A DNA stretch of 64,000 nt from Acidobacteriota bacterium (GTDB lineage Bacteria > Acidobacteriota > Blastocatellia > RBC074). Position 1 is the stretch's first letter. Every line of letters begins with the position of its first letter. Positions 1 to 64,000 of this stretch are shown here, piece by piece. The translations under genes were made by a program, and so were the position numbers. Below the pieces are notes generated by a model that worked only from the letters and a program-made list of their open reading frames with translations, did no database searches and was not told the DNA's origin. Location of the stretch: positions 5,835 through 69,834 of the forward strand of contig JAYUCP010000171.1 of assembly GCA_043740245.1 (NCBI GenBank). Reading direction: 5' to 3'.

Positions 1-132
1 GAAGCGCCGTTTGAAGTCCCCAAAAGACTCGTTGAAGAACTTCGCGGAAAAGGCAAACGGAAAAAAACAAGGAAGGTACGCAGTACTCCGCCGCCTTCCT
101 CACCTGCGGTCTGAAACGCACTGCCAGCAGCT

Positions 133-955
133 TCAGTTCGCCGCGACCGCCTTGCCGTCAAAGATGCTGATGTCCGGGCGATAACGCACCAGGCGGCGGT
201 CTTGCCGCGCGACGCTGCCCGCTGGCAGTTTGTCTATCGCGGCTTGCATTCGCGCATCCTGTGATAACGGTACATCCAACTCCGCTGGCGAAGTGAGCGG
301 GCGGAATTCAATGTAGGTGCGCACGATGTCATTGCCCAGCCGCAGCCTGGCGAACCAGCGTGCCAGATCAATGCTTTGCCGGGCCGCCGGGATAAACTCG
401 CTCCTGCGCCAGTCTTCATAGGCTTTCTCGCGTCCGGGTACGAGTTCGAGCAGGTTGAAGATCGCCCAGTCCGGCTTGCCCTGAAACTTCGCGCTGGTGA
501 AGCTGAGCGCCGGTTCGTAGCGCACGATGTAGTTGACGCTCTTCAAAGAAACGACTGTGACGCGCAAACAACGCGGCGGCGCCGTCACCCAGCGCTTTGT
601 TGATCGAACTGCTTTGTCCGATCTCGGCATAACCGCCCGGCATTGGGTTAATGGCAATCAGTTCGGTCGTATTGCCGTAGGCCGTCCCCCAGTAATCCAT
701 CCGTTTCATCCCGCCCTTGAGGCGCGCGGGGTTCAACTCGTGTTTGATGAAGCTGCCAAGCTCGGTCATGTTCGCCGGCTTCACGCGGTAAATCTGAATT
801 TGCCAAAGTTCCGTTTTGTCAGCGGGTGGCGCGAAGCTGTTGGCGCTTTGTGCGGCGGCCTGCGGGAACGCCTTGTGCATGAGCGCGGGCGTGGCGAGCG
901 CGAGCAGCAGGGCGAGGGTGATGAAGATGATTCTGGTCAAGTGCTTGGTTTTCAT
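133..955 (-). pseudogene. Secreted tandem NIPSNAP-like (dimeric alpha/beta-barrel-like) domain protein; apparent frameshift between ORF 416..955 and ORF 133..657
   Basis: AAGGAG RBS plus ATG at 955 and signal peptide MKTKHLTRIIFITLALLLALATPA in frame 416..955. The C-terminal half continues in frame 133..657. Both halves align by eye to the two domains of the 3685..4479 paralog (ELNPARLKGGMK ~ EVLPALKKAGVK; PGREKAYEDW ~ PGRAAEWEKF). The frame switch maps to ~540-550 at an A-run (caaagaaa). It could be a sequencing error rather than a true pseudogene. Confidence 0.45.
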
Positions 956-1664
956 GATGCGAGTCTCCTTGGTGATGGTTGGTGTTGTTGGTTGAAATGA
1001 AGTTGGGTTCGGCGCGTTGCAACAGCCCGCCCAGCGCCAGGTTTAGAATCTCTTCGGCAATCTGCGCGGCGTTCAAACGGCCCTGCGTGTCGTACCAGCG
1101 CGCCACCCAGAGCAGCGTGCCGAGCAAACTGAAGGCGGCGACGGTCGCGTCCAGCGCGCGCAATTTTTCTTCCTGCTGCAATTGCCGGAGCGTGTCGCGG
1201 ATCAAATCCACATACGCGCGTTTGCGCTGGTCAAGCTTGCGGCGCTGGACTTTGCTGAGGCCGCCGGTTTCATCCACGGCGATGGTGACGGGGTTGCCGC
1301 GGCCAGCGCTTTTTCCAGCGCCTTTTGTGGATGCGCCGCTGGTGATGATGCGGATGTGATTGCGGATGATGGTGCGCAAACGTGTCTCGGCATCGGGGAT
1401 GGCGCGCGCGGGCGTGACGACGTGGCGTTCCAGTTGATCCATCCCGAAACTCATGATGGCGTAAAGCAAATCCTGCTTGCCGCCGGGGATGAAGTGATAG
1501 AGCGCGGCTTTGGTCACGCCGACGGCTTCGGCGATGTCGCTCATGGACGTGGCGTCAAAGCCGCGTTCGCAAAAGAGCGCCGCCGCCGCGCGGTAAATCT
1601 GCGCGTGGCGTTTGCTCTCGGCTTCAGCAAAGATCAGGTTCTCAGTTTCCATATCGCTCTGCAC
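819..1664 (-). CDS. TetR/AcrR family transcriptional regulator
   Basis: N-terminal HTH region YRAAAALFCERGFDATSMSDIAEAVGVTKAALYHF is typical of TetR. Start is GTG at 1664 or ATG at 1652. The ORF has no in-frame stop until 819, so a low-complexity tail overlaps the next gene (start 955) by ~137 bp. Confidence 0.7.
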   Translation of the reverse strand: MQSDMETENLIFAEAESKRHAQIYRAAAALFCERGFDATSMSDIAEAVGVTKAALYHFIPGGKQDLLYAIMSFGMDQLERHVVTPARAIPDAETRLRTIIRNHIRIITSGASTKGAGKSAGRGNPVTIAVDETGGLSKVQRRKLDQRKRAYVDLIRDTLRQLQQEEKLRALDATVAAFSLLGTLLWVARWYDTQGRLNAAQIAEEILNLALGGLLQRAEPNFISTNNTNHHQGDSHHENQALDQNHLHHPRPAARARHARAHAQGVPAGRRTKRQQLRATR

Positions 1665-1671
1665 ATAGGGT

Positions 1672-1753
1672 CAAACCACGGGGGACACGGGGAACACTGG
1701 GAGGCCGCTGGTTATTGATCTTCCCCCGTGCGCCCCGTGTCCCCCATGGTTTG
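1672..1753. repeat. GC-rich palindromic element, family B copy 1 (arms built from CACGGGG heptamers)
   Basis: Left arm caaaccacgggggacacggggaacac (1672-1697) is the reverse complement of the right arm cccccgtgcgccccgtgtcccccatggtttg (1723-1753). Related copies lie at ~26064, ~46208 and ~63328. It sits immediately 3' of the TPR gene. Confidence 0.6.
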
Positions 1754-1758
1754 TGTTG

Positions 1759-2697
1759 TTAAGGTTTACTCGGCTTGACGTGGGCCAGCGGCGGTTCTAG
1801 CGGCGCTTCGTATTGCGAGGCCGGCCACTCGCCCAGCCGCAAACTCTGTTGGAAATCCGCCGCCGCCTCTGCGGCTTTGCCCAGGGCTTTGTATACGGCG
1901 CTGCGATTGAAATAGGCCAGCTTGAAATCGGGCCGCAGCTTGATCGCTTGCGTGTAGTCGGCGAGCGCGCCCGGCAGATCGCCATAAACTTTGCGCGCCA
2001 GTCCGCGATTGTTGTAAAGCTGCGGCGCGCTGGGCGCGAGCGCGATGGCCCGGTCGTAATCGCGCAAGGCTCCCTCCAAATCGAATTGGTCTTGTTTGAC
2101 GCCCGCGCGATTGTTGAGCGCCGCCACCGATTGCGGATCGAGCGCCAGCGCCTGATTGAAATCGTTGAGCGCCGCGTCATATTCCGCCAGGTTGAGCCAA
2201 GCCAGTCCGCGATTATTCCAGGCCAACGCCGACTGCGGATCGAGCGTGATGGCCCGGCTATAGTCGTTGCGCGCGGCTTCATAATCGCCTGTATTCATGC
2301 GGGCGTTGCCGCGTTTGATGGCGGCGGCCAAGTGGCGCGGGGCATAGCGCAACGCCTGCTCGAAATCGCGCAACGCCGCGTCCCACTCGCGCCAGTCGTA
2401 ACGCACCAGGCCGCGCCAGTAATAAAGCGTGGCCGGGTCAGTGCCGCTCTCGGCCTGCGGTTCGCGGCCAATGGGTACAGCAGGTACGACGGCCGCGAAA
2501 TCCTTAATGGCTTGCTCAAAGGCGGCCAGCGCGCCCGGCAGATCGCCGTTTTGATAGCGTTCGACGCCGCGTTGGAAAGCATCCGGCGTGGCGGTGCGGC
2601 GCGCTTGCTGGGCTGGCGCGGACGCGCAAACGAGCAGTAACACGCCGAACGCCGCGCCGAGCCCCAAGTGGAGTTTGGTTGCGATTTGTCTTGGCAT
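1759..2697 (-). CDS. Secreted TPR-repeat protein (paralog of 17154..18062)
   Basis: AGGAGA RBS plus ATG at 2697 and signal peptide LGLGAAFGVLLLVCASAPAQQ. Repeated A..NNRG/NNRA...G....A..DY..AI.LDP TPR units. About 55% identity by eye to the 17154..18062 product, including the shared C-terminal LEPPLA motif. Confidence 0.8.
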   Translation of the reverse strand: MPRQIATKLHLGLGAAFGVLLLVCASAPAQQARRTATPDAFQRGVERYQNGDLPGALAAFEQAIKDFAAVVPAVPIGREPQAESGTDPATLYYWRGLVRYDWREWDAALRDFEQALRYAPRHLAAAIKRGNARMNTGDYEAARNDYSRAITLDPQSALAWNNRGLAWLNLAEYDAALNDFNQALALDPQSVAALNNRAGVKQDQFDLEGALRDYDRAIALAPSAPQLYNNRGLARKVYGDLPGALADYTQAIKLRPDFKLAYFNRSAVYKALGKAAEAAADFQQSLRLGEWPASQYEAPLEPPLAHVKPSKP

Positions 2698-2788
2698 AAT
2701 TGATCTCCTGGGGATGACCCATTCAGTTGTCTTCAGTTACAATCCGTTTGCCGGCAATGACGCCGGCCGGATGATTGGAGAAAATGCG

Positions 2789-3181
2789 ATGACGACGCTG
2801 GAACAAACCATCGAAACCATCAAAGCCATGCCGCCTGCCGACCGCCGCCAACTGCGCGAATGGTTGCAGGTACAGGAACGGCCTCAGGAAGAGTTGGACG
2901 CTGCGCCGCCGCCCGCCGCAACAACCACGCCAGTCGCGCAGGCGGAAACCGTCGAGCAACAAATCGCGCGCTTCCGCAAAGCGATGGACTGGATTCATGA
3001 CCATCGCGCCGAATACTTGGGCCAATGGGTCGTGCTGGTCGGCGACCGGCTCATCAGCCACGGCTTTGACAGCCGTCAGGTTGATCAAGCAGCTAAAGCC
3101 GCTGGCATCGAAGTCCCTTTCATCGCCTTAGTGGGCGAGGAACCGGAAGCCTTCATGACCTATATGGTTGGATTACCGTGA
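2789..3181 (+). CDS. DUF5678-like small protein (tentative)
   Basis: GGAG RBS 8 nt upstream of ATG 2789. The C-terminal segment EYLGQWVVLVGDRLISHGFDSRQVDQAAKAAGIEVPFIALVGEEPEAF resembles DUF5678, assigned from memory. The stop overlaps the start of the next gene (ATGA at 3178-3181). Confidence 0.5.
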   Translation: MTTLEQTIETIKAMPPADRRQLREWLQVQERPQEELDAAPPPAATTTPVAQAETVEQQIARFRKAMDWIHDHRAEYLGQWVVLVGDRLISHGFDSRQVDQAAKAAGIEVPFIALVGEEPEAFMTYMVGLP

Positions 3182-3594
3182 TGACCTATCAACTCAGTTT
3201 CAGCGTGAGCCACGCTTACGACTCGCGCGCGGCGGACATCAACGTGCCCCTCACGCTCCGATCTGGCGCAGAGACGCGGGAAGTAACCGCCAAACTGGAC
3301 CCAGGCTCGACTTTCTGCGTCTTTCAACGCGAGGTCGGCGAAAAGCTCGGCTTCGACATCGAGCGTGGCATGCCGCAACGCATCGGCACGGCCATGGGCA
3401 GCTTTCTCGCCTACGGCCACGAAGTCACGCTGGTCACACTCGGCATTGAACTCGTCGCCACCGTCTACTTCGCTGCCGCCGAGCACTTCCCGGTCAATGT
3501 GCTGGGGCGCGTCGGCTGGTTGAATCGCCTGCGCCTCGGTCTGATTGACTACGACAGCCGCCTCTATCTGAGCGAGAACGACGATCCGGTGTAG
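3178..3594 (+). CDS. Retropepsin-like (clan AA aspartic peptidase fold) protein with atypical DPGS motif
   Basis: Translationally coupled to the upstream gene. The pattern VPLTLRSGAETREVTAKLDPGSTFCVF ... NVLGRVGWLNRLRLGLIDYDSRLYL matches the retropepsin-like layout (beta-hairpin, D-[TS]-G-[AS] position, C-terminal LLGRD.L...ID motif). Thr is replaced by Pro in the DTG position. Confidence 0.45.
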   Translation: MMTYQLSFSVSHAYDSRAADINVPLTLRSGAETREVTAKLDPGSTFCVFQREVGEKLGFDIERGMPQRIGTAMGSFLAYGHEVTLVTLGIELVATVYFAAAEHFPVNVLGRVGWLNRLRLGLIDYDSRLYLSENDDPV

Positions 3595-3611
3595 CGAGCA
3601 AAGCAGAAGGG

Positions 3612-3680
3612 GAGCGTGCGCGACCGGCGGCTCGGCATTGCGTCCATTGCCAAACTACAAGTCGCGCAACGCTCCCCGCC
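3612..3680. terminator. Bidirectional hairpin between convergent genes
   Basis: ggggagcgtgcgcgac (3614-3629) and gtcgcgcaacgctcccc (3661-3677) are near-perfect inverted repeats with a ~31-nt loop, between the 3' ends of 3178..3594(+) and 3685..4479(-). No clear U-tract. Confidence 0.35.
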
Positions 3681-3684
3681 GCAG

Positions 3685-4479
3685 TTATTTCTGCGCTGCT
3701 GGCCGGATGCTCAGTTCCGGCACGTAACGCACGACCAGCGCTTCGCGGTGCGCCACTACTCCGGCAGGCGGCGCGGTCGCCAGGTTCAATTCGGCCTGCG
3801 CTTTGGCCAGCGCCTGTGCAAACTTAAGCCCGTCGGCATAGGAATCGAACAGCAAGAGTGTGCGGTATTCATCCGTATCACCGCCGAACGCGACCTTGCC
3901 CGCTAACACGCCTTTGATACCGGCTTTCTTAGTTGCCGGCAGAAGGTTTTCTTTGACAAACTTTTCCCACTCGGCGGCGCGACCGGGCATCACGATGGTC
4001 TTGATCGAAGTCGCCAACTTCATCGGTTCGCTCGAAGCCGGCGCAATGCCCAGATCGGGCCGGCCTTGCGAGACGTAGCTACGCCATTCCGCCAGCAGCC
4101 GTCCCTGCTTGTTGTTGAGCGCCCGTGCGCCCTCTTCGCCCAACGCCTTGACGAGCGGCGTGGGTTCGTCAAGCTGCGCAAAATTCTCCAGCGCCGCCGA
4201 GATGATGACCCACTGGCGCACATCGCCCTGGACTACCTGCAGTACGGTCTGCTGCTTGACCCCGGCTTTCTTCAATGCCGGCAGCACTTCATTCTTGTAG
4301 AGCGTTTGCCATTCGGCACTCACCCCCGGATTCGTTTTGATCACTTGCACGCGGTAAAACTGCGGCGCGGGCGGTTGAGTTTGGGCGAACGTGAATGACG
4401 CGAGCGCGGCGGCCAGCAGCAGGCCGAACAGCGCGGCGCGTGTAAATTGCGAAATTGATTGATGAACTACGTGTGGCAT
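3685..4479 (-). CDS. Secreted tandem NIPSNAP-like domain protein (paralog family)
   Basis: AAGGAG RBS plus ATG at 4479. Leader MPHVVHQSISQFTRAALFGLLLAAALASFTFAQ is nearly identical to the giant protein leader. Two internal repeats (..NPGVSAEWQTLYKNEVLPALKKAGVK.. and ..MPGRAAEWEKFVKENLLPATKKAGIKG..). Confidence 0.7.
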   Translation of the reverse strand: MPHVVHQSISQFTRAALFGLLLAAALASFTFAQTQPPAPQFYRVQVIKTNPGVSAEWQTLYKNEVLPALKKAGVKQQTVLQVVQGDVRQWVIISAALENFAQLDEPTPLVKALGEEGARALNNKQGRLLAEWRSYVSQGRPDLGIAPASSEPMKLATSIKTIVMPGRAAEWEKFVKENLLPATKKAGIKGVLAGKVAFGGDTDEYRTLLLFDSYADGLKFAQALAKAQAELNLATAPPAGVVAHREALVVRYVPELSIRPAAQK

Positions 4480-4570
4480 GGTTTTGGTCTCCTTGAAATG
4501 AACGAGGGTTGGTGGTTGCGCGGCGGGTGCGTTACGCGCCGCGTTGAAACAAGCGCCTGGATACTGGCGC

Positions 4571-7500
4571 TCAGGGTTGTTTGGCCGTGATGGGCGTGTC
4601 GCCGGTTTGTCCGTGGGCGCGGGTCATAACCGAACCGGTGCGGCTGAGCCTGACGTACCAGTTGCTGTCGCGCGCGCGCCAGACGGCGACATCGGCCCTG
4701 CCGTCACCGTCGTAATCGCCCGGCACCGGCACGTCGCCCAGCGCCGCTGTGCCCCAGGCAAAGGCCTGAACCTCGTCGTCGCTGCTGCGCAAGACGTACC
4801 AGTTGCCCTCCGCGCCGCGCCAGACGGCAATATCGGCCTTCCCATCGCCGTCGTAATCGGCCGCCACGGGGATGTCTGTCCCCAGGCCCCAGGGCCGCGC
4901 GATAACTTGTCCGTCGGAGCTTTGCTTGATGTACCAGTAGCCGGTCGCCTGGCGGAAAACAGCCACGTCGGTCTGGCCGTCGCCGTCGAAGTCGGCGGGC
5001 ACCGGCACGTCGCGGTAAGGGGCAGTGCTGACGCCCCATGAAATGGTTTGCACCTGCTGATCGGAACTGCGCCCCGAGTAGAGGATGTACCAGTTGCTTT
5101 CCGCGCCGCGCCAGACGGCGATGTCGGTCTGGCCGTCGCCGTCATAATCGCCCGGCACCGGAATATCCGTCCCCAGGCCCCACAGCTTTGAAATCACCGC
5201 GCCGTCACGGCTGCACTTGATGAACCACATGCCGGTCGAGCGGCGGAAAACCGCCAGGTCCATTTTGCCGTCGCCGTCGTAATCGCCCGCCACCGGCACG
5301 TCGAAATACGGCGCGGCGCTTGATCCCCACAGTTCAGCGCGCACGCTGGCGGCGTTGCTCTCCAGCATCAGCCATTCGCCCGTCTGGCCGCGCCAGACCG
5401 TGAGATCGGCTTGGCCGTCGCCGTCGAAGTCACCGAAAACCAGCGACTGCGCCGCCAGGCCGTTACCATTCCCGCCCGTGTGGATAACGATCTGGCCGCC
5501 GCCCAGTACGGTGGTCGGGTCGGCGCTGTCGGGCGCATTCATCTGGTTGTCGTAGACGAGGCCGCCGCCGTTGTTGTTCCAAATCCTGATGCGGAACTTA
5601 TCCTGCCCGCCGCCGCCAGACTGCTGCCCGTCAATGGCCGTCAGGATGAAGCGGTAATCGCCCGTGTTATTGATCGTGCCCGCGCCTTTGTATTGCGCCC
5701 GCGCACCGGCCACGACCAGCCACTCGTAAAGCGTGCTGTGGAAGTTGAGATTGGCGAGCGCGAATTGGAACTCGGTCTCGCCGGTCGGAATGGTGGCGCC
5801 TTTCTTGTACTTCGAGACGAAGCCGAAGCTGGCTTTGCCGGTCAACGACGGGTTAGGGGGATAGGCGCCCGGCGGTGAGACGATCCAGCCGCCGCCCGTG
5901 ACAAATCCGGCGCTTGGGTCATAGACCACGACGAGTGCTGTCAGCCCGCCGCTGGTGATGGCTGTGCCTTGTCCGCCGCAGCCATTGCTGACCGTCAGCG
6001 TCACCTGATAAACGCCTGCCTCTGTGAAGGTATGACTGGCGCTGACCGTGCCCGCCGCCTCATTCACCACGCCGGGTTGCGTGCCGGCGTCGAAGCTCCA
6101 GGTCGCGCTGTGCGTCCCGCCCGCCGCATCTGTAAACGCGCCGGTGAAGTTCACTGCCGTGCCCACCGGATAGATGGAGCCGCTGGGCGGACTGGTGATG
6201 CTCACCACGGGCGTCGCGCAACCGCCGCCGACGGTCAACGCCGCCGGGTTGGAAGTCAGCGCGCCGCACGCGCCCGTCACCACCACGTCGTAATTGCCCG
6301 CGTCCGCCGCCGTGACCGCAGCAATTGTGTAACTGCTGGCGGTCGCGCCGCTGATGGCCGCGCCGTTCTTGCGCCATTGATAATTCAGGCTCGCGCCCGT
6401 GGCCGTGACCGCGAAAGCCACGCTCTGGCCCGCGTTCGCGGTTTGGCTGGCGGGCTGCGCGCTAATGGCCGTCGCCGGATTGACCGTCAGCGTGGCCGCG
6501 CTGGACGTAACCGTGCCGCAAGCGCCGGTGACGACTACATCGTAACTGCCCGCCTGCGCCGCCGTGGCTGACGCCAGGTTATAGCTCGCCGCAGTCGCGC
6601 CGCTGATGTTCACGCCGTCCTTGCGCCACTGATACGACAGGCCCGCGCCCGCCGCCGTCACGCTGAAGCTGGCCGGCGCGCCCGCACAGACGGTGGCGCT
6701 TTGCGGTTGCGTGCTGATGGCCGTCGTGGTGTTGACCGTCAGCGTGGCTGCGCTCGACGTGACCGTGCCGCAAGCGCCGCTGACAATCACGTCATACGCC
6801 GCCGCGTCACCAGCCGTCACCTGATTGATGGTGAAGCTGGCCGCCGTCGCGCCGCCGATGTTCACGCCGCCTTTGCGCCATTGATAGCTCAGGCTTGCGC
6901 CAGTCGCCACGACGCTAAAGGTTGCCGCCGCGCCCGCGCACACGGTTTGATTGGCGGGTTGTGTGTTGATGGCGGTCGTTGTGTTGACGGCCAGCGACGC
7001 GGCGCTTGAAGTCGTGCTGCCGCACGCGCCAGTTACCACCACATCGTAGCTGGCGGCATCGGCTGCGTTCGCCGTCGCGATGGTGAAGCTGCTGCCGTTC
7101 GCACCGCTGATGTTCACGCCGCCTTTGCGCCATTGATACGTCAAGCCAGTGCCGCTGGCAGCGACACTGAATGTTGCTGATGTGCCCGCGCACACGGTTT
7201 GATTCGCCGGTTGCGTGTTGATGGCCGTTGTCGCATTGACCGTCAGCGTGACCGCGCTCGAAGTCACGCTGCCGCAGGTGCTGTTTACGATGACATCGTA
7301 ATTGCCCGCGTCGGCGGCGCTGACGGGATTGATGGTCAGGCTGGCGACGTTTGCGCCGCCAATGTTGACGCCGCCTTTGCGCCATTGATACGTGACCGTG
7401 CCCGCGCCGCTGGCCGCTACGCTGAAGGTCGCCGCGCCGCCGGGGCAGGCGGTTTGACTGGCGGGTTGGGTGTTGATGGCCGTGGCCTCGGTGAGCGTCA

Positions 7501-10500
7501 GGCTGGCCGCAGCGGACGTGACGCTGCCGCACGCGCCGCTGACGACGACATCATAGCTGCCCGCGTCGCCCGCCGTGACGGCGGCGAGAGTGAGCGTGCT
7601 GCCGTTCGCGCCGCCGATATTCACGCCGCCCTTGCGCCACTGATAAGCCAGGCTCGTGCCCGTCGCATTGACTGCGAACGTGACCGCGCCGCCGAGACAC
7701 GACGCCTGATTCGTAGGCTGTGCATTGATGGCCGTTGTGGCGTTGACGGTCAAGGTTGCGGCGCTTGAAGTCAGCACGCCGCACGCGCCGCTGACAACCA
7801 CCTCATAGTTGGCGGCATCGGCTGCCGTGGCTGCGGCGATGGTGAAGCTGCCGCCGTTTGCGCCGTTGATGAGATTGCCGTTCTTGCGCCATTGATACGT
7901 CAGGTTCGTGCCTGTGGCCGTCGCGCTGAACGTCGCCGGCGTGCCCGCGCATACAGTTTGACTCGTTGGTTGCGTGTTGATGGCCGTTGCCGCATTGACT
8001 GTCAACGTGGCAACAGTCGAGGTCACGCTGCCGCACGCGCCACTGACGACCACGTCGTAACTCGCCACATCCGCAGCCGAGGCATTGGCGATGATGAAAC
8101 TGCTGCCCGTCGCGCCGCCAATGTTCACGCCGCCTTTGCGCCATTGATAACTCAGGCTTGCGCCCGTCGCCGCGACGCTGAAGCTTGCCGCCGCGCCCGC
8201 GCACACGGTTTGATTGGCGGGTTGTGTGTTGATGGCGGTCGTCGTGTTGACGGCCAGCGACGCGGCGCTTGAAGTCACGCTGCCGCACGCGCCGCTGACG
8301 ACCACATCATAGCTCGCCGCATCCGCAGCCGTGGCGGCGGGGATGGTGAAGCTGCTGCTGTTCGCGCCGTTGACGCTCGCGCCGTCCTTGCGCCATTGAT
8401 ACAGCAGGTTCGTGCCGGTGGCCGCCACGCTGAAGGTTGCCGGCGTGCCCGCGCAGACGGTTTGATTGGCCGGTTGTGTGTTGATGCTGGTCAGCGCATT
8501 GACTGTCAGCGTCGCCGCAGTTGAAGTCAACGTGCCGCACGCGCCGCTGACCACCACGTCATAGCTGGCGGCATCGGCTGGCGTGACGCCGGCAATCGCA
8601 TAGCTGCTGCCGTTTGCGCCGCCGATATTCACGCCATCTTTGCGCCATTGGTACGTCAATGCTGTGCCGCTGGCCGCTACGCTGAAGGTTGCGGCTGTGC
8701 CCGTGCATAGAGTTTGACTCGTTGGTTGCGTGTTGATGACTGTTGCCGCATTGACTGTCAACGTGGCAACAGTCGAGGTCACGCTGCCGCACGCGCCAGT
8801 CACGACTACATCGTAATTGGCGGCCTGCGCCGCTGTGGCTGTGGCAATCGTGAAGCTGCTGCCCGTCGCGCCGCCGATGTTCACGCCGTCATTGCGCCAT
8901 TGATAGGTCAGGTTCGTGCCGGTCGCGGTTACGGCCAAGCTCGCCGTTGCGCCGTTGCAGACGGTTTGACCGGCGGGTTGCGCAGTGATGGCCGTCACGG
9001 CATTGACGCTGAGCGTCGCCGTCGCGGAAGCCGTTGTGCCGCAGCCGTTGCTGGCCTCCACCGTGTAACCGCCCGCGTCAGCCGCTTGGGCATTGCTGAT
9101 GGTCAGCGTCGTGCCGGTCGCACCGGCAATGAAGCTGCCGTCTTTCTTCCACTGATAGCCGGTCGCGCCCGTCGCCGTGACGCTGAACGTGGCCGTGCCG
9201 CCCGCGCACAGCATCTGGCTGGCGGGTTGCGCGCTGATGACCGGTGCGGTGTTGACGATCAGCGTCGCGGCATTCGAGCTGACTGTGCCGCAGGTGTTGA
9301 CGACATCCACCGTGTAAGCGCCCGCATCGCCCGGTTGCGCGTTGTTGATGATGAGCGTGGCAGCGTTTGCGCCGCTGATGGCCGCGCCGTTCTTGCGCCA
9401 TTGATAATTCGTCGCACCCGTCGCGCTGACGCTGAAGGTGGCTGTGTCGCCAGCGCAGACCGTAGCGGCGACGGGTTGCGCCGTGATGGTTGGCGGATTG
9501 TTGACCGTCAACGTGGCCGCTGTTGAAACGACGCTCGCGCCGCAGGCATTGACCACGACGACATCGAAGAGCGCGCCGTTGTCGGCGGCGGTCACTGTCG
9601 GCGTGGTGTAACTGTTGTTCGTCGCGCCCGCGACGTTCACGCCGTTCTTGCGCCATTGATAGCTGAGCGTGCCGTTACTGGCGGTGACGACGGCGGTGAA
9701 CGTCGCGGCTTGGCCCGGACAGACCGTTTGATTGGCCGGTTGCGTAGCGATGACCGCCGTGCCTTCAGTGTAGTGCGCAAAAAACTGCGCTTGCTGGCCG
9801 CCCGCCGTCGTGAAATTGCCGCCGAGATAAAGCTGGCCGCCCGCCGCCGCCAGCGCCGTGCCGACCGCGCTTGAATTATTGAAACCGCCGCCCAGTCCGC
9901 TGCCCACGGCTGACCAGGTATTGTTGAGGGCATTCCAACGCGCCAGTTCGTTGACGCCGGTCAAGCCGCCGGCAATGGTGAAATCGCCCGTCGCGTAAAT
10001 TGAATTCCCGCTCACGGCCAGCGCGTAGACGGTGTGGCTGGGGATGCCGCTGCCCAGCGCCGACCACGTTGAAGTGCTCTCGTTCCATTTGGCGATGCTG
10101 GCGGCCGGCGCGCCGCCCGCGCTGGTGAAGGTGCCGCCCACATAAAGCTCGTTGCCGCGCACGGCCAGCGCGCGCACGGTGTTGGACTGCAAGCTGGGGC
10201 CGATGCCGCTGCCCAGCGCCGACCACGCGCTGCCGTTCCATTTGGCGATGCCGTTCGCGATGACGCCGCCCGCCGTGTCGTACCGCCCGCCCAGATAGAG
10301 GTTGTTCCCGCTCACCGCCAGTGCAAACACAAAGCTAAAGCTGCCGCCGATGCCGCTGCCCAACGCCGACCACGCGCTGCCGTCCCACTTGGCAATGCCG
10401 CTGGCCGGAAAGAAGGTGGTGCAGGCGGCATTGCTGCAAGCCGTGGTGAAGCTGCCACCGGCATAAACGTCATTGCCGCTGATGGCGATGGCATGCACAG

Positions 10501-12238
10501 TGCCGCCGCCGGAGGTGAGGCCGCCCAACAGCGCCACCCAACTCGTCCCATTCCATTTCGCGATGCCTCTGGTTGTCCCCTCGCTGGCGGTAATCGTGAA
10601 AGCCCCGCCCGCATATACGTCGCCGTTGGCGCTCACCGCAATCGCGCGAACCTCAGAGCCGGCGCCGCCCGCGAGGCCGTTGCCGAGCGCCGACCATTGC
10701 GTGCCGTCCCATTTGACGATGTTGTTGGCGGTGACGCCGCCCGCCACGGCGAACTGGCCGCCGACGTAAACATCAGCGCCGTGTATCGTGACCGCCGCGA
10801 TGTAGGGCGGAATGTTGCTGCTGCCGTATGAAGTGAAGATCGCCTTGCCGCCGCCGCCCAGCGCCGCCCACGCCGCGCCATTCCAGCGCGCCAGGTTGCT
10901 CACATTCGGCCCGCCCACGCCGCGAAAATCGCCGCCCACATAAAGGTCGCCGCCCGTGGCCGCCAGTGCATAAACAGCCACGACTAAGTTCGTCCCGCTG
11001 GCCGCCACACCGTTGCTGAGCGCCGCCCAGCTTGTGCCATTCCACTCCGCGATGTTGTTCACGGTCACGCCGCCCGCCGTCACAAAGCTGCCGCCCGCCG
11101 CGAGATTGCCGCCGCGCACCGCCAGCGCCCTGACCTTGAGCGAGTCGCTCAAGTTCGCGCCCAAGCCGCTGCCGAGTGCCGCCCACGCGCTGCCGTTCCA
11201 GCGTGCCAGACGGCTGGCGCTGACGCCGCCAATCGTGGTGAAGCCACCCCCCGCGACGAGTTCGCCGTTGTAAAACGCCAAGGCATAAACCGTGGCGCTC
11301 GCGCCCGTGCCCAGCGCCGTCCACGCGCTGCCGTCCCAACGCGCCACGCGATTCACCGTCACCCCGCCCGCCGCCGTGAAATCGCCGCCCGCATAAAGCT
11401 CCGCGCCGTTGAGCGTCAGCGCGAAGACCTGTCCTGCAAAAGGCGGCGCTGTCAGGCCCGGGCCGAGCGCCGCCCACGCGCTGCCGTTCCAGAGCGCGAT
11501 ATTATTCACGGTCACGCCACCCGCTGTGCTGAAGACGCCGCCGACGTAAACATTCGCGCCGCTGATGGCGATGGCGCTGACGTTCGGATTGAAAGCCGAA
11601 CTCAGTCCTGTTCCCAAAGCCGACCAAGTGCTGCCGTTCCATTTAGCTATCCCTTTGATGGCCGCGCCACCCGCCGTCGTGAATGTGCCGCCCGCATACA
11701 CGTCGTTGCCGCTCACGGCCAGCGCCAGCACGTCGCTGCCGAGACCGCTGCCCAGCGCCGACCACGCGCTGCCGTTCCATTTGGCGATGCGGTTGGCGCT
11801 GAGCGTGCCGACCAGCGTGAACGTCCCGCCGATATAAATGTCGCCCGTCGCGCTGACGGCTACGGCATTGACTTGGCCGACGGGGCCGGGCGCGTAAAAC
11901 TGCGTGTCCCAGTTTTCATCGCAGGTGGCAGCCGGAGCCGCGCTCGCCAGAAAGCGCGGCGCGCCATTGGCGGCCAACGCCATGCGCCAACCGCGCGCGT
12001 CGAAGCTGCCGCGCAAGTCCGGCGCGCCTTTCAGCGTGCCATCCGCATTGAGCAGGCCCGGATTGAGCGCCGTTGCCAAGGACGCGGATGCGCCGGGCCG
12101 CAGTGACGGCGCGTCCTGTGTCGCCCCGGCCTGGCGCGGCGTGAAGCTGAAGGTTGCGAACACGCTGGCGGCCAGCAGCAGGCCGAGCAGGGCAGCGCGT
12201 GTGAAGGGCGCTGATGGTTGGTGAAATACGCGAGGCAT
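4571..12238 (-). CDS. Giant secreted surface/adhesin-like protein (~2556 aa): Kelch-like propeller repeats, 14 Ig-like repeats, PKD-like domain, C-terminal FG-GAP/VCBS propeller
   Basis: AAGGAG RBS plus ATG at 12238 and signal peptide. The N-terminal third has ~50-aa repeats YAGG.F..AGGV..NNIAKWNGS.WSALG.G. Then 14 repeats of ~84 aa (..TQPANQTVCAG..ATFSV.ATG..L.YQWRK.GVNIGGA..S..TI...TAADA..YDVVV.GACG.VTS..A.LTVN). Then a PKD-like segment. Then ~7 repeats of GDYDGDG.DIAVWR....WY. Confidence 0.85.
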   Translation of the reverse strand: MPRVFHQPSAPFTRAALLGLLLAASVFATFSFTPRQAGATQDAPSLRPGASASLATALNPGLLNADGTLKGAPDLRGSFDARGWRMALAANGAPRFLASAAPAATCDENWDTQFYAPGPVGQVNAVAVSATGDIYIGGTFTLVGTLSANRIAKWNGSAWSALGSGLGSDVLALAVSGNDVYAGGTFTTAGGAAIKGIAKWNGSTWSALGTGLSSAFNPNVSAIAISGANVYVGGVFSTAGGVTVNNIALWNGSAWAALGPGLTAPPFAGQVFALTLNGAELYAGGDFTAAGGVTVNRVARWDGSAWTALGTGASATVYALAFYNGELVAGGGFTTIGGVSASRLARWNGSAWAALGSGLGANLSDSLKVRALAVRGGNLAAGGSFVTAGGVTVNNIAEWNGTSWAALSNGVAASGTNLVVAVYALAATGGDLYVGGDFRGVGGPNVSNLARWNGAAWAALGGGGKAIFTSYGSSNIPPYIAAVTIHGADVYVGGQFAVAGGVTANNIVKWDGTQWSALGNGLAGGAGSEVRAIAVSANGDVYAGGAFTITASEGTTRGIAKWNGTSWVALLGGLTSGGGTVHAIAISGNDVYAGGSFTTACSNAACTTFFPASGIAKWDGSAWSALGSGIGGSFSFVFALAVSGNNLYLGGRYDTAGGVIANGIAKWNGSAWSALGSGIGPSLQSNTVRALAVRGNELYVGGTFTSAGGAPAASIAKWNESTSTWSALGSGIPSHTVYALAVSGNSIYATGDFTIAGGLTGVNELARWNALNNTWSAVGSGLGGGFNNSSAVGTALAAAGGQLYLGGNFTTAGGQQAQFFAHYTEGTAVIATQPANQTVCPGQAATFTAVVTASNGTLSYQWRKNGVNVAGATNNSYTTPTVTAADNGALFDVVVVNACGASVVSTAATLTVNNPPTITAQPVAATVCAGDTATFSVSATGATNYQWRKNGAAISGANAATLIINNAQPGDAGAYTVDVVNTCGTVSSNAATLIVNTAPVISAQPASQMLCAGGTATFSVTATGATGYQWKKDGSFIAGATGTTLTISNAQAADAGGYTVEASNGCGTTASATATLSVNAVTAITAQPAGQTVCNGATASLAVTATGTNLTYQWRNDGVNIGGATGSSFTIATATAAQAANYDVVVTGACGSVTSTVATLTVNAATVINTQPTSQTLCTGTAATFSVAASGTALTYQWRKDGVNIGGANGSSYAIAGVTPADAASYDVVVSGACGTLTSTAATLTVNALTSINTQPANQTVCAGTPATFSVAATGTNLLYQWRKDGASVNGANSSSFTIPAATAADAASYDVVVSGACGSVTSSAASLAVNTTTAINTQPANQTVCAGAAASFSVAATGASLSYQWRKGGVNIGGATGSSFIIANASAADVASYDVVVSGACGSVTSTVATLTVNAATAINTQPTSQTVCAGTPATFSATATGTNLTYQWRKNGNLINGANGGSFTIAAATAADAANYEVVVSGACGVLTSSAATLTVNATTAINAQPTNQASCLGGAVTFAVNATGTSLAYQWRKGGVNIGGANGSTLTLAAVTAGDAGSYDVVVSGACGSVTSAAASLTLTEATAINTQPASQTACPGGAATFSVAASGAGTVTYQWRKGGVNIGGANVASLTINPVSAADAGNYDVIVNSTCGSVTSSAVTLTVNATTAINTQPANQTVCAGTSATFSVAASGTGLTYQWRKGGVNISGANGSSFTIATANAADAASYDVVVTGACGSTTSSAASLAVNTTTAINTQPANQTVCAGAAATFSVVATGASLSYQWRKGGVNIGGATAASFTINQVTAGDAAAYDVIVSGACGTVTSSAATLTVNTTTAISTQPQSATVCAGAPASFSVTAAGAGLSYQWRKDGVNISGATAASYNLASATAAQAGSYDVVVTGACGTVTSSAATLTVNPATAISAQPASQTANAGQSVAFAVTATGASLNYQWRKNGAAISGATASSYTIAAVTAADAGNYDVVVTGACGALTSNPAALTVGGGCATPVVSITSPPSGSIYPVGTAVNFTGAFTDAAGGTHSATWSFDAGTQPGVVNEAAGTVSASHTFTEAGVYQVTLTVSNGCGGQGTAITSGGLTALVVVYDPSAGFVTGGGWIVSPPGAYPPNPSLTGKASFGFVSKYKKGATIPTGETEFQFALANLNFHSTLYEWLVVAGARAQYKGAGTINNTGDYRFILTAIDGQQSGGGGQDKFRIRIWNNNGGGLVYDNQMNAPDSADPTTVLGGGQIVIHTGGNGNGLAAQSLVFGDFDGDGQADLTVWRGQTGEWLMLESNAASVRAELWGSSAAPYFDVPVAGDYDGDGKMDLAVFRRSTGMWFIKCSRDGAVISKLWGLGTDIPVPGDYDGDGQTDIAVWRGAESNWYILYSGRSSDQQVQTISWGVSTAPYRDVPVPADFDGDGQTDVAVFRQATGYWYIKQSSDGQVIARPWGLGTDIPVAADYDGDGKADIAVWRGAEGNWYVLRSSDDEVQAFAWGTAALGDVPVPGDYDGDGRADVAVWRARDSNWYVRLSRTGSVMTRAHGQTGDTPITAKQP
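6221..9751. repeat. 14 tandem 252-bp coding repeats (Ig-like domains) with high nucleotide identity
   Basis: 84-aa protein repeats counted 14 times (YQWRK motif). Spurious antisense ORFs in the six-frame track recur with exact 252-bp spacing (7551, 7803, 8307, 8559 and so on). Confidence 0.8.
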
Positions 12239-12365
12239 AGCAGTCTCCTTGGTTGGCTCTTTGTGTAGTTGTGATTGAAAGTGAATGAATAGGCAGCGCC
12301 GCGCACTGCGTCGCCGCACAGGTTGAGCGCGCGCCGGTGCGGTACGCGCGCGCGGTATATGGAAA

Positions 12366-12580
12366 ACACACCAAGATGTCGGGTGCGGAGAGCCAGCGGT
12401 ACGGAACCGGGAGCGACCGGGTGCCCCCGAGTAGGTCTAACGCGGAGTCACCCGGTCGCTATCGCTCGCGGTTCCGTACCGGCGCATTCCGTGCATCTTG
12501 GTGTAGCGTTTCTATAGCGACCTGGCGCCTCCGAATGCGCACAACGCGGAGTCACCAAGTCGCTACCGCTCCTCGTACCG
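12366..12580. repeat. Nested intergenic palindrome plus direct repeat
   Basis: acaccaagatg (12368-12378) pairs with catcttggtgt (12496-12506). cggtacggaaccgggagcgaccgggtg (12399-12425) pairs with cacccggtcgctatcgctcgcggttccgtaccg (12450-12482). A direct partial copy aacgcggagtcacc..gtcgcta.cgctc recurs at 12543-12580. It lies between the 12595 gene stop and the giant-gene start. Confidence 0.5.
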
Positions 12581-12594
12581 TATCAGGCAGCCAC

Positions 12595-13440
12595 TCACTG
12601 CACTTGATCCACGAGCGTCAGCACTTGTGTGCGCACGGTTTTGCGCGCGGCGTTGCTTTGCGCCGTCGCGTCAGCGATGTTCACGCCCGGCAGCACCTTG
12701 GCGGTGAGTTCCGGCGGATATTGCGTTTCGAGTTGCGCGAACTTGTCGAAGAAGCTGATTGAGATCAGGCCGTAATCCCGCTCAGTCCCGCCGGGGTAGC
12801 GCACGGCAAACCGTTGCCAGCCCCTTTGCATGCCGCGTTTGACGCGTTCCTCGTGCAGCGGCTTCCAGTATTTGGCGATCAAGGCGGTGTATTCCGCGCC
12901 CTTGCCCGGCTCCACCTTTTGAAAATTGATCTCGGCCACGGGCGGCAGCGGTTGCGGGTTGAGCGCCGTGCTGTCGAGCAGCGTGACCAGCTCCGAGCGC
13001 ACCAGGCGGATCAGCCCACGCGAACGCGCCAGGAGTTCGGTGGCGGTCGTGTTCGGAAAGACCTTGGTGAAAATCGCCGCTGGATAAGGCGTTTCGACAT
13101 CGGCGAACTTGTCGAAAGTCGTGATGGTGACCCGGTCGTATTCGCGGGCGGCGCCGCCGGGAAAGCGCACGTTCCACACCGACCAGGATTTGATGATGCC
13201 CTGTTTGACGCGCTCGCGTTGGATGGGCAGATAAGCCTCTTGTTCCAGCTTGCGATACTCCGCGGCTTTGCCCGGTTCGAATTTGAAATACTCGAACAAG
13301 GCGTATTTCGGCCCCGTCGGCGAGGCGAGTTGCCCTTGCGCTTGACTGCGGTTGAGCAGGCTTGGCGCGCAAAGCGTGAGCAGCACAAACAACGCGAGCC
13401 ACAACGAACGATGCGAGCCTTGGTGAATTCCGTGTGTCAT
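12595..13440 (-). CDS. Secreted tandem NIPSNAP-like domain protein (paralog of 13507..14358)
   Basis: AAGGAG RBS plus ATG at 13440 and signal peptide. Two ~125-aa internal repeats carrying F.KVEPGK.AEY....YW.P...ERV..G...W.....RYPGG..R(E/D)Y..(I/V)....FDKF. This is the NIPSNAP-like pattern, assigned from memory. Confidence 0.75.
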   Translation of the reverse strand: MTHGIHQGSHRSLWLALFVLLTLCAPSLLNRSQAQGQLASPTGPKYALFEYFKFEPGKAAEYRKLEQEAYLPIQRERVKQGIIKSWSVWNVRFPGGAAREYDRVTITTFDKFADVETPYPAAIFTKVFPNTTATELLARSRGLIRLVRSELVTLLDSTALNPQPLPPVAEINFQKVEPGKGAEYTALIAKYWKPLHEERVKRGMQRGWQRFAVRYPGGTERDYGLISISFFDKFAQLETQYPPELTAKVLPGVNIADATAQSNAARKTVRTQVLTLVDQVQ

Positions 13441-13506
13441 GATTTTTCTCCTTGTTGGGTTGTGATTGAAATTGAAGGTAAGTGAAGCACTGCGACATGC
13501 GGCCGC

Positions 13507-14358
13507 TCACTGCACGTAATCGCCCAGCGCCAGCAACTCCGTCCGCACCTGCCGGCGCGCCGCATTCGTCTGGGCGCTGATGTCGGCGTATTTGAGGCCC
13601 GGATGCACCTTCTCCAGAATGCCCGCCGGCAGCGCCTCCATCTGTTCGAACTTGTCGAAGAGGTCCACCGAGACGTGGCTGTATTCACGGTCAGAGCCGC
13701 CGGGGAAGCGCAACGCGGTCAGCGCCCAGCCGCACATGCCGCCGCGCGTGATGCGCTCCTGCCAGAGCGGTTTCCAGTATTTGCGCGAGATTTCAACGTA
13801 GGCCGGCCCTTTGCCCGGCTCCGTTTTCATGAAGTTCAGACTCATGAATTTCGGCAACGCGGTGGGCTGAATGCTGTCGAGCACCTGCACCACTTCGCTG
13901 CGCACCATCTTGCGCAGCGAGCCGGTGTAAGCCAGCACGTCCGCCATTTTTTTCTCCGGGTGTTCCTTGGCGAAGCTGGCGAAGACCGCCGGCGGATAGG
14001 GCGTTTCGAGATCCGTGAACTTGTCGAAGGTAGTGATGAGCACCACGTCGTATTCGCGGGCCAGGCCGCCGGGGTAGCGCACGAGCCACTGCCACCACGC
14101 GCGGATCGCCCCGGCCTTGATGCGCTCGCGGTGAATCGGCATCCAGACGTCGCGTTCGTCCTTGCGATAGTCGGCGTTCTTGCCCGGCTCGATCTTCAGG
14201 TATTCCAGCAGGGCGAATTTCGGCGGCGCGGCCTGTGTGGCTTGTGCCGGAGTTTGCGGATAGGCGCGCTGCATCAGGCGCGGCGTGCAAAGCGCGAGCA
14301 GCACGAGCAACGCGAAACAAAGCGCGCGGATCGAGAAGCGGTGAATTACGTGTGTCAT
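13507..14358 (-). CDS. Secreted tandem NIPSNAP-like domain protein (paralog of 12595..13440)
   Basis: AGGAGA RBS plus ATG at 14358 (leader MTHVIHRFSIRALCFALLVLLALCTP). The ORF extends upstream to 14442 but without an RBS. Clear paralogy to 12595..13440 across both domains. Confidence 0.75.
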   Translation of the reverse strand: MTHVIHRFSIRALCFALLVLLALCTPRLMQRAYPQTPAQATQAAPPKFALLEYLKIEPGKNADYRKDERDVWMPIHRERIKAGAIRAWWQWLVRYPGGLAREYDVVLITTFDKFTDLETPYPPAVFASFAKEHPEKKMADVLAYTGSLRKMVRSEVVQVLDSIQPTALPKFMSLNFMKTEPGKGPAYVEISRKYWKPLWQERITRGGMCGWALTALRFPGGSDREYSHVSVDLFDKFEQMEALPAGILEKVHPGLKYADISAQTNAARRQVRTELLALGDYVQ

Positions 14359-14488
14359 GGTTTTGATCTCCTGGTTGGTTCGGTTGTGATTGTGGGCAAA
14401 TGAATGTGCGGCGGGTGCGGAAACGGCACGGCGGGCGGCCATCCGCCCAGCTTGATGCCGTTACTTCGCCGCCGCGCTTGCAATCGCG

Positions 14489-15034
14489 CTAAGGCGTTCC
14501 GAAGCGCTTCTTCATCTCGGCGTCAATCTCCAGCAGTGTGAAAACTTGCGTCGGGCTGCCTGCGGGACGGAACTGCACGTGGGGGAAGTCCTTCAGCTTT
14601 TTGAATAATCCGCCCGGCGTCAGGCCCAGCTTCTGCGCCTCTTCGACGTAGACCCGATAGCCGTTCTGGCCTTTCACCAGTTTGCTGATGGAAAATTCCG
14701 CCTTGCCGTCCACCAGCCAGAAACAGTCCATGGCTTCACCCCACTGATGCCAGGACAAACCGGGCGGAGCGTCGGTGACGTGACCGCCGTGCTGCGGCCC
14801 GACGCTCTCCAGACAATGCGCCAGAAAATCAGCGCCGGCGGACTGCAAGTCTTTGATCTTTGCTTTGATCTCTCCGCCGGGGCGGGCTTGCCGCCAGAGC
14901 CGGGCCTGCTCGAACGGATCGCGCAGCGTCTGGCTCGGGCGCATCTCGATGCCTCTGGCCAGACAGTTTTTCAAAAGCTCTTTGGCAATAGGTCTGAGTT
15001 TCGGAATCAGGTCGTTGATGTCTCGTGATGCCAT
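14489..15034 (-). CDS. Peptidase M15 family (VanY / L-alanyl-D-glutamate endopeptidase-like) zinc peptidase
   Basis: GAGGGG RBS plus ATG at 15034. Motif SWHQWGEAMD fits the LAS/M15 S.H..G.A.D zinc-ligand signature. Size ~180 aa. Confidence 0.7.
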   Translation of the reverse strand: MASRDINDLIPKLRPIAKELLKNCLARGIEMRPSQTLRDPFEQARLWRQARPGGEIKAKIKDLQSAGADFLAHCLESVGPQHGGHVTDAPPGLSWHQWGEAMDCFWLVDGKAEFSISKLVKGQNGYRVYVEEAQKLGLTPGGLFKKLKDFPHVQFRPAGSPTQVFTLLEIDAEMKKRFGTP

Positions 15035-15064
15035 AACATTCCCCTCTTTGGTTTGGAACAAACG

Positions 15065-15898
15065 TTAGCCGATCAGGCGCTCGCCAATCAGAAACGTTTC
15101 CCTGAATTTGGCGAGACCGTGGGAGCCGCCATTGACGAGGCGGCGTGCTTCTTTGAAGTTGCGGGCGAGCAGGGCTTCCTTGATCGCGCGTTCTTTCGCT
15201 TTCAGAAACGACGCCAGCAACCGCGCCGCAATGGCCGGCTCGTTGGCGCGCTCCGGCTTATCAACCAACTCATCGCCCAACCCAATGGCTGCGCCATGCA
15301 CGCGATAGTTGGCGCGCCCGGTCAGTTGGATGAAACCGCGCCCTTTGAAACTGGCGCCGTCCGGCACACCTTGATTGCCCAAATCCTTGCGGTTGTCGTA
15401 GAGATCGAAAGGATGACCGCCCGGCGAAGTATTAAATTTGGATTTGAACTCGCTGAGCGGCTCGAAGCCTTCGGTCTCGACGCGAATCGTAGCCAGCGCC
15501 ATCAGGATCATGTTTTTATCTCCCAGCCCTTCTGCCAACTCTGCGTCGGCCATTGCTTGCAAGACAACGGGCAGATTCGCGCTGATGTTTTTGACGGGCG
15601 TGAGCGGGAACATCTGCCGGACGAGCGCGACCGTGAACCTTTCGAGGATGGGTTTGCCGGTCGCGGGCGGCAACTCCACCGGAGCGCCCGCCCCGAATTT
15701 GTTCAGTTCAGCCAGCGTGTCCTTGCCAGCCTTGCCGTCCGCCAATAGCCCGTGACTTTTCTGAAAGCCCCGCAGCGCGATGTCCGTGGCGTCGTCAAAC
15801 GTTCCACTCGGCGGGCCGGGATTGAATCCCGCCGCGCCCAGCTTCTCCTGTAGTTTGAAAATTTCCGGGCCGGAGTCGCCCTTTTTCCAGAAAGACAT
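15065..15898 (-). CDS. Peptidoglycan-binding domain + GH19-family lysozyme/chitinase-like muramidase
   Basis: AAAGGGGAA RBS plus ATG at 15898. The N-terminal GDSGPEIFKLQEKLGAAGFNPGPPSGTFDDATDIALRGFQKSHGLLADG is a PG_binding_1-like repeat. The C-terminal KGRGFIQLTGRANY matches the GH19 catalytic signature. Confidence 0.7.
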   Translation of the reverse strand: MSFWKKGDSGPEIFKLQEKLGAAGFNPGPPSGTFDDATDIALRGFQKSHGLLADGKAGKDTLAELNKFGAGAPVELPPATGKPILERFTVALVRQMFPLTPVKNISANLPVVLQAMADAELAEGLGDKNMILMALATIRVETEGFEPLSEFKSKFNTSPGGHPFDLYDNRKDLGNQGVPDGASFKGRGFIQLTGRANYRVHGAAIGLGDELVDKPERANEPAIAARLLASFLKAKERAIKEALLARNFKEARRLVNGGSHGLAKFRETFLIGERLIG

Positions 15899-16179
15899 CT
15901 CGTGATTCCCCTTTCGTTAGTGCAGCGTTATCGGTGGTGAATACTTGCTGCGGACTTTGGTTGTTAGCGCCACCTGCCCCGCCACAATGCTCGGTTAAAA
16001 ACCGCCGTCATCCCGGTAGCGCAAACTGTTAGTTTGCGGTTCTTCAGGGCACGGCGCGCGCGTCATTGCGCGGCGTGCCAGCAACGCTTGGGCGCGACAC
16101 ACGAGCGCTTCAGACGTCGGGCTGCGCGCCGCTCTCTGACCACGCGCTTGCCGTGCCCTGAACAACACGGCCCGCGCGT

Positions 16180-17067
16180 TTATTGAAAGCCCGCCTTCTT
16201 CTCTTCCGGCGTTTGCCTGAAGTCCGCCGGCACGCGCAGTTCGCCCTCTTCGAGATAAAACTCCCTGAGCGCCTTGACCTTCACTTTCACGGGCGTGGCG
16301 GTGGCGCCGTTGGCGCGCAGTTCGCCGTCGGCCTCCTGCGTTTCCTTGAGCCGTTCGGCGATGGTATTGGGCCGCGCAATGACGAGGCGCACGCCGCGGC
16401 TCAACTCCGCATCGGTAAACGTGCGGCCGCTGAAGCTGACCGCCAGCACCTGATCGAAGTCCGGCGGCGCGCTGATGAAATGGGCCAGGAAAAGTTCCTG
16501 GCCTTTGCCGAAGAGCAGGTATTCCAGACGGGCGGCGGGCGCGGCGGGCGTGAACTCGCGGAAGTGGATGACCTGTTTGACATTCACGGTAAAGTGCTCG
16601 GCCTGCGGGCGGTTGTCAGGTAGTTCGAGATGGTCGCGAAAAAAGCTGGCCTGAAACGCGCTCAGCTTGGCGCGGCTCGCCACCAGATTGGGCAGGACGA
16701 ACTTTTTTTCCGGGCCCAAGGTGTAGATTTTGGTCTCCGGATGGGCCTTCCGGTCAGCGGCATAGAGCGCCTGTGGGTCGCTGCCCGGCTTCGTAAAGGT
16801 CGCTTCCAAAATCATCTGGTAACGATGCGGCGAGACGAACCCGTCGCCGCTGAACATCGGCAGATGGGAAAGAAAGACCGTCTCTTGCCCGACGATCAGC
16901 ATGTTGTGAGTGGCCGCCTTTTCAGCCGCTGCGGCGTGATGTTCCGGCACGGCGAAACGCGCAGCGGCGCGAGACGCTTGCTGCTTTTGCGCGAAGCTGG
17001 ATTGATCGGGCGCGGCGATCAACACAATCGCCCAGAGCGTGGCGATGAACAGGGAATGATTTTTCAT
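16180..17067 (-). CDS. Secreted hypothetical protein
   Basis: AGGAGA RBS plus ATG at 17067 and signal peptide MKNHSLFIATLWAIVLIAAP. No recognisable domain. Confidence 0.6.
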   Translation of the reverse strand: MKNHSLFIATLWAIVLIAAPDQSSFAQKQQASRAAARFAVPEHHAAAAEKAATHNMLIVGQETVFLSHLPMFSGDGFVSPHRYQMILEATFTKPGSDPQALYAADRKAHPETKIYTLGPEKKFVLPNLVASRAKLSAFQASFFRDHLELPDNRPQAEHFTVNVKQVIHFREFTPAAPAARLEYLLFGKGQELFLAHFISAPPDFDQVLAVSFSGRTFTDAELSRGVRLVIARPNTIAERLKETQEADGELRANGATATPVKVKVKALREFYLEEGELRVPADFRQTPEEKKAGFQ

Positions 17068-17153
17068 GGTTTTTCTCCTGTTCGTAGTCCCGGCTTCAGG
17101 CGGCAGCGCGCGTCAGCCAAGCCCTGCCGCCTGAAGCCGGGACTACGAACGTT

Positions 17154-18062
17154 TCATTGTTTGACGGTTTGTGTCCCGGCGAGCGGCGGTTCGAGCGCAC
17201 GTTTCGGTTGTTCGGTCTGCGTCGCCGGAGCCTGGCTGCGAATGAAATCCTGCTCGGCCTCGAAGCCGTTGCCCAGCGCCTTCCACGCGGCGCTGCGATT
17301 GAAATAGGCCAGATTGAAATCGGGCTTCAACCGGATGGCTTCGCTGTAATCGGCGAGCGCGCCGCGCAGGTCGCCGAGGGCTTTGCGCGTCAGGCCGCGA
17401 TTGCTGTAGAGCAGCGCGAGGCTGGGGTCGAGCGCGATGGCTTGGTCGTAATCGCGGAGCGCGCCGCGCAGGTCGCCCTGATCGTGGCGGATGCCGGCGC
17501 GGTTGTTGAGGGCCGAGGGCAGGCGCGGATCGAGCATCAGCGCCTGTGTGTAATCGCTGAGGGCGGCGGCGAGGTTGCCTTTGTTTTGGTGGACGAGGCC
17601 GCGATTGTTCCAGGCCAGCACGGCGCGTGGGTCGAGCTTGATGGCGCGGCTGAAATCGTCGAGCGCGCCGTCCAATTCGCCCTGCTGGGAGCGCAGGTTG
17701 CCGCGCTTGATCCAGGCCAGGACGTAATGCGGGTTGAGCGCGAGGGCTTCGTCCAGATCGCCGCGCGCGGCGGCGTAATCCTGCTGGTCGTAGCGGACGA
17801 CGGCGCGGTTGTAATAGAGCACCGCCGCTTCGGGGTTGACGATGCCGATGTGATTGGCCGCCACAGCGCCGGGCGAGAGTTGGGTGGCGAGTTCGAGCGC
17901 GTGGTCGAAATCGTTGAAGGCGCCGTCGAGATCGCCTTGTTGATAGCGGGCCACGCCGCGTTTGAAAAAGTCTTCGGTGGAATTGGCGCGCGGCGTTTGC
18001 GCCTGGACGGAAGCGCTAACAGAGGCGAGCGTGAAAATTACGAGACAGAGAATGCGTTTCAT
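17154..18062 (-). CDS. Secreted TPR-repeat protein (paralog of 1759..2697)
   Basis: AAGGAG RBS plus ATG at 18062 and signal peptide. TPR units collinear with 1759..2697, including the C-terminal LEPPLA. Confidence 0.8.
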   Translation of the reverse strand: MKRILCLVIFTLASVSASVQAQTPRANSTEDFFKRGVARYQQGDLDGAFNDFDHALELATQLSPGAVAANHIGIVNPEAAVLYYNRAVVRYDQQDYAAARGDLDEALALNPHYVLAWIKRGNLRSQQGELDGALDDFSRAIKLDPRAVLAWNNRGLVHQNKGNLAAALSDYTQALMLDPRLPSALNNRAGIRHDQGDLRGALRDYDQAIALDPSLALLYSNRGLTRKALGDLRGALADYSEAIRLKPDFNLAYFNRSAAWKALGNGFEAEQDFIRSQAPATQTEQPKRALEPPLAGTQTVKQ

Positions 18063-18290
18063 GTTTTGAACTCCTTTCGATTGTCTGGCGGAACAACTTT
18101 GCGCGTGGCCGGGCGGCTTTACTTCAGCACCCTGCTAACTAAAGCGTGTCGGGCAGTTGTAACCGGCCACGCGCCGGAAACTTTTCATGGGTGCGGCTGA
18201 CTGACGCGCTTTACACACACTTCACCCAACGCCAGCGCGCAAGCGCCAGCCGTGAAGCGATTGCTTGTATCTGCTGGGGTGGTTGGCGGT

Positions 18291-18758
18291 TTATTCCGCT
18301 TCGAGAAAGTGTTGCAACTCGGCGGGCTGTTGCGGCAGCTTGCCGGGCGCACAGGCAAGCGCGCCCGCGCCCGCGCCGGTGATGCCGCCCGTGATGTTGC
18401 GGCCCCGGCCCAAGCCGGCGTACGCGCCGAAGAGCGCGCCTAACAGCGCCTCTTTTTGCCCTGGCGCGGCCAGCACGATGTCGGCCAGCGCCACGGCCAG
18501 CGGGCTGGCGGTCGGACTTTCCTTGAGTTGTTCAGCCGCTTCCATCACAGCGGCTTCAGCGCCGGCGCAGGCCAGGCGCGCGAGTTGGCGCAATTGGTGT
18601 TGGTCTTCGTGGCTGAGACCGAGCAGGCTCAGCCGCAACAGCATGTACTTCAGCCCGCGCCGCGCATCATCAAGGGCGAGCCGGCGCGCGTTGGCGTACT
18701 GCTGGCCGGCCGCTTGCGCGAGGTCTTGTTCTGCAAGGGAAAAGACGGTTTGATTCAT
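18291..18758 (-). CDS. Hypothetical protein with glycine-rich C-terminus
   Basis: GGGGGA motif 5 nt upstream of ATG 18758. Composition is protein-like, with C-terminal GRGRNITGGITGAGAGALACAPG. An overlapping plus-strand ORF (18265..18753) is less plausible. Confidence 0.35.
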   Translation of the reverse strand: MNQTVFSLAEQDLAQAAGQQYANARRLALDDARRGLKYMLLRLSLLGLSHEDQHQLRQLARLACAGAEAAVMEAAEQLKESPTASPLAVALADIVLAAPGQKEALLGALFGAYAGLGRGRNITGGITGAGAGALACAPGKLPQQPAELQHFLEAE

Positions 18759-18870
18759 TTCGTTCCCCCGGACACACTTCAGCCGTAACGCCGGGTAACA
18801 GGGCGCGGGCTAAGTTGTTATTGCCAGGCGCGCGGGTAACAAGTTGTGTTACCCGCGCGCGGGTTGCGCG

Positions 18871-19146
18871 CTACTTCGCGGGCGGAATACTGAGCTTCAA
18901 TTCAAAGACATGGTCTTGGGGCTTGAACTCGTTAAATGTGGGGGGCCAAGGCGGATCCGGATCCGCCGGGTCATGCGGAATCAGGATGAGCACCTTGAAT
19001 ACGCCTTTATCCGTGACTGTTCTTACTTCGGCGAGTTTGGGTTTGAAGGGTTCCTTTTTCAAAGTGTCCATGACTAGCCCTAGCAATTTGCCCTCTCCGG
19101 CCAGAGGCGTTTCATATTCCAGCACCCGCAGAAACTTCTCTTGCAT
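18871..19146 (-). CDS. Small hypothetical protein (91 aa) in a lower-GC segment
   Basis: AAGGAG RBS 7 nt upstream of ATG 19146. The segment has locally lower GC. Confidence 0.45.
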   Translation of the reverse strand: MQEKFLRVLEYETPLAGEGKLLGLVMDTLKKEPFKPKLAEVRTVTDKGVFKVLILIPHDPADPDPPWPPTFNEFKPQDHVFELKLSIPPAK

Positions 19147-19450
19147 GTTTTGCTCCTTACTTGGAAAGAGGTAGAGCGATTTGCCAAAGCGCTCCACCGA
19201 ATTTTCGGCAATGCCGTATTGTCGCGGCTTCAACGATTGGCATAGAATGCCGCCACCGTTGAGTTCAGCCGTGAGTCCCGCAATGACTCACGCCATGTTT
19301 CCGCCCTCCACACGGCATCGAGTTCGGGTTGTTACTTACTGCTTGTCTGCTGTAATGCACGATAGACCAGTGTGCTTTGATAGTCTTTAAGGTTTGGGAA
19401 AATTCCGGCTAAAGTCCGCTGAAATTTTTCCGGCCAGGGGGAGTAACTCG

Positions 19451-20833
19451 ATGAACACACGACCACGCATGATTTACGAATTCGGCCCGTACCGTCTGGA
19501 ACTGGCTGAATGCCGCTTGTTGCGGAACGGCAAAGAGGTAACGCTCAGGCCAAAGCTTTTCGATCTGCTGGCCGTGCTGGTGCAGCGCGGCGGGCAGATG
19601 ATCGAGAAAGACGAGCTATTGCAAACCGTCTGGCCCGACAGCGCCGTCGAAGAAAACAACCTGACCGTCAGCATCAACGCGCTACGCAAAAGCATCGGCG
19701 AACATTACATCGAAACCGTTTCGAAACGCGGTTACCGCTTCACGGCGGCGGTCAAGCCGGTGTCTGCGGATGCGCCAGCCACGGCTCAGCCCAGTGTGCC
19801 CGTGTTACCGCCCGGTGAATTGCAGCCGCCCGGCGGCGCGTTGCCGTTGCATTCGCGCCTATACATCGCGCGCCACACCGATGCGCAATTCGGCGCGGCC
19901 ATCGCGCGGCGCGACAGCATCGTGCTGGTCAAGGGCGCGCGTCAGGTGGGCAAGACTTCGTTGCTCGCGCGCGGCTTGCAACAGGCGCGGGCGGCGGGCG
20001 CGGCGGTCGTGCTGACCGACTTTCAACACCTCAACGCCGAAGCCTTTGCCACTGTCGAAAAGCTCTTGCTGACGCTGGCCGAATTGATCGCCGACCGGCT
20101 CGACCTGGATACGCCGCCGCACGAACACTGGAACAGCTTTCTCAGTCCGAGCAGCAATTTCGAGCGCTACTTGCGGCGGCAGGTGCTGGCGCGGCTGACG
20201 ACGCCGCTGGTGTGGGGTTTGGACGAAGTTGACAGGTTGTTCAGCTTTGCTTACGCCAGCGAGATTTTCGGCTTGTTCCGCTCGTGGCATAACCTGCGCG
20301 CGCTCGAACCCGAAGGGCCCTGGCCGCGCCTGACGCTGGCGCTGGCTTATGCCACCGAAGCGCATCTGTTTATCACCGATCTCAATCAATCGCCTTTCAA
20401 CGTTGGCACGCGGCTGGTGCTCGAAGATTTCACGCGCGAGCAAGTGGCCGAATTGAATGAACGCTACGGCGCGCCGCTTGGTGATGCTGCCGAGGTCGCG
20501 CGCTTTTTCGCCTTGCTGGGCGGGCATCCTTATCTGGCGCAGCGCGGCTTGTATGAACTGGCGCAACACGGTCTCGCGTTGACGGCGCTCGAAACGCAAG
20601 CCGACCAGGACGAAGGTTTGTTCGGCGATCATTTGCGGCGGCTGCTGGTGTCGCTCGAACGCGATGCGGCGTTGTGCGAAGCCTTGCGCGCGTGGTTGCG
20701 AGGCGAGGCCGCGCTGGCGAACGCGGAGTTTTACCGGCTGCGCAGCGCGGGCGTGCTGGCGGGCGAAGCAGCAGCCGAAGCGCGGCCACGCTGCGAGTTG
20801 TATGCGCGTTACTTGAAACAGCGGCTGTTGTGA
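19451..20833 (+). CDS. OmpR/PhoB-type winged-helix DNA-binding domain fused to AAA-like (P-loop) ATPase domain
   Basis: GGGGGAG RBS plus ATG at 19451. The N-terminal [54 protein letters not shown]...[15 protein letters not shown]...VSKRGYRF is a canonical trans_reg_C. A Walker [12 protein letters not shown] follows. The ATPase domain is paralogous to the N-terminus of 21194..24487 (shared GHPYL(A/T)QR). Confidence 0.75.
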
Positions 20834-20843
20834 TGGTGTCAGC

Positions 20844-21138
20844 AGTCGCATTCTCTTCGTCGCAGAGCGACGGCTGACTTTAGCCGTGGGTTTCAACCCA
20901 CGGAACGTTCGGCAATAGTTCCCGCGTCGCGGAGCGACGCTTGATGCTTGGCGTAATTCGCATTGTGTTTTTCCGTCATCACGATGCAATGGAAAAGCGA
21001 GGTACAGGTTTGCCATTTCGTTTTTCCGTCAATCCTTCAAGCGTCGCTACGCGACGCGGGATGCGCGCGCTGTCGTCCGTGGGTTGAAACCCACGGCTAA
21101 AGTCAGCCGTCGCTCCGCGACGAAGAAAGTGCGCATTT
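20844..21138. mobile_element. MITE-like palindromic element, family A copy 1 (~60-bp imperfect TIRs, nested inner inverted repeats)
   Basis: Left end tcgcattctcttcgtcgcagagcgacggctgactttagccgtgggtttcaacccacgg pairs with the right end ccgtgggttgaaacccacggctaaagtcagccgtcgctccgcgacgaagaaagtgcgc. Inner inverted repeat cccgcgtcgcggagcgacgcttga / tcaagcgtcgctacgcgacgcggg. No coding capacity. Related copies at ~51003 and ~55883. Confidence 0.6.
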
Positions 21139-21193
21139 CGTAAAAAGATATGGGTAATGACAAGCCCCGCGTCGGGCTACTGATACGAGTTCA

Positions 21194-24100
21194 ATGATGG
21201 ACACATTGCAAAAACAATTCGCGCCCGGTTTTTATGTGGTCGGCGGCACGCTGCGCCACGATGCGCCGTCGTATGTCGAGCGGCGCGCCGATCACGAGTT
21301 GTTTGAAGCCCTGGCGCGCGGCGAATTTTGTTACGTGCTGACGGCGCGCCAGATGGGCAAATCGTCGTTGATGATTCGCACGGCGATGCGGCTGCGCGCG
21401 GCGGGTTGCGGTGTCGCCGTGCTCGATCTGACCGCCGTGGGCCAGAACCTGACGGCGGAGCAATGGTACGGCGGGCTGCTCTTGCAAGTCGGTCAGCGGC
21501 TCGAATTGGAAGACGAGTTGATCGAGTTCTGGCAAGCGCAAACGCTGCTCGGCCCGTTGCAACGCTGGCTGGCGGCGTTGCGCACGGTGGTGTTGGCGCA
21601 TTATCCAACCAGGCGGCTGGCCGGGCGGCTGGTGATTTTCATTGACGAGATTGACGCGGTGCGCAGCTTGCCGTTTTCGACTGATGAGTTCTTTGCCGGG
21701 TTGCGCGAATGTTACAACCTGCGCAGTGAAGACGCGGAACTGGAGCGCCTGAGTTTTTGTCTGTTGGGCGTAGCGACACCAGCGGACTTGATCCGTGACA
21801 CCCGCACGACGCCTTTCAACATTGGCCGCCGCGTCGAATTGCACGATTTCACCGCCGCCGAAGCCGCGCCGCTCGCGCAAGGCTTGAATTGCCCCGCGCC
21901 CAGCGCCGGCGCTTTGCTGGCGCGCATTCATCACTGGACGAACGGCCATCCTTACCTGACGCAACGCCTCTGCCAGGCCGTCGCCGAAGCCAATCTGCAA
22001 GCCACCAACCACCAGCCGCAATTGCCGCAATTAGTGGATGAGTTGTGCGCCGAATTGTTTTTCACGCGGCGCGCGCAGGAACGCGATGACAATTTGCTCT
22101 TTGTGCGCGAACGCCTGTTGCGCAACGAGACCGCTGTGGCGAGCCTGCTCGATCTTTATGCCAAGGTGCGCAAGGGTCGCCGCGTGATGGATGACGAAGC
22201 CGATCCGCGGGTGAGCACGTTGCGCTTGGCGGGCATTACGCGCGGCGCGCCCGCCGGGTTGGCGGAAGCAGGCTTGCAAGTGCGCAATCGCATCTACGCG
22301 CGCGTTTTCGATCCGGCCTGGGTTGCGGCGAACATGCCGCAGGCCGAATTGCGGCGGCAACGCGCGGCCTATCGGCGCGGCATTGTGCGCACGGCCTTGT
22401 TGAGCGGGTTGTTGCTGGCGCTGGTGGGCTGGCTGGCTTTCACCGCCATCCGCCAACGCAACCGCGCCGAACAGGAAGCCGAAGCGCGGCGGCAGTTGCT
22501 TTACGATTCGCAACTGCGCTTTGCCTGGCAGGAGTACCAGACCATCACCAACACTGACCGCATCGAAGAGTTGTTGGATGGCACCCGTCCGCAACCCGGC
22601 CAGAACGATTTGCGCGGGTTCGAATGGTATCAACTCTGGGCGCTCACGCATGGCGGCGTGTGGAGCTGGCAGGAGACACACAAAGTCGTCGCCACAGCCT
22701 TCTCCCCGGATGGCCAGACGCTGGCAATCGGTACGGCCAATCGCACGGGCGCGCACGGCGACAATCACTATCTGGTGAAACTCTACGACTTCAACACACG
22801 GCGCGAACTGCGTTCATTCCTCACACCCGCAGGCAACAGCTTCGATCTCATCAGCTTTACGCCAAACCTTGAACGTGTAGCCACAGATAGCCCCGGCAAT
22901 AACGTTGTGATGTGGGATGTGCTGACGGGCCAGCCGTTGGCGGTATTCAAAGGACACACCGCTTTGCTGACGGTCATCGCCTTTGCGCCCGATGGCCGCT
23001 GGCTGGCGACCGGCGATGTGACCGGCGTCGTGAAGCTCTGGGACACGGCGACGGGCCGCGAACGATTGACGCTGGGACAAAGCAAGACAGGCGCGCCGCC
23101 CTCGCACGACATCACCTGGCTCGCCTTTGCGCCGGATGGCCGCCGGCTGTTGGCCGCCGATGGCACATCAACCGCGCGTTGGTGGGAAACCGCGACAGGC
23201 CGCGCGCTGCCGCCGTTCACCTTGCCGGATGGCTTTGTTCAAAACGCCGTCTTTCTGCCCGGCGGCAAACAGATATTGATGGGCGACAAAGACAGCGTAT
23301 TCCACCTGTGGGACGTAGCAGCGCGGCGGCATTTAACCCGCTGGAACGGTCACGCCGGCTTTATCAAAGCCTTCGCTTTCGCGCCTGATGGCCGCACGTT
23401 GGCGACCGGCAGTTATGACCGCACCGTCAAACTCTGGCCGTTGGCGACGCTGCCTAAACAAGCGCCGCAACCCACGACGTTGCGCGGCCACGGCTCGGCG
23501 GTTTATTGCCTGGCCTGGTCGCCCGATGGCCGCTGGCTGGCGACGGGCAGTTTGGACAACACCGTCAAACTGTGGGACACGCACGTGCCGACCGACTTGC
23601 GGCTGCCGGCGGAAACGGTGGTTTCTTGGCACGCGACGGCGTTCACCAGCACGCACGAATTACTGGCGCTCGGCACGAGCAAAGGCGGAGAGGTGAAGCT
23701 CTGGAATCTGTCTACCGGCCAGACATTGGCGCAACTCAGCGGGTTGGAACCGGACAAGCCGTTGTTGTGCGCCGTCTTTTCGCCCGATCAACAGTTGGTG
23801 GTGACGAGCGGCATGGATTCGCTGGTCAGGCTCTGGGATACGGCCAGCGGGAAGCTGCTGCAAACGCTGGATCGGCACACGTCACTGGTCAAAGGCTTGG
23901 CCTTTTCAGCCGATGGCAAGTTGCTGGTGTCAGGTGGCGACGATTCATTATTCCAACTCTGGGAGACAGCAACGGGGCGCGCGTTGGGCCAATTCAAAAG
24001 TGAGGTGGACAATGCCTGGCGCGCGGCCTTTGCGCCGGATGGCCGCACACTGGCGGGGGCTTGCCGCGACGGCAGCGTGAAGCTGTGGGACGTGGCGACG

Positions 24101-24487
24101 CAACGACTCTTGCGCAGCTTCAATGGGCACACGGACAGAGTCAAAGCCCTGGCCTTTTCGCATGACGGCCACTGGCTGGCGACCGGCGGCGATGACGGCA
24201 TCATCAAATTGTGGGAAGCCGCCACGGGCCGCGCGCTGAAAACGCTGGGACGCAGCGACAAACTGCAACGCCTCGCCTTCTCGCCCGACGGCAAACGCCT
24301 GGTCACGGGCGGTGTGGATGGCGCCGTCAAACTCTGGGATCTGACCACCGGCCAGGAACTGCTGACCTTGCCAGGCCACCAGGACGAAGTGACTTCGCTC
24401 ACCTTTGCGGGCGACGGGTTGAGCCTGGCAACCAGCGGCGGCGACGGCACAGTGCGGCTTTGGCGCGCGTCGGCTGCTAGGCAGTAA
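21194..24487 (+). CDS. AAA-like ATPase domain + predicted TM helix + ~14 WD40 repeats (1097 aa)
   Basis: N-terminal P-loop ARQMGKSSLM and DEID Walker B-like motif. A hydrophobic segment ALLSGLLLALVGWLAFTAI lies around residue 400. The C-terminal half has repeated GH....V.AFAPDGR.LATGS.D..VKLWD units. Confidence 0.85.
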   Translation: MMDTLQKQFAPGFYVVGGTLRHDAPSYVERRADHELFEALARGEFCYVLTARQMGKSSLMIRTAMRLRAAGCGVAVLDLTAVGQNLTAEQWYGGLLLQVGQRLELEDELIEFWQAQTLLGPLQRWLAALRTVVLAHYPTRRLAGRLVIFIDEIDAVRSLPFSTDEFFAGLRECYNLRSEDAELERLSFCLLGVATPADLIRDTRTTPFNIGRRVELHDFTAAEAAPLAQGLNCPAPSAGALLARIHHWTNGHPYLTQRLCQAVAEANLQATNHQPQLPQLVDELCAELFFTRRAQERDDNLLFVRERLLRNETAVASLLDLYAKVRKGRRVMDDEADPRVSTLRLAGITRGAPAGLAEAGLQVRNRIYARVFDPAWVAANMPQAELRRQRAAYRRGIVRTALLSGLLLALVGWLAFTAIRQRNRAEQEAEARRQLLYDSQLRFAWQEYQTITNTDRIEELLDGTRPQPGQNDLRGFEWYQLWALTHGGVWSWQETHKVVATAFSPDGQTLAIGTANRTGAHGDNHYLVKLYDFNTRRELRSFLTPAGNSFDLISFTPNLERVATDSPGNNVVMWDVLTGQPLAVFKGHTALLTVIAFAPDGRWLATGDVTGVVKLWDTATGRERLTLGQSKTGAPPSHDITWLAFAPDGRRLLAADGTSTARWWETATGRALPPFTLPDGFVQNAVFLPGGKQILMGDKDSVFHLWDVAARRHLTRWNGHAGFIKAFAFAPDGRTLATGSYDRTVKLWPLATLPKQAPQPTTLRGHGSAVYCLAWSPDGRWLATGSLDNTVKLWDTHVPTDLRLPAETVVSWHATAFTSTHELLALGTSKGGEVKLWNLSTGQTLAQLSGLEPDKPLLCAVFSPDQQLVVTSGMDSLVRLWDTASGKLLQTLDRHTSLVKGLAFSADGKLLVSGGDDSLFQLWETATGRALGQFKSEVDNAWRAAFAPDGRTLAGACRDGSVKLWDVATQRLLRSFNGHTDRVKALAFSHDGHWLATGGDDGIIKLWEAATGRALKTLGRSDKLQRLAFSPDGKRLVTGGVDGAVKLWDLTTGQELLTLPGHQDEVTSLTFAGDGLSLATSGGDGTVRLWRASAARQ

Positions 24488-24524
24488 CGGAGGAGCAAGA
24501 CCTGCGTGCCTGCCCTGACCGGCG

Positions 24525-25235
24525 CTACACGAGATGCTTCTTGAAAAAGTCAGTCGTTCGCTCCTTCGACAACTTGATCGCGTCAGCCCCGCGAAAGCCG
24601 TGTCCCTCGCCCTTGTACTTGTGATATTCGAAGTCAGCCCCCTGCACCTTGCCGGCCTTCACCAGCCGTCCCGCCAGTTCATCGCTTTGCGTGATAGGGA
24701 CGATCTGATCGGCGTCGCCGTGATGAATTTGAACGAGCGGCAAATCGCCGAGGTGATCTGCCAGGCCATTGAATGGCCCCTGAGAAATCGGCGCGTAGAA
24801 TTCGACCACGGCGCCAGCGGCAACGCCCGGCTTGAGCTTCGCGCGACGCAGGGCGAGGTTACCGCCGAGCGAGAAGCCGAGCAGGCCGCGCTTCGCCTTT
24901 TTGTCCACCTCGGGCCGGCTGGCCGCGAAGTTCAAGCAGTCGCCGAGCGTGTCCAGCCATTCGCCGTGATGGGCCGGATAGTCATGCGAGACCGTGGCAA
25001 AACCTTCCGGCGTACCGCTGCGCTCAAAGAAGTGCGGCAGCAGCACCACGAAGCCTGCGCGCGCCAAATGCTGCGCGAAGTCGCGGAGCGCCGCGCCCAC
25101 GTCGTGGCCCAGGATTACTCCCAGCCCCTCCGTGCCGTAAGCCAGGACCACCGCCGGATGCGACCCGGACGCCGCCGGTAAAAATAACTCGACGGTGATC
25201 TTTTTTCCGCCGCTGTCGAATGTCGTAGTCGTCAT
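24525..25235 (-). CDS. Dienelactone hydrolase family alpha/beta hydrolase
   Basis: AAGGAG RBS plus ATG at 25235. Nucleophile elbow GFSLGG. The ORF extends to 25466 without an RBS. Confidence 0.65.
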   Translation of the reverse strand: MTTTTFDSGGKKITVELFLPAASGSHPAVVLAYGTEGLGVILGHDVGAALRDFAQHLARAGFVVLLPHFFERSGTPEGFATVSHDYPAHHGEWLDTLGDCLNFAASRPEVDKKAKRGLLGFSLGGNLALRRAKLKPGVAAGAVVEFYAPISQGPFNGLADHLGDLPLVQIHHGDADQIVPITQSDELAGRLVKAGKVQGADFEYHKYKGEGHGFRGADAIKLSKERTTDFFKKHLV

Positions 25236-25471
25236 TTGAGTCTCCTTTTCAGCCAGCACAACGCTGCTTGACGCCCGGCAGCAGCGCACCTGCCGCCAGG
25301 AAGTTTTTGGGATTTGAGGCGGTTGGCCGCCTCTACCAACAAAGGCGAGTTTCGGGCGGCAAAGCGGCCAACCGAATTGGAAAAATAGCGCGCGCAGCAA
25401 GGCTGTGTTAGATTGCGCGCCATTCAGGCAGTACTCACCAGCACCACACGGAACAGTTTGAGGCACGGCAA

Positions 25472-26104
25472 ATGGCAGTTTCTTCTACGCACGATGGCAC
25501 ACACGAAGTCACACGCTTGCTCACCGCGTGGAGCGCGGGCGACCAAGATGCTCTCGCCCAACTCGCCCCGCTCGTTGAAGCCGAGCTGGAACGGCTGGCG
25601 CACGCTTATCTAAACAAGGAACGCGCGGGCCACACGCTGCAAACGGGGGCGCTGGTCAACGAGGCCTATCTGCGTTTGATTGATTGGCAAAACCAGGATT
25701 GGCAGAACCGCGCGCATTTCGTCGGCGTGGCGGCCCGCTTGATGCGCCACGTGCTGGTGGATTATGCGCGCCGCCGCCAGTTGCCCAAACACGGTGGCGA
25801 GCTGTTGCGCGTTTCGCTCACGGCGGCGGCGCGCGCACCGCAAGCGCTCGACCCTGAGATCGTGGCGCTCGACGAGGCCTTGAAGACGCTGGCCGCTTTC
25901 GATCCGCGCCAGAGTTCCATCGTCGAGTTGCGCTTTTTCGGCGGCTTGACCGAAACAGAAGTGGCCGAGGTGTTGCAGATCAGCGAACGCACCGTGCGCC
26001 GCGAATGGAGCGTGGCGCAGGCCTGGCTTTACCGCGAATTGCAACGGGCTGAGCCGGACAAAGCCAACCACGGGGCACACGGGGCGCACGGGGAAAGCCA
26101 ATAA
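25472..26104 (+). CDS. ECF-type RNA polymerase sigma factor (TIGR02999-like subgroup)
   Basis: N-terminal EVTRLLTAWSAGDQDALAQLAPLV..ELERLA and a region-4 HTH LTETEVAEVLQISERTVRREW. The C-terminal tail NHGAHGAHGES is encoded by the left arm of a family-B palindromic repeat. Confidence 0.8.
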   Translation: MAVSSTHDGTHEVTRLLTAWSAGDQDALAQLAPLVEAELERLAHAYLNKERAGHTLQTGALVNEAYLRLIDWQNQDWQNRAHFVGVAARLMRHVLVDYARRRQLPKHGGELLRVSLTAAARAPQALDPEIVALDEALKTLAAFDPRQSSIVELRFFGGLTETEVAEVLQISERTVRREWSVAQAWLYRELQRAEPDKANHGAHGAHGESQ

Positions 26105-26143
26105 TCAAGGGCATCCCCGTGTGTTCCGTGCATCCCGTGGTTG
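26064..26143. repeat. GC-rich palindromic element, family B copy 2
   Basis: ccaaccacggggcacacggggcgcacgggga pairs with tccccgtgtgttccgtgcatcccgtggttg. Confidence 0.6.
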
Positions 26144-26180
26144 AACCTGTCTGACAATCTTTTGATAAAGTTGAAATTTG

Positions 26181-26313
26181 GTAACTACTCAGCCGGTAGC
26201 CGTGTCAGTAGCCCGACCGTGAGGAAGGGCGGGCTTCAATCAGACCAATGGGTTTTATTTGAAGCCCGCCCTCCCTCACGGTCGGGCTACTGACACGGGG
26301 CTGAGCAGTTACT
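26181..26313. repeat. Palindromic element family C copy 1 (~55-bp arms)
   Basis: gtaactactcagccggtagccgtgtcagtagcccgaccgtgaggaagggcgggcttcaa pairs with ttgaagcccgccctccctcacggtcgggctactgacacggggctgagcagttac. A shorter copy lies at 49191-49270. Confidence 0.6.
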
Positions 26314-26339
26314 TTCTTTAAATCTATAGCACGCCGCGT

Positions 26340-28721
<2,382 letters not shown>

Positions 28722-28999
28722 GTTGGTGCCAGCTTATTTCTGACTGGGGCAAGCGTTGCAAGGCATAAGTAGAGGCCAATCCGTTGAAACTACATGCACG
28801 TTGGCCGTGGGTCAAAAGCCGTGTGCGGTTCCACGTTTACGCCTTGAACTGCTGTCCCGGTTGTAATGTTGTTTGGCGTTGAGCCTGTGTTGAGGTCTGT
28901 GCCTCAATTCGTAAGCCGCATGAGACATTAAATCAGAAGTTCCGTCAAATCAGGCCTGCGGCAGGCGCGGGCGCAGACACAGACCGGAAAAAGTTTAAG

Positions 29000-29029
29000 T
29001 TGCCACGCCGGAAATGACCGGACTATAAT
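29000..29029 (+). promoter_or_regulatory. Sigma70-like promoter candidate (TTGCCA-N18-TATAAT)
   Basis: TTGCCA at 29000-29005 and TATAAT at 29024-29029, ~105 nt upstream of the hydrogenase-like operon start. Confidence 0.3.
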
Positions 29030-29135
29030 CGCGCCCGACTTTCCAAGGTTGCGTCAGCAACTTCCAATTGGCAATCCCCAAGCAATATCGTGCAGGTTCT
29101 GAGCCGGTGGTTTCTAAGGACAAGGTGACGGTGGC

Positions 29136-30074
29136 ATGAGACAAGGGAATGGCTTTTCCGAAACGGCCTGGCTGATCTGGCTTTCGGGCGCGGGCTGTGA
29201 CGGTTGCACGCAAGCCTTGATTGGCGCGGCTGAGCCCAGCCTCGAAGATTTGCTCCTCGGCAATATCCCGGATGTGCCGCGCTTGGCGCTCATTCATCCG
29301 CAATTCGGCCCGCACTTTTTTACCCAACCCAAAAATTCATCCCGCTCAACCGGTTCGTTGCGGCCCGTCAATGAAAATTACTGGAAGCCGGGCGAGAGTT
29401 ACGAAACGCTCTTGCGGCGCGCGGCGGCGGGCGAATTGCACCCGTATCTATTGGTGTTGGATGGCGCGTTGTATGAGGAACCTGTCGCCACAAACGGCAG
29501 CTTTGCCCAAATTGGCGCTGACCGCGAAGGCCAGCCGCTGACGACCGCCAGTTGGTTAAAGCTGTTGGCCCCGCACGCCGAGGCCGTGCTGGCCGTAGGC
29601 AGTTGCGCTAGTTTCGGCGGCATGCCGGCGGCGACAGTTGACGCCACAGTTGCCAACGGCGTCGTGGTCAAAGGCATTGAAGACGTTTTGGGCAAGCAGT
29701 TCCGTAGCCAGAGCGACTTGCCCGTGATACATCTGCCGGGTTGTGCGCCGGCGGGTGAATGGATGCTTGAAACGCTGCATTACATTTTCTTGCACCTGGC
29801 ACACCTGGTGCCGCTCGACCTGGATGAAACCGGCCGGCCGCGCTGGTTATTCAACAAAGAAACCTATCCCTTGCCGCCGCGCGCTGATTATCCACCAGCG
29901 GCGGATTTCGACGCGGCGCGTTCACCCAAAGTGGCGTGTACTGTGCCCGCCCAGGGTTGGTTGCGCGGCTTGGGCGGATGCACGCGGATGGGCGGCAGTT
30001 GCATCGCTTGCACGGAGCGCAATTTTGCCGACCGGCATTTGCCGTTCGCGCGGCCTGATGCGTTTGCCGCTTAG
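29136..30074 (+). CDS. [NiFe]-hydrogenase small-subunit-like protein (cytoplasmic type, no Tat signal)
   Basis: LIWLSGAGCDGCTQALIG aligns with the small-subunit N-terminus (..ECTGCSES..). LAVGSCASFGGMPAA and PGCAPAGEW match the GxCAxxGG and PGCPP proximal-cluster motifs. The C-terminal cysteines are C-x17-C-x5-C-x2-C. No RR motif. Confidence 0.6.
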   Translation: MRQGNGFSETAWLIWLSGAGCDGCTQALIGAAEPSLEDLLLGNIPDVPRLALIHPQFGPHFFTQPKNSSRSTGSLRPVNENYWKPGESYETLLRRAAAGELHPYLLVLDGALYEEPVATNGSFAQIGADREGQPLTTASWLKLLAPHAEAVLAVGSCASFGGMPAATVDATVANGVVVKGIEDVLGKQFRSQSDLPVIHLPGCAPAGEWMLETLHYIFLHLAHLVPLDLDETGRPRWLFNKETYPLPPRADYPPAADFDAARSPKVACTVPAQGWLRGLGGCTRMGGSCIACTERNFADRHLPFARPDAFAA

Positions 30075-30195
30075 ATCGGATTTCAATTCGGTATACGGGA
30101 AATTGGTGGGACGATTTGGCTAATCGTCCCACCGGCTTCCTGGCCTGATTCAGCAGTTCAGTTTGACCGGCTGACTTGTAGGAAGAGAGGGATAC

Positions 30196-32052
30196 GTGAG
30201 TTTTCACGACGCAGTGCTAACCAGTGAGCGGACGGAAGCTGGGTTGGCGTCCGAACTGCGCTTCGACAATTTGCCTATCCGCAGCGCTGCCGAGGGCGGC
30301 TTCTCTCTCTGCGAGGGCGTTTGGCCAGAGCCGTTCAGCCTGAAAGGCGGCGCAGAACGGCGCGAACAGGCGCGCACGCGCGCGCAGGTGATTCAAGAGC
30401 TGCGCCAAAAGCCGGAAGTCCAGACCTTTGAAATTTCCACGCTGACACAAACCAGCAGCGGGCTGGGCCTGTACAGCGTGATTGATCTGGCGCAACGCAA
30501 AGTCTGGGACGCGCGCTTGAGCATGAATTTGCTGCGCGAGTTCGAGCCGCTGTTGCTGCAACGCCATCCTTCGGACGCGCTGCATTTCGCCAGCCGCGCG
30601 TGCGGGCGCGATAGCGGCGCGCAAACGATTGCCTCGATTATGGCGTTGGAGATGGCTTATGGCGTAACGCCGCCGCCGCTAGTGGTGTTGATTCGCAACC
30701 TGGGTCAATGCGCAGAGTTGATCGCCAACAATCTGTATAGCCTGTTTTTGCTGGCGGGCACCGATTACTCCGAAGCCGTGCTGAGCCGCTCGAATCCCGC
30801 GCTCTGGCGCAAGGCCCAACAGAGCGCCGCCCCCGGCGCGTTGCTGCACGGCATGCCGACCATCGCGGGCATTATGCTGGGTTTGAATCGTATGCAAGGG
30901 CATTTGCACAGCGAGGCCTGGCAGACGCTGCGCACGGCGCGCGAGTTGACGGCGATTCTCTTCGGCAAGTATCCGCATCCGACGACGCTTTATCCGGGCG
31001 GTGTTGGCATCAATGCGGACAAGGAATTATTCACGCAGGTGCTGGGCCGCGTGAATCAATTGCTCGATTTCAGCAAGCGCGTGCTGGCGCTCTGGAACGA
31101 CGTGATTAACTTCCTGCTCGAAAGCGAGCCGCGTTTCAAACGCGCGGGCGCGACCCCGGCGAATTTTCTGAGCGCGGGGCTGTGGGATGATCCGCAGAGT
31201 TACGATGCGAGCTTTGAAAATTGCAGCGCCTGGGGCGAACGGCGCGGCGCGACGCCCGGCGTCGTCATCAACGGCAGATTGCGGACGACGCGGCTGGCCG
31301 AGTTGAACCTGGGCGTAGAAGAGTTTGTCGAACATTCGTATTACCAACCGTGGGTGGGTGATTATTGCGATGTTGATTTGGCGGGCGCGCCGCTCTCGCC
31401 CTTCCATCCGTGGAATAAACAAACCTTGCCGCAACCGTCCGCGCGCGCCTGGCTGGGGCGTTATTCCTGGTTGACCGCGCCGCGCTGGGATCGCGAAACC
31501 GTCGAGACCGGCGCGCTGGCGCAATTGTGGATCACGGCGCTGGCGGGCTCCCTGGAAAGCGAATTCATCCATATCACAGGTCAGGGGCTGGAAATTGAAT
31601 TGCCGAAAGTTCAACTGCCCGCCTTTAGATTCACCTGGCAACTTCCAGCGCACCCGAACACCTTGGAGCGCGTGCGTGCCCGCGCCGCGCAAACGGCGTA
31701 TGCGGCGGTGATGGCATTTGAAATGTTGTTGCAGGCCTTCGATTACCTGCGGCGTCCCGGCCAGCGTGAACTTTCGGCGCCGTATCAAGTGCCGAAGCTG
31801 GCGATGGGCGTGGGCTTTGGTGAAAGCGGGCGCGGCCCGGCGCTGCATCATCTGTTGATCGCCGACAGCAAGCTGCTCAATTACCAATTGAGCACGCCGT
31901 TGAATTGGCTGGCCGCGCCGCGCGATTGTTACAGCGCGCTCGGCGTCATCGAAGCCGCCTTGATGAATACGCCGATTCTGGAAGAGTTTGCTGAGCCGGA
32001 CGCATTTACCGGCATTGATTTGCTGCGGACGATTCGCAGTTTCGATCCGTGA
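30196..32052 (+). CDS. [NiFe]-hydrogenase large-subunit-like protein lacking Ni-Fe ligand motifs (618 aa)
   Basis: AGAGAGGGA RBS plus GTG at 30196. SRACGRDSGAQTIAS aligns to the L1 motif RICGVCTxxHALAS. GESGRGPALHH and KLLNYQLSTPLNWLAAPRD match conserved large-subunit blocks. The protein ends ...LRTIRSFDP with a TGA stop exactly where DPCxxCxxH (L2) begins. Confidence 0.6.
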   Translation: MSFHDAVLTSERTEAGLASELRFDNLPIRSAAEGGFSLCEGVWPEPFSLKGGAERREQARTRAQVIQELRQKPEVQTFEISTLTQTSSGLGLYSVIDLAQRKVWDARLSMNLLREFEPLLLQRHPSDALHFASRACGRDSGAQTIASIMALEMAYGVTPPPLVVLIRNLGQCAELIANNLYSLFLLAGTDYSEAVLSRSNPALWRKAQQSAAPGALLHGMPTIAGIMLGLNRMQGHLHSEAWQTLRTARELTAILFGKYPHPTTLYPGGVGINADKELFTQVLGRVNQLLDFSKRVLALWNDVINFLLESEPRFKRAGATPANFLSAGLWDDPQSYDASFENCSAWGERRGATPGVVINGRLRTTRLAELNLGVEEFVEHSYYQPWVGDYCDVDLAGAPLSPFHPWNKQTLPQPSARAWLGRYSWLTAPRWDRETVETGALAQLWITALAGSLESEFIHITGQGLEIELPKVQLPAFRFTWQLPAHPNTLERVRARAAQTAYAAVMAFEMLLQAFDYLRRPGQRELSAPYQVPKLAMGVGFGESGRGPALHHLLIADSKLLNYQLSTPLNWLAAPRDCYSALGVIEAALMNTPILEEFAEPDAFTGIDLLRTIRSFDP

Positions 32053-32056
32053 CTGT

Positions 32057-32200
32057 TGAAGTCAAAAAAGACTTTCACCACGAAGCAAACGAAGGAAACG
32101 AAGAAAAGAGGCAGCTTTTCTGGCAGGCTTCCCAAATTCTTCGTGTTCTTCGTTTCTTCGTGGTCGCAGTTCTTGAAGTCTTTACGACCCCAAATGATCC
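32057..32200. other. AT-rich long imperfect stem-loop immediately 3' of the hydrogenase-like gene
   Basis: Left arm aaagactttcaccacgaagcaaacgaaggaaacgaagaa pairs with right arm ttcttcgtgttcttcgtttcttcgtggtcgcagttcttgaagtcttt. Local GC is far below the window average. A strong RBS ATAAGGAGG for the kinase gene follows. Confidence 0.4.
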
Positions 32201-32235
32201 TGCATCCCTGATGTGCCCTGATAAGGAGGCAGCCC

Positions 32236-35200
32236 ATGCGATTACCCAGTTGGAAGTTCAAAAATAACGAGACCGAGATTCAAGACAAGCTGCAACAAGA
32301 GACGGCCTGGCCGGATATGTTCGCCAATTTGCAAAGCGCGTATGCCGAGTTGACCAACGCACAATTTGAACTGGAGCGGCGCGCCTCTGAAATCGCCGAG
32401 ACGCGCGACCTGGTGCAACAGATCATCTCTTCGATGTCAGAGGCCTTGTTCCTGACCGACCGCGCGGGCCGTGTCGTGCGCGCCAATCCGGCGGCGGCGG
32501 CGCTGTTGGGCTGCAACGAAGAAGCCATTCTGGGCCGCTTGCTTTCGGTCGTTTGCAACAACGAAGAAATTCCGGCGACCCCGTGGAAGCTGATGGAAAT
32601 GGCGAATGGCGGGCGCACCGTCACGCTGGACATTGACGTGCGGCCCCCCGAAGGCCAGATGATTCCGGTCAGCTTCTCACTGACGTTGATGCACGACAAA
32701 CAGGACAAGATCACCGGTGTGCTGGCCGTGGCGCGCGATATGCGCGAACAGCGGCGCCTGATTCACAGCCTCGTCTCGGCCCGCACGCGCTTTCAGGAAT
32801 TGCTCGAATTCGCGCCCGACGCCATCGTGCTGGCGAACCAGGAAGGCAACATCGTGCTGGTCAATTCGCAAACCGAAAAGCTCTTCGGTTACAACCGCGA
32901 AGCCCTGCTCGGCCAAAGCGTAGAGTTGCTGGTGCCCGAACGCTATCGCAAAAAAAATGGCGCAGCGGCGGCGGCTGAAACGGACGGCAACGGCGATCTC
33001 AGCGATCTGAGCGGCATCCTGGAAAACCAGACTGAGAATCGCAACGCGCTGATCTTGCAAAACGCCGATGAAAGCGCGCAGCAAATCGAATTTTATGTCG
33101 TGGACGCGCGGGGCCGCGAATTTCTGACCGAGATCACCCAGCGCCCCATCGTCACCGAAGACGGGCTGTTGCTGATGAGCGTCATCCGCGACGTCAGCGA
33201 ACGGCAGCGCATTCAACAGGAATTACACAACAGCGAAGCCCGTCATCGCGCGCTGGCCGAAACCGCGCAGGATGTGATTCTGACGATGGATGCCGAGCGC
33301 ACCATTCGCTTTGTCAATTCGGCGGTAATGCGGGTTTTCAACTACCAGCCCGAAGAATTGATCGGCAAATCAGCCAGCGTGTTGTTGCCCAATAGTGGCG
33401 GGCCGGAAACCGCGCGCGCGCCGGTCGGCACCGGCAAATTGCGGCAGGATAGTTCGCGGCAGGAAACGATCGCGCTCTGCAAAGACGGCAGCGAAGTCCT
33501 GGTTGAAATCTCGCACAGCCAATTCAAGCAACAGGGGCAGGTGCTTTACACCGCCTTCATCCGCGACATCACCGAGCGCCGCCGCATTGAGGGCAAGTTG
33601 CGCGAGAGCGAAGAGCGTTATCGCAACGTCGCGCTCACGGCGTCGGAAGTGATCGTCACGATTGACGAACAGATGGCGGTTCAATTCGCCAACCCGGCGG
33701 TCACGCGCGTCTTCGGTTACACGCCCGAAGAAATGATGGGCCAGCCGATCACCATGATTATCCCGCCGCAGTTGCAGGCCGCGCATACGGCTGGGATGGA
33801 GTGTTATCTGAAGTCGGGCGAGCGCAAGCTGAATTGGAACAGCATCGAAGTGCCCGCACAGCACAAGGACGGGCGCGAGCTACAGATCGAACTCTCCTTT
33901 AGCGAATTCAACCGCGAGCAGCGCCGCTACTTCACCGGCATCATCCGCGACATCAGCGACCGCAAGCGGATGGAACAGCAGATTCAAGAAAGCGAAGAGC
34001 GTTACCGCAACGTCGCGCTCACAGCGGGCGAAGCCATTGTGACCGTGGACGAAGACGACACGATTCAATTCGCCAACCCGGCCATCGCGCGCGTCTTTGG
34101 CCACGAGGCGCAAACCTTGCTCGGCCGCAAGGTCAGCGAATTGATGCCCGCTTACGACCAGCACATACACAAAGCCAGCGCGACCAATGGCTCGACCAAA
34201 CGCGGCTATGATTGGCAAGGCGTCGAATCGCGCGGCCTGCACCGCGACGGGCGCGAAGTTGCGCTCGAAGTTTCTTTCAACGAATTCACCCGCGCAGGCA
34301 AGCGGTTGCGCACCGGCGTCATCCGCGACATCACCGAGCGCAAGCGGGTCGAAGCGAAGTTGCGCCTGAACATGCGCGCGCTCGAAGCCAGCGCCTTCCC
34401 GATTTTGATTTCCGACGCGCTCGCGCCCGATATGCCGCTGAGCTATGTCAACCCGGCGTTTGAACGCACGACGGGTTACAGCGCCGCCGAGGTGCTCGGC
34501 AAAAACTGCCGCTTCCTGCACGGCGAGGAACGCGCGCAAACGGGTCTGGTTGAATTGCGCGCGGCGTTGCGCGAGGGCCGCGATTGCACGGTGACGCTGC
34601 GCAACTTCCGCAAAGACGGCACGCTGTTCTGGAACGAACTGACCGTCTCGCCAGTGCGCGACGCGCAAGGCAGGGTGACGCATTTTGTCGGCTTCGAGAA
34701 CGACATCACGGCCAAGAAAAATGCCGAACAGGCCGTGCTGGAAGCCACCGCCGTGCAACGCGCCATTCTCGATTTCGCCAGTTACGCGATTATTGCGACC
34801 ACGCCCGACGGCGTGATTACTACCTTCAATCCAGCCGCCGAAAAGTTGCTGGGTTACAGCGCCAGTGAGTTGATCGGGCAACAGAGTCTCGTCATTCTGC
34901 ACGACCCCAGCGAATTGGCTGACCGCGCGCAAACACTGGCCGCAGAGTTGGAACAAGCCGTTGCACCCGTAGGCACGCCCAATGTTGACGTGCTGTTTGC
35001 CAAGGCGCGCATGAATCAGCCCAATGAATCCGAATGGACTTACCTGCGCAAAGACGGCGCGCGCCTGCCCGTCAATCTTTCGGTTTCGGCGCTGCGCGAT
35101 GCGCACGGCGAACTCACCGGCTTCCTGGCGATTGCGAATGACATCACCGAACGCAAACGCGCGCAGGAACGCTTCACGCGGCAAACTGCTTTGCGCCTGG

Positions 35201-37464
35201 CGCTGTCAGAAGCGCTCGCCGATGCCACCGCCAGTCCGCAACAATTGCTCAGCCAGACGCTGGCAATCGTGGCTGAGCAGATGCAAGTCGAAATCGCGCG
35301 TTGTTGGTTGCGCGATGACCAGAGCGGTCAGCTTGAATTGCAAGCTTCCACTGGCACTGCACTGTTGACTGAAAGCGCGGCTTCGTCCGGCCACGAGACA
35401 TCCGCACAAGGGCGCATCGGGCAGATTGCGCGGGCGCGCAAACCGCTCCTCGCAAACAGTGCGGTTGGACTCTTTGAACACGGCGACAGCGATTCTGTGC
35501 TCATCGAATTGGATACACACTCCACCGCTCAGCGCGAGCAGGAATTTGCCGAGACCGCCGGGTTGACGGCCTTCGCCGGTTATCCGTTGCTGGCGGGTGA
35601 ACGGCTCTTGGGAGTTCTGGCAATTTATGCGCGCCAACCACTGGATGCCGACGTGCTGAGCGCCTTGGGTGCTGCTGCGGATGCGCTGGTGCTCGGACTC
35701 GAACGCCAACGCGCGCAGGAAGAGCGTGCCCGCTTACAAGCCCGTGAGACGGCCCGTGCCAATCAGCACGCGGCGCTGCGCATTGAAATCAGCAGCGCGC
35801 TCAACCAACTCGACACCACCCTGCCAGCGATGTTGCAAGGCTGTGCCCAAGCTGTCGTCAATCATCTTGATGCCGCTTGTGCGCGCGTGTGGCTGGTGAA
35901 TGACAGCGGCGCGACCGTGGAATTGCAGGCAAACGCCGGGCTTGCCGCGCACACCGGTGAGGCGCACCAATCCGTCCCCGTCGGCAAAGCTGAAATCGGC
36001 TTGATTGCCGCAGAGCGGCAACCGCACTTAACCAATGATGTGTTGAATGATTCGCGCGTCGTTGACAAGGAATGGGCCGCGCGCGAAGGCTTGACGGCCT
36101 TTGCCGGGTATCCGCTGCTGGCGCAAGGCCGCGTGTTGGGCGTGCTGGCGATGTTTGCCAAACACGAACTCGAACCGGATACGTTCAACGCGCTGGCCGC
36201 TGTCGCCGATCAAATCGTGCTCGGCGTCGAACGCCACAAGGCCGAAGAGGCCCGCGCCGCGTTGCTGGCGAATGAGCAAGCCGCGCGCCGCGAAGCCGAA
36301 GAAGCCAGCCGCTTGAAAGACGATTTCCTGGCCATGATTTCGCACGAACTACGCGCGCCGCTCACGGCCATTCTGGGCTGGGCGCAAATGCTGCGCGCTG
36401 GCACCTTGGATCGCACCGCTGCTGAACGCGCCTTGGCGACGATTGAACGCAACGCCAAATCGCAAGCCCATCTGGTGGGCGATTTGCTCGACGCTTCGCG
36501 TATCGCCACCGGCAAACTGCGGCTGGACAAGAAGCCTTGCGAATTGCGCGAATTGATTGATGCGGCGATTGACGCCATCCGGCCTTCGGTCGAAGCCAAG
36601 AGCCTGCGGCTGCAAGTCGTGATGGAGCCCTGGGTCGGCCCCTTTGAAGGCGACCCCGAACGCATGAAACAGATCGTCTGGAATCTGCTCTCGAACGCGA
36701 TCAAATTCACCCCGCCCGCGGGCTTGATCGAAATCCGTTTGGAGAAGATGGAAAACCGCGCGTTGCTCATCGTGAGCGACACGGGCCAAGGCATCGAGCA
36801 GGAATTCCTGCCCTTGGTTTTTGACCGCTTCCGTCAATCAGACAGTTCGACCAAACGCCAACACGGCGGGTTGGGGCTGGGCCTGGCCATTGTGAAATCG
36901 CTGGTGGAAATGCATGGCGGTGCGATATACGCCTACAGTGGCGGGAAAGAGCAGGGCACTGATTTCATGGTGACCTTGCCCCTGTCCACGCCAAATGCCG
37001 AAACAACCGCGCAAGAACTCTGGGCCCCCAGCGATGACACGCGCGAATTGCGCGGCGTGGGCAGTCTGAAAGGGGTGCGCGCTTTGGTTGTGGATGATGA
37101 ACACGACACGCGTGAGATATTGGCGGTCATGCTGGGCCGCTTTGGCGCGGAAGTGCGCACGGGCGCTTCCGCCGCCGAAGGCTTGCGTCTGCTGAAATCC
37201 TGGCGGCCCGATTTGCTGGTGTCAGATATCGGCATGCCCGGTGAAGATGGCTACGCATTGATCGGCAAGCTGCGTGCGCTGCCGGTGGAAGAAGGTGGCG
37301 AAACGCCTGCGATTGCGCTCACCGCCTTCGCCAGTAGTCAGGATCGTCAGAAGGCGCTCGAAAGCGGTTTTCATGTCCACTTGGCAAAGCCGGTCGAGCC
37401 GGTCGAATTGGCGCGCATGGTCGCGCGCACGTTGGGCCGCAGCGAAGCCGGGATTGCGCTGTAA
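32236..37464 (+). CDS. Hybrid sensor histidine kinase: ~8 PAS/PAC + ~3 GAF + HisKA + HATPase_c + receiver (1742 aa)
   Basis: AAGGAGG RBS plus ATG at 32236. Multiple ..[15 protein letters not shown]....I.FANPA..RVFGY..EE..G.. PAS units. H-box [18 protein letters not shown] and G boxes [11 protein letters not shown] and [17 protein letters not shown]. The C-terminal receiver is [10 protein letters not shown]...[14 protein letters not shown]. Confidence 0.9.
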
Positions 37465-37781
37465 GCCAGATGCAAGCTGGCAATAATTTCATAGGCGCTC
37501 TTACGGCGATACCAGCGCAGATAGGCGCGGTGCTCGAAGCTGAGTTCAGAAGAAATTTTCAACGCTTGGCAACTTAAGGGTCGAGGAATGGCTCTGAGCG
37601 CGTGCCAATGGCTGAGTAGTGCCGAGCAAAAATACCGCAAAGGCCCTGCACGATCATTTTAAGTTTGAAAAAGAAGTCCTTCTGAGCTAATCTGCGTCCG
37701 CCCCGTGAGTAGTAACGCCTCTTGCATCCCGTGCCCCTTAGTTCATGGCCTTTGATCAGGTCACCTTCTGGAGGAAGAATT

Positions 37782-38417
37782 GTGAAGAATAAACTCCGAC
37801 GATTAGTAGTTGTCGTCCTGGGGCTGGCACTGTGCAGCTTTGGCGCTCCTTTGCCCTCACCAACGTTTGCCGGGACTGCTCCGAAAGCGAAAGCTGAAAA
37901 ATCAGACGAGACGAATCTGAAAGGGCAGTTAACCGTCAACGGTTCGGTCACGTTGAACGGCAAGCGCGCGATTACCGGCACTACGGTATTGAGCGATAGC
38001 CGTATCAGTGTGGCCTGTGCAACAGGGAACACTGCAACCATCAGCATAGGTAAGCTAGGCCGGATTGAATTATCACCTGGCGCGCAAATGGTCGTGCGTT
38101 TTTCAGGCGGTTTAATCAGTGGCGAACTGCTCACCGGTAAAGCAATGGTCAACAACGTGGCTGGAGTGAGAGTTTCAATTACCACACCGGCGGGAATGTC
38201 GGCTGCTGATGGTAAGGAGCCCGCCGCGTTAGCAGTGAACTCTCAAAAGGGCAGCCGTTGTAATCCGCTGGGCACCCAGAGTGGCAGCAGTACCCCTAAC
38301 GGCCCCTTAAGCCCTGGTGCAATCGCAGCACTGTTGGCTGGCGTGGGTGGCGCAGTCATCACGACCGCAGTGGCAGTTTCGCAGAAAGATTTTCCTGCAT
38401 CTTTTAGGCTTCCGTAA
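37782..38417 (+). CDS. Hypothetical secreted/membrane-anchored protein in lower-GC segment
   Basis: GGAGGAAG RBS plus GTG at 37782. N-terminal signal/TM LRRLVVVVLGLALCSFGA and C-terminal hydrophobic GAIAALLAGVGGAVITTAVAV. No recognised domain. Confidence 0.45.
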   Translation: MKNKLRRLVVVVLGLALCSFGAPLPSPTFAGTAPKAKAEKSDETNLKGQLTVNGSVTLNGKRAITGTTVLSDSRISVACATGNTATISIGKLGRIELSPGAQMVVRFSGGLISGELLTGKAMVNNVAGVRVSITTPAGMSAADGKEPAALAVNSQKGSRCNPLGTQSGSSTPNGPLSPGAIAALLAGVGGAVITTAVAVSQKDFPASFRLP

Positions 38418-38834
38418 GCTCGCGTGACATTATGTAAGCGCGTTGGGCCAGGTGCAAAGCCGCGTGGTTTTGCAGTAGTTCAAACCGGATAGTTGGCTTT
38501 GCACCCTGGTTCTGACCCGCAAGGGCGGCTCATCAAATATCAACCGGCATCGAAAATTCCCCGTAGACCTTTCACATCGCCGTTCCAACTACCGAAAGCC
38601 GTCCGTAATAAACGCTGGCGCTACCAACTCAATAACAGTATTTGATGAGCCGCTGTGGGCTGAGATAAAGGGCGTTCGTTTTAGCGCACAAGCAGGGTGC
38701 TTTGCTGGCTGCATCAGACACAGTCAGCCGCCGGTTGACCAGCACGTAACTTTCTGGACATCTAGAATCAAATCGTTGGACTATCCCCTAGACTCCGCTC
38801 CACCTCACCTGAGTGTAGTTGTAAGGTTATTCTC

Positions 38835-40103
38835 GTGATACTTATTCAAAAGCTTGACCGGCCTGCCGCCAAGCTGGCGGTATTGTTGCCGGTAGTTTTA
38901 CTGGGCGGCTTCATGCTCAGTGTGATTCGAGCGCATTTCGTCGTGCGGCAACTGTCCGATGTCCGTTTTACATTTGAACCAGGTGTCTTTGCGGCGGCGT
39001 TGAGCACGTGGCCGCAATCTGCCTGGTTGAATCTGGGGATGGCCAAAGCGCTGATCCGTGAGAAAGGGGATTTTGCCGCAGCCCTACCATATGCCGAACT
39101 CGCCGTGAAGTTGATGCCGCACAATGACGCGGCTTGGCAAGTTTTGGGACAAGCGCAGGATGGCAACGGCGAGGCCGCCGCGGCTGAAAAATCTTTGCAG
39201 CGGGCGGTCGAACTGGCGCCGCGTAACAGCGATGCCAATTGGGCGCTGGCAAATTTGCTGCTGCGCTTGAATCGGGTTGAAGAGTCCGTTCAACCGTTTG
39301 GCCGCGCGGGTGAAATGAATGCGAGCCTCTATCCGTTGGCCTTTGATCTGTTGTGGCAAGTTGGCGGGAAACGGTTGGACCTATTACGTGCAATAGCAGG
39401 CACGAAATTTGAAGCGCAGACGGCGCTGTTGCAGTTTTTCGCCGAGCAGAATTTGTTTGATGAAGCTGCTTCGCTATTCAAAACACTCGACCGGCGCAAG
39501 GCCAAATTAGATCCGCAGTGCGCGCAGTTCATTAACACCTTGATTGGGCGCAAACAATTCGCGTTGGCGCGGTCAGCCTGGCTTGATTTAGCAGGTGGCG
39601 CTGACCGGAGCGATGGCAATTTGCTTTGGAATGGCGGGTTTGAACTGCCGCCGGTTTTGCCGCCGTTAAATCAATTCGATTGGTTTTTGGGCGAGAGCAA
39701 GTTTGCGCGTTTTGGCTTTGAGGCTGAGCGCGGGCGCGCCGGGTCAGTGGCGTTGAAAGTTATTTTCCAGGGACGCGATACAACATCGCTCAATGGCGAA
39801 ACTTTTCAACTGGTGGCGGTGACGCCGGGTGTACAATACCGCCTCGAATGCTTTGCCAAAGCTGAGAATCTGGTGACGCCTGAAGGGCCACGGTTGGCGA
39901 TACGCAATGCCGGCGCAGTGTTGGCGACATCCGCCCCGGTCGAGCCGGGCAGCCAGGATTGGCAGCATTTGCAGCTTGTATTTACCGTCCCGCTGGAGAA
40001 TGCCGGAATCAATATCACCCTGGTCCGTATTCCCAAATACGCTTATGACGAGCCCACGAGCGGGGTGATCTGGTTCGATGATTTTGTGCTGCGCGCACAG
40101 TAG
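38835..40103 (+). CDS. Membrane-anchored TPR-like protein with C-terminal carbohydrate-binding-like beta-sandwich (tentative)
   Basis: N-terminal TM LAVLLPVVLLGGFMLSV. TPR-like helical repeats. The C-terminal NLLWNGGFE...GVIWFDDFVL resembles CBM4/9-type modules. Confidence 0.55.
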   Translation: MILIQKLDRPAAKLAVLLPVVLLGGFMLSVIRAHFVVRQLSDVRFTFEPGVFAAALSTWPQSAWLNLGMAKALIREKGDFAAALPYAELAVKLMPHNDAAWQVLGQAQDGNGEAAAAEKSLQRAVELAPRNSDANWALANLLLRLNRVEESVQPFGRAGEMNASLYPLAFDLLWQVGGKRLDLLRAIAGTKFEAQTALLQFFAEQNLFDEAASLFKTLDRRKAKLDPQCAQFINTLIGRKQFALARSAWLDLAGGADRSDGNLLWNGGFELPPVLPPLNQFDWFLGESKFARFGFEAERGRAGSVALKVIFQGRDTTSLNGETFQLVAVTPGVQYRLECFAKAENLVTPEGPRLAIRNAGAVLATSAPVEPGSQDWQHLQLVFTVPLENAGINITLVRIPKYAYDEPTSGVIWFDDFVLRAQ

Positions 40104-40161
40104 CTGAAATTTCGATTTGAGCCGCAGTGGCTACTGATAGCCTGCGGGACGCAAGCAACCA

Positions 40162-41520
40162 ATGGGTGCCGCCTTGGATAAGATCATCTCCGCTGGGCTG
40201 ATAATACTGCTGGTGTTTACGGCCCTGGCCTTTGGAACTGTCGAGCCTTGGTCAGTGGCGCTCTTTGAATTGGCGGTCATGGTTTTGCTGATCCTTTGGG
40301 CCGTGAAAACCGTTCTGGATGGGCAACTCATAGTATTGATTCCCGCAATTGCCTGGCCGGTTTTCGGCTTGCTGCTGGTTGGCCTCGTGCAAAGCGTGGC
40401 CGTGACCGAAGCGGATGGGCAAATCCGCAGCCTTTCGGCAGATGTTGAAGCGACGCGCTTGCGTGTGTTGCTACTCGGTTGTTTGCTGGCTGCGCAGGTG
40501 CTGGCGACCAATTTTTTGACGAAGCGGGAGCGCATTGAAGCGGTCGGGCGGTTCCTGGCGTTTTACGGGTTGCTGTTCGCAGTGTTTGGGCTCGCCCAGC
40601 ATTTTTCCTGGAATGGCAAGTTCTTTTGGCTGATCGAACCGACCTTCCCGAAAGATGGTGTCTTCGGGCCGTTTGTGAATCGTAACCATTTTGCCGGTTA
40701 CGTCGAGATGCTGATGCCCATCCCGCTGGCGATGGTATTGCTCAAGAGTGTACGCCGGGACGCCCGGCTCTTTTATGGCTTCGCGGCGGTGGCGATGGGA
40801 GTCGCGGCGGTGATCTCGCTTTCACGGGGTGGCTTGGTCAGTATGTTCAGCAGCGTGCTCTTTGCCCTCACCGTAAGTTTATGGATTGGGCAAAAGCGGC
40901 GCGTGCGTGCAGGGCAGCCCTTATCACATCCGCGCGCCTTGCTGGTTTCGCGTTTCAGCGTCGGTGTGCTAGTCATAGCGACAATCATTGGCGGGATTTT
41001 CTGGGTGGGCGTAGACCCGGTGCTCGACCGGTTGACAAAAAGCCAGGTGTCGGGCGAAGCGGGGCCGGGCATGCATACGTTGTATTCCAGTCGTGGCGTG
41101 ATCTGGGATGGGACGCTGGACTTGATCGCCGCCAATCCGCTTTTGGGTGTGGGGTTGGGCGCTTATCAAACAGCCTTCCCCAGGTTTTCAAAATGGGATA
41201 GCGCTTATACGCCTGTGGCCGAGGCCCACAACGATTATTTGCAGGTGCTGGCGGATGCCGGGTTGGTGGGCGGCGGCTTGGCGCTTTGGTTCCTGATCGT
41301 TTTCTTGCGCAGCTTTTTCCGCGGGGTGCAACACCCCGATCCGGCGCTGGCTGCGCTGGCGTTGGGCGCCGGCAGCGGCGTCTTTGCTTTGTTGGTGCAT
41401 AGTTTCTTTGATTTCAATTTGCAGTTACCGTCGAATTCGCTGTTGTTTTTGTTGCTCGCTGCCATGGTTTCCGTCCTTGGCACCCCGGCGCGCAGCCAGA
41501 AGACGGCAAAAACAATTTGA
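40162..41520 (+). CDS. O-antigen ligase / Wzy-like polymerase family membrane protein (Wzy_C-type)
   Basis: ~10 predicted TM helices. The segment AHNDYLQVLADAGLVGGGLALWFLIVF is characteristic of the Wzy_C (O-antigen ligase) domain. Confidence 0.7.
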   Translation: MGAALDKIISAGLIILLVFTALAFGTVEPWSVALFELAVMVLLILWAVKTVLDGQLIVLIPAIAWPVFGLLLVGLVQSVAVTEADGQIRSLSADVEATRLRVLLLGCLLAAQVLATNFLTKRERIEAVGRFLAFYGLLFAVFGLAQHFSWNGKFFWLIEPTFPKDGVFGPFVNRNHFAGYVEMLMPIPLAMVLLKSVRRDARLFYGFAAVAMGVAAVISLSRGGLVSMFSSVLFALTVSLWIGQKRRVRAGQPLSHPRALLVSRFSVGVLVIATIIGGIFWVGVDPVLDRLTKSQVSGEAGPGMHTLYSSRGVIWDGTLDLIAANPLLGVGLGAYQTAFPRFSKWDSAYTPVAEAHNDYLQVLADAGLVGGGLALWFLIVFLRSFFRGVQHPDPALAALALGAGSGVFALLVHSFFDFNLQLPSNSLLFLLLAAMVSVLGTPARSQKTAKTI

Positions 41521-41600
41521 TTCAGCAGCGCTGCTGGCCCCGCGCGTCCGGTTTCGGATAAATGTTGAATCCCTCCACCTCACAAAAGGAGGTACCGATT

Positions 41601-42731
41601 ATGAAGCAGTATGTTTCTTTAAGGGAAGTTTCAATGTTCTTTGATTGGCAACGAGCGTTCTCGCAGTTGACGCTCAAATCAATTGCGCTGCTGGCCTGCG
41701 TAATCTGTTTGGCGCTGCCGGCTTGGGCACAACAGCAGATACCGGGAACGACCAAGCGGTTTGACCCGCCTCCCAACACGGGCGGCGGTGGCGGCGGGCG
41801 TGGGCCGGAAGTGATTATGCTTTCCAATGAAGACTATCGGATGGCGGCCAAGGATGTCATCGAAGTCATCATCGAAGACGCGCCGGAACTTTCGCGCAAC
41901 TTTCAAATCAATGCCGCCGGGCAGATTCTGATGGGACATTTGGGGCAACTCAAAGTCGCCGGCCTGACGACCGAAGAGTTGGCGAAGCAAGTCGCTGATG
42001 GCTTGCGCGGACGCTATCTCAAAGACCCCAAGGTCAGCGTCGTCGTCAAGCAATACAACAGCCGCAGCTTTTTCATTCAGGGTGCCGTGCGCGCGCCGGG
42101 CGTCTACATGATCGAAGGCCGCCCGACACTGTTTCGCTTGCTGACGATTGCCGGTGGCTTGCAAGAAAATCACGGCTCCAACGCCTACATCATCCGCGAA
42201 AAGAAGAATGCGGGCGCCAAGACTGAGCCGGTTTCGGCAAATGCCAACGGCAACGCCAAAGGGTCGAAGGCCGAGGTCAACAGCGATGAAGCCGATACCC
42301 AGGTCGAATTGCTGACGGCGCAAATCAGCGGCCTGTTTCGCGGCCAGTTTGAGCAAAACATTCTGATTGAACCCGGTGATGTGGTGACGGTGCCGGTGCT
42401 GGATGTCTTTTACGTGGCCGGCGATGTGAATGCGCCCGGCGCGTTTCCGTTGAAAGAAGGTACGACCCTGCGGCAGGCCATAGCTTTGGCCCAAGGCACG
42501 CTCTTCAAAGCAGCCGCCAACCGCGCCGTGATCTTTCGCGACGACCCTGCCACCGGCGGACGCAAAGAAATCCCCGTAGATGTCAATGCAGTGATGACGG
42601 GCAAATCGAAAGAAGACCCGGTGATCTTGGCCAACGACATCATCATGGTCCCCAATAGCCGCGTGAAATCCGTGAGTCAGGCGCTGCTGCAAGCCTTTGG
42701 CACAAACGCCGCGCGCATACCCCGATACTAA
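41601..42731 (+). CDS. wza: Polysaccharide export outer-membrane protein, Wza-like (Poly_export + SLBB)
   Basis: AAGGAGG RBS plus ATG at 41601 and signal peptide. The I.PGDVL.V blocks are typical of Wza/KpsD-type exporters. Confidence 0.75.
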   Translation: MKQYVSLREVSMFFDWQRAFSQLTLKSIALLACVICLALPAWAQQQIPGTTKRFDPPPNTGGGGGGRGPEVIMLSNEDYRMAAKDVIEVIIEDAPELSRNFQINAAGQILMGHLGQLKVAGLTTEELAKQVADGLRGRYLKDPKVSVVVKQYNSRSFFIQGAVRAPGVYMIEGRPTLFRLLTIAGGLQENHGSNAYIIREKKNAGAKTEPVSANANGNAKGSKAEVNSDEADTQVELLTAQISGLFRGQFEQNILIEPGDVVTVPVLDVFYVAGDVNAPGAFPLKEGTTLRQAIALAQGTLFKAAANRAVIFRDDPATGGRKEIPVDVNAVMTGKSKEDPVILANDIIMVPNSRVKSVSQALLQAFGTNAARIPRY

Positions 42732-42886
42732 TTCTCGCAAGCGTTATCCCCGAAGCGCTTCCTCGAAATGGGCAGGCTGGCAGCTTGTCCCATTGGCAGT
42801 GAAGAGCATTGCGAGCAGCAAGATCAACCTGTGGCGTGTCTGCCAAAACACGCCACACATACAAACTGCAACTAACGGGTGAGGTT

Positions 42887-45340
42887 ATGTCTGAAGAGAA
42901 TAAAAGTCTGGAGAAGTTCGAACCAGCCGACGAGTCGTTATTAGCGCGGCCGGTGGTCGCTGCCAGGCTGAGCAGCTTGAACGACGAAGACGGTTACAAC
43001 AGCTTTACGGAATCTGTTCATGCCGAGGGCTTGCACGCCCGCGAGTTGGCGCGTATGTTGCGCAAACGCAAATGGCTGGTGTTGGCGGTGGTGGCGATCA
43101 TTACATCACTCGTTACCATCGAAATCCATCGCACGCCTTCGACCTATCAAGCCACGGCGCAGATCGAAGTCACCAAAGATATTGGCACGACCAGCGTCAG
43201 CACCAAAGATTTCGTAGTGCAATCGGATGACACGGACAACATCAACACCAAGCTGGTGGTCATCAAAAGTCGGCCTTTGCTGGAAGATGTGGTCGTCAAT
43301 TTGAAACTCGATCAAAATCCGAATTTCACTGACGCCACGCGCAAACGCACGGTGTCGGAAGCCGTCGCCGACATCATGCATAAGGCCACTGGCGGGGCTT
43401 TTGGCGCCTTGATGAAAGAGGCGGCGCAGCCCAAACCGACGCTGGAAGAACGCAGCGAAGCAGAGAGAGCGCACCTCTCGCCTTATGTCAATACACTCAA
43501 AAACACGCTGAACGTATCCGCTTTGAAAGACACGCGGGTGATCGAGATTTCCTACAATCACAGCGACCCGCAACTGGCCGCCGCGATCGTCAACAGCGTC
43601 GCCAAGAATTTCATTGACCGCAGTTTCGAGCGTAAGACGCAAAGTTACAACGACACTTCCGATTGGCTTAAGCGTTCGACCGCCGAACTCAAAACCCAAG
43701 TGGAAAAGGCCACGCAAGCGCTGGCCGATTACACAAAATCACGCGGTATCTTCGCCACCGAAGGCAAAGAATCCCTGAGCACTGGCAAACTTTCCGAATT
43801 GCACAGTCAAGTGATGAAAGCCGAAACGGATCGGATGCTGAAACAGTCGGTTTACGAAGAAGTCAAACAGGGGCGCGTCGCCCAATTGCCCGATTCGTTC
43901 TCCGATCCGCAAACCGGCAAGTTGCAAGAAGAGTTGGGCAGATTGGAAGTGCAAGCCTCGGAATTGAGCGTCAAATACGGCCCCGAAAACCCGCGCGTCG
44001 CCGAAGTTCAGCAAAAGATTCAAACGCTCAAAGCGCAGGTGAAGGACACGCGCGGCACGCTGGCCGACAAGCTCAAAGCCGATTATGAACGCGCCGTGCG
44101 CGATGAACTCTCGCTCAAGAATGCGCTGGCCATCGCCAAGTCAGAGGCGGTCGAGCAAAACCAGAACTCGATTCAATTCGACATCCTCAAACGCGAGGTT
44201 GACACCGCCAAGCAGCTTTACACCGACTTTTTGAACAAGACCAACCAAGCCAATCTGGCCATCGCCGAGCAGCACAATAACCTGCGCATGATCGAACCAG
44301 CTGAAGTGCCCGCCGCGCCGATTGGTCCGCAACGGTTGCGCACCATCCTGCTGGGCTTCCTGGTCAGTCTGGCCATTGGGATGGGCTTGGCGTTCTTCCT
44401 CGAATACTTGGACAATACCGTTACGAGTGTTGAGGACGTGCATCGCATAGCCGGCTTGCCGACTTTGGCGGTGATCCCGGCCATTAGCGATTCATCGGCG
44501 CGTGCGATGAAATTGGCCAGCCGTAAGCAACTAACTGCGAAAACCGGCTCACTGGAGGCTGCCACGCAGGGGACTGGGGCCTTGCTATCCGTTGCTGGCG
44601 GCGCTGGCGGCGCAGTCACTGAAGCCCCGCGTGCGCCCGCCAAGCCCGTGATACCGGGCGACCATGTCGCTTCCGTGATGGAAGCCTATCGGATGCTGCG
44701 CACTTCGGTGTTGCTCTCGACGGCTGGCAATCCGCCGAAGACGATCTTATTCACCAGCAGTCAGCCGGGTGATGGCAAGACCACGACTTCGATCAATACG
44801 GCGATTTCGCTGGCCCAACTCGGTTCGTCGGTTTTGCTGATTGATGCCGATTTGCGGCGTCCCTCGGTGCACCGCGCATTGCGGGTGGACAAATCGGCTG
44901 GACTTACAAATTATCTTTCTTCAGGCCGTGTGGAACTGGACGATGTGGTGCAACATTCACGCATTCCCAAACTGGATGTGCTGACCTGCGGGCCGATTCC
45001 GCCAAACCCGGCTGAATTGGTTGCTTCCGACCGTATGCGCAACTTGCTGGAAGAAGCTGCGGCGCGTTACGAACACGTCATCATTGATTCACCGCCGTTG
45101 ATGCACGTGACCGATCCGGTGATTCTTTCGACGATGGTGGATGGCGTGATCCTGGTCGTGCAATCGGGCCGTAGCACACGCGACATCGTGCGCCGGGCCC
45201 GGCAGGAACTGGTTAATGTGGGCGCCAAGGTCTTTGGCGTGGTCTTGAACAATTTCGATGTGAAGAAAGAAGGCTACAGCAGCGACTATTCGTACTATCG
45301 CAGTGTCGAAGAACGCGTCGAAGCTGGCCGAGCGCGCTAG
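42887..45340 (+). CDS. wzc: Polysaccharide co-polymerase (Wzz/GNVR) fused to BY-kinase (tyrosine autokinase), Wzc-like
   Basis: GGTGAGG RBS plus ATG at 42887. N-terminal TM. Walker A SSQPGDGKTTTSINTAISLA, DADLRRP and a C-terminal Tyr cluster GYSSDYSYYRS. Confidence 0.85.
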   Translation: MSEENKSLEKFEPADESLLARPVVAARLSSLNDEDGYNSFTESVHAEGLHARELARMLRKRKWLVLAVVAIITSLVTIEIHRTPSTYQATAQIEVTKDIGTTSVSTKDFVVQSDDTDNINTKLVVIKSRPLLEDVVVNLKLDQNPNFTDATRKRTVSEAVADIMHKATGGAFGALMKEAAQPKPTLEERSEAERAHLSPYVNTLKNTLNVSALKDTRVIEISYNHSDPQLAAAIVNSVAKNFIDRSFERKTQSYNDTSDWLKRSTAELKTQVEKATQALADYTKSRGIFATEGKESLSTGKLSELHSQVMKAETDRMLKQSVYEEVKQGRVAQLPDSFSDPQTGKLQEELGRLEVQASELSVKYGPENPRVAEVQQKIQTLKAQVKDTRGTLADKLKADYERAVRDELSLKNALAIAKSEAVEQNQNSIQFDILKREVDTAKQLYTDFLNKTNQANLAIAEQHNNLRMIEPAEVPAAPIGPQRLRTILLGFLVSLAIGMGLAFFLEYLDNTVTSVEDVHRIAGLPTLAVIPAISDSSARAMKLASRKQLTAKTGSLEAATQGTGALLSVAGGAGGAVTEAPRAPAKPVIPGDHVASVMEAYRMLRTSVLLSTAGNPPKTILFTSSQPGDGKTTTSINTAISLAQLGSSVLLIDADLRRPSVHRALRVDKSAGLTNYLSSGRVELDDVVQHSRIPKLDVLTCGPIPPNPAELVASDRMRNLLEEAAARYEHVIIDSPPLMHVTDPVILSTMVDGVILVVQSGRSTRDIVRRARQELVNVGAKVFGVVLNNFDVKKEGYSSDYSYYRSVEERVEAGRAR

Positions 45341-45563
45341 CACTCAGTTAAGCTGGCAATGCTGGCTGTTGGGGCAGCAGGCCATTATCCTACCCAACAA
45401 TGCTGGTACCGCTTCAACATCAAGCAACATCAGCTTGATGAAGCGCCAGACGGGTTCGGGGCGGGACAATTGGAATAGGTGCAGGGGTGACTGGTGTTTG
45501 CCATTGGCAATTGGTCGCCCTTTTTGTTTTGGCTTGCAGTGGCTTGCAGTGGAAGGATGAGCA

Positions 45564-46142
45564 GTGCCATTACCGGTTGCGCATGGAATCGTGGGTGCGA
45601 GTGTATTGCTGGCCTTGCGTGAGCCGCGGGACAAGCTGTCTTTGGGTCAAACGCTTTTGTTGGGGGCGGCCCTGGGCAACTTGCCGGATGTGGATTTGGC
45701 CCTCGTTTGGCTGTTGGACTGGGGTAACTTGGCGCACGGCGCAATGACCCATTCTATTTTCTTTGCGTTGTGTGTCGGTGTGGTTTTGGCGGGTTGGCGC
45801 AGGGGCTGGCGGTTTTGGCGGTTCCGCGAGGCGTTGAGTTACACCAGCGCAACTCTTTCGCATGGCGTTTTGGATATGCTGGTGCGCAAAGAATTTGGCG
45901 GCGCTGCCTTGTATTGGCCGCTTTCCGCTGAGAAGCTGCGCTTCGGGCTGTTTGACTATTTCGCTTTTTACCCGGGTAGCGAGCCGCTTGAGACGGTAGT
46001 CAGGCGTGCCTTGCAAATTAGCGCGTATGAAGCGCTGCTCTTCTCACCATGTCTGTTGGTTGCCGGGCTGATTTATGTTTATCGCCGGAAAGCACTGGGC
46101 CGCGAGTATCAAACAGAGCAATGGCCGGTTCGCGTGGATTAG
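45564..46142 (+). CDS. Membrane-bound metal-dependent hydrolase, YdjM/DUF457-like (tentative)
   Basis: GGAAGGA RBS plus GTG at 45564. The N-terminal PVAHGIVGASVLLAL and His-rich TM segments resemble the LexA-regulated YdjM family. Confidence 0.5.
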   Translation: MPLPVAHGIVGASVLLALREPRDKLSLGQTLLLGAALGNLPDVDLALVWLLDWGNLAHGAMTHSIFFALCVGVVLAGWRRGWRFWRFREALSYTSATLSHGVLDMLVRKEFGGAALYWPLSAEKLRFGLFDYFAFYPGSEPLETVVRRALQISAYEALLFSPCLLVAGLIYVYRRKALGREYQTEQWPVRVD

Positions 46143-46207
46143 CCGGGGAGAAATTGAAGCCAAATCAGGCCTCAGCCGCATGCATTAGACATTATCGGAA
46201 ATAGGAA

Positions 46208-46327
46208 TTAACCACGGGGAGCACGGGGGGAAGAAGGGGAAACACAACCCGAGTCCGCAGACCGAAACTTTGCTTGCGCAGGTATTTTGTGTGGTTTCCC
46301 CGTGCGCCCCGTGTTCCCCGTGGTTAG
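46208..46327. repeat. GC-rich palindromic element, family B copy 3 (extended stem)
   Basis: ttaaccacggggagcacgggggg pairs with ccccgtgcgccccgtgttccccgtggttag. An inner pair is ggggaaacacaa / ttgtgtggtttcccc. Confidence 0.6.
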
Positions 46328-46629
46328 TACGTTGCTTAATCCCGATATGTCTATTGTCAAAACTCCATTCAGATGGGCCAGCACCTTCATACATTTGTAT
46401 GGACTTGCAGGTGTCGTGCATTATGCCAGCGGTCAAGCTGCCATGTTTGTTTTGCGGCAAGCCTCCCGTATGCTTGGGGTTTAGCTACACACATTGAAAG
46501 GGTGCAGGGCAGATTGAGTTGTCGCAGCAAGCGCCGCCTGAAGCAATTGTGGACGATGAATAGACACGGTTGTGGTTGCTCGGTCTTTGTCATGAGGCAC
46601 GGTAATCGAAAGGCAATTGGAGGAGTACG

Positions 46630-49137
46630 ATGTTGGAAGAGAATTTGAATCCGGAGCAGGCTGCGAATCACAACTCAACCTCAAAGGAGTTGCTGCGCCT
46701 GACGCCGGCAATTCTTCCAGGACAGCGGGCCGTAGCGTTGACAGGACTAATGGGCGGACTGGGCGACGTGTCGGCCTCGCAACAAAGCGGCACAGGGGCA
46801 GAGAGCGTTAACGTGCGCGAACTCTGGCGCAAGGTACGCAAACGCAAATGGCTGATTCTGACTGTGGTGGCGTTGGCGACAATCATCGTGACGCTCGAAT
46901 CATTTCGCATTAAATCTACCTTTCAGGCATCAGCCAAAGTCGCAGTCGCCAAAGACAGCGCCACCTTTTTCAAAGAAAACAACGTCATTGTCCAGGCCGA
47001 CGATTCGGACAAGATCAAGACGGAGATGCTGTTGTTGACGACCTATCCGCTAGAGGAGGAGGTCGTGCGCCGCTTGAACCTTGAGCGGCTGCCCACTTTT
47101 TTAGCGATAGAACAGAAAAATTCTTTTGCCCAAGCGCTGAAATCTATTCTGGCAAAGTTTGTGCGGCCGCTCGAGAAACCCATCCCGGCGCCGGCCGTGA
47201 ATCCGATCAAATTGAATGAAGACCCGCTCGCGCCGCCGGCCCCGGATGAAAGCGCGCGCCTTGAGCCTTACGTTGAATTGCTGGGCCGTTATTTGTACGT
47301 CGAGCAAATCCCTGAGACCCGCGCGTTGCAGGTCACCTATACGCATACTGATCCCTTGATTGCGGCGGCGGTGGCCAATGGCGCGGCGCAGGTTTTGTAC
47401 AAGCGCAGCTTCGAGGCCAAGACCTCGCGCTTCAATAAATCGGCGGACTGGCTGGCCGAAACGACGCGCAAACTGCAAACGCAAGTGCAGGAATCCGAAC
47501 AGGCCCTGGCTGATTACAGCCGCGCGCATAACATTTTTTCGACGGAAGGCAAGGAATCGCTCACCACCGATAAACTGTCCACACTGCACACGCAAGCGCT
47601 CAAAGCTGAAACCGATCGCATGCTCAAACAGTCGCTCTATGAAGAAGTAAAGCAGGGCCGCGTCGCACGCTTGCCCGACGCCTTTTCCGATCCGAAGATC
47701 AATGTCTTGCAAGCCAGGCTCGGCGAATTGCAGGTTCAAGCCGCCCAGCTCAACGTCAAATTCGGCTCGGAAAATCCCAAGGTCGCCGAAAACGCGCAAC
47801 AGATTGCCGAAGTGGAAAAGCTCTTGGCCGATACGCGCCACAAATTGGAAGATAAGCTGCGCGCCGATTACGAACGTGCTGTCCGCGACGAACAAGGGTT
47901 GAAGGACTCGCTCCAAAAAGCGAAAGGCGAGGCCGTTCAGCAAAACCAGGCCGCGATTCAATTCAACATCCTTAAACAACGGGTTGACACGGCCAAAGCG
48001 CTCTACAACGATTTCCTCTCCAAAACCAAACAGGCCGATTTTCAACTGGCTGAGCAAAGCCCTGACCTGCGCATCATTGAACCGGCCCGGATTCCCAGCG
48101 CCGCAGTTGGCCCGCGCCGGTTGCGCTCAATCGGTATTGGCATTTTCCTGAGCCTGGTGGCCGGCATCGGCCTGGCGTTGCTGCTGGAATACCTCGACAA
48201 CACGATCAAAAACGTCGAGGACGTGACCTATGCCACGCAATTGCCGACGCTGGCCTTGATTCCGTCCGTTGGCCCAAGCGCCATGCGCTTACTGCGGGCC
48301 CGGCGCAAATTGGCTGTCGCGGGGGCGCTGCCCGCGGGCGCCGCAGATGACAAAACCGATGACAAAGATGAAATCGCGGCGCTGGCGCCGCGCGGCTTGC
48401 AGCCGTTGGGCGGCGAAGACCTTGGCACCCTCGACAGCCTTTCAAACGTAGTCGAGGCGTACCGTATGTTGCGTACCTCGCTGTTGCTCTCGTCGGCTGG
48501 CAATCCGCCCAAGACGATATTGATCACCAGCAGCCAACCCGGCGAAGGCAAGACTACAACGGCGATTAACACGGCAATTTCCCTGGCCAATCTGGGCGTG
48601 TCGGTACTCTTGATTGACGGCGACTTGCGCCGTCCGGCCATTCACCGGCAATTCAAGTTGACGCAACCGCGCGGGCTGGCGACTTATTTGTCGAGCAATG
48701 TGGCGCTCGATGCGGTGGTCTATGCGGCGCCTATTCCAAATCTGACCTTGCTGCCGTGCGGGCCGATTCCGCCCAATCCGGCTGAATTGATTGCGTCGGA
48801 ACGCATGCGTGAGTTGCTGCGGACGGCGTCCCAACAGTACGATCACATTCTGATTGATTCGCCGCCATTGATGAATGTCACCGATCCTGCCATTCTGTCT
48901 ACGCTCGTGGATGGCGTGATCCTGGTCGTGCAAGCGGGCCGTTCAACGCGCGACGTCGTGCGCCGCGCCAAACAGGATTTACGTACTGTCGGCGCCAAGA
49001 TTTTCGGCGTTGTGCTCAACAACGTAGACCTGAAGCGCGAAGGCTATTACGATTATTACTATTATCGCTACCACTCAAATTACACTGAGAAAGATAAGGA
49101 GCCGGGCTTGGAGCAGCAAGGTGTGAGCGGCGCTTGA
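46630..49137 (+). CDS. wzc: Second Wzc-like polysaccharide co-polymerase/BY-kinase (paralog of 42887..45340)
   Basis: GGAGGAG RBS plus ATG at 46630. Collinear with the first Wzc (KESL.T.KLS.LH.Q..KAETDRMLKQS.YEEVKQGRVA.LPD.FSDP; SSQPGEGKTTTAINTAISLA; C-terminal YYDYYYYRYHSNY). Confidence 0.85.
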   Translation: MLEENLNPEQAANHNSTSKELLRLTPAILPGQRAVALTGLMGGLGDVSASQQSGTGAESVNVRELWRKVRKRKWLILTVVALATIIVTLESFRIKSTFQASAKVAVAKDSATFFKENNVIVQADDSDKIKTEMLLLTTYPLEEEVVRRLNLERLPTFLAIEQKNSFAQALKSILAKFVRPLEKPIPAPAVNPIKLNEDPLAPPAPDESARLEPYVELLGRYLYVEQIPETRALQVTYTHTDPLIAAAVANGAAQVLYKRSFEAKTSRFNKSADWLAETTRKLQTQVQESEQALADYSRAHNIFSTEGKESLTTDKLSTLHTQALKAETDRMLKQSLYEEVKQGRVARLPDAFSDPKINVLQARLGELQVQAAQLNVKFGSENPKVAENAQQIAEVEKLLADTRHKLEDKLRADYERAVRDEQGLKDSLQKAKGEAVQQNQAAIQFNILKQRVDTAKALYNDFLSKTKQADFQLAEQSPDLRIIEPARIPSAAVGPRRLRSIGIGIFLSLVAGIGLALLLEYLDNTIKNVEDVTYATQLPTLALIPSVGPSAMRLLRARRKLAVAGALPAGAADDKTDDKDEIAALAPRGLQPLGGEDLGTLDSLSNVVEAYRMLRTSLLLSSAGNPPKTILITSSQPGEGKTTTAINTAISLANLGVSVLLIDGDLRRPAIHRQFKLTQPRGLATYLSSNVALDAVVYAAPIPNLTLLPCGPIPPNPAELIASERMRELLRTASQQYDHILIDSPPLMNVTDPAILSTLVDGVILVVQAGRSTRDVVRRAKQDLRTVGAKIFGVVLNNVDLKREGYYDYYYYRYHSNYTEKDKEPGLEQQGVSGA

Positions 49138-49190
49138 CGATGGCACAGGCTGATCCGCAGGTTTCTTCTGCTTTTCAGAAGTCTTTGCTG

Positions 49191-49270
49191 CCGTGTCAGT
49201 AGCCCGACCGTGAGGGAGGGCTTGCTTATTGAGCCTAAGCCCTCCCTCACGGTCGGGCTACTGACACGGC
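49191..49270. repeat. Palindromic element family C copy 2 (short form)
   Basis: ccgtgtcagtagcccgaccgtgagggagggcttgctt pairs with aagccctccctcacggtcgggctactgacacgg. Preceded by a small hairpin cttctgcttttcagaag (49165-49182) 3' of wzc. Confidence 0.6.
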
Positions 49271-49356
49271 CAGCCTTACATTTTTATCACTGCCGCCGCG
49301 TGAAGGATGTCAGGCGCGCCCCGCGTCGTTACTTATGGCCGCAACTTGAGTCGAAC

Positions 49357-50910
49357 ATGAATAGCAAAGAAAAGGAATTCGCCGAGGTCATTGCGATTAA
49401 GCCCGCAGTGGAATCCCGGCGGGAGCCTGAAAGACAGTCCGGGACGGGTCGCCTGAGGCCGCCAGCCCAGGCTTACACGCACTCGCATTCCGGGCGCCTG
49501 CCTGAACAGCGGCGAGCCGAAGCCTATGTGCGGCCTGACCCCAAAGGCCCGATTGACGTCGAAGCGAAGTCGGTGGATGTTTACACCCAGCCGGTTCCGC
49601 CGCCCCAATTTCGCGTTGAAACCATACCTGAACCTACGCCTCCGCCCGCTCGTAGCGCTCAGATCAAGGCGGCCGCCGAAGCCTTTGAGATGCCCAAGGT
49701 TGAACCCTTTACGCGGCCCTTGCGCGTGTTGCACGTCACCAACGTCGAGACCTCGAACTACTACCTCAACAGCCTCTGCGATTTTACCGACCGCCACGCG
49801 GTTACTTATCTGGCGGCGACGTTGGGCAAAGAGGGCAGCTTCACGAAAGATTTAGATAAGCGCGGCGTGCAGGTTTACGCGCTTGATTGCCGCCATCGCA
49901 GTCAATACCCGAAGGCCTTATATCAGCTTAACCGGATTATTCAGAAAGAGCGCGTGGATATTGTCCACACACATTTGGTCGAACCCACGCTGGTTGGCAT
50001 GCTGGCGGCGAAACTGCGTCACCGCGTCACGGTGGTCACGCGGCATCATTCCGATGCCGTTTATCAAATGCCTTCCAAACTCAAACGCGAGGCGTTCTTA
50101 AAACTGGAGAATTGGATCAATCGCCAGGCCGATCACATCATTGCGCCCTCGCAGATGGTGCGCGATATTCTGACCCGGCGCGAACACGTGCCCGAAAAGA
50201 AGGTTTCGCTCATCCCCTACGGCCAGACGCTAGACCGCTTCGAGGCCATCAAGCCGGAGCAGGTCGAGAAATTACGAGCCGAATTGGGAATGCGCGAACG
50301 CCTGTCTTTGCTGTGTGTGTCGCGCTTGCATTGGGAAAAAGGGCACCGGTTTTTGCTCGAGGCTTTCGCGTTGTTGCGTGATGAAGGTTTGGACGCCAAT
50401 CTTTATTTGTTGGGCCTGGGCCCCGAACGCGAACTGTTGGAGCGGCTGGCGAGAGAATTGGATATTCACGATCGCGTGTGCTTCCTGGGTTGGCGTGACG
50501 AGGCGTTGCCGGTGATCGCGGCGGCCGATGTGATCGTGCACGCCGCCTTGCAAGAAGCCATGCCCTCGGTCGTGATCGAAGCCCTGATGCTCGAACGCCC
50601 GTTGGTGGTGACCGATCTAAGCGGCGTGCGGGATGTGGTTGGCAATAGCAAACATGGCATTATCGTCCCGCCGCGCAACACCGAAGCCCTGCACGCCGCG
50701 TTGGGCTGGACGGTGCATAATCTGGCGCAAGCCCAGCAGCGCGCCCGCGTCGGGCGTAAGTTCATTCTCGAGTACATGAGCGCTGAACGCGTGGCGCGCG
50801 AGTATTTCAACGTTTACCGCCGTGTGATGAAAGAGCATCTGCAAAGAGTCGTTGCCAGACAAGGCACGATCAGCGCGGACACGCGCCAAATCCTGGAAGA
50901 AGTGGAGTAA
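49357..50910 (+). CDS. Glycosyltransferase family 4 with ~110-aa Pro-rich N-terminal extension
   Basis: The GT4 core runs from LRVLHVTNVE. EX7E-region block ALQEAMPSVVIEALMLERPLVVTDLSGVRDVV. The start at 49357 has a weak RBS. The longer ORF from 49210 overlaps the repeat. Confidence 0.65.
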   Translation: MNSKEKEFAEVIAIKPAVESRREPERQSGTGRLRPPAQAYTHSHSGRLPEQRRAEAYVRPDPKGPIDVEAKSVDVYTQPVPPPQFRVETIPEPTPPPARSAQIKAAAEAFEMPKVEPFTRPLRVLHVTNVETSNYYLNSLCDFTDRHAVTYLAATLGKEGSFTKDLDKRGVQVYALDCRHRSQYPKALYQLNRIIQKERVDIVHTHLVEPTLVGMLAAKLRHRVTVVTRHHSDAVYQMPSKLKREAFLKLENWINRQADHIIAPSQMVRDILTRREHVPEKKVSLIPYGQTLDRFEAIKPEQVEKLRAELGMRERLSLLCVSRLHWEKGHRFLLEAFALLRDEGLDANLYLLGLGPERELLERLARELDIHDRVCFLGWRDEALPVIAAADVIVHAALQEAMPSVVIEALMLERPLVVTDLSGVRDVVGNSKHGIIVPPRNTEALHAALGWTVHNLAQAQQRARVGRKFILEYMSAERVAREYFNVYRRVMKEHLQRVVARQGTISADTRQILEEVE

Positions 50911-51002
50911 GTAACGCGCCAGCGATTTCCCCAATGACGATGACCACGCCTTGACCCTAAGTGTTGTTCGCCATAAATCCTTTGAGAGTTGTCCGCCACG
51001 TT

Positions 51003-51187
51003 TTCGCCGCGTCAGCGGCGGCTGACTTTAGCCGTGGGTGCAACCCACGGAGAGCGCAGTTGAGATTTCCGCGTCGCGTCAGCGACGCCTGAATTCAAGC
51101 GTCGCTGACGCGACGCGGAAACCATCGCGATCCTTCCCGGCGTTGAAAACGCCGGGCTAAAGTCAGCCGCCGCTAGCGCGGCGAAGA
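51003..51187. mobile_element. MITE-like palindromic element, family A copy 2 (compact form)
   Basis: Ends cgccgcgtcagcggcggctgactttagccgtgggtgcaacccacgg / cccggcgttgaaaacgccgggctaaagtcagccgccgctagcgcggcgaag. The perfect inner palindrome ccgcgtcgcgtcagcgacgc..gaattc..gcgtcgctgacgcgacgcgg. Confidence 0.6.
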
Positions 51188-51335
51188 GACGGCGATGACC
51201 CCTTAACGAATTTACGGCGGGCAGTACTAAGAGCTTTGGTTTCAAAGCAGTAGGGCGGTGCAGCCGCAAGTTTATTGCGACCGCTCAACTGGCATCAGTC
51301 AACGAGGAATTTGGTGAAAAGCTGTATCTTGCTCT

Positions 51336-52832
51336 ATGTCAATTCGCCACGATCAACAGCGCCGCAGCGTTACCTGGGATGTCTCCGCCGGGCCGCGCAA
51401 CTATTTACAGTTGGTCGGCACTCAATTGCTCAGTTCGCTCGCCTCGTTGCTGACGGTCTGGATTCTGACGCGCGTGCTGGGGGCGGCAGGCTACGGTCGA
51501 GTAGCGGCGCTGATCGCCGCCGCCATGTTGATTGGCATGGTCGCGTTGAACTGGAGTGCGATGGCGCTCGCGCGCATCGGTTGCGAAGAGTTTGTCGAAA
51601 CCGGGCGCATCACCGACACCTTTTGGACGCGCACTGGCATTCTGTTGCTCAATTGGTTGTTGGTGCTGGTGACCGCGCCGCTCTGGTTTCGCGCGCTGGC
51701 AAGTTGGCTGCAACTGAACAACGAAATGCAGTTTTGGCTGCTGGTTTACCTGGCGTCGCTTTCAGCCTGGGCCCATGTGCAATACGCTTTGCAGGCGGCG
51801 AAGCTGCAAGGCCTGGTCGGGCGGTTGCTGGCGCTGGAACGGTTGTTAATTTTAAGCGGAGCCATCCTGCTGGCGCTGAATGGCGCTTCGCTGACCAAGA
51901 TTGTCGCGGCTTATGCCAGCGGCGCGCTGGCCGCAGCCGTTGGCGGTTTGTGGCGCTTGCGCCATTTGATCGGCCGCGTGCGCGGCTTGAATCCCGCTTT
52001 GGCTGGCCGCGTGTTACTCTTTTCCTTACCGCTGATCCCACAATCCCTGATCAGTTATTTTTCGACCAACTACCTGGATGCCTGGTTCATTCTGCATTAT
52101 CGTTCATCCGCCGATTTGGGAGTATATTCGCTGGCCTATCAACTGGCAGGGACGGCCATGCAATTGCCAGTGCTCGCGAGTTCGCTGCTGCTCCCTATGT
52201 TTACCACGCTGGAAGTGAAACAAGATGACCAACGGTTGGCAGTCTACGCGCACGATATTTTGCCTGTTTTGAGTTTGGGGTGGGCGGCGGCTGGGACATT
52301 CATCACAGGAGCGCTGGTCGTTTTTTTGCCCTTGGTTTTTGGCGCGCAATTCGCGCAGGCTGCGCCCTTGATATGGCCGCTGATGGCCGCTTGTGTAATC
52401 GTTGGCCCAATGTCCATGGGCTATGGGCCGCTGCTCAACGCTAAATCGGCCACGACGGCAATTGCGGTTTCCGCGCTGGCTGGGGCCGGGGCCAATGTCC
52501 TGCTCAATTTTGCCTTGATCCCCCGTTGGGGAATGCTGGGTTGCGCCTGGGCCACAGTTGGGGCCTATTTGATAAACTTACTGGTAGGGGCTTATTTGCT
52601 TTGGCGGGTGAGTGGTTTGAGCGGAGGCTGGGTGCTCGAAGCGATCCTCCCGCCAATCTGCGGCGCGGCCTTCGCGGGGGCGACGGGCAACAACTGGCTG
52701 GCATTTTTACTTACTCTCGCTATCATTTTTTGCTTGGCGCTGGCGCACCGGGCGACACTCCTGAGCGGTGGGCGGCGGTTGTACGGCATCTGGGCGCGCA
52801 AATATGAATTGGCGCTGCTACCGGAATCCTGA
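51336..52832 (+). CDS. wzx: Polysaccharide flippase, Wzx/MOP-superfamily
   Basis: ~12-14 TM helices. The N-terminus ..LQLVGTQLLSSLASLLTVWILTRVLG is typical of Polysacc_synt family flippases. Confidence 0.7.
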   Translation: MSIRHDQQRRSVTWDVSAGPRNYLQLVGTQLLSSLASLLTVWILTRVLGAAGYGRVAALIAAAMLIGMVALNWSAMALARIGCEEFVETGRITDTFWTRTGILLLNWLLVLVTAPLWFRALASWLQLNNEMQFWLLVYLASLSAWAHVQYALQAAKLQGLVGRLLALERLLILSGAILLALNGASLTKIVAAYASGALAAAVGGLWRLRHLIGRVRGLNPALAGRVLLFSLPLIPQSLISYFSTNYLDAWFILHYRSSADLGVYSLAYQLAGTAMQLPVLASSLLLPMFTTLEVKQDDQRLAVYAHDILPVLSLGWAAAGTFITGALVVFLPLVFGAQFAQAAPLIWPLMAACVIVGPMSMGYGPLLNAKSATTAIAVSALAGAGANVLLNFALIPRWGMLGCAWATVGAYLINLLVGAYLLWRVSGLSGGWVLEAILPPICGAAFAGATGNNWLAFLLTLAIIFCLALAHRATLLSGGRRLYGIWARKYELALLPES

Positions 52833-52999
52833 TTCGTCCTTTTCCCCTGTGTAATGACAGGGCCTTATCAATCTCGCAACAGGCGGGCAGTCCGGCTGTC
52901 CGCCAAGCTGCCAGCTTGTCGCGGGGGTGGTGGTAAACCCAGTGATTCGCCAGCCGAGACTTCGACAAGCTGGCAGCATGTCGGACACTACCGAGGCGT

Positions 53000-54130
53000 A
53001 TGAAAATTTGTCAGCTCTCTTCAACATCGGTTGACGGAGGATATTTCGAAGGATTGGCGCAGGGGCTTACGTCTGTAGGGCATGAGTTACTTTACGTGTC
53101 TTTACGTGAGGCGCTGCCGCCAACTTGGTTAGATCGCTACCCCTCCATCGCCTATCGCACACTGGGCGCCACGGCGCGCTGGCAATACCCCTTGGCCACC
53201 TTGCGCCTGGCACATTGGCTGAGACGGGAGCAGGTCTCGATCTTGCATATGCATTTGTATGATGCTGGCCTCGTGGGCTTGCTGGCAGCCTTGCTGGCGG
53301 GCGTCCCCGTGCGGCTTTTGTCGCGTCATCACTTGGATGAGACATGGCTCTTGGGCACGCGTCTGACGGTCGAGTTGGATCGTTGGATGGCACGCCGGGT
53401 TGATTGCGTCATTGTGCCGGCACAGGCTGTACGCCAGCACATGCTCGAAAAAGAATCATTGTCTGAAGCGCAGATCGAAGTGATTCCACATGGCTTCAAA
53501 TTCGAGTCATTGGCTGCCGATGAATTGGCCGGGCAACGCGTGCGTAGCGAATTGGGCCTGGATGGCGCTTTTGTGTTGGGGAATGTCGGACGGCTAGTCC
53601 GCAACAAAGGGCATCTTTATTTGTTACAAGCCGCCAAAGCCTTGCTGCCAGAGATCCCAAATTTGCGCGTGTTGCTGGTGGGCGATGGTGAGCGGGCGCT
53701 GGTCGAAGGAATTGTCGCTGAACTGGGGTTGCAAGATAACGTCGTCTTTGCCGGGTTCCGCCGTGACGTGGCGGCCTGTATGAAAGCGATGGATGTGCTG
53801 GTGCACCCTTCGCTGTCTGAATCGTTTGGGCAGGTGCTCGTCGAGGCGATGTGCGTGGGGACTCCGGTGGTCGCCAGTGCTGTCGGCGGCATTCCGGAAA
53901 TCGTCAGTCACGAGCGGACGGGATTGTTGACGCCGGTGGCTGACGCTGATGCTTTGACGGTAGCGCTGCGCCGGTTGCACGCCCAACCCGAATGGCGCAT
54001 GGCGCTTGGCATGGCAGGTCAAGCCAGCGTTTATGCGCGCTTTTCGCGCGAGCTAATGGTGCAACGTTACCTCGAAATCTACCGGCGCTACGAACACGAG
54101 CCAAGCGAGAAGACGTATGTCGCAGCCTAG
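53000..54130 (+). CDS. Glycosyltransferase family 4
   Basis: GNVGRLVRNKGHLYLLQA and ESFGQVLVEAMCVGTPVVASAVGGIPEIV. Confidence 0.8.
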   Translation: MKICQLSSTSVDGGYFEGLAQGLTSVGHELLYVSLREALPPTWLDRYPSIAYRTLGATARWQYPLATLRLAHWLRREQVSILHMHLYDAGLVGLLAALLAGVPVRLLSRHHLDETWLLGTRLTVELDRWMARRVDCVIVPAQAVRQHMLEKESLSEAQIEVIPHGFKFESLAADELAGQRVRSELGLDGAFVLGNVGRLVRNKGHLYLLQAAKALLPEIPNLRVLLVGDGERALVEGIVAELGLQDNVVFAGFRRDVAACMKAMDVLVHPSLSESFGQVLVEAMCVGTPVVASAVGGIPEIVSHERTGLLTPVADADALTVALRRLHAQPEWRMALGMAGQASVYARFSRELMVQRYLEIYRRYEHEPSEKTYVAA

Positions 54131-54917
54131 ATTTGAAGCCTTACCTGCGGCCCGTCAGGCGCGCACGCAATCACCTTATTGGGCCGAACATGTGGCGCGC
54201 TATCGCTTCGCGGTATCACAGCTCAAACAAGGCCGGGTGCTCGACATTGCCTGCGGCACAGGCTACGGCATGCCGCTCTTGGAGGCTGCCGCCGCGCGGG
54301 TGATTGGCGTGGACGTTGATTGGGAGGCCGTGCAGAAGGCGCGCGGCGAGATTGATATTACGCATACCACACTGGCGTTAGCGGATGGTTGCCAACTGCC
54401 CTTCGCCAACGCGAGCTTTGACGCCGTGACTTCATTTGAAACGCTCGAACATTTGGAACGCCGCCCGCAATTCCTGGCTGAATTACGCCGCGTCTTGCAG
54501 CCCCAAGGTGTTTGCATTCTCTCGACGCCTAACGCCAATTACACGCAGCCGGTCAATGGCAAGCCGACCAATCCCTTTCACGTTTACGAATACACTCCGG
54601 CGGAATTGCGGGCCGAACTGGCCGCGCAGTTTGAGCTAAAAGCCTTGCTGGGCCAGACGCTGGATGCGCGCTTTACCATCCCGCCGTTTTGGGATGCGCA
54701 ACAACGTTTGCCGCGCACGCCCGGCATTCAAGCGCAATTGTATTTTTGGAAGGCGCTGAACAAGTTGCCGGTGGCTTGGCGCGAAGGCTTGAGCGAAGCA
54801 TTGTGGGGACGGCCTTTTTATCCGGCTGAGACCGACTATCATTTTGATCTGGCGACGGTCGAAACCGCGCCGGTGTTGGTGGCGCTTTGCCAGCCGAAAG
54901 CTGAGGGGGGGAATTGA
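54117..54917 (+). CDS. Class I SAM-dependent methyltransferase
   Basis: Motif I VLDIACGTGYG and post-I FDAVTSFETLEHL. Overlaps the upstream gene by 14 nt. Confidence 0.75.
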   Translation: MSQPRFEALPAARQARTQSPYWAEHVARYRFAVSQLKQGRVLDIACGTGYGMPLLEAAAARVIGVDVDWEAVQKARGEIDITHTTLALADGCQLPFANASFDAVTSFETLEHLERRPQFLAELRRVLQPQGVCILSTPNANYTQPVNGKPTNPFHVYEYTPAELRAELAAQFELKALLGQTLDARFTIPPFWDAQQRLPRTPGIQAQLYFWKALNKLPVAWREGLSEALWGRPFYPAETDYHFDLATVETAPVLVALCQPKAEGGN

Positions 54918-54919
54918 CG

Positions 54920-55849
54920 ATGGCCTGGCCGCTGGTTTCCGTGATCATCCCCAATTACAACTATGCGTGCTATCTGCCGCAAGCCATTGATAGCGTGTTG
55001 GCGCAGACTTACGCCCCGGTCGAAATCATCGTCGTGGATGACGGTTCGCGGGATGATTCGCTCGCAGTGCTCAAAAGCTACGGCGCGCGCCTGCGCTGGG
55101 TAACGCAGCCGAATCAGGGTGTCGCCGCTGCGCGCAATCACGGCGCGCGCTTGAGCCAGGGCAGCTATCTGGCCTTTCTCGACGCCGATGATTACTGGCT
55201 GCCAGCCAAGCTGGAGCGGCAGCTTGAACGCTTTCTCCAAAATCCGGAGTTGGGGCTGGTCTATTGCGGCGTGGCTGAGTTCAACGAAAGCGGCACGGTT
55301 AGTTTACGGCAGGAGGGCGCGGAGGGCGGGGTGTTGCAGGAGTTGTTGTTGCTGCGGCGGCCGGCGTTCTTTGGCGGGGGCAGCGGCTTCGTGACACCGC
55401 GTGCGTTGTTTGAAGAAGCCGGCGGATTCGACGAACACCTTTCAACTTCGGCGGATTGGGATTTGGCCTTGCGGTTGGCGGCGCGGCGGCCTTTCGGCTT
55501 TGTGTCCGAGATATTGCTCAAATACCGGCTACACAACTCCAATATGCATGCCAACGTCGGCGTGATGGAACGCGATATGATGCTTGTTTACGCCAAGGCT
55601 TTTGAACAGGCGCCTGCTGAAGTGCGAGCGTTACGCCGCGCGAGTTATGGTCGGCTACACATGGTACTGGCGGGTTCGTATTTTCAGGCGGGACAGTATC
55701 GGCAGTTTGGGTGCCATGCGCTGAAGAGTCTGTGCCTTGCCCCGGCCAATGCGGCGAGGCTGCTCAGCTATCCCTGGCGGCGCTGGCAACGGCGGCAGGC
55801 GGCGCTTGGCGCACGCCTTTCCGCCGCAAAGGTGACAGCAGAGCAATAG
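54920..55849 (+). CDS. Glycosyltransferase family 2
   Basis: GAGGGGGGG RBS plus ATG at 54920. VSVIIPNYN, VDDGSRD and LDADDYW (DxD) are the GT2 hallmarks. Confidence 0.8.
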   Translation: MAWPLVSVIIPNYNYACYLPQAIDSVLAQTYAPVEIIVVDDGSRDDSLAVLKSYGARLRWVTQPNQGVAAARNHGARLSQGSYLAFLDADDYWLPAKLERQLERFLQNPELGLVYCGVAEFNESGTVSLRQEGAEGGVLQELLLLRRPAFFGGGSGFVTPRALFEEAGGFDEHLSTSADWDLALRLAARRPFGFVSEILLKYRLHNSNMHANVGVMERDMMLVYAKAFEQAPAEVRALRRASYGRLHMVLAGSYFQAGQYRQFGCHALKSLCLAPANAARLLSYPWRRWQRRQAALGARLSAAKVTAEQ

Positions 55850-55873
55850 CCTTGATGCAGTTTGCCTCATCAA

Positions 55874-56157
55874 GCTGAGACAGTAGTGGTAAAAATGTAA
55901 TGCTGCATTTTTGCAGCCGCGTAGCGGCGACCTGAATTTAGCCCGGCGTTTCAACGCCGGGTAGCGCGGCACGAATGACCCGCGTCGCGTAGCGACGGTT
56001 GAAACGGAAGCGAATACCGGAAAAGGTTCAAGCGTCGCGATGCAACGCGGAATTGCCTCGTTCCGCTACCGTGGTTTGAAAACCACGGCTAAATTCACCT
56101 TGTCGCTACGCGACAAAAACGGACAAGCATTACATTTTTACCACTACCGCTGAGACA
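55874..56157. mobile_element. MITE with 21-bp perfect TIRs and 9-bp target-site duplication, carrying a family A core
   Basis: TIR-L gtagtggtaaaaatgtaatgc (55883-55903) is the exact reverse complement of TIR-R gcattacatttttaccactac (56127-56147). Direct repeat gctgagaca flanks both ends (55874-55882 and 56149-56157). The interior shares cccgcgtcgcgtagcgacg, ttcaagcgtcgc and ccgtggtttgaaaaccacggctaaa with the other family A copies. Confidence 0.65.
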
Positions 56158-56205
56158 AACCTCGCCGAGGTGGGCGCGGGACTCTCAGGCAGGAAACCAC
56201 ACGAC

Positions 56206-57513
56206 ATGCACACGCTCTATGTTTGTTATTTCGGATTGCGTGAGCCGCTGGTGCAGACACAGGTGCTGCCCTACCTACGGCAGTTGCGGGGCGCTGGCGT
56301 GCAGGTCAGTCTGCTGACGTTCGAGCCAGGCGGTTTGGAGTCCTGGCCAGCAAGCGAACCGCAACAGTGGACAGCGCGTCTGCGCGAGGAAGGCATTCAA
56401 TGGCGCGCGCGGCGCTATCACAAACGCCCGACCTTGCCCGCGACACTCTTTGACATTGTGGCGGGCGGCCTGACCATTGTGCAGTGGAGTTGGCGCGAAC
56501 GGTTGGATGTGGTGCACGCGCGCAGTTATGTCGCGGCCCTGATCGCCCGGCTGGCAGGCCCTTTCACGCGCAGCAAATTACTCTTCGACATTCGCGGTTT
56601 GATGGCCGAAGAATATGTGGACGCGGGCTCCTGGCCGGCAGGCGGGTTGTTGTACCGGTTGACGAAAGCCGCCGAGCGCTGGTTGTTGCGTTCCGCCGAT
56701 GGTTTTGTCGTGTTGACGCAGCGGGCGCGTGAATTGCTGTTTCCGGCGGCGGTGGGCGCAAACGAAGACACCACCGGCGAAAGCGAGTTGCAGGGCCGGC
56801 CGATTGCGGTGATTCCGTGTTGCGTTGACGTGGCGCAATTCCGTTTGGCCGAAGCGGCGGCAAGGGAGCAGACGCGCCAGGCCTTGGGTGTCGCCGGGCG
56901 GCGCGTAGTGATTTATGTCGGTTCGCTTGGCGGCTGGTATTTGACCGAAGAAACATTGGCTCTGTTTGAAGCCGCGCGGCAGCAAGACCCGGCGACCTTC
57001 GCCTTGATCCTGACGCCGCGCGATGTGCCACAGGTCGAACGACAACTGCGCGCGCGCGGTTATGCCGAAACGGACTTTCGTGTCTTGAGCGTGGCCCCAA
57101 CCGAAGTCGCGCGTTATTTGGCGGCGGCGGACATTGCGCTCTCGCTCATCAAACCTTGCTATTCAAAGCAAGCTTCGTCGCCGACCAAGATTGCGGAATA
57201 CCTGGCGTGCGGCGTGCCGGTGATCAGCACGGCGGGGATCGGCGATCTGGACGCGTTGTTTGCGCGCGCGCGTGTCGGCGTGATTTTGCGCGGCTTCACT
57301 GCCGCCGATTATCTGGCGGCCTTGCAGGCGTTGGATGAAATGCGCGCTGCGCCGGAATTGCGGGCGCACTGCCGCCAAGTGGCAGTGACGGAGTTTGATT
57401 TGGAGCGCGTGGGCGGAAGGCGTTATCGCCGCTTGTATCAACGCTTGCTGGCGCCGGCGAACGCGCTGCAGGATGAGGAGGCTTCAGTTTGCTCCACGCG
57501 CGCCACAGACTGA
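56206..57513 (+). CDS. Glycosyltransferase family 4
   Basis: AGGAAA plus ATG at 56206. VVIYVGSLGGWY and EYLACGVPVISTAGIGDL. Confidence 0.7.
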   Translation: MHTLYVCYFGLREPLVQTQVLPYLRQLRGAGVQVSLLTFEPGGLESWPASEPQQWTARLREEGIQWRARRYHKRPTLPATLFDIVAGGLTIVQWSWRERLDVVHARSYVAALIARLAGPFTRSKLLFDIRGLMAEEYVDAGSWPAGGLLYRLTKAAERWLLRSADGFVVLTQRARELLFPAAVGANEDTTGESELQGRPIAVIPCCVDVAQFRLAEAAAREQTRQALGVAGRRVVIYVGSLGGWYLTEETLALFEAARQQDPATFALILTPRDVPQVERQLRARGYAETDFRVLSVAPTEVARYLAAADIALSLIKPCYSKQASSPTKIAEYLACGVPVISTAGIGDLDALFARARVGVILRGFTAADYLAALQALDEMRAAPELRAHCRQVAVTEFDLERVGGRRYRRLYQRLLAPANALQDEEASVCSTRATD

Positions 57514-57553
57514 ATCCAAGTGTCCGGCGTTTTAGCGCGGGAATTTTCAAGGT

Positions 57554-58858
57554 ATGACGATGCCACAATACAACGATTTGCCGTTTGCGCTCGTGCTGCT
57601 CGTGGTGTTTGCCGGGTTGGGCGTGGGGCTGTTGACGCTGACGCGCCTGCATCGCGCGAGCTTGCCGCAGCAACTCAAACTCTTTCTGGCGGCGCTGGGC
57701 GTGCGCTTTCTGGCTTCGGTGGCCATCTATGAATTCGGTTTGGTGCAGGTGTTGGGGGATGAAGATAGTAGCGGTTGGACGGCGGGCATCGTGCAAATGC
57801 AGCAATGGACACAGCGCCACCTCGGCTGGCTGGATTTGCCGGAAGCATTGGCACAGGCCTTTTACCAACAGCAACAGGGCTATCGCTATTTGCTGGGCAC
57901 GTTCTTTTATTTGACGGATGCGCCCGCGCGGATGCCTGCGGCCACGTTGAATTGTTTCTTTGGCGCCTTGACCGTCGTCATGACCTATCGAATTGCCGAA
58001 AGCCTTTTTTCGCGTTGGGTCGCGGTGCGGGTCGGTTGGGCGGCCTGTCTGTTCCCGTCTTTGGTGATCTGGTCGGCGCAAACGGTGAAAGAACCGGTGG
58101 TGATTCTGCTGGAAGTCGTCGCGCTTTATGCCTGTGTGCAATTAAAGCGCGAAGGGTTTTCGTTGCGTTACATTTGGCTTTGCGTGCTGGCGATTATGTT
58201 ATTGCTGCCGTTCCGGTTTTACGCGGCTTATTTGGCGGCCACCGCCGCCTTGCTGGGCTTGCTCATACCGCAAATTGGCAAGCGTAATTCCTCGGTGCTG
58301 GCTGGGGTCGGAATCGCCTTGCTGGTCATTCCACTGGCGATTTCGTCGGGGATTCTGGCGCGCAGCGAAGCGTTGATTGAGCGGTTCGATCTCAAATATA
58401 TCAGCCAATATCAACGTGGTATTTCGGTCGGACAGAAATCCGGCGTGACGCTTGGCTACGACTTGCAGACGACGTCAGGTTTGGCGCTTGGCATTCTGGT
58501 CGGCGGGGCGCATTTACTTTTAGCGCCGTTCCCCTGGCAACTTGGCGGCGCAAGCGTGCGCATGGTGCTGGTCTTGCCGGAGCTGTTGGTCTGGTGGTGG
58601 CTGTTCTTTTTCGGCGTGGTGCCGGGTGTTTGGCTGGCCGTGCGGCGGCGTTTCGGCGAGTTGCAAGCGCTGTTTATTTTCAGCGGCGGCTTGGGTCTGC
58701 TTTATAGCTTGCTCTTTGGCAACATCGGACTGGCGGTAAGACAGCGGGCGCAGTTGTTGCCGTTGCTGTTGATTTTTGCGATGGTTGGCTTGGAATGGCG
58801 CTTACAAAAGGCCAAACAACGACAGGCTGCGCAACCGCAGATTGTGGTGTCGGCGTAA
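57554..58858 (+). CDS. Polytopic membrane protein (candidate GT-C-type glycosyltransferase or polymerase)
   Basis: ~11 hydrophobic helices. No soluble catalytic motif recognised. Confidence 0.55.
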
Positions 58859-58875
58859 GCGTCACGCCGGTGCGT

Positions 58876-59961
58876 ATGCGAGTTTTATTTCTGACAACCT
58901 ATCCGGTGGAAGCGGCCAATACCCGCTACCGTGTGCAGCAGTTCTTTCCGTACCTGCAAGCTGCCGGGATCAGTTGTGAATTGGCGTCATTGATGTCGCG
59001 CGAATTGTTCTTTGAGTTTTATCAACCCGGACAAAGCTTAAGCACAATGGCCGGCTTGGTGCGGGCGTTGGGTCGGCGCTTGGGTGATGTCGTTCGTGCG
59101 CGTCGTTACGATGTCGTTTTTCTCGAGCGCGAAGCCCTGCTGTTGGGGCCGCCGCTGCTGGAATGGTTGCTCGCCCGTGTTTTGCGCCGCTCGATTGTTT
59201 TCGATTTCGACGACGCGATTTTTTTGCCCGCGCAAAATTCGATTCGCGGGAATCTGGCGACCTGGTTGAAATATCCGGCGAAGACGGCGCGCACGCTGGC
59301 GCTGAGCACTCAAGTCATCACCGGCAACGAGTACTTGGCGGCTTATGCCCGGCGCCACAATCCCCGTGTAACCGTCTTGCCGACGGTCGTGGATGCCGCA
59401 CAATATGCGGCCACGGCTCCTGCCCCGCGGGCCTCGGACAGTCTCGTCATCGGCTGGATCGGCACACATTCGACCGCCCCCTATTTGGAAATCATTGCGC
59501 CAGCCTTGGCGCAACTCGCGCGGCGTCAGCGCTTCGTCTTGCGCGTCATCGGAGCGGGACGCGCGGTGCAAATCCCCGGCGTCGTTGTCGAAAATCGCCC
59601 CTGGCAATTGGCAACCGAGATTGAGGATTTTCGCAGTTTGGACATCGGCGTTTATCCGATACACGACAACGAATGGTCGCAGGGCAAATGCGCCTTCAAA
59701 GCGATTCAATACCTGGCCGCTGGCGTGCCGTGCGTAGCCTCGCCCGTGGGCATGACAAAGGACGTCATCACCGACCAGGTCAACGGCCTGTTCGCCGGCA
59801 CGACGGCGCAGTGGGAACGGGCGTTGGAACAGTTGCTGACCAACGCCGAATTGCGGCGGCGATTGGCGCAAGCCGGTCAGTCGCACATTGCGCGCGAGTT
59901 TTCATTACAGGTGCATGCGCCGCGTCTGGCGGCTGTTTTACGCGCCGCCGCCGGGCAATGA
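58876..59961 (+). CDS. Glycosyltransferase family 4
   Basis: ATG at 58876. [13 protein letters not shown] and [24 protein letters not shown]. Confidence 0.75.
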
Positions 59962-59993
59962 AGCGCGGGCCCGGTGAACAAATGAGGAGCCAA

Positions 59994-61016
59994 ATGAGTG
60001 ATCTTGAGGATGACAAAACACGACGTCAGCGTTTGGCCTTGTTGCGTTGTCCGAAATGTCAAAGCGAGTTGTCGGTGCAAGGAAGTGATGCCTTGCAATG
60101 TTCGCAGTGTGCCATGCGCTATCCCATCGTGAATGGCATCCCGCGCATGTTGACCCAAGAAATGCGCCAAGCGTTGACCGGGTCAGTGAATGAGTTAGAG
60201 GTTGATCCGCGCAGCGTGGCTACCGCTCAAAGTTTTGGCTATGAATGGACGCACTTCCCGCAAATGCGGGCCGAATGGGAGCAGAATTTCTGGGGCTATT
60301 TTGCGCCGCACACGGCTGCGACCTTCAACAGCAAGCGCGTGCTTGACGCCGGTTGCGGCACGGGCCGTCATACGTTTTATGCCGCGCAGTTTGCCCAAGA
60401 AGTCTGGTCGGTGGACTTGGGCGACGCGGTGGAAGTCGCGCGGCGCAACAACGCCGCTCACCCGAACGTGCAAGTCGTGCAGGCCGATTTGTACCAATTG
60501 CCCTTTCCGGCTGAGAGCTTCGATTTTGTTTACTCGATTGGCGTGCTGCATCACCTGCCCGATCCCGAGGGCGCCTTCCGCAATCTGCTGCGGTATTTGA
60601 AAAAGGGCGGGCAGGCGCATATCTATTTGTATTGGAAGCCGGAACGTCAGCCGATCAAACGCGCGTTACTGGAATTCGTAACCGCGTTGCGGCAAGTGAC
60701 GACGCGGCTGCCGCACCGGTTGATACACGGCCTGGCTTATCCGGCGGCGGCGGCGGCCTTTGTCGGATTTGTCTGGCCTTATCAGCTTTTGCGCGCGGCT
60801 GGGCTGAACCAAATTGCCGAGCGCTTGCCGCTGAAACAGTATGCGCAATACCCGTTCAGCGTTTGCATCAACGATCAATTCGACCGCTTCTCCGCGCCTA
60901 TTGAAAACCGCTACACGCGCGCCGAGGTGCAGGGCTGGCTGGAACGCGCGGGCTTGGCAGAGATCGTTGTACGTCCGAATTTCGGCTGGTGCGCGAGCGG
61001 GCGCAAGCCGCTGTAG
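59994..61016 (+). CDS. SAM-dependent methyltransferase with N-terminal Trm112-like zinc ribbon
   Basis: GAGGAG RBS plus ATG at 59994. LLRCPKCQSELS...LQCSQCAMRYPIVNGIP followed by VLDAGCGTGRH and FDFVYSIGVLHHL. Confidence 0.7.
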   Translation: MSDLEDDKTRRQRLALLRCPKCQSELSVQGSDALQCSQCAMRYPIVNGIPRMLTQEMRQALTGSVNELEVDPRSVATAQSFGYEWTHFPQMRAEWEQNFWGYFAPHTAATFNSKRVLDAGCGTGRHTFYAAQFAQEVWSVDLGDAVEVARRNNAAHPNVQVVQADLYQLPFPAESFDFVYSIGVLHHLPDPEGAFRNLLRYLKKGGQAHIYLYWKPERQPIKRALLEFVTALRQVTTRLPHRLIHGLAYPAAAAAFVGFVWPYQLLRAAGLNQIAERLPLKQYAQYPFSVCINDQFDRFSAPIENRYTRAEVQGWLERAGLAEIVVRPNFGWCASGRKPL

Positions 61017-61032
61017 ATTTGGAGAAGAAGCG

Positions 61033-62043
61033 ATGTCAGAAATCAGCAGTCCACACGACAAATTTTTCAAAAAGAGCTTTGAGCGGCGCGACATCGCCTC
61101 GGATTTTCTTATCCATTACTTGCCGTCCGACGTTGCGGCCGAGTTGGATTTGCGCGCGCCGCAGTTGCAGAAAGACAGCTTCGTCGATCCGGTGTTGCGC
61201 GAACATTTCTCCGACCTCCTCTATCGCGTGCGGTTCAAGCGTGGCGGCGCGGCCTTTGTGTACTTGCTGTTTGAACACAAGAGCACGCCGGAAGAGTTGG
61301 TCGCGTATCAGGTGTTGCGTTACGAGGTGCTGGCGTGGGAGCCGTTGGCGCGCGCGGCAATGAGGAAGCCTGGCAAGAAAAAGCTGCCGCCAATCATGCC
61401 GATCGTGATTTATCACGGGCCGCGACCCTGGCAGGTGCCGCGCAATTTCAGCGGCGTGATCGAATGGCATGGCTCGGAGTCGTTCCGGCGGTTCATGCCG
61501 GAGTTCATGTATTTTCTGCTCGATCTGTCGGTGTTCAGCGAAGCGCAGATCGTAGGCGCGGCGCTGCTGCGGGTGTGCTTGCTGGTGTTGAAGCACGCTT
61601 ACGAAGGCGATTTGATCGAACGGTTGCCGGCCTTGCTGGGGTTGTTGCCAGCGCGCGAACAGGGTGCGTTAGAATACCTGGCAACGGTGCTAAAGTATGT
61701 GTCAGAAGTGGCGCGCCCATTGACGCGCAATGAATTCGAAGCAGTGAAGGAACAGCTTCCAACAGAAACAGGAGAAATTATGGAAACTTGGGCGTCGTCT
61801 ATGTTGAAGGAAGGCAAACAGATAGGCCGGCAGGAAGGTCGGCAAGAAGCAGGCGCGGAACTGACGCTATATCAACTGCAGGAGCAGCTTGGCGCGCTGG
61901 ACGAGCGGACGCGCGCGCGCGTGCGCAAGCTCGCCTACGAGCAGTTGCTGGAATTGAGTGGGGCCTTGCTCAAATTCAAATCACCGAAAGACCTGATGGA
62001 CTGGTTGCGGACGCACGCGCGCGGGCGTTCGTTGGCGAGTTGA
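61033..62043 (+). CDS. Rpn/YhgA-like recombination-promoting nuclease / putative transposase (PDDEXK, C-terminal DUF4351-like)
   Basis: GGAGAAG RBS plus ATG at 61033. The N-terminal PHDKFFKKSFERRDIASDFLIHYLP...DLLYRV......FVYLLFEHKS pattern is typical of this family. Confidence 0.65.
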   Translation: MSEISSPHDKFFKKSFERRDIASDFLIHYLPSDVAAELDLRAPQLQKDSFVDPVLREHFSDLLYRVRFKRGGAAFVYLLFEHKSTPEELVAYQVLRYEVLAWEPLARAAMRKPGKKKLPPIMPIVIYHGPRPWQVPRNFSGVIEWHGSESFRRFMPEFMYFLLDLSVFSEAQIVGAALLRVCLLVLKHAYEGDLIERLPALLGLLPAREQGALEYLATVLKYVSEVARPLTRNEFEAVKEQLPTETGEIMETWASSMLKEGKQIGRQEGRQEAGAELTLYQLQEQLGALDERTRARVRKLAYEQLLELSGALLKFKSPKDLMDWLRTHARGRSLAS

Positions 62044-62044
62044 G

Positions 62045-62647
62045 GTGAATGCCTTGAGACTGCGTGGCTGGTTCTTGGCACTTGGTTTGTTGGCGGCGTT
62101 CTATTTCTGTTTGCCCTCCGTACTCAACGCCGCCGCGCGCCAGCTCATACGCGCGGACAGCTTGATTGCGGCTGATGCCATCATCGCGCTGGGCGGCGAT
62201 CCGCTTTGCCTGCGCGAACGCCAGGCGGCGGAACTCTATCATCGCGGCTTGGGCCGCAAGATCGTGATCGCGGGCTTGCCCTTCGCCTGGGGCGGCAATA
62301 CAGGCGATGCCAAACGGCGTTATTTGATCTGCCGTGGCGTGCCGTCTGCTGACATCGTAGTGTTGCCCGAGGCCACCAACACGCGGCAAGAGGCGAGCAC
62401 TTTGCAGACGGTCATGCGGCAAAATCAGTGGCATTCGATGATCGTCGTGACCGCCCCCTTTCACTCGCGGCGCGCGCTGTTCACGATGGAGCGGCACGCC
62501 GGGGAATTGAAATTCTATTCCTCACCGGTGCCTGCCGAGCCGCCCGAATGGCGGCCCGCAATGTGGTGGACGCGCCGGCGCGATGTCTTCATCACCGTGC
62601 GGGAGTTTATCTCGTGGGGGAATACCCTGGCGGGTGGCTGGCAGTGA
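62045..62647 (+). CDS. DUF218 (YdcF/ElyC-like) domain protein
   Basis: GTG at 62045 overlapping the upstream stop. The signal/TM plus ADAIIALGG ... VVTAPFHSRRA pattern is typical of DUF218. Confidence 0.55.
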   Translation: MNALRLRGWFLALGLLAAFYFCLPSVLNAAARQLIRADSLIAADAIIALGGDPLCLRERQAAELYHRGLGRKIVIAGLPFAWGGNTGDAKRRYLICRGVPSADIVVLPEATNTRQEASTLQTVMRQNQWHSMIVVTAPFHSRRALFTMERHAGELKFYSSPVPAEPPEWRPAMWWTRRRDVFITVREFISWGNTLAGGWQ

Positions 62648-63264
62648 AGGCCAATTTGAAGAAGTGGGGTGGGCGCGCGCTGCTGGCAATGCTGGTGGGC
62701 GGCGCGCTCTGTTTGCTGGGTTTCTTTTCTTTGCCCTGGCTGGCGATTGGGCCGTCTGACACGCCGAGAAAGGCGGATGTCATTCTGCATTTTGCCGTGG
62801 ATGAACGGTTGAATGGAGATCAGTTCGTGGCCGAGCTTTTCCGGCAAGGTCTGGCTGAACACATCCTCTGCCTCAGTACGCAAGCTGCCTGGGAAGTCTA
62901 TCCCGCCGAGTATTCACGCGCGCACTTGCTCGAATTGGGCGTGCCCGCAGCGCAGGTTTCGACCTTGCATCTGCCCACGGCGCTCGATTGCCGGGCGCAG
63001 GTGATGCCGATTGTCGTGAGTTATCTGCAACAACAAGGCTGGCGCAGCGCCTTGATGGTCGTGGAACCGCCCGGGAGCCGGGCGAATCGCCGTGTCGCCG
63101 CGCCGGTTTTTGCGCGGGCCGGAATTGATCTGGCGCTGAGCTATTCGCCACGCGACTATCAGGCCGTGACGACGAATTGGTGGCGCGAACACTGGAAGAC
63201 CCAGAGCATGTTTAGCGAAGTGCTGAACGCCGGCTTCGATTTTTTTTACTCCGAGTGCTGGTAG
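62644..63264 (+). CDS. Second DUF218-like protein, translationally coupled (GTGA overlap)
   Basis: TM helix ALLAMLVGGALCLLGFF. Weaker similarity to the upstream paralog. Confidence 0.5.
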   Translation: MKANLKKWGGRALLAMLVGGALCLLGFFSLPWLAIGPSDTPRKADVILHFAVDERLNGDQFVAELFRQGLAEHILCLSTQAAWEVYPAEYSRAHLLELGVPAAQVSTLHLPTALDCRAQVMPIVVSYLQQQGWRSALMVVEPPGSRANRRVAAPVFARAGIDLALSYSPRDYQAVTTNWWREHWKTQSMFSEVLNAGFDFFYSECW

Positions 63265-63327
63265 CTGTGCGCAAAGAACGCGCATCAACAGGTTGGCCAC
63301 TATGGAATGGCTTGAAATCAACTTTAC

Positions 63328-63415
63328 CAAACCACGGGGAACACGGGGCACACAGGGAAAATCAAGCAGCCTGTGTTGGTTTTCCCCGTGACCCCCGTGC
63401 TCCCCGTGGTTGATT
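63328..63415. repeat. GC-rich palindromic element, family B copy 4
   Basis: caaaccacggggaacacggggcacacagggaaaa pairs with ttttccccgtgacccccgtgctccccgtggttgatttg. Confidence 0.6.
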
Positions 63416-63486
63416 TGGCAGAGTTATTTCCCCATTCATCCCTAAGCATGTAATGGCGCAAGCCCGCGAAAGACTAAACAGAAACC

Positions 63487-64000
63487 ATGTGTGGAATTGC
63501 GGGGATCGTTAGCAAAACAGGCGGCCTGAGCGGGTGGCAAGTACAGCCCATGATTGACGCGCAACAGCATCGCGGGCCTGACGCGGCGGGCGTCTGGGCC
63601 GATGAGCATTGCGCCTTGGGCCACCGGCGGCTGTCCATCATTGATCTGTCAGAGGCCGGGCGCCAGCCCATGGCCAATGACGATGGCAGCGTTCAAATCA
63701 CCTACAACGGCGAAATCTACAACTTCCAAGCGTTGCGCGCGGAACTGGAAGCGCTCGGCCACAGCTTTCGCACGCGCACCGACACCGAAGTGATCCTGCG
63801 CGCCTATGAACAGTGGGGCGTTGAATGTTTGAAGAAGCTGCGCGGGATGTTCGCCTTTGCGATTTGGGATCGGCGGCAGCGGCGGCTGTTTGTCGCGCGC
63901 GACCGGGTGGGCAAAAAGCCTTTGTTCTATACGCAGGCCGGCCCGCGTTTCTTTTTCGCATCGGAGTTGCAGGGCTTGCTGGCGAATACCGAAGTCCCGC
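63487..64000 (+). CDS. asnB: Asparagine synthetase (glutamine-hydrolysing), N-terminal part; continues beyond the window
   Basis: Starts MCGIAGIV (N-terminal nucleophile Cys2). RRLSIIDLSEAGRQPM and NGEIYNF are class-II amidotransferase motifs. No stop before the window end. Confidence 0.8.
   Translation, partial: MCGIAGIVSKTGGLSGWQVQPMIDAQQHRGPDAAGVWADEHCALGHRRLSIIDLSEAGRQPMANDDGSVQITYNGEIYNFQALRAELEALGHSFRTRTDTEVILRAYEQWGVECLKKLRGMFAFAIWDRRQRRLFVARDRVGKKPLFYTQAGPRFFFASELQGLLANTEVP

Follow-up and report, generated by a model that had tools for sequence, protein, structure and literature searches.

The window, a 64 kb stretch of DNA from an uncultured soil acidobacterium, contains four paralogous minus-strand genes, here called A to D, of which three are intact and one is frameshifted. 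We consider it probable, at roughly 0.7, that these genes encode tandem-duplicated, Sec-exported pseudo-dimers of the dimeric α/β barrel (Dabb) superfamily, and that their conserved 5′ module is shared, by exchange of 5′ ends, with the giant gene lying in their midst.

Four paralogous genes surround a giant gene

A preliminary description of this region had proposed four genes at 133–955 (A), 3685–4479 (B), 12595–13440 (C) and 13507–14358 (D), with A frameshifted, and the open reading frames together with an orthologue alignment bore this out. Gene A is spread over two frames, 416–955 and 133–657, and its product starts with the signal peptide MKTKHLTRIIFITLALLLALATPALMHKAFPQAAAQ. Alignment to an intact orthologue of 273 amino acids (L001:3385-4206; 80% nucleotide and 72–85% amino acid identity) located an indel near window position 537, at a site that is not a homopolymer, and the same frameshift recurs in a second assembly. 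Gene B specifies 264 amino acids, with the signal peptide MPHVVHQSISQFTRAALFGLLLAAALASFTFA preceding QTQ and two ferredoxin-like domains at residues ~39–145 and ~152–258. The 281-residue product of gene C has the signal peptide MTHGIHQGSHRSLWLALFVLLTLCAPSLLNRSQA before QGQ, followed by two such domains at residues ~44–160 and ~165–281. The product of gene D (283 amino acids; signal peptide MTHVIHRFSIRALCFALLVLLALCTPRLMQRAYPQTPAQA before TQ) is 50% identical to that of C, and a protein identical to D is present in the database (P0046).

The giant gene had likewise been placed amid the cluster, and it is indeed located between B and C, at 4571–12238 on the minus strand. It encodes an exported protein of 2555 amino acids with a family-type signal peptide, in which Pfam recognised a Rax2-like beta-propeller, ~11–14 Ig-like domains, PKD and C-terminal FG-GAP repeats. 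Within the 64 kb window, no further family member was found and, beyond the giant gene, no other gene with a family leader.

A gene for a TetR-family regulator (Pfam TetR_N and TetR_C_24) occupies 990–1664 on the minus strand. Its orthologues adjoin family genes in five other loci (L001, L005, L006, L055 and L057). In this clade the regulator gene thus accompanies the arrays consistently, and it may have a regulatory link to them. In the window, the TetR-family open reading frame extends to 819 and so overlaps gene A.

The mature proteins are internally duplicated ferredoxin-like barrels

A and B are only 24–28% identical to C and D, and the identity of B to A falls in the same range. These sequence comparisons set A and B apart from C and D as a divergent subfamily. 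A profile–profile comparison of the B and C families gave a probability of 98.6% (E = 5.7e-16). When the halves of the proteins were compared with hhalign, domain 1 matched domain 2 with E-values of 9e-53 in the C family and 3e-22 in the B family. Together with the signal-like segments at the N-termini, this agreed with the proposal that each protein consists of a signal peptide plus two copies of one domain. The secondary-structure strings of AlphaFold2 models of C and B (pLDDT 88–92) showed that each unit is a ferredoxin-like beta-alpha-beta-beta-alpha-beta fold, and the two units pack sheet-to-sheet as a barrel that is recognisably like known members of the Dabb superfamily. The mature part of A–D is thus an internally duplicated ferredoxin-like unit that forms an intramolecular 'dimeric alpha/beta barrel', or Dabb-superfamily pseudo-dimer.

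Of the earlier suggestion that the domains resemble NIPSNAP or Dabb proteins, the Dabb-superfamily fold was borne out, but all four proteins stayed below the Pfam cut-offs. Pfam Dabb (PF07876) was matched by D alone, with 12.4 bits against a gathering threshold of 25 (E = 0.26). For Pfam NIPSNAP (PF07978; gathering threshold 22.3 bits), B scored 17.5 and A 17.7, while C and D gave no match. Among the homologues of the B family, however, 23 of 52 matched NIPSNAP at E ≤ 0.01, with a best value of 1.3e-8. The B-type subfamily, to which A belongs, therefore appears to be distantly NIPSNAP-like and related to that family, yet the proteins of the window do not qualify as NIPSNAP. The residue pattern EPGK..EY..P..ER..YPGG..FDKF, which had been ascribed to all four proteins, fits only C and D, which conserve W-x-P-I-H-x-E-R ... 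R-x-P-G-G..R-E-Y ... F-D-K-F in both halves; the divergent A and B do not fit it. In the B-type subfamily there is no conserved His or Cys hinting at metal or haem chemistry.

Searches of the PDB sequences with whole-protein and single-domain profiles returned only chance-level matches. The closest known proteins are the tandem Dabb-superfamily pseudo-dimers 2pgc, 3mcs, 3f44, 3gn6 (CT0912) and 5f9p, and the sulfur oxygenase reductase 6qpa. The PDB pseudo-dimers have unknown or oxygenase-like functions and are 4–12% identical to the window proteins with no match at the sequence level; in contrast to them, A–D start with Sec signal peptides. The iron-site and active-site Cys residues of sulfur oxygenase reductase find no counterpart among the conserved columns of the window families. 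The solved bacterial NIPSNAP proteins (PF07978; 5k9f, 5ixu) are single-domain chains of ~100 residues, whereas the window proteins have two domains; the NIPSNAPs of eukaryotes are targeted to the mitochondrial matrix and not outside the cytoplasmic membrane, whereas the window proteins are exported. The ovorubin perivitellins (PDB 9uaj), which are carotenoid carriers, are secreted and have the same half-barrel fold, but they are animal proteins with 6–10% identity over ~150 aligned residues.

It is hardly credible that C and D are periplasmic sugar anomerases of the L-rhamnose mutarotase type. Weak matches to rhaM (PF05336) were found in 11 of 52 C-family homologues (best E = 9.6e-5), JGI labels some distant homologues 'L-rhamnose mutarotase', and the beta1-alpha1 motif PG...EY....W.P is similar. 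However, C and D of the window did not match rhaM, comparison of the C family with Escherichia coli RhaM by hhalign gave a probability of 0.5%, and the catalytic His22 of RhaM was aligned to Glu in what is an unreliable alignment. Membership of PF05336 was rejected on these grounds.

The family is large, exported and arrayed in one clade

With hmmsearch, the family comprised 2282 clusters at 50% identity for E ≤ 1e-3, 1066 for E ≤ 1e-10 and 328 for E ≤ 1e-30, and nearly all members are 250–290 amino acids long. The preliminary description had considered secretion odd for domains that are normally cytoplasmic. This did not hold up, as a hydrophobic N-terminus was present in 121 of the 129 full-length top matches; to judge from these predicted N-termini, export is the norm in the family and not an anomaly. 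The family is common in metagenomes and thus, apart from its start module, ordinary. Literature searches yielded no account of tandem NIPSNAP-like proteins that Acidobacteria secrete.

We found 48 family loci, mostly in Acidobacteriota, and among these, arrays of two to seven paralogs occurred only in close Blastocatellia relatives. The gene neighbourhoods bear on the idea that the tandem-barrel proteins confer immunity in the periplasm against neighbouring peptidoglycan hydrolases that lack signal peptides, the arrays being immunity-gene arrays. Divergent tandem arrays are frequent among immunity genes, and the exported proteins studied here do form such arrays. Signal-less hydrolases are also found near family genes (GH19 and VanY in the window, Amidase_2 elsewhere); in the window, L052/L015, L008 and L053/L009, the gene immediately 5′ of a family gene, and co-oriented with it, encodes a peptidoglycan hydrolase. 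Nonetheless, the family gene that follows orthologous VanY genes is of the D subfamily in the window but of the B subfamily in L052 and L008, the arrays in L001, L005, L006 and L055 have no hydrolase, and the metagenome-assembled genomes of Bryobacteraceae and Gammaproteobacteria have single family copies adjoining unrelated genes. In the window, no secretion-system genes were seen. An immunity function is, in our view, highly unlikely.

Leaders and signal peptides

To recognise signal peptides, we relied on visual inspection together with a hydrophobicity heuristic. The five leaders, including that of the giant protein, fit the requirements for Sec export and signal peptidase I, having a positively charged n-region, a hydrophobic h-region of 10–17 residues and small amino acids at positions −3 and −1. 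Candidate cleavage sites are TFA/Q in B, SQA/Q in C, AQA/T in D, AAA/Q in A and AGA/T in the giant protein, and AlphaFold2 predicted a single N-terminal helix followed by a disordered linker. The Tat pathway was rejected since FTRAAL has a single Arg and none of the five leaders contains RR (S/T-R-R-x-F-L-K was sought). A lipoprotein reading was rejected as well, with L-T-L-C in C and L-A-L-C in D placing Leu at −1 of the lipobox ([LVI][ASTVI][GAS]C). The Cys at this position is Ala in A and is missing from many orthologues. Some paralogs elsewhere do carry LTAC (L001:6230).

A leader core MxHVxHQ...FTRAALxGLLLAA had been described as common to all these proteins. Measured against a null set of pairs drawn from 120 unrelated signal peptides within the family, this was true of B and the giant protein only, which aligned with a score of 88, reached by 0.014% of null pairs. 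C and D share with B the n-region MTHxIH(Q/R) alone (score 40–41, reached by ~2–3% of null pairs), and the leader of the giant protein was indistinguishable from the null when compared with C or D. A starts differently, with MKTKH, but over the h/c-region it is similar to D (score 65; 0.1% of null pairs score as high). At the DNA level, the leader of the giant protein, MPRVFHQPSAPFTRAALLGLLLAASVFATFSFTPRQAGA preceding TQ, and that of B are identical at 57 of 72 nucleotides (79%), with a local score of 44 against a null maximum of 15.

A search of a 5.8-billion-protein database with the 42-column leader alignment gave nothing at E ≤ 10, this query being too short. Scans of metagenome contig DNA for the Shine-Dalgarno plus MTH junction, and for the degenerate pattern M-[TP]-x-x-[VIF]-[HR]-Q-x4-F-T-R-[AV]-A-L, each gave 0 matches.

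A CA-rich 5′ module is shared by the paralogs and the giant gene

In all five genes the 5′ UTR is CA-rich, poor in G and equipped with a strong Shine-Dalgarno site; in all but A, the first codons are CA-rich as well. The first codons of the module read ATG ACA CAC nnn wTT CAC CAA, specifying MTHx[IVF]HQ. The modules lie on the minus strand at 956–1003 for A (TTCATTT, the CA-rich tract CAACCAACAACACCAACCA at 976–994, and AAGGAGA), 4480–4520 for B (CAACCACCAACCC..TTCATTTCAAGGAGACCAAAACC), 12239–12290 for the giant gene (TTCATTCACTTTCAATCACAACTACACAAAGAGCCAACCAAGGAGACTGCT), 13441–13487 for C (TTCACTTACCTTCAATTTCAATCACAACCCAACAAGGAGAAAAATC, with zero G from −45 to −12) and 14359–14405 for D (TTCATTTGCCCACAATCACAACCGAACCAACCAGGAGATCAAAACC). 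The module aligns across the paralogs and six genomes. An nhmmer profile built from the UTR alone detected it upstream of C with E = 1e-7 and upstream of the giant gene with E = 0.003, and in the ~0.8 Mb examined the only genes it recovered were family members and the giant, a weak additional match being to another paralogue.

The −35 to +36 regions folded with −4.0 (A), −3.3 (B), −6.7 (giant gene), −2.2 (C) and −3.2 (D) kcal/mol. Compared with the other genes of this one 64 kb window, for which start-codon calls were crude, the mean was −3.9 versus −13.6 kcal/mol (p = 0.0004), all five regions being more weakly folded than all 21 controls, and the G content at −45 to −12 was 0–15% versus a median of 30% (p = 0.001). 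An Rfam scan of positions 1–16000 revealed no credible RNA family, a scan for sigma-70 promoters and terminators remained at chance level, and GU-rich counterparts of the CA tract were absent from the window outside the antisense strand.

These data allowed us to weigh two other explanations of the leaders. The first is that their likeness reflects generic signal-peptide composition and ordinary paralogy, with nothing common at the 5′ ends. This would suit the scores of B against C and D and the null-level scores of the giant protein against these two, but it is contradicted by the B–giant pair in both protein and DNA, by UTR conservation seen with a non-coding-only profile, and by the low structure of all five initiation regions relative to the controls. 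We therefore regard it as very improbable.

The second explanation, also raised in the preliminary description, is that the leader is a dedicated N-terminal sorting signal by which special machinery directs the barrel proteins and the giant alike to a common site, such as the outer surface. Between subfamilies, the leaders have indeed diverged less than the mature domains (as for D versus A, and for B versus the non-homologous giant that carries the leader), and they are conserved among orthologues of six genomes. The conserved block, however, already begins in non-coding sequence, ~45 nt before the ATG, and the conserved residues are those with CA-only codons, with synonymous sites conserved too: the Thr codon at position 2 is ACA in 15/15 leaders, as compared to 11.6% in gene bodies. 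Moreover, the n-region is paired with two different h/c-regions, and orthologues in sister Blastocatellia carry ordinary MKR or MKSNH leaders. In the loci examined, the leader was limited to family genes and the giant, and neither a twin-arginine motif, a canonical lipobox nor a conserved candidate processing enzyme was seen. In view of the UTR continuation, the CA-only codons, the two h-regions and the ordinary leaders of sister taxa, a dedicated sorting signal is unlikely.

The proposal that whole 5′ ends were duplicated, in contrast, was supported: the 5′ UTR and signal peptide of the giant gene are homologous to those of family members, and the remainder of the protein is unrelated. The giant gene was located between C and B in the window and L001 only; in L005, L006 and L009, C is directly followed by B without it. 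The simplest account would be that 5′ ends were exchanged by recombination between neighbouring genes, in either direction between a family gene and the giant.

Discussion

According to the account we favour, A–D would be tandem duplicates, A having been frameshifted recently while keeping its CA-rich UTR and ribosome-binding site. They belong to a large uncharacterised Sec-exported family that expanded to arrays in one Blastocatellia (Acidobacteriota) clade, where the genes combine an essentially unstructured CA-rich, G-poor UTR, AAGGAGA, CA-rich first codons, a Sec h-region and an AxA-type cleavage site. The giant gene is found between C and B in this lineage only, with the same module and a B-type signal peptide. 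With low confidence, we suggest a role in the periplasm or on the cell surface, where each half-barrel would offer one polar pocket and the proteins would bind small molecules or act as enzymes that need no cofactor.

The module itself would probably make translation start efficiently on the mRNAs of what would be abundant envelope proteins, and it may co-regulate them. In enterobacteria, C/A-rich elements close to the ribosome-binding site are documented as translation enhancers, and the small RNA GcvB targets them (PMC3879156). The acidobacterial module resembles them in having a CA-rich, G-poor tract immediately upstream of the Shine-Dalgarno site in mRNAs of exported envelope proteins; it differs in that a CA-rich tract also follows the AUG, in belonging to another phylum, in having no known sRNA partner and no GU-rich counterpart seen in the window, and in that its enhancer role is putative. 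By analogy, and quite tentatively, the UTR plus first seven codons might be a post-transcriptional operator, a portable 'expression and export cassette' for a small regulon of envelope proteins. Its members may be the paralogous tandem-barrel proteins, together with the giant Ig/FG-GAP surface protein, of a single Blastocatellia clade. A GU-rich sRNA or an RNA-binding protein might act on the operator, much as GcvB acts on C/A-rich elements, and recombination may move the operator between genes.

The original observation was thus confirmed in part. Its interpretation stands as regards the duplication of 5′ ends, but not as regards family membership by NIPSNAP or Dabb cut-offs, the oddness of secretion or a sorting signal. 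Few bacteria are as abundant in soil as the Acidobacteriota, and the majority of the proteins that they export lack annotation. The present findings do not overturn current knowledge. They assign one such family, whose C/D subfamily has no Pfam model, to the tandem Dabb pseudo-dimer fold and to the exported proteins, put its size at >1,000 clusters at 50% identity, and demonstrate its arrays in Blastocatellia. The unstructured CA-rich start module on a non-homologous giant gene is a concrete example of probable 5′-end exchange between neighbours, and this module may serve acidobacterial genetics as a strong expression and export signal.

Organization of the gene cluster

The DNA under study derives from an uncultured Acidobacteriota (Blastocatellia-like) MAG. 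The nearest named homologues of proteins B, C and D are labelled 'MAG: Acidobacteria/Blastocatellia bacterium', and 100% identical copies of the three proteins were found in NCBI and ENA assemblies, on contigs of 79.9 and 42.5 kb. Our analysis confirmed the four genes A (133-955), B (3685-4479), C (12595-13440) and D (13507-14358) as they had been described, and no additional family members were found elsewhere in the 64 kb window. Genes for a TetR regulator (about 990-1664) and a TPR protein (1759-2697) lie between A and B, while the giant gene (4571-12238) separates B from C. Beyond D are genes for a VanY/M15 peptidase (14489-15061) and a PG_binding_1+GH19 enzyme (15065-15898). All of these genes, from A through to the GH19 enzyme, are carried on the minus strand. 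Overall, the feature proved to be real and mostly, but not wholly, correctly described.

Several neighbouring genes were recorded in passing. The interval from the TPR gene to B holds two overlapping opposite-strand genes, one for a DUF5678 protein (2789-3181, plus) and one for a retropepsin-like aspartyl protease (Asp_protease_2; 3178-3594, plus). DUF5678 genes recur near arrays in the related-genome loci L001 (two copies) and L056 (a faint match), and the two genes may represent a small mobile or toxin-antitoxin-like pair tied to rearrangements. The VanY/M15 and PG_binding_1+GH19 proteins, directly 5′ of D, are endolysin-like and lack a signal peptide; in L052/L015 and L008 their orthologues are embedded in the paralog arrays, and in L053/L009 this place is taken by an Amidase_2 gene. 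Neither a holin nor a secretion system was seen. A 295-aa protein with a signal peptide and no Pfam match is encoded at 16180-17067 (minus), flanked by the GH19 gene and a second TPR protein (17154-18062). Further along are a gene for a 1097-aa STAND-like protein (21194-24487, plus), in which an AAA_35 NTPase domain precedes many WD40 repeats and of which an orthologue lies near the array in L055, and the NiFe hydrogenase small and large subunit genes of this acidobacterial MAG (29136-32052, plus).

An exported family with a duplicated ferredoxin-like fold

C and D are 50% identical, whereas B shares 24-28% identity with A, C and D, which defines the subfamilies A/B and C/D. When 52-sequence alignments of the two subfamilies were compared profile to profile, they matched with a probability of 98.6% (E 5.7e-16, 190 columns), and the two halves of each protein are homologous to one another (E 9e-53 for the C family and 3e-22 for the B family). 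The sequence motif originally proposed for all four proteins, EPGK..EY..P..ER..YPGG..FDKF, holds for C and D but not for A and B. Likeness to NIPSNAP is borderline for A and B, with sub-threshold Pfam scores (17.7 and 17.5 bits, respectively, against a cut-off of 22.3), and lacks Pfam support for C and D. NIPSNAP was matched by 23 of 52 B-family homologues (best E 1.3e-8) and rhaM weakly by 11 of 52 C-family homologues (best E 9.6e-5). Pfam returned a chance-level Dabb match for D and no match for C. PDB sequence searches with the family gave nothing significant, and kinship of the C family with E. coli RhaM was unsupported (hhalign probability 0.5%).

Membership of the Dabb superfamily was apparent at the level of the fold. 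AlphaFold2 models built on the family alignments were confident (pLDDT 88.4 for C and 92.4 for B) and consisted of an N-terminal helix, a disordered linker and two beta-alpha-beta-beta-alpha-beta units. As modelled, the proteins are thus intramolecular 'dimeric alpha/beta barrels'. The family, which is common in soil metagenomes, is an uncharacterised group within an established fold superfamily; we consider these structural and evolutionary statements well supported.

The exported tandem form had been thought unusual for such domains. This was not the case, as 121 of the 129 full-length top representatives carry a hydrophobic N-terminal segment, a few of them with lipoboxes. An exhaustive HMM search over 1.84 billion cluster representatives yielded 2282 matches at E<=1e-3, of which 1066 reached E<=1e-10 and 328 reached E<=1e-30; nearly all are 250-290 aa long and align with the profile over its full length. 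Scanning one genome per species identified 48 family loci, most of them in Acidobacteriota (Blastocatellia, Bryobacteraceae, Solibacter) and some in Gammaproteobacteria MAGs. Arrays of 2-7 paralogs were confined to close Blastocatellia relatives (L001, for instance, has seven); outside this group the family gene is single-copy and located in unrelated contexts.

In both halves of C and D, W-x-P-I-H-x-E-R (helix 1), R-x-P-G-G...R-E-Y (beta2-beta3 hairpin) and F-D-K-F are conserved. These residues form a polar cluster where Dabb proteins usually have their pocket, which suggests that each chain has two ligand or active sites. In A and B, Lys, Glu and Gly positions are conserved, but His and Cys are not. 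With low confidence, we propose that the family members are abundant proteins of the periplasm or surface, acting either as small-molecule binders or as cofactor-independent enzymes.

The gene neighbourhood raised another idea, namely that the family proteins provide immunity against adjacent peptidoglycan hydrolases. Four genomes indeed encode signal-less hydrolases immediately 5′ of a family gene: the window and L052 have GH19+VanY, L008 has VanY and L053 has Amidase_2. However, the subfamily of the gene that comes after the hydrolase varies from genome to genome, and hydrolases are missing from several arrays, so that we regard an immunity role as very unlikely. The TetR regulator is a conserved neighbour in the Blastocatellia clade, and synteny extends to a dienelactone hydrolase and an ECF sigma factor.

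Gene A and the giant gene

The reading frame of A is divided over two frames. Alignment with the intact orthologue (L001:3385-4206, 273 aa, 80% nucleotide identity) from the related MAG GCA_016196035.1 placed the frame-breaking indel near position 537, in a non-homopolymer context, and the identical sequence was present in a second assembly. A is therefore probably a recent pseudogene. The adjacent TetR ORF (819-1664, minus) has no stop ahead of A and runs through its 5′ UTR and signal-peptide region, overlapping A at 819-955. L001 has a TetR protein of 248 aa and, after it, an additional paralog (L001:1029-1865) missing from the window, which suggests a deletion in the window lineage.

The product of the giant gene combines a Rax2-like propeller with many Ig-like domains, PKD and FG-GAP repeats, and is plausibly a surface or adhesin protein. 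An orthologue was found only in L001 (59-88% identity), where it too separates C from B; the C gene of L005, L006 and L009/L053 has B directly after it. Past the cleavage site, the B and giant proteins are unrelated, yet their leaders share MP(H/R)V(V/F)HQ....FTRAAL(F/L)GLLLAA. The alignment score of 88 was reached by 0.014% of 7140 signal-peptide pairs from 120 diverse family members. In DNA sequence, the B and giant leaders agree at 57 of the first 72 nt, and the local score was 44, compared to a maximum of 15 for the B leader against 200 other giant-gene windows. The giant leader is closest to B-type and 'E-type' paralog leaders, such as that of protein P0145 (...FTRAALLGLMLVAAAFALFSFTPRQ). 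On these sequence comparisons, the simplest account would be that the giant gene was inserted into the array and acquired or exchanged a family 5′ end; leader transfer may have occurred in either direction.

The 353-nt C-giant spacer (12242-12594) contains long hairpin-like stretches, seen as weak, chance-level miRNA-model matches at 12397-12481 and 12503-12572 (minus), and a GC hairpin at 12293-12309, just upstream of the CA-rich UTR of the giant gene. These hairpins could be terminators or part of a promoter region.

A shared CA-rich 5′ module

The preliminary description had assigned one leader core to all genes, but this core is confined to B and the giant protein. C and D have only MTHxIH(Q/R) in common with B, at scores of 40-41 that 2-3% of null pairs attain. 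The n-region of A differs, but its h/c-region is similar to D's (score 65, attained by 0.1% of null pairs). Each of the five leaders carries one Arg ahead of a hydrophobic stretch of 12-17 residues and has small residues at -3 and -1, and none contains a twin-arginine motif or canonical lipobox.

The conservation extends into non-coding DNA. C, D, the giant gene and B are preceded by TTCA(Y)TT..TTCAATTTCAATCACAACCCAACAAGGAGAAAAAYC, shortened in B, followed by ATG ACA CAC nnn wTT CAC CAA, and a similar CA-rich tract precedes A. The block also lies ahead of orthologues and further paralogs in L001, L004, L005, L006, L055 and L057. Across the locus sequences covered by this search (about 0.8 Mb), a non-coding 45-nt profile found only module-bearing genes and one weak match (E 5), which precedes another family paralogue in L005. 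Between -45 and -12, G amounts to 0-15% in module genes versus a median of 30% in 23 other window genes (p=0.001). All five module genes fold more weakly over -35..+36 (-2.2 to -6.7 kcal/mol) than all 21 controls (mean -13.6 kcal/mol; p=0.0004). Furthermore, Thr at codon 2 is ACA in 15 of 15 cases, as opposed to 11.6% of Thr codons in gene bodies, and G makes up 10% of codons 2-7 versus 34% of gene bodies.

A dedicated protein sorting motif, as suggested earlier, would leave the conserved non-coding DNA unaccounted for, and distant orthologues of both subfamilies carry ordinary MKR.. or MKSNH.. leaders. Together with the low G content, weak folding and ACA bias, this favours a reading at the RNA level: 'MTHxxHQ' is best understood as the protein-level echo of a translation-initiation region that is CA-rich, unstructured and equipped with a strong Shine-Dalgarno site, inherited among the paralogs and kept by selection on the RNA. 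The statements on the 5′ module we consider well supported. In enterobacteria, C/A-rich elements beside ribosome-binding sites act as translation enhancers and sRNA targets (PMC3879156), and by analogy the module may serve such a role here. This shared start module, present even on the unrelated giant gene, is to us the most interesting element of the locus.

Follow-up and report, generated by a model that had tools for sequence, protein, structure and literature searches.

The window considered here (the whole stretch of DNA from an Acidobacteriota chromosome, class Blastocatellia, that was analysed, 64 kb in length) carries two adjacent minus-strand genes at positions 14489-15898, with the gene for a GH19-like glycosidase upstream of that for an M15 zinc peptidase (Table 1). 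The reading frame listed for the peptidase opens with a TTG codon at 15061 and is 190 aa long. All homologues begin as from the ATG at 15034 (MASR..), and the ribosome-binding site in the spacer serves this ATG; judged from these features, translation really starts at this ATG and not at the TTG. Each gene has its own ribosome-binding site. In a scan of positions 14300-16300, no minus-strand terminator-like site was found between the two genes, the terminator-like sites detected being on the plus strand only and inside genes, and for this reason the pair is probably co-transcribed as a small operon. The same scan detected no sigma-70-like promoter, and a search for inverted repeats of at least 12 nt was negative. 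In relatives, the region upstream shows little conservation outside the surroundings of the ribosome-binding site, and a comparison of the window with three related loci (L006, L007 and L012) showed no other shared motif. SOS control was also considered and rejected: the LexA-box pattern used, GTTCN7GTTC, matched 38 times where chance alone would give 48.8 matches, and yielded nothing convincing in the upstream region.

Table 1. Features of the two-gene locus, in window coordinates.
Feature	Positions	Strand	Details	Basis
M15 (VanY / M15_4) zinc peptidase gene	14489..15034	-	181 aa; leaderless	Pfam, homologue starts, AF2/Foldseek
Spacer between the two genes	15035..15064	-	30 nt; Shine-Dalgarno-like AAGAGGGG at 15048-15041	Sequence
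PG_binding_1 + GH19-fold glycosidase gene	15065..15898	-	277 aa; leaderless; stop codon 15065-15067	ORF call
GH19-fold catalytic domain	15068..15613	-	Approximately residues 96-277	Invariant columns, 9eoi alignment, fold matches
PG_binding_1 domain	15704..15874	-	Residues 9-65	Pfam, 53.9 bits against a cutoff of 23
Upstream intergenic region	15899..16179	-	Ribosome-binding site GAAAGGGG at 15915-15908	

The domain assignments of the sequence-only reading, an M15 peptidase and a GH19 muramidase with a peptidoglycan-binding domain, proved correct for the peptidase and for PG_binding_1. The M15 protein scores 31.0 bits with VanY (PF02557) against a cutoff of 25, and a borderline 25.0 bits against 25 with Peptidase_M15_4 (PF13539). 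Its metal triad, H96, D103 and H152, is invariant and follows the H-x6-D ... H arrangement of LAS zinc-binding sites, and D149 and R38 are likewise invariant. The AF2 model (pLDDT 87.1) finds its best fold matches in the L-Ala-D-Glu endopeptidases Ply500 and LysB4; VanY, VanXYc and ChiX are also matched by Foldseek, and there is a likeness to the cytoplasmic dipeptidase VanX. The protein may thus be of the L-Ala-D-Glu endopeptidase type, a bond specificity suggested by structures only about 20% identical to it.

The GH19 call is less straightforward. The sequence-only reading had made its case dependent on the GH19 and M15 assignments passing HMM thresholds, and by that measure GH19 formally fails, because Glyco_hydro_19 (PF00182) scores 17.9 bits, below the Pfam cutoff of 25.5, and covers residues 180-223 only. 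The assignment is rescued by independent PHROG, PDB and fold evidence. PHROG_181, an endolysin family, matches the protein at 2e-25, and a search of PDB sequences returned GH19-type endolysins (9ms7 at 1e-12, 9eoi at 2e-10, 4ok7 at 2e-8). The AlphaFold (AF2) model (pLDDT 84.4) has the alpha-helical fold of the GH19/lysozyme superfamily, with Foldseek matches to PWe2 (9ms7, TM 0.81), SPN1S (4ok7), PaGH19Lys (9eoi) and 8p8e, and also to chitinase C of S. griseus and plant GH19 chitinases. Furthermore, E141, E150, Y167, Q191, T193 and N256 are invariant in the 13 sequences aligned; the motif GRGFIQLTGRANY holds Q191 and T193, and VNGG holds N256. In this protein as in the M15 protein, the catalytic residues stay constant from phylum to phylum. 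In the alignment, Y167, Q191, T193 and N256 fall directly on Y103, Q127, T129 and N188 of PaGH19Lys (PA0629), a proven muramidase without chitinase activity whose active-site residues have been published (PMC12329726). E141 and E150, nine residues apart, are equated with its E51 and E60 by their invariance and identical spacing. The PDB matches, predicted fold and catalytic residues thus confirm the GH19 assignment where the Pfam threshold does not, and homology to PaGH19Lys points to a putative muramidase. A protein 100% identical to the GH19-like protein is present in public data (P0001), many close homologues have a precomputed PF00182 match, and an NCBIfam search gave matches to PG-binding domains only and no family-level model.

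Neither protein has a signal peptide as judged by hydropathy, the maximum over 19 residues being 0.91 for the GH19-like protein and 0.58 for the M15 protein, and by the same measure a hydrophobic N-terminus is missing in 160 of 160 members of the GH19-like family. Signal-like N-termini are found on the neighbours sec281, sec311, sec295, a TPR protein, unk264 and the adhesin. The description of the pair as leaderless, set in a block of secreted proteins beside an adhesin and away from any phage context, has therefore held: Pfam and/or PHROG scans that took in all sizeable ORFs in the 64 kb found no phage gene, and neither an integrase nor a tRNA lies within this length. Holin prediction on neighbouring ORFs, which had been proposed as a check, was carried out by hydropathy over 2-27 kb of the window and returned Sec-like leaders and alternative-frame ORFs only, with no small TM ORF or other membrane gene near the pair. 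At the 80 best GH19-like loci (here and below, the best 80 matches among those listed), a small TM ORF is present in only 5 flanks. A typical phage lysis cassette comprises a holin and an endolysin, with or without spanins. The pair supplies the leaderless hydrolase of such a cassette but neither its phage location nor the adjacent holin and spanins, and the sequence-only reading was inaccurate in likening the two activities to a typical phage lysis cassette.

Both genes belong to old, conserved, leaderless cellular families. Among the matches listed, relatives of the GH19-like protein share 49-82% identity and come from about nine phyla; their distribution is patchy and their tree shows deep cross-phylum mixing, with coherence at the family level and a long branch separating the viral sequences. 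Values of dN/dS (0.05-0.20 for the GH19-like gene, 0.21 for the M15 gene) indicate purifying selection on both, and the GC3 of both is that of the host genes. Lysin genes of these families occur alone in housekeeping contexts at five loci (L001, L003, L005, L008 and L010), with synteny kept between L005 and L008. Viral relatives are distant. Among the matches listed, the best IMG/VR relative of the GH19-like protein is 45% identical in an alignment limited to the catalytic domain, viral or phage sequences that match it over the full length are only 26-30% identical, and viral relatives of the M15 protein reach 53-54% at best. In an exhaustive tblastn of GenBank phages, all GH19-like matches were below 60% identity, with the best full-length match at about 28%, and the M15 protein had no match in 50,697 phage records. 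Neither the single-protein viral scans nor this search yielded a close viral relative, and the motifs specific to the GH19-like clade were not found in IMG/VR. We found this cellular clade described nowhere in the literature that we searched.

The two families are for the most part solo. The window-type M15 gene was found at none of the 80 best GH19-like loci and a GH19-like gene at none of 102 M15 loci and, because of this, the comparison of loci indicates that the pair is two separate cellular families and not a transplanted cassette. Among the loci compared, the two genes are direct neighbours only in the window and in one sister genome; in close relatives both are present about 2 kb apart, and the linkage extends within the window's clade to L006, L007, L273 and L274. 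At L012, whose GH19-like protein is 82% identical, there is no M15 gene within 10 kb. A search for conserved neighbours across 81 GH19-like and about 100 M15 loci found that the only widely shared ones were overlapping alternative-frame ORFs. Nevertheless, the GH19 module has been joined to stem-peptide hydrolases repeatedly. Independent GH19-VanY gene pairs occur at L044 and L071, with a fusion at L073; M15+PGB+GH19 fusions make up 5 of 10 long representatives, and there is also a C39+GH19 fusion, an M15-GH19 fusion in Rhizobium and an operon in Caballeronia in which an amidase gene precedes PGB-GH19. A further candidate, P0112 (447 aa), was rejected as an M15-GH19 fusion when its N-terminus gave nothing significant by BLASTP against the window M15 protein or with Pfam. 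These recurrent fusions and adjacencies support a real functional pairing, and the variety of peptide-stem cutters involved suggests selection for complete destruction of the wall.

The reading that we prefer, with a probability of roughly one half, is that of a resident two-cut lysin module of phage-type ancestry that needs a separate route through the membrane and serves self-lysis. The GH19-like enzyme, with its PG-binding domain, would cut the glycan strand as a predicted muramidase and the M15 enzyme would cut the stem peptide at a predicted L-Ala-D-Glu bond, so that together they would form a two-cut wall-degrading module. Both would descend from phage-type lysins and have long been resident as cellular genes. 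Since no export signal is present on the pair or on the family members examined, the enzymes would build up in the cytoplasm and gain access to the wall only after a breach of the inner membrane, caused either by damage or by a membrane protein whose gene lies apart from theirs, and the outcome would be a controlled or damage-triggered lysis of the producer with release of its contents. Three options had been offered by the sequence-only reading, a domesticated lysis module, a cell-wall remodelling pair and antibacterial effectors; the first fits best, given the long residence and purifying selection, although not as a cassette transplanted whole.

Among the closest known counterparts is PaGH19Lys, the leaderless, chromosomal endolysin of the R/F-pyocin cluster of Pseudomonas aeruginosa, which is used by the cell for its own explosive lysis (PMC12329726, PMC4834629) and shares with the GH19-like protein the GH19 fold and the active-site residues listed above. 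However, PaGH19Lys is a single domain without PG_binding_1, the alignment with it covers the catalytic core only (E=2e-10), and it lies in a tailocin cluster beside putative spanins (PMC12329726), whereas neighbours of this kind are missing around the window gene, which falls into a cellular clade of its own. The role of PaGH19Lys in explosive lysis is reported to depend on holins (PMC8131026). The modular endolysins of phages of Gram-negative hosts (phiKZ gp144, 3bkh; Burkholderia AP3, 5nm7) have the same order of an N-terminal PG-binding and a C-terminal catalytic domain and are leaderless; the N-terminal domain of gp144 matches the window PG_binding_1 domain both in the PDB sequence search and by Foldseek. 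The single-domain GH19 endolysins SPN1S and PWe2 share the catalytic fold. All of these are phage-encoded, in contrast to the window gene, and the catalytic domain of gp144 is a lytic transglycosylase rather than a GH19 enzyme. Similarly, the M15C endolysins (Ply500 of Listeria phage A500, 2vo9; LysB4 of Bacillus phage B4, 6akv; the T5 endolysin) share the LAS-type fold and the H-x6-D...H motif with the window M15 protein, but at about 20% identity, and the latter lacks a cell-wall-binding domain of its own. Type 10 secretion (Serratia ChiW-ChiX, Salmonella TtsA) likewise employs domesticated phage lysis enzymes in the chromosome, and ChiX (5opz), an M15 L-Ala-D-Glu endopeptidase, is a structural match of the window M15 protein; that system is defined by a holin adjoining the peptidase and by leaderless cargo (PMC9527704, PMC10109510), while no holin was found near the pair and its neighbours have Sec-type leaders. 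Phage-type lysins put to a bacterium's own use are thus known from a few models, pyocin Lys and type 10 secretion, with a holin nearby in those, and the families described here are large and strongly conserved and come without holin, immunity gene or export signal.

It is also conceivable, though unlikely, that the two proteins are antibacterial effectors, delivered into or onto competitors, either through a contact-dependent system whose genes lie elsewhere or upon release from lysed kin, with sec281, sec311 and unk264 as periplasmic immunity proteins. The GH19-like fold matches the C-terminal lysozyme domain of TseP (8xcl), a leaderless chimera of amidase and lysozyme with two wall-cutting activities that is described as a T6SS effector (PMC11893102); effectors of such systems lack leaders, and the M15 and C39 fusions of the GH19 module are of the same multi-lytic kind. 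Lysins in the window's clade always lie among Sec-type secreted paralogues, and the Rhizobium fusion adjoins a patatin-like phospholipase and a papain-like protease. Against this, no secretion gene and no recognisable immunity gene accompanies the pair: there are no secretion-system matches near it, PADLOC returned no family for the pair and five neighbours, and trafficking domains (VgrG, Hcp, PAAR or XVIPCD-type) are missing, the GH19 domain forming the C-terminal end of its protein without extension. At the 80 best loci, a signal-like N-terminus occurs in only 10 of the 66 downstream ORFs on the same strand, with no shared family among them, so that neither the adjacent immunity gene nor the trafficking domain or linkage of T6SS and X-T4SS effectors recurs there; in the window's clade, the linked secreted paralogues may still be candidates for the immunity role. 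Furthermore, L005 and L008 are without sec281-like genes, and sec281, unk264 and sec295 had no match among PDB sequences and hence no likeness to solved lysozyme inhibitors.

Housekeeping wall turnover, in which the enzymes would process imported peptidoglycan fragments in the cytoplasm, or otherwise without lysis, or would remodel the wall during growth, seems to us decidedly unlikely. It would account for the leaderless proteins, the housekeeping contexts with their conserved synteny, the strong purifying selection and the VanX- and VanXYc-like fold of the peptidase. However, the polymeric sacculus is the substrate to be expected from PG_binding_1 and from an open cleft of the endolysin type, the nearest relatives are lytic enzymes, the phyletic spread is patchy with deep cross-phylum mixing, and none of the loci compared shows linked recycling genes.

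We regard as more improbable still a role in programmed death or defence, with the lysins as executioners that lyse the cell on infection or stress under STAND-type sensors. Such a role is suggested by P0276, in which an nSTAND1 NTPase and TPR are fused to the PGB-GH19 module, and by P0275 (TPR with PGB-GH19), as well as by proteins with Trans_reg_C + AAA_35 and AAA_35 + WD40 domains 3.5-9 kb from the pair in the window, and by the AAA_35 regulator homologue (L274) and the Trans_reg_C + TPR proteins (L273) that flank the island in relatives. The STAND fusion is rare, however (one or two of 150 representatives), the AAA_35 genes are not beside the lysins at L006 and L012 nor across the family, PADLOC gave no match, and a cytoplasmic lysin would still have to pass the membrane. 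Finally, that the pair is the last trace of the decayed lysis cassette of a cryptic prophage or tailocin is largely refuted: the catalytic domains are both of a type found in phage endolysins and true phages do have relatives (an M15 gene beside tail fibres at L177, a GH19 gene near a terminase at L092), but the 64 kb hold no phage gene, integrase or tRNA, the genes have host-like composition under purifying selection, inheritance is vertical at the family level and far removed from viral sequences, and the same genes stand solo in housekeeping contexts of many genomes.

If the enzymes of the self-lysis module are active, two questions follow, by what agent the membrane is opened and at which moment. 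Such lysin families sit in soil phyla that are abundant and difficult to cultivate, and the GH19-like and M15 proteins offer non-phage lysins to enzyme discovery. A broader and doubtful extension would be that PG-binding lysins of phage descent without a leader (GH19, Amidase_2, M15) form a widespread, phage-independent cellular system, selected in at least nine phyla and served by a specialised family of membrane proteins of about 400 aa with 2-3 TM-like segments that lets the lysins through the inner membrane, the window operon being one cargo, for regulated self-lysis or for killing of neighbours. The release route is conjectural here, because no member of this family was found in the 64 kb. 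The unannotated family (about 400 aa, 2-3 TM-like segments) provides concrete candidates and is a possible trans partner for leaderless PGB-lysins: its genes lie directly upstream of such lysins at five loci (L276-L279 and L045), in genomes of Caballeronia, Spirosoma, Blastocatellia and others.

Both adjacent minus-strand ORFs were recovered exactly where the sequence-only reading had placed them. In the GH19-like protein, the PG-binding domain claimed there is clear (PG_binding_1, 53.9 bits versus a Pfam cutoff of 23), and NCBIfam matched this domain only. The claimed GH19 domain failed the Pfam gathering score (Glyco_hydro_19, 17.9 versus 25.5 bits), but the assignment itself stands on other evidence. 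The protein matches the PHROG_181 'endolysin' family (2e-25) and, by sequence, the solved GH19-type endolysins of PWe2 (9ms7, 1e-12), P. aeruginosa (9eoi, 2e-10) and SPN1S (4ok7, 2e-8), and the top Foldseek matches of its AlphaFold model (pLDDT 84.4) are these endolysins, the T6SS effector TseP, and bacterial and plant GH19 chitinases. Furthermore, E141 and E150 (nine residues apart), Y167, Q191, T193 and N256 are invariant among 13 relatives from several phyla. Y167, Q191, T193 and N256 correspond, in the 9eoi alignment, to Y103, Q127, T129 and N188 of PaGH19Lys (residue list from PMC12329726), a muramidase without chitinase activity (PMC12329726); E141 and E150 are equated with its E51 and E60 by invariance and the same spacing. 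Predicted fold and residues thus both point to GH19.

Similarly, the M15 claim was borne out: VanY scored 31 bits against a Pfam cutoff of 25, Peptidase_M15_4 barely reached its own (25.0 versus 25), and the H96/D103/H152 triad is invariant in the homologue alignment. The best structural matches of the model (pLDDT 87.1) are Ply500 and LysB4, both L-Ala-D-Glu endopeptidases, followed by VanXYc, VanY and Serratia ChiX, so that modelled fold and residues are those expected of M15. The listed start of the ORF is a TTG at 15061; the homologues all start at the position of the ATG at 15034, giving 181 aa, and a good ribosome-binding site precedes this ATG. The reported absence of signal peptides also held, as judged from hydropathy: neither protein has a hydrophobic segment (maximum over 19 residues 0.91 for the GH19-like protein and 0.58 for M15). 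The genes are 30 nt apart and no terminator was found between them; they form an operon-like arrangement of two intact hydrolase genes.

The pair lies, as described, in a block of secreted proteins near a giant adhesin. In window order, a TetR regulator, a TPR protein and a secreted protein without known function are followed by the adhesin (2582 aa, Ig/FG-GAP), two paralogous secreted proteins without known function and then the pair. Beyond it come another such secreted protein and a TPR protein, a Trans_reg_C + AAA_35 protein and an AAA_35 + WD40 protein, a dienelactone hydrolase and an ECF sigma factor, a fatty acyl reductase, a NiFe hydrogenase and a PAS histidine kinase, and lastly an exopolysaccharide cluster. 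Every sizeable ORF in these 64 kb, the part of the source genome covered, was scanned for domains and phage families; no phage gene, integrase or tRNA was found, nor, by hydropathy over 2-27 kb, any holin-like ORF, in agreement with the lack of phage context first noticed. The window carries three Acido-Lenti-1 RNAs and looks like Acidobacteriota chromosome; identical copies of both proteins occur on a public contig of 79.9 kb, and the closest relatives with a name belong to Blastocatellia. The GC (0.59-0.60) and GC3 (0.73) of the pair equal those of clearly chromosomal genes.

Judged from sequence comparisons, both genes are members of cellular families conserved under selection. The GH19-like protein has thousands of relatives (about 265-277 aa) of the same leaderless architecture, with full-length relatives at 49-82% identity among the matches listed (one genome per species); a hydrophobic N-terminus is lacking in all 160 of the members or representatives compared. 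Hosts include several orders of Acidobacteriota, Alpha-, Beta- and Gammaproteobacteria, 'delta' lineages, Gemmatimonas, Nitrospirota, Nitrospinota, Bacteroidota (Dyadobacter, Larkinella, Ignavibacteria), Cyanobacteria and a Heliomicrobium MAG. Among the matches listed from 2.9 million viral contigs, the best (45%) is a single-domain protein covering the catalytic domain only, and full-length matches reach 26-30%; scans of viral contigs with clade-specific peptides found no viral relative. Exhaustive tblastn against 50,697 GenBank phage records yielded nothing at or above 60%, and the best matches over the full length, at about 28%, are mycobacteriophage LysA. In a simple NJ tree, a long branch separates the cellular clade from the viral relative nearest to it, and taxa are coherent at family level with star-like deep branching across phyla. 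For the leaderless M15 family, of about 180 aa, 569 relatives were detected, in Acidobacteriota, Longimicrobia, Binatia and other groups. It had no match in the same phage records and a few IMG/VR relatives (31-54% identity), one (L177, 45%) beside tail-fibre genes and another (L174, 53%) close to genes resembling UmuDC and tail fibres. Comparison of close relatives gave dN/dS values of 0.05-0.20 (GH19-like gene) and 0.21 (M15). Both genes are solitary among housekeeping genes on long contigs; for the GH19-like gene, synteny is shared by two Blastocatellia genomes, with a pseudouridine synthase on one side and an FGGY kinase on the other. Given these solo housekeeping contexts, the purifying dN/dS and the distance from viral relatives, together with host-like composition and a window free of phage genes, a prophage remnant was rejected.

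The pair is not a fixed cassette. No window-type M15 gene lay within 10 kb of the GH19-like gene in the best 80 loci among the matches listed, and none of 102 M15 loci had a GH19-like gene; neither set showed a conserved neighbour family, and no downstream secreted or small membrane gene recurred at the 80 GH19 loci (gene calls in fetched loci being mechanical ORFs). As a functional combination, the pair does form a unit. Within the window's own clade the linkage of the two genes varies: they are adjacent also in a sister genome (L006/L007), whereas in L274 and L273 two or three genes (sec281-like and unk264-like in L274) separate the GH19-like gene from an M15 gene some 2 kb upstream on its strand; L012 has the GH19-like gene with no M15 within 10 kb. 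Unrelated lineages with other M15 subfamilies have the same one: a VanY + PG_binding_1 gene 59 and 35 nt after the GH19-like gene in L071 and L044, and a 513-aa M15-PGB-PGB-GH19 fusion in L073. Among ten long representatives containing the module (GH19 part 44-59% identical to the window protein), five are M15/VanY + PGB + GH19 fusions and one is Peptidase_C39_2 + PGB + GH19. Among annotated isolates, an M15-GH19 fusion of 489 aa is present in Rhizobium sp. NXC14, and Caballeronia sp. M1242 carries an Amidase_2 + PGB gene directly before PGB-GH19. A second peptidase and glycosidase pairing occurs at six M15 loci (L011, L199, L206, L207, L214, L257), where a leaderless chitosanase-like gene (10659-11414 in L011) follows by about 90-115 nt; its product (about 210-250 aa, 251 in L011) has no Pfam match and resembles the soil viral GH75-type chitosanase 7tvm (2e-21). 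The recurrent theme is one glycan-cutting and one stem-peptide-cutting enzyme.

The proteins would work like endolysins and belong to an already known kind, cell-owned phage-type lysins. The 'typical phage lysis cassette' of the sequence-only reading was not upheld, with no phage gene in the window and no holin-like ORF near the pair. The pair likewise falls outside T10SS and PADLOC systems (no PADLOC match for the pair or five neighbours) and, judged across the 80 GH19 loci, outside T6SS/T4SS effector-immunity pairs. Public labels are limited to 'peptidoglycan-binding protein', 'putative chitinase' and 'M15 family metallopeptidase', and literature searches found no published description of the cellular GH19-like clade. 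The finding is solid and its components familiar; the question it poses is how and when these enzymes get out.

The GH19 enzyme would bind the sacculus through its N-terminal domain and hydrolyse MurNAc-GlcNAc bonds, and the M15 enzyme would cut the stem peptide, probably at L-Ala-D-Glu; acting together, the two would break the wall down more quickly than one of them could. As neither could cross the inner membrane unaided, they would act only once something had opened it. The closest case worked out so far is Lys of P. aeruginosa, a GH19 endolysin without leader, which brings about explosive cell lysis once any of several holins has fired (PMC4834629, PMC8131026, PMC12329726). We therefore favour self-lysis, either regulated or triggered by damage, in which the cell contents are released. 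A STAND-controlled death effector is suggested by P0276, an nSTAND1 + TPR + PGB + GH19 fusion; in such a fusion the lysin would be the output domain of an NLR-like protein. Delivery to competitors and wall turnover are further alternatives to self-lysis.

In two representatives, P0276 (1219 aa) and P0275 (706 aa), a PGB-GH19 module about 46% identical to the window protein is fused to TPR repeats, in P0276 together with an nSTAND1 NTPase, with a strongly hydrophobic segment near residue 525.

A large and widespread family of membrane proteins (the 3-TM family; 1834 hits, no Pfam domain or name) may be a holin-like partner of lysins. In Caballeronia, a 423-aa protein with three hydrophobic segments precedes the amidase and PGB-GH19 genes, its stop abutting the amidase start; in three of three further contexts, among housekeeping genes, a leaderless Amidase_2 + PG_binding_1 gene starts no more than 4 nt after a 3-TM gene. 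In L045 the gene right behind the 3-TM gene is the GH19-like one, and weaker relatives of the family lie upstream in L037 and L026. Members (about 400 aa, 2-3 TM-like segments at conserved positions) share about 45-48% identity across Burkholderiales, Spirosomaceae/Chitinophagaceae, Longimicrobia and Blastocatellia, and lie 5' of leaderless PGB-lysins by -4 to +43 nt (Amidase_2 + PG_binding_1 in 4/4 contexts, PGB-GH19 in L045). The family is absent from the 64-kb window, so any part it played for the pair would have to be in trans and is speculative. The NXC14 fusion gene is carried by a conjugative plasmid of 530 kb, where its neighbours are a patatin-like phospholipase, a 3-TM-family relative, a papain-like cysteine protease and a DUF2726 protein, in what looks like a conflict or effector island.

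Coordinates of features in the window and in fetched loci (L numbers)
Feature	Position	Strand	Remarks
GH19-like gene	15898-15065	minus	277 aa; ORF call
M15 gene	15034-14489	minus	
unk264	3685-4479	minus	
sec281	12595-13440	minus	
sec311	13507-14442	minus	
Secreted TPR proteins	1759-2697, 17154-18062	minus	
Trans_reg_C + AAA_35	19394-20833	plus	
AAA_35 + WD40	21194-24487	plus	about 14 repeats; STAND-like
Acido-Lenti-1 RNAs	20858-20903(-), 21077-21122(+), 55915-55961(-)		above Rfam gathering score
Shared 5' leaders	4480-4530, 12242-12300, 13441-13490, 14362-14410	minus	just upstream of unk264, adhesin, sec281, sec311
Inverted repeat	17068-17177		
3-TM family	L276:3813-5084		Caballeronia sp. M1242, JYK05_RS23390
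3-TM family	L277:5001-6218; L278:5001-6305; L279:3695-4927; L045:8855-9958		
M15-GH19 fusion	L275:5086-6555		Rhizobium sp. NXC14 plasmid pRspNXC14a, NXC14_RS22005

Among the window's secreted proteins, sec281 and sec311 are paralogues with 50% identity, to which unk264 is distantly related; sec281 consists of two halves, 39% identical, formed by an internal duplication. None of the three has a Pfam, PHROG or PDB match, one relative having a 'faint' NIPSNAP match, and family copies accompany lysin genes in L006, L012 and L274. Their genes and that of the adhesin share a similar 5' leader (..TTCAyTT..CAATCACAAC..AACCAAGGAGA..), which may be a common regulatory or translational element, and their products begin alike, M(T/P)(H/R)(V/G)(I/V/F)H(Q/R); the lysin operon is without this leader. 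The TPR proteins, one at each end of the secreted block, are 51% identical paralogues, present also in the syntenic islands of L006 and L012. The AAA_35 genes, divergent from the lysin-containing block, encode AAA_35 regions 34% identical to each other; two of the three Acido-Lenti-1 copies flank the gap between them, and a homologue of the Trans_reg_C + AAA_35 protein flanks the island in L274. Finally, a long near-perfect inverted repeat (GTAGTCCCGGCTTCAGGCGGCAG ... CTGCCGCCTGAAGCCGGGACTAC) lies between the TPR and sec295 genes, and a similar GC-rich palindrome is found upstream of 18758.

Follow-up and report, generated by a model that had tools for sequence, protein, structure and literature searches.

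Gene content and features of the locus

In the window, by which we mean the whole 64,000-nucleotide stretch of DNA that was analysed, two adjacent genes on the forward strand, here designated A and B, encode proteins in which related NTPase modules are joined to different partner domains, and a palindromic element lies between the two genes. The features referred to below are as follows.

19219-19248, forward strand: promoter-like site 5' of A (TTGTCG-18-TAGAAT), from a consensus scan; weak evidence
19451-20833, forward strand: gene A, 460 aa; winged helix, disordered linker of ~20 aa, A-type AAA_35 NOD-like NTPase
19469-19765, forward strand: winged helix-turn-helix (wHTH) DNA-binding domain of A, aa 7-105
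19934-19957, forward strand: Walker A of A (G162-ARQVGK-T169); G162, G167 and K168 invariant in 38 homologues, T169 at least 90% conserved
20207-20227, forward strand: Walker B of A (LVWGLDE); D258 and E259 invariant in the alignment
20519-20536, forward strand: GGHPYL motif of A, GxP-type, in the helical subdomain; G358, P360, Y361 and L362 invariant
20847-21133, no strand assigned: inserted palindromic repeat element, 287 nt; 58-nt terminal arms, nested 25-nt inverted repeat
20858-20903, reverse strand: Acido-Lenti-1 (RF01687), left arm, 41.7 bits
21077-21122, forward strand: Acido-Lenti-1 (RF01687), right arm, 44.6 bits
21194-24487, forward strand: gene B, 1097 aa; B-type AAA_35 NOD-like NTPase, one transmembrane (TM) helix, 14 WD40 blades
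21341-21364, forward strand: Walker A of B (T50-ARQMGK-S57); R52, Q53, M54, G55, K56 and S57 invariant in 34 homologues
21632-21649, forward strand: Walker B of B (VIFIDE); D151 and E152 invariant in the alignment
21941-21958, forward strand: NGHPYL motif of B; G251, P253, Y254 and L255 invariant
22394-22450, forward strand: TM helix of B, aa 401-419, ALLSGLLLALVGWLAFTAI; Kyte-Doolittle hydropathy 2.22
22676-24484, forward strand: 14 WD40 blades of B; PF00400 317 bits, xLW[DE]-type signatures

Gene A starts with the ATG at 19451, in agreement with the N-termini of its homologues, and its product is 100% identical to a database entry of 460 aa. Pfam assigns it Trans_reg_C (aa 27-97, 1.5e-17) and AAA_35 (aa 127-456, 2.2e-77), the latter covering positions 2-330 of the 331 in the PF14516 (AAA_35, 'AAA-like domain') profile with 260.6 bits, against a curated gathering threshold of 27 bits. 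The DNA-binding part has the wHTH fold, scores above the gathering threshold of the OmpR/PhoB-family winged helix (PF00486) and has CadC, ToxR and HilA as its nearest relatives; NCBIfam matches are confined to this part, with scores far under the cut-offs. Pfam finds no Response_reg match in gene A, which sets it apart from two-component response regulators with their receiver and phospho-acceptor Asp, and no BTAD match after the winged helix, where the disordered linker lies instead. The promoter-like site upstream falls within a block common to the window and its closest orthologous locus, L001, and such sites are no more numerous than in shuffled sequence. In this window, neither a promoter targeted by A nor a conserved gene under its control was identified.

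Gene B likewise carries AAA_35 (aa 18-270, 1.5e-26), which matches positions 4-250 of the 331 in the profile with 93.5 bits. The hydrophobic segment that follows sits inside one long helix (aa 382-450) in the AF2 prediction and has a counterpart in 66 of 67 B-type homologues and in none of the A-types. The net charge flanking it is +5.4 on the N-terminal side and +1.9 on the C-terminal side, and the N-side charge exceeds the C-side charge in 62 of 65 B-type proteins, with the reverse in none. Because of this positive-inside bias the NTPase of B is placed in the cytoplasm, and the WD40 region is predicted, with hydropathy and charge bias as the sole basis, to lie outside it. Fourteen WD40 signatures between aa 528 and 1092, spaced ~42 aa apart, mark this region as propeller-forming, and would correspond to two seven-bladed propellers. 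The original prediction for this DNA had described an N-terminal winged helix on one ATPase, a hydrophobic helix between the other ATPase and some 14 C-terminal WD40 repeats, and had named the families PF14516, PF00486 and WD40 for a check; all of these are found in A and B.

Paralogous STAND-like NTPase modules

As had also been proposed, the two ATPases are homologous. In a proper alignment (BLASTP) 311 aa match at 34% identity (E=9e-25), a stretch that takes in Walker A (GARQVGKT / TARQMGKS), Walker B (LDEVD / IDEID), SPFN[VI]G and GHPYL; the two modules are paralogous. A-type and B-type modules form separate clades, with ~30% identity between the types and 53-92% inside each, so the duplication is old. 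Both have a STAND/ORC-like fold, common to CED-4, NLRs and Avs3/4/5, in keeping with the STAND/AAA-like character first suggested for them, with the tripartite NOD arrangement of nucleotide-binding, helical and winged-helix domains. A and B are probably both active NTPases, since neither family varies at the Lys of Walker A or the Asp-Glu of Walker B (K168/D258-E259 in A, K56/D151-E152 in B). The GGHPYL and NGHPYL motifs provide the GxP motif of the helical subdomain, and their position in the model suggests that they are equivalent to the GLPL/GxP motif of NB-ARC proteins. These proteins depart from the STAND class in one respect: effector, NOD and repeat sensor are not on one polypeptide, but are divided between two separate proteins in 71 loci, and no fused A-B form occurs among the A-type and B-type matches listed.

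The spacer element

The 360 nt separating A from B in the window (20834-21193) fold as a single hairpin of ~290 nt (-221 kcal/mol, z=-17.9), formed around an element whose arms (20847-20904 and 21076-21133) are 95% complementary. Each arm is a copy of Acido-Lenti-1, a motif in Rfam, and the two copies are inverted relative to one another; the gathering score of the RF01687 covariance model is 37 bits. A further copy lies elsewhere in the window (55915-55961, 42.5 bits). Exact matches to a 28-nt core of the element occur on 117 metagenome contigs and are frequently arranged in inverted pairs ~130 nt apart; the arms are matched 105-215 times vs 2-4 times for the centre. The original prediction of a MITE-like element at 20844-21138, within a few bases of the limits given here, is upheld by the terminal inverted repeats, the many dispersed copies and the presence or absence at orthologous sites, which together identify a MITE-like or REP-like element; inspection of the flanks at 20847/21133 revealed no obvious target-site duplication. 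The anticipated lack of the element at orthologous loci is seen where A and B overlap, by 4 nt (stop/start) at nine loci, e.g. L002 and L004, and by 43 nt in seven pairs, e.g. L006, and the spacer is just 46.5% identical to that of L001. The 360-nt spacer is a lineage-specific insertion, and its palindrome could uncouple expression of B from that of A in this genome.

Conservation of the A-B pair

At 71 of 81 related loci, or 71 of about 75 that are informative, the next gene after the A-type gene, on the same strand, is a B-type gene, ~6 contigs being too short to judge; at the remaining loci one B-type gene is adjacent but divergent and four A-types have no B. The order is shared by lineages whose A proteins are merely 50-70% identical, and the distance matrices of the A and B NTPases are correlated (r=0.79, with none of 2000 permutations as high). 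Gene neighbours of the pair are conserved no further than the nearest relative, which identifies the pair itself as the conserved unit. The pairing is non-random, and the proposed check of co-occurrence in other genomes shows the pair to be conserved. At least 585 matching loci exist among species-representative genomes, ~1750 A-type clusters (50% identity) are recovered at E<=1e-30, and the module is distributed across hundreds of soil Acidobacteria, with several paralogous pairs in individual genomes.

These data bear directly on whether A and B might be independent regulators, functionally uncoupled and brought together by tandem duplication or chance. Their paralogy, and the 360 nt with a strong hairpin between them in the window, would be compatible with such an origin; however, the reading is contradicted by the same-order adjacency, the stop/start overlaps and the correlated distances, and it accords poorly with the age of the duplication implied by the separate clades and with the complementary domain content of the two proteins. 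We regard it as very improbable.

Exchangeable partner domains

The A-type module is always C-terminal and follows a variable N-terminal domain (wHTH, BTAD, Pkinase, TIR, cyclase or caspase/CHAT), and the B-type module is N-terminal and precedes a TM helix plus WD40, TPR or CarboxypepD_reg. Among 74 representative A-type proteins the heads include TIR_2 in 36, BTAD in 23, all more distant from gene A, caspase in two and CHAT in one. Nineteen sister operons have the layout ECF sigma / Pkinase-NOD / NOD-TM-WD40, with the sigma gene immediately 5' of a kinase-type A. Orphan A-types without an adjacent B are also found (L035, L079 and L084, and TIR-only forms in the Verrucomicrobia, L204 and L206), from which it follows that an A-type NOD is able to work without a neighbouring B.

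TIR, caspase and CHAT are the kinds of head that typify conflict systems, and the abundance of such heads raises the possibility that the ancestral role of the A-type family may be immune rather than sensory. The window's pair could itself be a STAND-type immune or conflict system, in which B would sense an invader or damage cue at the envelope and A would trigger a defence or dormancy programme, with sister A proteins firing TIR, caspase or kinase effectors directly. The fold shared with CED-4, NLRs and Avs3/4/5, the composition of the heads, the multiple paralogous pairs per genome, the faster divergence of the sensor repeats (~30-50% identity) than of the NTPase (53-69%) and the CHAT-TPR gene and transposase adjoining a TIR-type pair (L052) are all consistent with this idea. 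Yet the output in the window is a DNA-binding domain and no toxic effector, the predicted location of the sensor is extracytoplasmic, whereas known Avs and bNACHT proteins sense intracellular phage proteins, and the neighbouring genes are ordinary chromosomal ones (hydrolase, hydrogenase, EPS). Orthologues of the wHTH-type A are 56-88% identical across many lineages, which is above what is usual for defence genes, and kinase-type pairs are located in ECF-sigma operons. PADLOC-DB 2.0 returned for A only weak P-loop matches to PDC-S01 (4e-5, ~50 aa) and for B only a WD40-region match to a HEAT-ARM model. An immune function for this pair therefore appears unlikely.

A proposed two-subunit signalling device

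We favour, with modest confidence, the view that A and B are two subunits of one device, a STAND-like regulator split over two paralogous NOD proteins. B would be a single-pass membrane receptor with its NOD in the cytoplasm and two WD40 propellers outside, and A a soluble output subunit that would control transcription through an OmpR/CadC-type winged helix tethered to its NOD by a flexible linker. Binding of a ligand or envelope cue by the propellers might be passed through the long TM-containing helix to the NOD of B, where nucleotide would be exchanged or bound; this NOD might then join the paralogous NOD of A or nucleate its oligomerisation, by the same logic as in the recruitment of helper NLRs by sensor NLRs. 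Binding to direct repeats and transcription activation by OmpR-family domains require that the domains be brought together, and clustering of A could do this for its winged helices. The original prediction of a signal-transducing NTPase pair, with a sensor propeller and a DNA-binding ATPase, is supported; the predicted extracytoplasmic position of the propellers, the distinct and co-evolving A-type and B-type lineages, the swappable partner domains and the identity of the 'MITE' arms with Acido-Lenti-1 go beyond it.

The same pairing, co-variation and topology would also serve if regulation had the opposite sign. B would then be a membrane-anchored anti-activator that tethers A by NOD-NOD contact, resembling an anti-sigma factor or the MalK/MalY proteins that hold MalT, and a signal on the propellers would free A to self-oligomerise and activate transcription. 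The orphan A-types lend this arrangement some appeal, suggesting that A-type NODs can function unaided and that B came as an additional layer of regulation, but a pure tether would need no NTPase site, and that of B is intact and highly conserved; we consider it rather improbable. Tight translational coupling suggests near-equimolar synthesis of A and B, which fits a complex under either sign of regulation.

A broader proposal, possible but doubtful at present, is that the two-subunit device is the bacterial equivalent of paired sensor and helper NLRs, in which a membrane-spanning NOD receptor would template the nucleotide-dependent assembly of a paralogous NOD, and an interchangeable head (wHTH, SARP, kinase with ECF sigma, TIR, cyclase or caspase) would set the response. 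Such modules would form a previously unrecognised class of transmembrane signalling, apart from two-component, ECF/anti-sigma and ToxR-type systems. To our knowledge, the bacterial STAND regulators and immune sensors described so far (MalT, AfsR, Avs, bNACHT) are all single cytoplasmic chains. If the two-subunit reading is true, placing sensor and output on two paralogous NODs, with the sensor across the membrane, would bring extracellular sensing within reach of NOD switches and offer a simple prokaryotic model of sensor-helper NLR communication. The swappable heads would amount to a natural experiment on the coupling of a single switch to transcription, to phosphorylation, to cyclic nucleotides or to TIR domains that consume NAD. 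Acidobacteriota are a dominant soil phylum and poorly understood, and the abundance of the module there implies that it may carry a real share of their environmental sensing.

Comparison with known systems

No named system for A-B was found in PADLOC, PDB sequences or the literature, and the first reading of the sequence had likewise matched it to none. Among the closest known systems are AfsR and the large SARP regulators of actinomycetes (OmpR-type wHTH, BTAD, NB-ARC STAND NTPase and TPR), which share the N-terminal wHTH fused to a STAND-like NTPase, a repeat sensor and transcription activation as output, and whose BTAD domain recurs in the 23 A-type relatives mentioned above. However, AfsR is one cytoplasmic polypeptide with an NB-ARC NTPase, whereas here effector-NOD and NOD-sensor are separate paralogous proteins with AAA_35 NTPases, the sensor half crosses the membrane, and gene A of the window lacks BTAD. 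MalT, Avs3/4/5 and bNACHT are likewise single-chain and cytoplasmic, in contrast to the predicted position of the A-B sensor, and none of the PADLOC models for these families matched A or B.

Paired NLRs (NAIP-NLRC4 in animals, sensor/helper pairs in plants) also use two paralogous NODs, one that senses and another that carries the output, and the plant genes are adjacent, as A and B are. These pairs are eukaryotic, with both partners cytosolic and with cell-death or inflammasome outputs, whereas B spans the membrane and the output of A is DNA binding; hetero-oligomerisation is for A and B a putative step. CadC and ToxR, with N-terminal wHTH domains, resemble the A-B logic in that an extracytoplasmic sensor steers an OmpR-type domain without a phosphorelay, but they are single chains (wHTH, TM, periplasmic sensor) without an NTPase, whereas A-B interposes two NODs and puts DNA binding on a soluble protein of its own. 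The archaeal PF01637-type ATPases PAB2304 (PDB 2qen) and SSO1545 (PDB 2fna) are just 14-16% identical in sequence; they stand alone, are of unknown function and have no reported pairing, TM helix, wHTH or WD40. Finally, a class of ECF sigma factors (ECF43 and related groups) is controlled by Ser/Thr kinases, and the sister operons agree with this known sigma-kinase association (PMC7826278); unlike those systems, the window's pair uses a wHTH. An ECF sigma gene at 25472-26104, 1 kb 3' of the pair and outside the A-B operon, is 52-62% identical to the sister-operon sigmas.

Genes A and B

The interval under study holds two ORFs on the same strand:

19451-20833, + strand: gene A, ATG start at 19451, 460 aa
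21194-24487, + strand: gene B, 1097 aa

Gene A joins an OmpR/CadC-type winged helix (wHTH; Pfam Trans_reg_C, aa 27-97, 1.5e-17) to a full-length AAA_35 NTPase module (PF14516; aa 127-456, 2.2e-77), and gene B carries an AAA_35 module at aa 18-270 (1.5e-26) together with a long WD40 region in which 14 blade signatures span aa 528 to 1092. One strong hydrophobic 19-mer is present in B (aa 401-419) and none in A. The two NTPase modules align over 311 residues at 34% identity (E=9e-25), have Walker A, Walker B, SPFN[VI]G and GHPYL motifs in common, and retain an invariant Walker A Lys and Walker B Asp-Glu throughout both families. The original prediction of neighboring, related ATPases, one fused to a winged helix and the other to a transmembrane (TM) helix and about 14 WD40 repeats, thus holds in every particular by ORF calling, Pfam assignment and hydropathy, and the alignment disposes of the concern that the ATPases might be unrelated. 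Databases name these proteins only “AAA-like domain-containing protein” or “DNA-binding wHTH protein”. A longer ORF for gene A, from a TTG start at 19394, was rejected because homologs share the Met at 19451 and a database entry of 460 aa matches the protein at 100% identity.

The pair as a conserved unit

A protein search with gene A returned more than 4098 matches, and the best 120, drawn largely from MAGs of Blastocatellia, Pyrinomonadaceae and other Acidobacteriota, all have the gene A architecture at 56-88% identity. A gene for a 1075-1103-aa AAA_35+WD40 protein lay directly 3' of the A homolog in the first four distinct loci checked. Scanning one genome per species then gave at least 585 matching loci; ORFs were called in the best 80 and in the earlier loci, and each NTPase was typed by BLAST against the window's A and B modules. 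Modules typed as A share 54-92% identity with A and about 30% with B, and those typed as B share 53-88% with B and about 30% with A. Among 81 distinct A-type genes, 71 are followed immediately, on the same strand, by a B-type gene; in about six the contig ends too soon downstream, in one (locus L039) the B-type gene adjoins divergently, and in four (L035, L050, L079, L084) none was found although 650 nt or more of sequence was available downstream. The recurrence of the pair in other genomes, on which the original prediction hinged, is thus the usual arrangement.

The reading frames of A and B overlap by 4 nt in nine pairs and by 43 nt in seven, and pairwise distances among A modules track those among their partner B modules (r=0.79, reached in 0 of 2000 permutations), a correlation to which common descent contributes, although the data set does include several paralogous pairs per genome. 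Conserved adjacency, overlaps and co-varying distances lead us to reject plain tandem duplication and effectively to exclude that A and B are adjacent by chance only; the two very probably work together. The A-type family as a whole does not require a neighboring B, as orphan A-types show (for example L035, L079, L084 and TIR-only forms in Verrucomicrobia). A conserved regulated neighbor was also sought around the window's pair, and its flanking genes proved to be shared only with the closest orthologous locus, L001.

Fold of the NTPase modules and topology of B

In a PDB sequence search only the wHTH of A found matches (CadC 5ju7 at 1.7e-18, plus ToxR and response-regulator DNA-binding domains); neither NTPase matched, that of B not even at E<=1. 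AlphaFold models built from family alignments were confident, with pLDDT 86.1 for A, with a disordered linker at aa 107-121, and 87.0 for aa 1-489 of B, in which one long helix (aa 382-450) contains the TM segment. By structure comparison, both modules as modeled are NOD-like AAA+ switches at the STAND/ORC-Cdc6 boundary; structurally closest to them are archaeal PF01637 ATPases of unassigned function.

Structure comparison of the NTPase modules (score)
PAB2304 (2qen), 292 aa aligned: 20.9
SSO1545 (2fna): 20.3
CED-4: 18.1
TIR-NLR: 16.7
Wheat NB-ARC resistosome: 16.4
ORC/Cdc6: about 15
MalT: 14.9
Avs3: 14.5
Avs5: 14.1
Avs4: 13.2
Apaf-1: 12.5

Of 67 B-type ORFs, 66 encode a hydrophobic helix C-terminal to the NTPase module, though without sequence conservation. 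Mean net charge is +5.4 over the 15 residues before this helix and +1.9 over the 15 after it; the N-side is the more positive in 62 of 65 B-types and the less positive in none. Since the NTPase must be cytoplasmic, these sequence rules predict that the repeat domain of B is located beyond the cytoplasmic membrane.

Modularity of the two families

When the NTPase module of A alone was searched against 1.84 billion representatives, 8588 clusters matched at E<=1e-3 and 1748 at E<=1e-30. Throughout the best 150 matches (150/150) the module forms the very C-terminus, preceded by 0-870 aa of N-terminal extension. A Pfam scan of 74 of these A-type matches (sample P0361-P0509, alignment A10) identified diverse N-terminal domains, and the 40 “long” A-type proteins of the fetched loci carry Ser/Thr kinase (37), TIR (18) and nucleotide cyclase (2) domains.

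N-terminal domains of A-type proteins (of 74)
TIR_2: 36
BTAD: 23
Pkinase: 14
Trans_reg_C: 3
Guanylate_cyc: 3
Peptidase_C14: 2
CHAT: 1

B-type modules are N-terminal; most are followed by TM plus WD40, others by TPR or CarboxypepD_reg domains. Classical STAND proteins are built as effector-NOD-sensor in a single chain, whereas in the window the effector-NOD and NOD-sensor halves are separate paralogs.

Several forms within the A-type family were noted in passing. At the level of 50%-identity clusters (74 representatives) only a minority have the wHTH-only head of gene A, and the SARP BTAD in 23 of the 74 ties the family to AfsR-like regulators. TIR-only A-types of about 520-550 aa (L204 2948-4507, L206 7001-8590, L205 7001-13097) occur in Verrucomicrobia and other phyla with no adjacent B-type gene, and their NTPases are 68-79% identical to the search query, the cyclase-TIR A-type of L079. 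At L205 a PQQ-type propeller gene lies between the A-type gene and an AAA_35+TPR gene. Just upstream of a kinase-TIR-type A/TPR-type B pair at L052 (2697-8030) lie genes for a CHAT-TPR protein and a DDE transposase, which give this subtype a more conflict-system-like neighborhood than that of the window's pair.

ECF sigma factors and genomic neighborhood

Immediately 5' of kinase-type A genes, and often overlapping them, an ECF sigma gene is found in 19 loci. Several ECF sigma groups have known or proposed control by Ser/Thr kinases (PMC7826278). These sister operons point to transcription as the end-point, which the window's version would reach directly through its wHTH.

The window has its own ECF sigma gene (PF07638; 25472-26104, + strand), 52-62% identical to those preceding the kinase-type A/B operons of the 19 other loci, 1 kb downstream of B and with no kinase beside it. 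A dienelactone-hydrolase gene (24525-25466) in opposite orientation separates it from B, and the sigma gene was not retained as a third component. Coincidence, a functional link or a relic could each explain its presence.

In 13 loci (L004 7446-7745, − strand; L014 9248-9859, − strand; 11 further) a divergent gene immediately upstream of a wHTH-type A gene encodes a fast-evolving protein of about 95-200 aa with conserved Y..F...W(L)...PW motifs, and in nine loci a haem-peroxidase-like gene (PF03098) stands behind it; together they form a candidate target operon. The window ORF at 18871-19146 (− strand) has the same divergent position, but hhalign did not place it in this family (probability 13%), and it is therefore not counted as a component.

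The 230 nt upstream of A (19220-19450) contain a promoter-like TTGTCG-18-TAGAAT and a GTGAGTC...GACTCAC hairpin, and are 87.9% identical to L001 9770-10000 (coding regions, 86.6%). A riboswitch or leader RNA was rejected here: no Rfam match was found, and the 88% identity equals that of the coding regions.

Elsewhere, the window encodes a 2582-aa protein (4571-12319, − strand) built from numerous Ig-like, PKD and FG-GAP repeats and probably serving as a giant surface protein or adhesin, NiFe-hydrogenase small and large subunits (29136-32052, + strand), a 1742-aa multi-PAS/GAF hybrid histidine kinase (32236-37464, + strand) and an exopolysaccharide cluster with Wzy-like, Poly_export, two Wzz/GNVR tyrosine-kinase-like and glycosyltransferase genes (40162-50910, + strand). 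The hydrogenase, histidine kinase and exopolysaccharide genes are an ordinary chromosomal context rather than a defense island.

Proposed mechanism and relation to known systems

From the observed components, pairing, co-variation and modular logic, we rate the A-B system as a split, transmembrane, two-paralog STAND-like switch, and infer its mechanistic steps as follows. B would be the receptor, with propellers outside, a TM helix and its NOD inside, and A the output subunit, a NOD plus wHTH. A cue met by the propellers would alter the NOD of B, and this NOD would engage its paralog in A in a nucleotide-dependent manner; A would then cluster, and its OmpR-type domains would bind DNA and activate transcription. 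We lean slightly toward this scheme as a whole; hetero-oligomerization of the two NODs, taken as a step by itself, is a more tentative proposal that falls somewhat short of even odds. The same parts would also serve sequestration, with B as an anti-activator of A and the sign of the response reversed, which we consider improbable.

An immune or conflict role would fit the NOD fold, the many TIR, caspase and CHAT heads found across the broader A-type family, and the multiple paralogs per genome. However, the output in the window is a DNA-binding domain, the sensor is predicted to face outside, PADLOC assigned no defense system to A or B, the neighborhood is ordinary chromosomal, and sister systems form operons with ECF sigma genes; such a role is therefore unlikely.

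The nearest analogs in function and parts are AfsR and the large SARPs (wHTH-BTAD-NB-ARC-TPR), although BTAD is missing from gene A, its NTPase belongs to a different family, and the window's system is split and membrane-spanning. Paired NLRs (NAIP-NLRC4, plant sensor/helper pairs) resemble the pair in logic, and CadC and ToxR share its wHTH and outside-in signaling but have no NTPase. A full-text literature search found nothing on AAA_35 (PF14516) proteins, the A-B pairing or its modularity, and targeted look-ups in the Aravind-lab conflict-system papers and a 2026 STAND phylogeny paper brought up no account of the family or pairing. The system is widespread in a major soil phylum, distinctive in architecture and directly testable.

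The intergenic element and Acido-Lenti-1

A and B are separated in the window by a 360-nt spacer that would fold as RNA into a single hairpin (-221 kcal/mol, z=-17.9). Its features, and a second site of the same Rfam family, are:

20847-21133: palindrome, 58-nt arms 95% complementary, nested 25-nt inverted repeat
20858-20903, − strand: Acido-Lenti-1 (RF01687), left arm, 41.7 bits, above the Rfam gathering threshold
21077-21122, + strand: Acido-Lenti-1 (RF01687), right arm, 44.6 bits, above the Rfam gathering threshold
55915-55961, − strand: second Acido-Lenti-1 (RF01687) site, within palindrome 55883-56147

Exact copies of a 28-nt core are found in 117 metagenome contigs, frequently as inverted pairs some 130 nt apart, and the element arms recur 105-215 times, the window's central 80 nt only 2-4 times. 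In L001 both coding regions are about 86% identical to the window at the nucleotide level, whereas its spacer is unrelated (46.5% identity) and has a different, (GGAGATT)n inverted repeat. Ancestrally the two genes thus formed a tight operon, and the window's element was inserted later, as a copy of a dispersed palindromic repeat, bearing out the earlier suspicion of an element inserted into an original operon.

The L001 spacer (11396-11649, 254 nt) has its (GGAGATT)n runs in inverted orientation, and the flanking pair is 88% identical to the window's at the amino acid level; two unrelated palindromic insertions have thus occurred at the same A/B junction in sister lineages. Acido-Lenti-1 is listed by Weinberg et al. 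2010 (PMC2864571) as a motif, from Acidobacteria and Lentisphaerae, that probably represents a non-coding RNA. Within the window the motif is confined to the arms of nested palindromes that lie in spacers between same-strand genes; the second palindrome has perfect 22-nt outer arms and 49-nt inner arms. Acido-Lenti-1 may represent not a stand-alone sRNA gene but a palindromic repeat, mobile or REP-like.

Follow-up and report, generated by a model that had tools for sequence, protein, structure and literature searches.

A conserved module of two hydrogenase-like subunits and a histidine kinase, found in an acidobacterial DNA stretch of 64 kb (hereafter the window), looks like an H2 sensor that has been rebuilt for another signal. 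On the evidence presented below we consider it probable that the module is a pseudo-hydrogenase without the NiFe cofactor, bound to a HoxJ-like kinase and reporting the redox state of its Fe-S clusters rather than H2. An open reading frame check recovered the three genes that an earlier note on this DNA had called; they are given here with the other features of the locus.

26340-28721, - strand: HAD and fatty-acyl-reductase-like gene (NAD_binding_4/Sterile), divergent neighbour (Pfam)
29000-29029, + strand: sigma-70-type promoter candidate, TTGCCA-18 nt-TATAAT (11 of 12 consensus positions)
29136-30074, + strand: small-subunit-like gene, 312 aa (PF01058 and PF14720, Pfam)
30196-32052, + strand: large-subunit-like gene without the NiFe site (LSU1-type), 618 aa (PF00374)
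30595-30624, + strand: degenerate L1 motif RACGRDSGAQ, residues 134-143 (alignment to 5AA5_C and 120 homologues)
32035-32052, + strand: C-terminus RSFDP and TGA, with the DPCxxCxxH motif missing after DP (sequence reading)
32077-32165, + strand: long imperfect hairpin in the spacer between large subunit and kinase (MFE -66.6 kcal/mol, z -4.2; inverted repeats)
32236-37464, + strand: hybrid sensor histidine kinase, 1742 aa (Pfam and NCBIfam)
32296-32784, + strand: HoxJ/HupT-like helix and PAS module of the kinase, residues 21-183 (BLASTP against HoxJ)
34372-34746, + strand: LOV-type PAS domain of the kinase with GKNCRFL, Cys758 (NCBIfam similarity and motif)

The large-subunit-like protein matches Pfam NiFeSe_Hases (PF00374, E 2.7e-49) and the large-subunit chain 5AA5_C (E 1.8e-110), and an AF2 model of moderate confidence (pTM 0.81) returned 5aa5_C as its top Foldseek match (TM 0.78/0.86). 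The earlier note had held that L1 is degenerate, that the chain stops at RSFDP and that the Ni-Fe site is gone, and all of this stood up to comparison with relatives. L1 reads SRACGRDSGAQ where 5AA5_C has SRICGICGDNH; the first Cys is kept, the second is replaced by Asp, and the His by Gln. The TGA at 32050-32052 ends the chain directly after RSFDP. The loci that were fetched hold 76 large subunits that have lost the site (dead copies, in about 55 MAG loci) and 19 live ones, and all 76 dead homologues terminate at RSFDP as well. The window protein has lost three of the four Ni ligands, and most of its relatives have lost all four. This loss is old and conserved, and it comes with purifying selection: dN/dS for the large subunit is 0.10-0.19, comparable to the 0.10 of the kinase. 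Cys136 and Asp139 are retained in the window clade, the Cys136 position is occupied by Asp in the homologue P0002 and, in the majority of LSU1 proteins, by Arg or Ser, and the residues at former ligand positions vary by subclade (CD, RS, SG, SA, CS, CE). Only about seven columns, 139, 140 and 142 among them, and the C-terminal CxxCxxH distinguish the dead large subunits from the live ones; the dead ones carry Ser140 in 72 of 76 cases, Ala142 in 69 and Asn287 in 74. These comparisons show that the removal of ligands was selective, with almost all other conserved residues of the large subunit retained.

The small-subunit-like protein carries Pfam Oxidored_q6 (4e-18) and NiFe_hyd_SSU_C, and its best PDB match is HofK (5AA5_A, E 1.2e-46). 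Its N-terminus, MRQGNGFSETAWLIWLSGAGCDGC, reaches the first Cys motif at residue 21 and shows no twin-arginine motif (no RRxF), in agreement with the earlier report that a Tat signal is lacking, and the protein is predicted to be cytoplasmic. The proximal Fe-S cysteines, also reported as kept, are present in full (C21, C24, C157, C203). Two further points had gone unmentioned: the medial-site cysteines are kept as well (C268, C282, C289, C292), and the ligands of the distal cluster are missing. Of 61 family members, 60 have all eight proximal and medial cysteines, while 53-56 lack distal ligands. The small subunits of live sensors lack them too, as would be expected of a sensor that does not conserve energy. 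Family small subunits are about 285-312 aa long, with the chain stopping directly past the medial-cluster motif, and dN/dS for this subunit is 0.17-0.20. The cysteines might, however, be invariant only because the clusters are needed for structure, which would count against redox sensing.

Translation of the kinase starts at an ATG at 32236 that follows AAGGAGG at 32223-32229, the strong ribosome-binding site to which the earlier note had drawn attention. Pfam identifies at least seven PAS domains, two GAF domains, HisKA, HATPase_c and Response_reg; from the N-terminus the order is a HoxJ-like module, multiple PAS, a putative LOV domain, two GAF, HisKA (H1370), HATPase and REC. Residues 21-183 are collinear with residues ~10-173 of HoxJ over 163 residues (BLASTP, E 2e-13). 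With HoxJ(1-180) as the phmmer query the first module scored 40.6 bits and the other PAS domains at most 3.8 bits, so that no HoxJ similarity was found in the other six PAS domains of the kinase. Between acidobacterial loci the HoxJ-like module shows 67-70% identity, and its identity to the kinases of live sensors is 54-58%; the middle PAS domains reach only 22-40%. By analogy with HoxJ, the N-terminal module is presumed to be the docking site for the hydrogenase-like pair. The LOV-type domain scored 189 bits against the NCBIfam YtvA model (cutoff 250) and 179 bits against the LOV-kinase model (cutoff 450), both below cutoff, and the NCRFL motif occurs only in the kinases of the window and of loci L001 and L011.

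In an NJ tree the large-subunit clade lies beside group 1h, and the window protein falls in the clade of one paralogue, LSU1, which is dead in every lineage sampled. The loci form a series that runs from an intact-ligand sensor beside true 1h enzymes, through loci with a dead and a live copy (grade B, in which a dead LSU1 adjoins a live LSU2) and loci with two dead copies, to a single dead copy as in the window. At the live end of the series, the sensors of L007 and L027 adjoin genuine 1h operons with an endopeptidase, and HypE is encoded in L007. Judged by sequence, the module is a descendant of a sensor lineage sister to group 1h/5 and not of group 2b. Across phyla, the genes follow one another as small subunit, large subunit, kinase. 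The earlier note had proposed looking for the triad in related genomes, and it does recur: an orthologous kinase lies downstream of the pair in 32 of 39 loci that are dead-only, in 4 of 4 mixed loci and in 7 of 10 live loci. In a sister lineage (L021, L029, L035) the pair lacks a kinase neighbour and is followed by an MFS transporter, a point against the reading proposed here.

The parallel that the earlier note drew with regulatory hydrogenases (HoxBC-HoxJ and HupUV-HupT, group 2b) holds for the HoxJ-like kinase module and the conserved gene order, but not for descent, which lies near groups 1h and 5. The large subunit is 36.7% identical to HofG (E 1e-122) as against 27% to HoxC (E 3e-36), and the small subunit 33% identical to HofK as against 27% to HoxB. 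Membership in group 2b was therefore rejected: both sequences are nearer to group 1h than to HoxC or HoxB, and the NiFe ligands are absent. The C-terminal peptide of HoxB aids binding to HoxJ; the window small subunit has no such long tail, and no counterpart of the peptide was found in the family small subunits, which counts against the proposed complex with the kinase. As in HoxBC and HupUV, the apparently cytoplasmic small subunit is made without a Tat signal and is encoded ahead of the large subunit and a histidine kinase; the helix-PAS module at the N-terminus of the kinase is homologous to that of HoxJ, which together with the regulatory hydrogenase forms an H2-sensing complex (PMC10073562). 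In both cases a hydrogenase-fold module is coupled to a two-component system. Unlike HoxBC and HupUV, the window module has no NiFe site, and its small subunit has two putative Fe-S sites rather than three; unlike HoxJ, the window kinase is a 1742-aa hybrid with extra PAS, LOV-type, GAF and receiver domains. No HoxA-type regulator or hydrogenase regulon was found near the module.

By sequence and predicted fold, the nearest relatives of both subunits are those of group 1h/5 (HofKG, 5AA5; Hhy), and a family-specific N-terminal "F-x-N-LPI-x-FD" extension is also found in the 1h-type enzymes of the same phyla. In contrast to group 1h/5, the window pair lacks the catalytic site, the C-terminal motif and extension, and the distal cluster, no accessory or maturation genes accompany it, and its proximal motif is CxxC (Cys24) where HofK has CxxD (Asp35). 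The live sensors L007, L027, L048 and L061, from MAGs of Rokubacteria, Actinomycetota and Chloroflexota, have orthologous subunits, the same operon order, and a hybrid kinase that shares the HoxJ-like N-terminus with the window kinase, but unlike the window they retain RACGVCGGVH, DPC[ML]PC[TA]VH and an extension of ~20 aa. The cysteine-less group 4 relatives NuoD, Ech and Ehr are a precedent for re-use of the hydrogenase fold after loss of the NiFe ligands. The window module differs from them in lying on a different branch, in having no membrane subunits, and in an output that would be signalling rather than ion translocation. An assignment of the large subunit to this type was rejected: PF00374 matches, PF00346 does not, and there are no membrane partners among the neighbours.

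Homology and conservation lead us to infer a complex, its Fe-S occupancy and its redox sensing as follows. A cytoplasmic heterodimer with the [NiFe]-hydrogenase fold, unable to bind the NiFe(CN)2CO cofactor and derived from an H2-sensing regulatory lineage sister to the high-affinity group 1h/5, would dock on the N-terminal helix-PAS module of the kinase, much as HoxBC is complexed with HoxJ, and would modulate autophosphorylation. Because H2 splitting has been lost, what the kinase reads would most likely be the redox state of the two [4Fe-4S] clusters, or whether they are intact; cellular redox carriers or O2 may set that state by way of the surface-exposed medial cluster. The kinase would combine the input of the pair with that of its additional domains, PAS, putative LOV (blue light) and GAF, and phosphate would be passed on via its receiver domain; the conserved neighbouring lipid and exopolysaccharide genes are likely targets.

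Other explanations were weighed against this one. An artefact or decay, whether a sequencing error, a frameshift, a TGA read as Sec or a recent pseudogene, is refuted, even though the TGA falls exactly at the Sec position of [NiFeSe] enzymes. The in-frame continuation past the TGA reads LLKSKK... and contains no CxxH, CxxCxxH is absent downstream of the stop in all three frames, and L1 is degenerate too. Stop codons at the same residue in the dead homologues are TGA in 44, TAA in 33 and TAG in 9, with TAA ending the large subunit in both L001 and L011. A recent pseudogene is at odds with dN/dS of 0.10-0.19. Because an identical 618-aa reading frame was called in independent ENA and Logan assemblies and the truncation is family-wide, the resequencing of 32040-32060 that the earlier note had recommended is unnecessary; the ligands are truly absent, and the TGA is neither an error nor a Sec codon. 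It is very unlikely that the module still senses H2 through a non-canonical metal site. Its ancestry among live H2 sensors, the retained Fe-S relay and the HoxJ-like partner would fit such a role, but the window protein has only one of the four Cys ligands and most relatives have none, and Hyp machinery was not found nearby. Equally slight are the chances of a maturation scaffold of the HoxV/HupK type, in which the dead large subunit would carry Fe(CN)2CO while a real hydrogenase is being assembled. Both HoxV and HupK resemble large subunits but have neither enzyme activity nor the full set of ligands (PMC12134894), and in grade-B loci a dead copy does adjoin a live one. However, a live partner is missing altogether from most loci, and neither the 64-kb window nor the 8-10 kb around the loci with dead copies, dead-only loci included, yielded hyp, protease or catalytic hydrogenase genes. 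Identity with HoxV or HupK was also rejected on sequence, as blastp gave no match to HoxV and a phmmer search with HoxV weakly matched live large subunits only. HoxV has 383 aa and is encoded in the hox/hyp maturation cluster of pHG1, whereas the partners of the 618-aa window protein are a small subunit and a kinase.

The pair might instead be an inert scaffold that locks the HoxJ-like kinase in a "no-H2" state, all regulation having moved to its added PAS, LOV-type and GAF domains. This is possible, though we think it rather unlikely. The large subunit has no conserved metal site, even Cys136 being replaced in most LSU1 proteins, and kinases are longer in dead-subunit lineages (750-1746 aa) than with live sensors (412-872 aa), the window clade having gained a putative LOV domain. 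Yet the kinase had already expanded in loci that retain a live LSU2 (L005, L019, L026). The invariance of the eight Fe-S cysteines also speaks against a scaffold, as does a large-subunit dN/dS as low as that of the kinase; this would be costly machinery for a passive brace. A sensor for a new ligand is improbable; in that case the buried cavity, emptied of its cofactor and of the last seven residues, would bind some other small molecule or metal as the signal. The chain terminates exactly at the former active site, Ser140, Ala142 and Asn287 are newly conserved there in the dead proteins, and Cys136 and Asp139 are kept in the window clade; against this, the former ligand positions differ among subclades with no common binding chemistry apparent, and the AF2 model is only moderately confident.

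A full-text literature search returned papers on classical regulatory hydrogenases, HoxV and HydDB only and no description of a pseudo-hydrogenase family, an absence that is no proof of novelty. If the Fe-S reading is correct, the live-to-dead series would imply that kinases of regulatory hydrogenases generally read the Fe-S relay and not the NiFe site. The window module is a natural variant that has the Fe-S sites and the kinase partner but not the NiFe site, and it could be used to dissect whether Fe-S redox alone drives the kinase. The series also documents a stepwise conversion of a metalloenzyme into a signalling pseudoenzyme, living intermediates included. Source databases label the homologues "nickel-dependent hydrogenase large subunit" or "Hydrogenase-1 large chain". 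Because the pseudo-hydrogenases pass PF00374, carry such names and have group 1h as their best characterised relative, surveys that ignore the Cys ligands could overcount atmospheric-H2 oxidisers among soil Acidobacteria.

The host of the window is a soil Acidobacterium, and the pair has the kinase, the reductase-like gene and EPS genes as neighbours. Of the loci with enough upstream sequence, 20 of the 32 dead-only and 2 of the 4 mixed ones have the divergent reductase-like gene upstream. We suggest tentatively that pseudo-hydrogenases widespread in Acidobacteria serve as Fe-S redox or O2 sensors, with their HoxJ-like partner kinases controlling genes for envelope lipids and exopolysaccharides. 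The kinase is probably co-transcribed with the pair, but the spacer between them, 183 nt in the window and 26 nt in L011, has a strong hairpin in the window, which counts against it. A conserved regulatory RNA at this hairpin was considered and rejected: it is absent in L001, which has other repeats, and in L011, and Rfam gave no significant match. Upstream of the pair, the promoter candidate lies within a 56-bp block that is 100% identical in the window, L010 and L001, in contrast to coding dS values of 0.34-0.85 among the same three loci.

The module consists of a hydrogenase-like gene pair and a kinase gene:

29136-30074, + strand, small-subunit-like ORF, 312 aa
30196-32052, + strand, large-subunit-like ORF, 618 aa
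32236-37464, + strand, hybrid kinase ORF, 1742 aa

These same-strand ORFs confirm the three genes of the earlier note, including the 1742-aa kinase downstream. The strong ribosome binding site it claimed for the kinase is an AAGGAGG 5' of the ATG, and the promoter it placed at about 29000-29029 was found there as TTGCCA-18-TATAAT. Pfam assigned Oxidored_q6 and NiFe_hyd_SSU_C to the 312-aa protein, NiFeSe_Hases (PF00374, 2.7e-49) to the 618-aa protein, and at least seven PAS, two GAF, HisKA, HATPase_c and receiver domains to the kinase, with which NCBIfam was concordant. Among solved structures, 5AA5, the actinobacterial-type (group 5/1h) hydrogenase of Ralstonia eutropha, was the top match by far for both the large subunit (E 1.8e-110) and the small subunit (1.2e-46), and an AlphaFold model of the large subunit (pLDDT 74, pTM 0.81) superposes on 5aa5_C with TM scores of 0.78/0.86. 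The PF00374 and 5AA5 matches rule out a NuoD/Ech-type or unrelated protein, one of the outcomes named earlier as fatal to the reading.

The pair is a hydrogenase fold that lacks the NiFe ligands, keeps two conserved Fe-S sites and is under purifying selection. As had been claimed, the first ligand motif (L1) is degenerate, with SRACGRDSGAQ aligned opposite SRICGICGDNH of HofG, and the protein ends at RSFDP, where HofG runs on into Cys-x-x-Cys-x-x-His. The stop is a TGA at 32050; the in-frame continuation reads LLKSKKTF..., and CxxCxxH is absent from it and from both other frames downstream. This, together with the identical 618-aa ORF called in independent ENA and Logan assemblies, rules out the possibility that the TGA is a sequencing error ahead of the motif. 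A search of 5.8 billion proteins yielded 217 relatives; a motif survey of the best 120 of the 217 found the RSFDP end and a degenerate L1 in a large, diverse set, with the L1 variants RACGRDS[GA]A[QH], RARG[TS]SSVAH, RVSGQGSGAN, RICGWGAGAN and RxCGSSSGAH. The pseudo-hydrogenase module is widespread in uncultured Acidobacteriota: 68 genome loci, all from MAGs and none from a cultured isolate, encode 76 dead large subunits (degenerate L1, ending RSFDP) versus 19 live ones with all four Cys. The dead proteins stop at the same end residue with TGA (44), TAA (33) or TAG (9), and the orthologues of the window gene in loci L001 and L011 use TAA. Across three orthologues, dN/dS (Nei-Gojobori) is 0.10-0.19 in the large subunit and 0.17-0.20 in the small one; for the kinase, with L001 as the sole comparison, it is 0.10. 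An artefact, a selenoprotein and a decaying gene are ruled out by the family-wide truncation, the three stop codons, the independent assemblies and the low dN/dS.

Apart from the absent C-terminal CxxCxxH, only about 7 alignment columns (139 Cys, 140 Gly to Ser, 142 Val to Ala, 178, 287, 450 and 570) consistently distinguish the dead proteins from the live ones; ligand loss was surgical, with the remainder of the large subunit retained. The N-termini of the window protein and those of L002, L005, L007, L025, L026, L048, L061 and L070 were also compared. Most live proteins start M/V-C-F-x-x-LPI, with Cys at position 2 (the L005 live protein, starting MYF, is an exception), and at that position the dead proteins in this set carry Val, Ile, Thr, Tyr or Pro. 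The window protein carries 20 additional residues ahead of LRFDNLPI.

Of the reference proteins from megaplasmid pHG1, HofG (1h) is nearest to the window large subunit (36.7% identity, E 1e-122), ahead of HoxC (2b, 27%) and HoxG (1d, 25%); HoxV gave no blastp match. For the small subunit, identity is 33% with HofK against 27% with HoxB. In a neighbour-joining tree, the kinase-linked clade as a whole branches next to genuine 1h-type enzymes. Within this clade the loci form a graded series. Grade A, in MAGs of Rokubacteria, Actinomycetota, Chloroflexota and Gemmatimonadota, has one small subunit, one intact large subunit (RACGVCGGVH ... DPC[ML]PC[TA]VH, then a ~20-aa extension) and a short hybrid kinase of 412-872 aa. 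In two such loci (L007, 9105-13599 and 14779-21237; L027) the intact-ligand sensor with its HoxJ-like hybrid kinase adjoins a true 1h-type operon encoding a 633-aa large subunit, a 434-aa small subunit, a Rieske protein and a HycI-like protease (endopeptidase); L007 also has a HypE gene. This arrangement, of which we found no description, suggests regulation of high-affinity hydrogenases by an H2 sensor. Grade B, in some Blastocatellia, has a small subunit, two large-subunit paralogues (a dead LSU1 and a live LSU2) and a kinase of ~1000-1190 aa. The live LSU2 genes, which adjoin the dead LSU1, encode four Cys and end at the motif His without the extension:

L005, 10001-11812
L019, 8001-9809 (Asn replaces the L1 His, RVCGLC..AN)
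L020, 7956-9812 (same replacement)
L026, 7995-9806

Because a four-Cys LSU2 is encoded beside a dead LSU1, loci of this type may specify a three-subunit sensor in which one large subunit is live and the other dead. In grade C, most Blastocatellia, both paralogues are dead, and grade D, which includes the window, L001, L010 and L011, has a single dead large subunit. The window protein falls within the LSU1 clade, and LSU1 is dead in every sampled lineage. Many contigs with the acidobacterial-type operon bear the names 'uncultured Heliomicrobium sp.' or 'Heliobacteriaceae', which seem to be taxonomic misassignments of Blastocatellia-like MAGs.

The small subunit, with N-terminus MRQGNGFSETAWLIWLSGAGCDGC, lacks a twin-arginine signal and keeps its proximal Fe-S cysteines (C21, C24, C157, C203), both as previously claimed; the medial positions are C268, C282, C289 and C292. 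All eight Cys are invariant in 60 of 61 family small subunits, and both remaining cluster sites are intact in dead modules. The distal-cluster ligands of HofK, HoxB and HoxK are missing in 53-56 of the 61. Since these include the live grade-A sensors, the clade's electron exit was lost before the catalytic site, and such early loss suits a sensor better than an energy-conserving enzyme. Only the window and L001 small subunits, among the aligned family members, have a ~24-residue insertion, QFGPHFFTQPKNSSRSTGSLRPVNENYWK (29304-29390, residues ~57-85).

Linkage of the pair to a kinase with a HoxJ-like N-terminal module is conserved. Where at least 1.5 kb of sequence is available downstream, the final large-subunit gene is followed within 500 nt by a histidine-kinase core in 32 of 39 dead-only, 4 of 4 mixed and 7 of 10 live loci. 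Of the seven dead-only exceptions, four have just 1.5-2.2 kb downstream, too short for the core. A sister lineage (L021, L029, L035; L1 RACGTESVAH, end RSFDV) has the pair and no adjacent kinase; an MFS transporter comes after the pair in its place, and in L029 (7016-9770) a zinc-ribbon protein and a STAND-like NTPase follow as well. The kinases are orthologous. Across acidobacterial loci, identity is 67-70% in residues 1-150 of the window kinase (54-58% to live-sensor kinases), 78-83% in the core and 22-40% in the central PAS region, where domain number varies. Residues 22-183 are collinear with HoxJ 11-173 with one gap (E 2e-13). A HoxJ(1-180) query gave 40.6 bits for the first kinase module and at most 3.8 bits for the other six PAS domains, and likewise only the first module scores in kinases of other loci. 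The H-box His (SHELRAP) is present in the window kinase, as is the receiver domain.

HydDB lists group 2b as the only kinase-linked [NiFe] sensor class (PMC5037454), and a passage of PMC10073562 citing Buhrke et al. 2004 has HoxJ forming an H2-sensing complex with the regulatory hydrogenase. The module may work like HoxBC-HoxJ and HupUV-HupT, and the parallel drawn in the earlier note holds for the HoxJ-like kinase N-terminus and the conserved linkage, but not for descent, which is beside 1h. The window pair lacks the reactive NiFe site that defines group 2b; group 1h is closest by descent, but its defining features are missing too. HoxV/HupK (PMC12134894) and the NuoD/Ehr branch are unrelated to the large subunit in sequence and context. 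A full-text literature search turned up no account of a hydrogenase pair that is cysteine-less and kinase-linked. We regard the module as a system of the regulatory-hydrogenase/kinase kind in which the hydrogenase has turned into a pseudoenzyme.

In the mechanism we propose, the pair would dock on the HoxJ-like N-terminal module and modulate kinase activity. Because H2 activation is impossible, the signal would lie in the proximal and medial clusters, in their redox state or their integrity. In the main rival reading the pair is only an inert brace, all sensing having moved to the added kinase domains. A lesser rival, that the vacated NiFe pocket binds a new ligand, is favoured by the new conservation of Ser140, Ala142 and Asn287 among dead proteins, but the residues at the old ligand sites are too variable to suggest a common chemistry. 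The kinase would integrate further inputs, among them possibly a LOV-like PAS (34372-34746, residues ~713-837) with GKNCRFL (Cys758, 34507-34509), a motif confined to the window-type clade (window, L001, L011). Its NCBIfam scores (YtvA 189 bits, LOV-kinase 179 bits) are both under the model cutoffs.

The output would concern envelope lipid and exopolysaccharide genes. No hyp, endopeptidase, nickel-transport or catalytic hydrogenase gene lies within the 64-kb window, and the surroundings include:

4571-12319, - strand, Ig/PKD/FG-GAP repeat protein, 2582 aa
21194-24487, + strand, AAA_35 + WD40 STAND-like protein, 1097 aa
25472-26104, + strand, ECF sigma factor (PF07638), ~3 kb upstream of the module
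26340-28721, - strand, HAD + fatty-acyl-reductase-like gene, upstream and divergent
32077-32165, imperfect hairpin, ~89 nt, between large subunit and kinase (z -4.2)
38835-62043, + strand, exopolysaccharide cluster, ~25 kb (TPR, Wzy, Wza, two Wzc-like, glycosyltransferases, flippase, methyltransferase)

The divergent gene is kept in place in 20 of 32 dead-only loci with sufficient upstream sequence. A 56-bp block (29000-29055) that contains the promoter candidate is 100% identical in three orthologous loci with a coding dS of 0.34-0.85; CCGGAAATGACCGG, between the -35 and -10 hexamers, could be an operator. The spacer between large subunit and kinase appears to be a fast-evolving repeat or hairpin hotspot. 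In the window it is 183 nt long and contains the strong, non-conserved hairpin, which has no significant Rfam match; in L001 it holds (CATCCGG)n-like tandem repeats between inverted GATGCTAG repeats, and in L011 it is only 26 nt. Related loci further carry a pyruvyl transferase, an epimerase, an acyl-CoA ligase and the exosortase EpsH.
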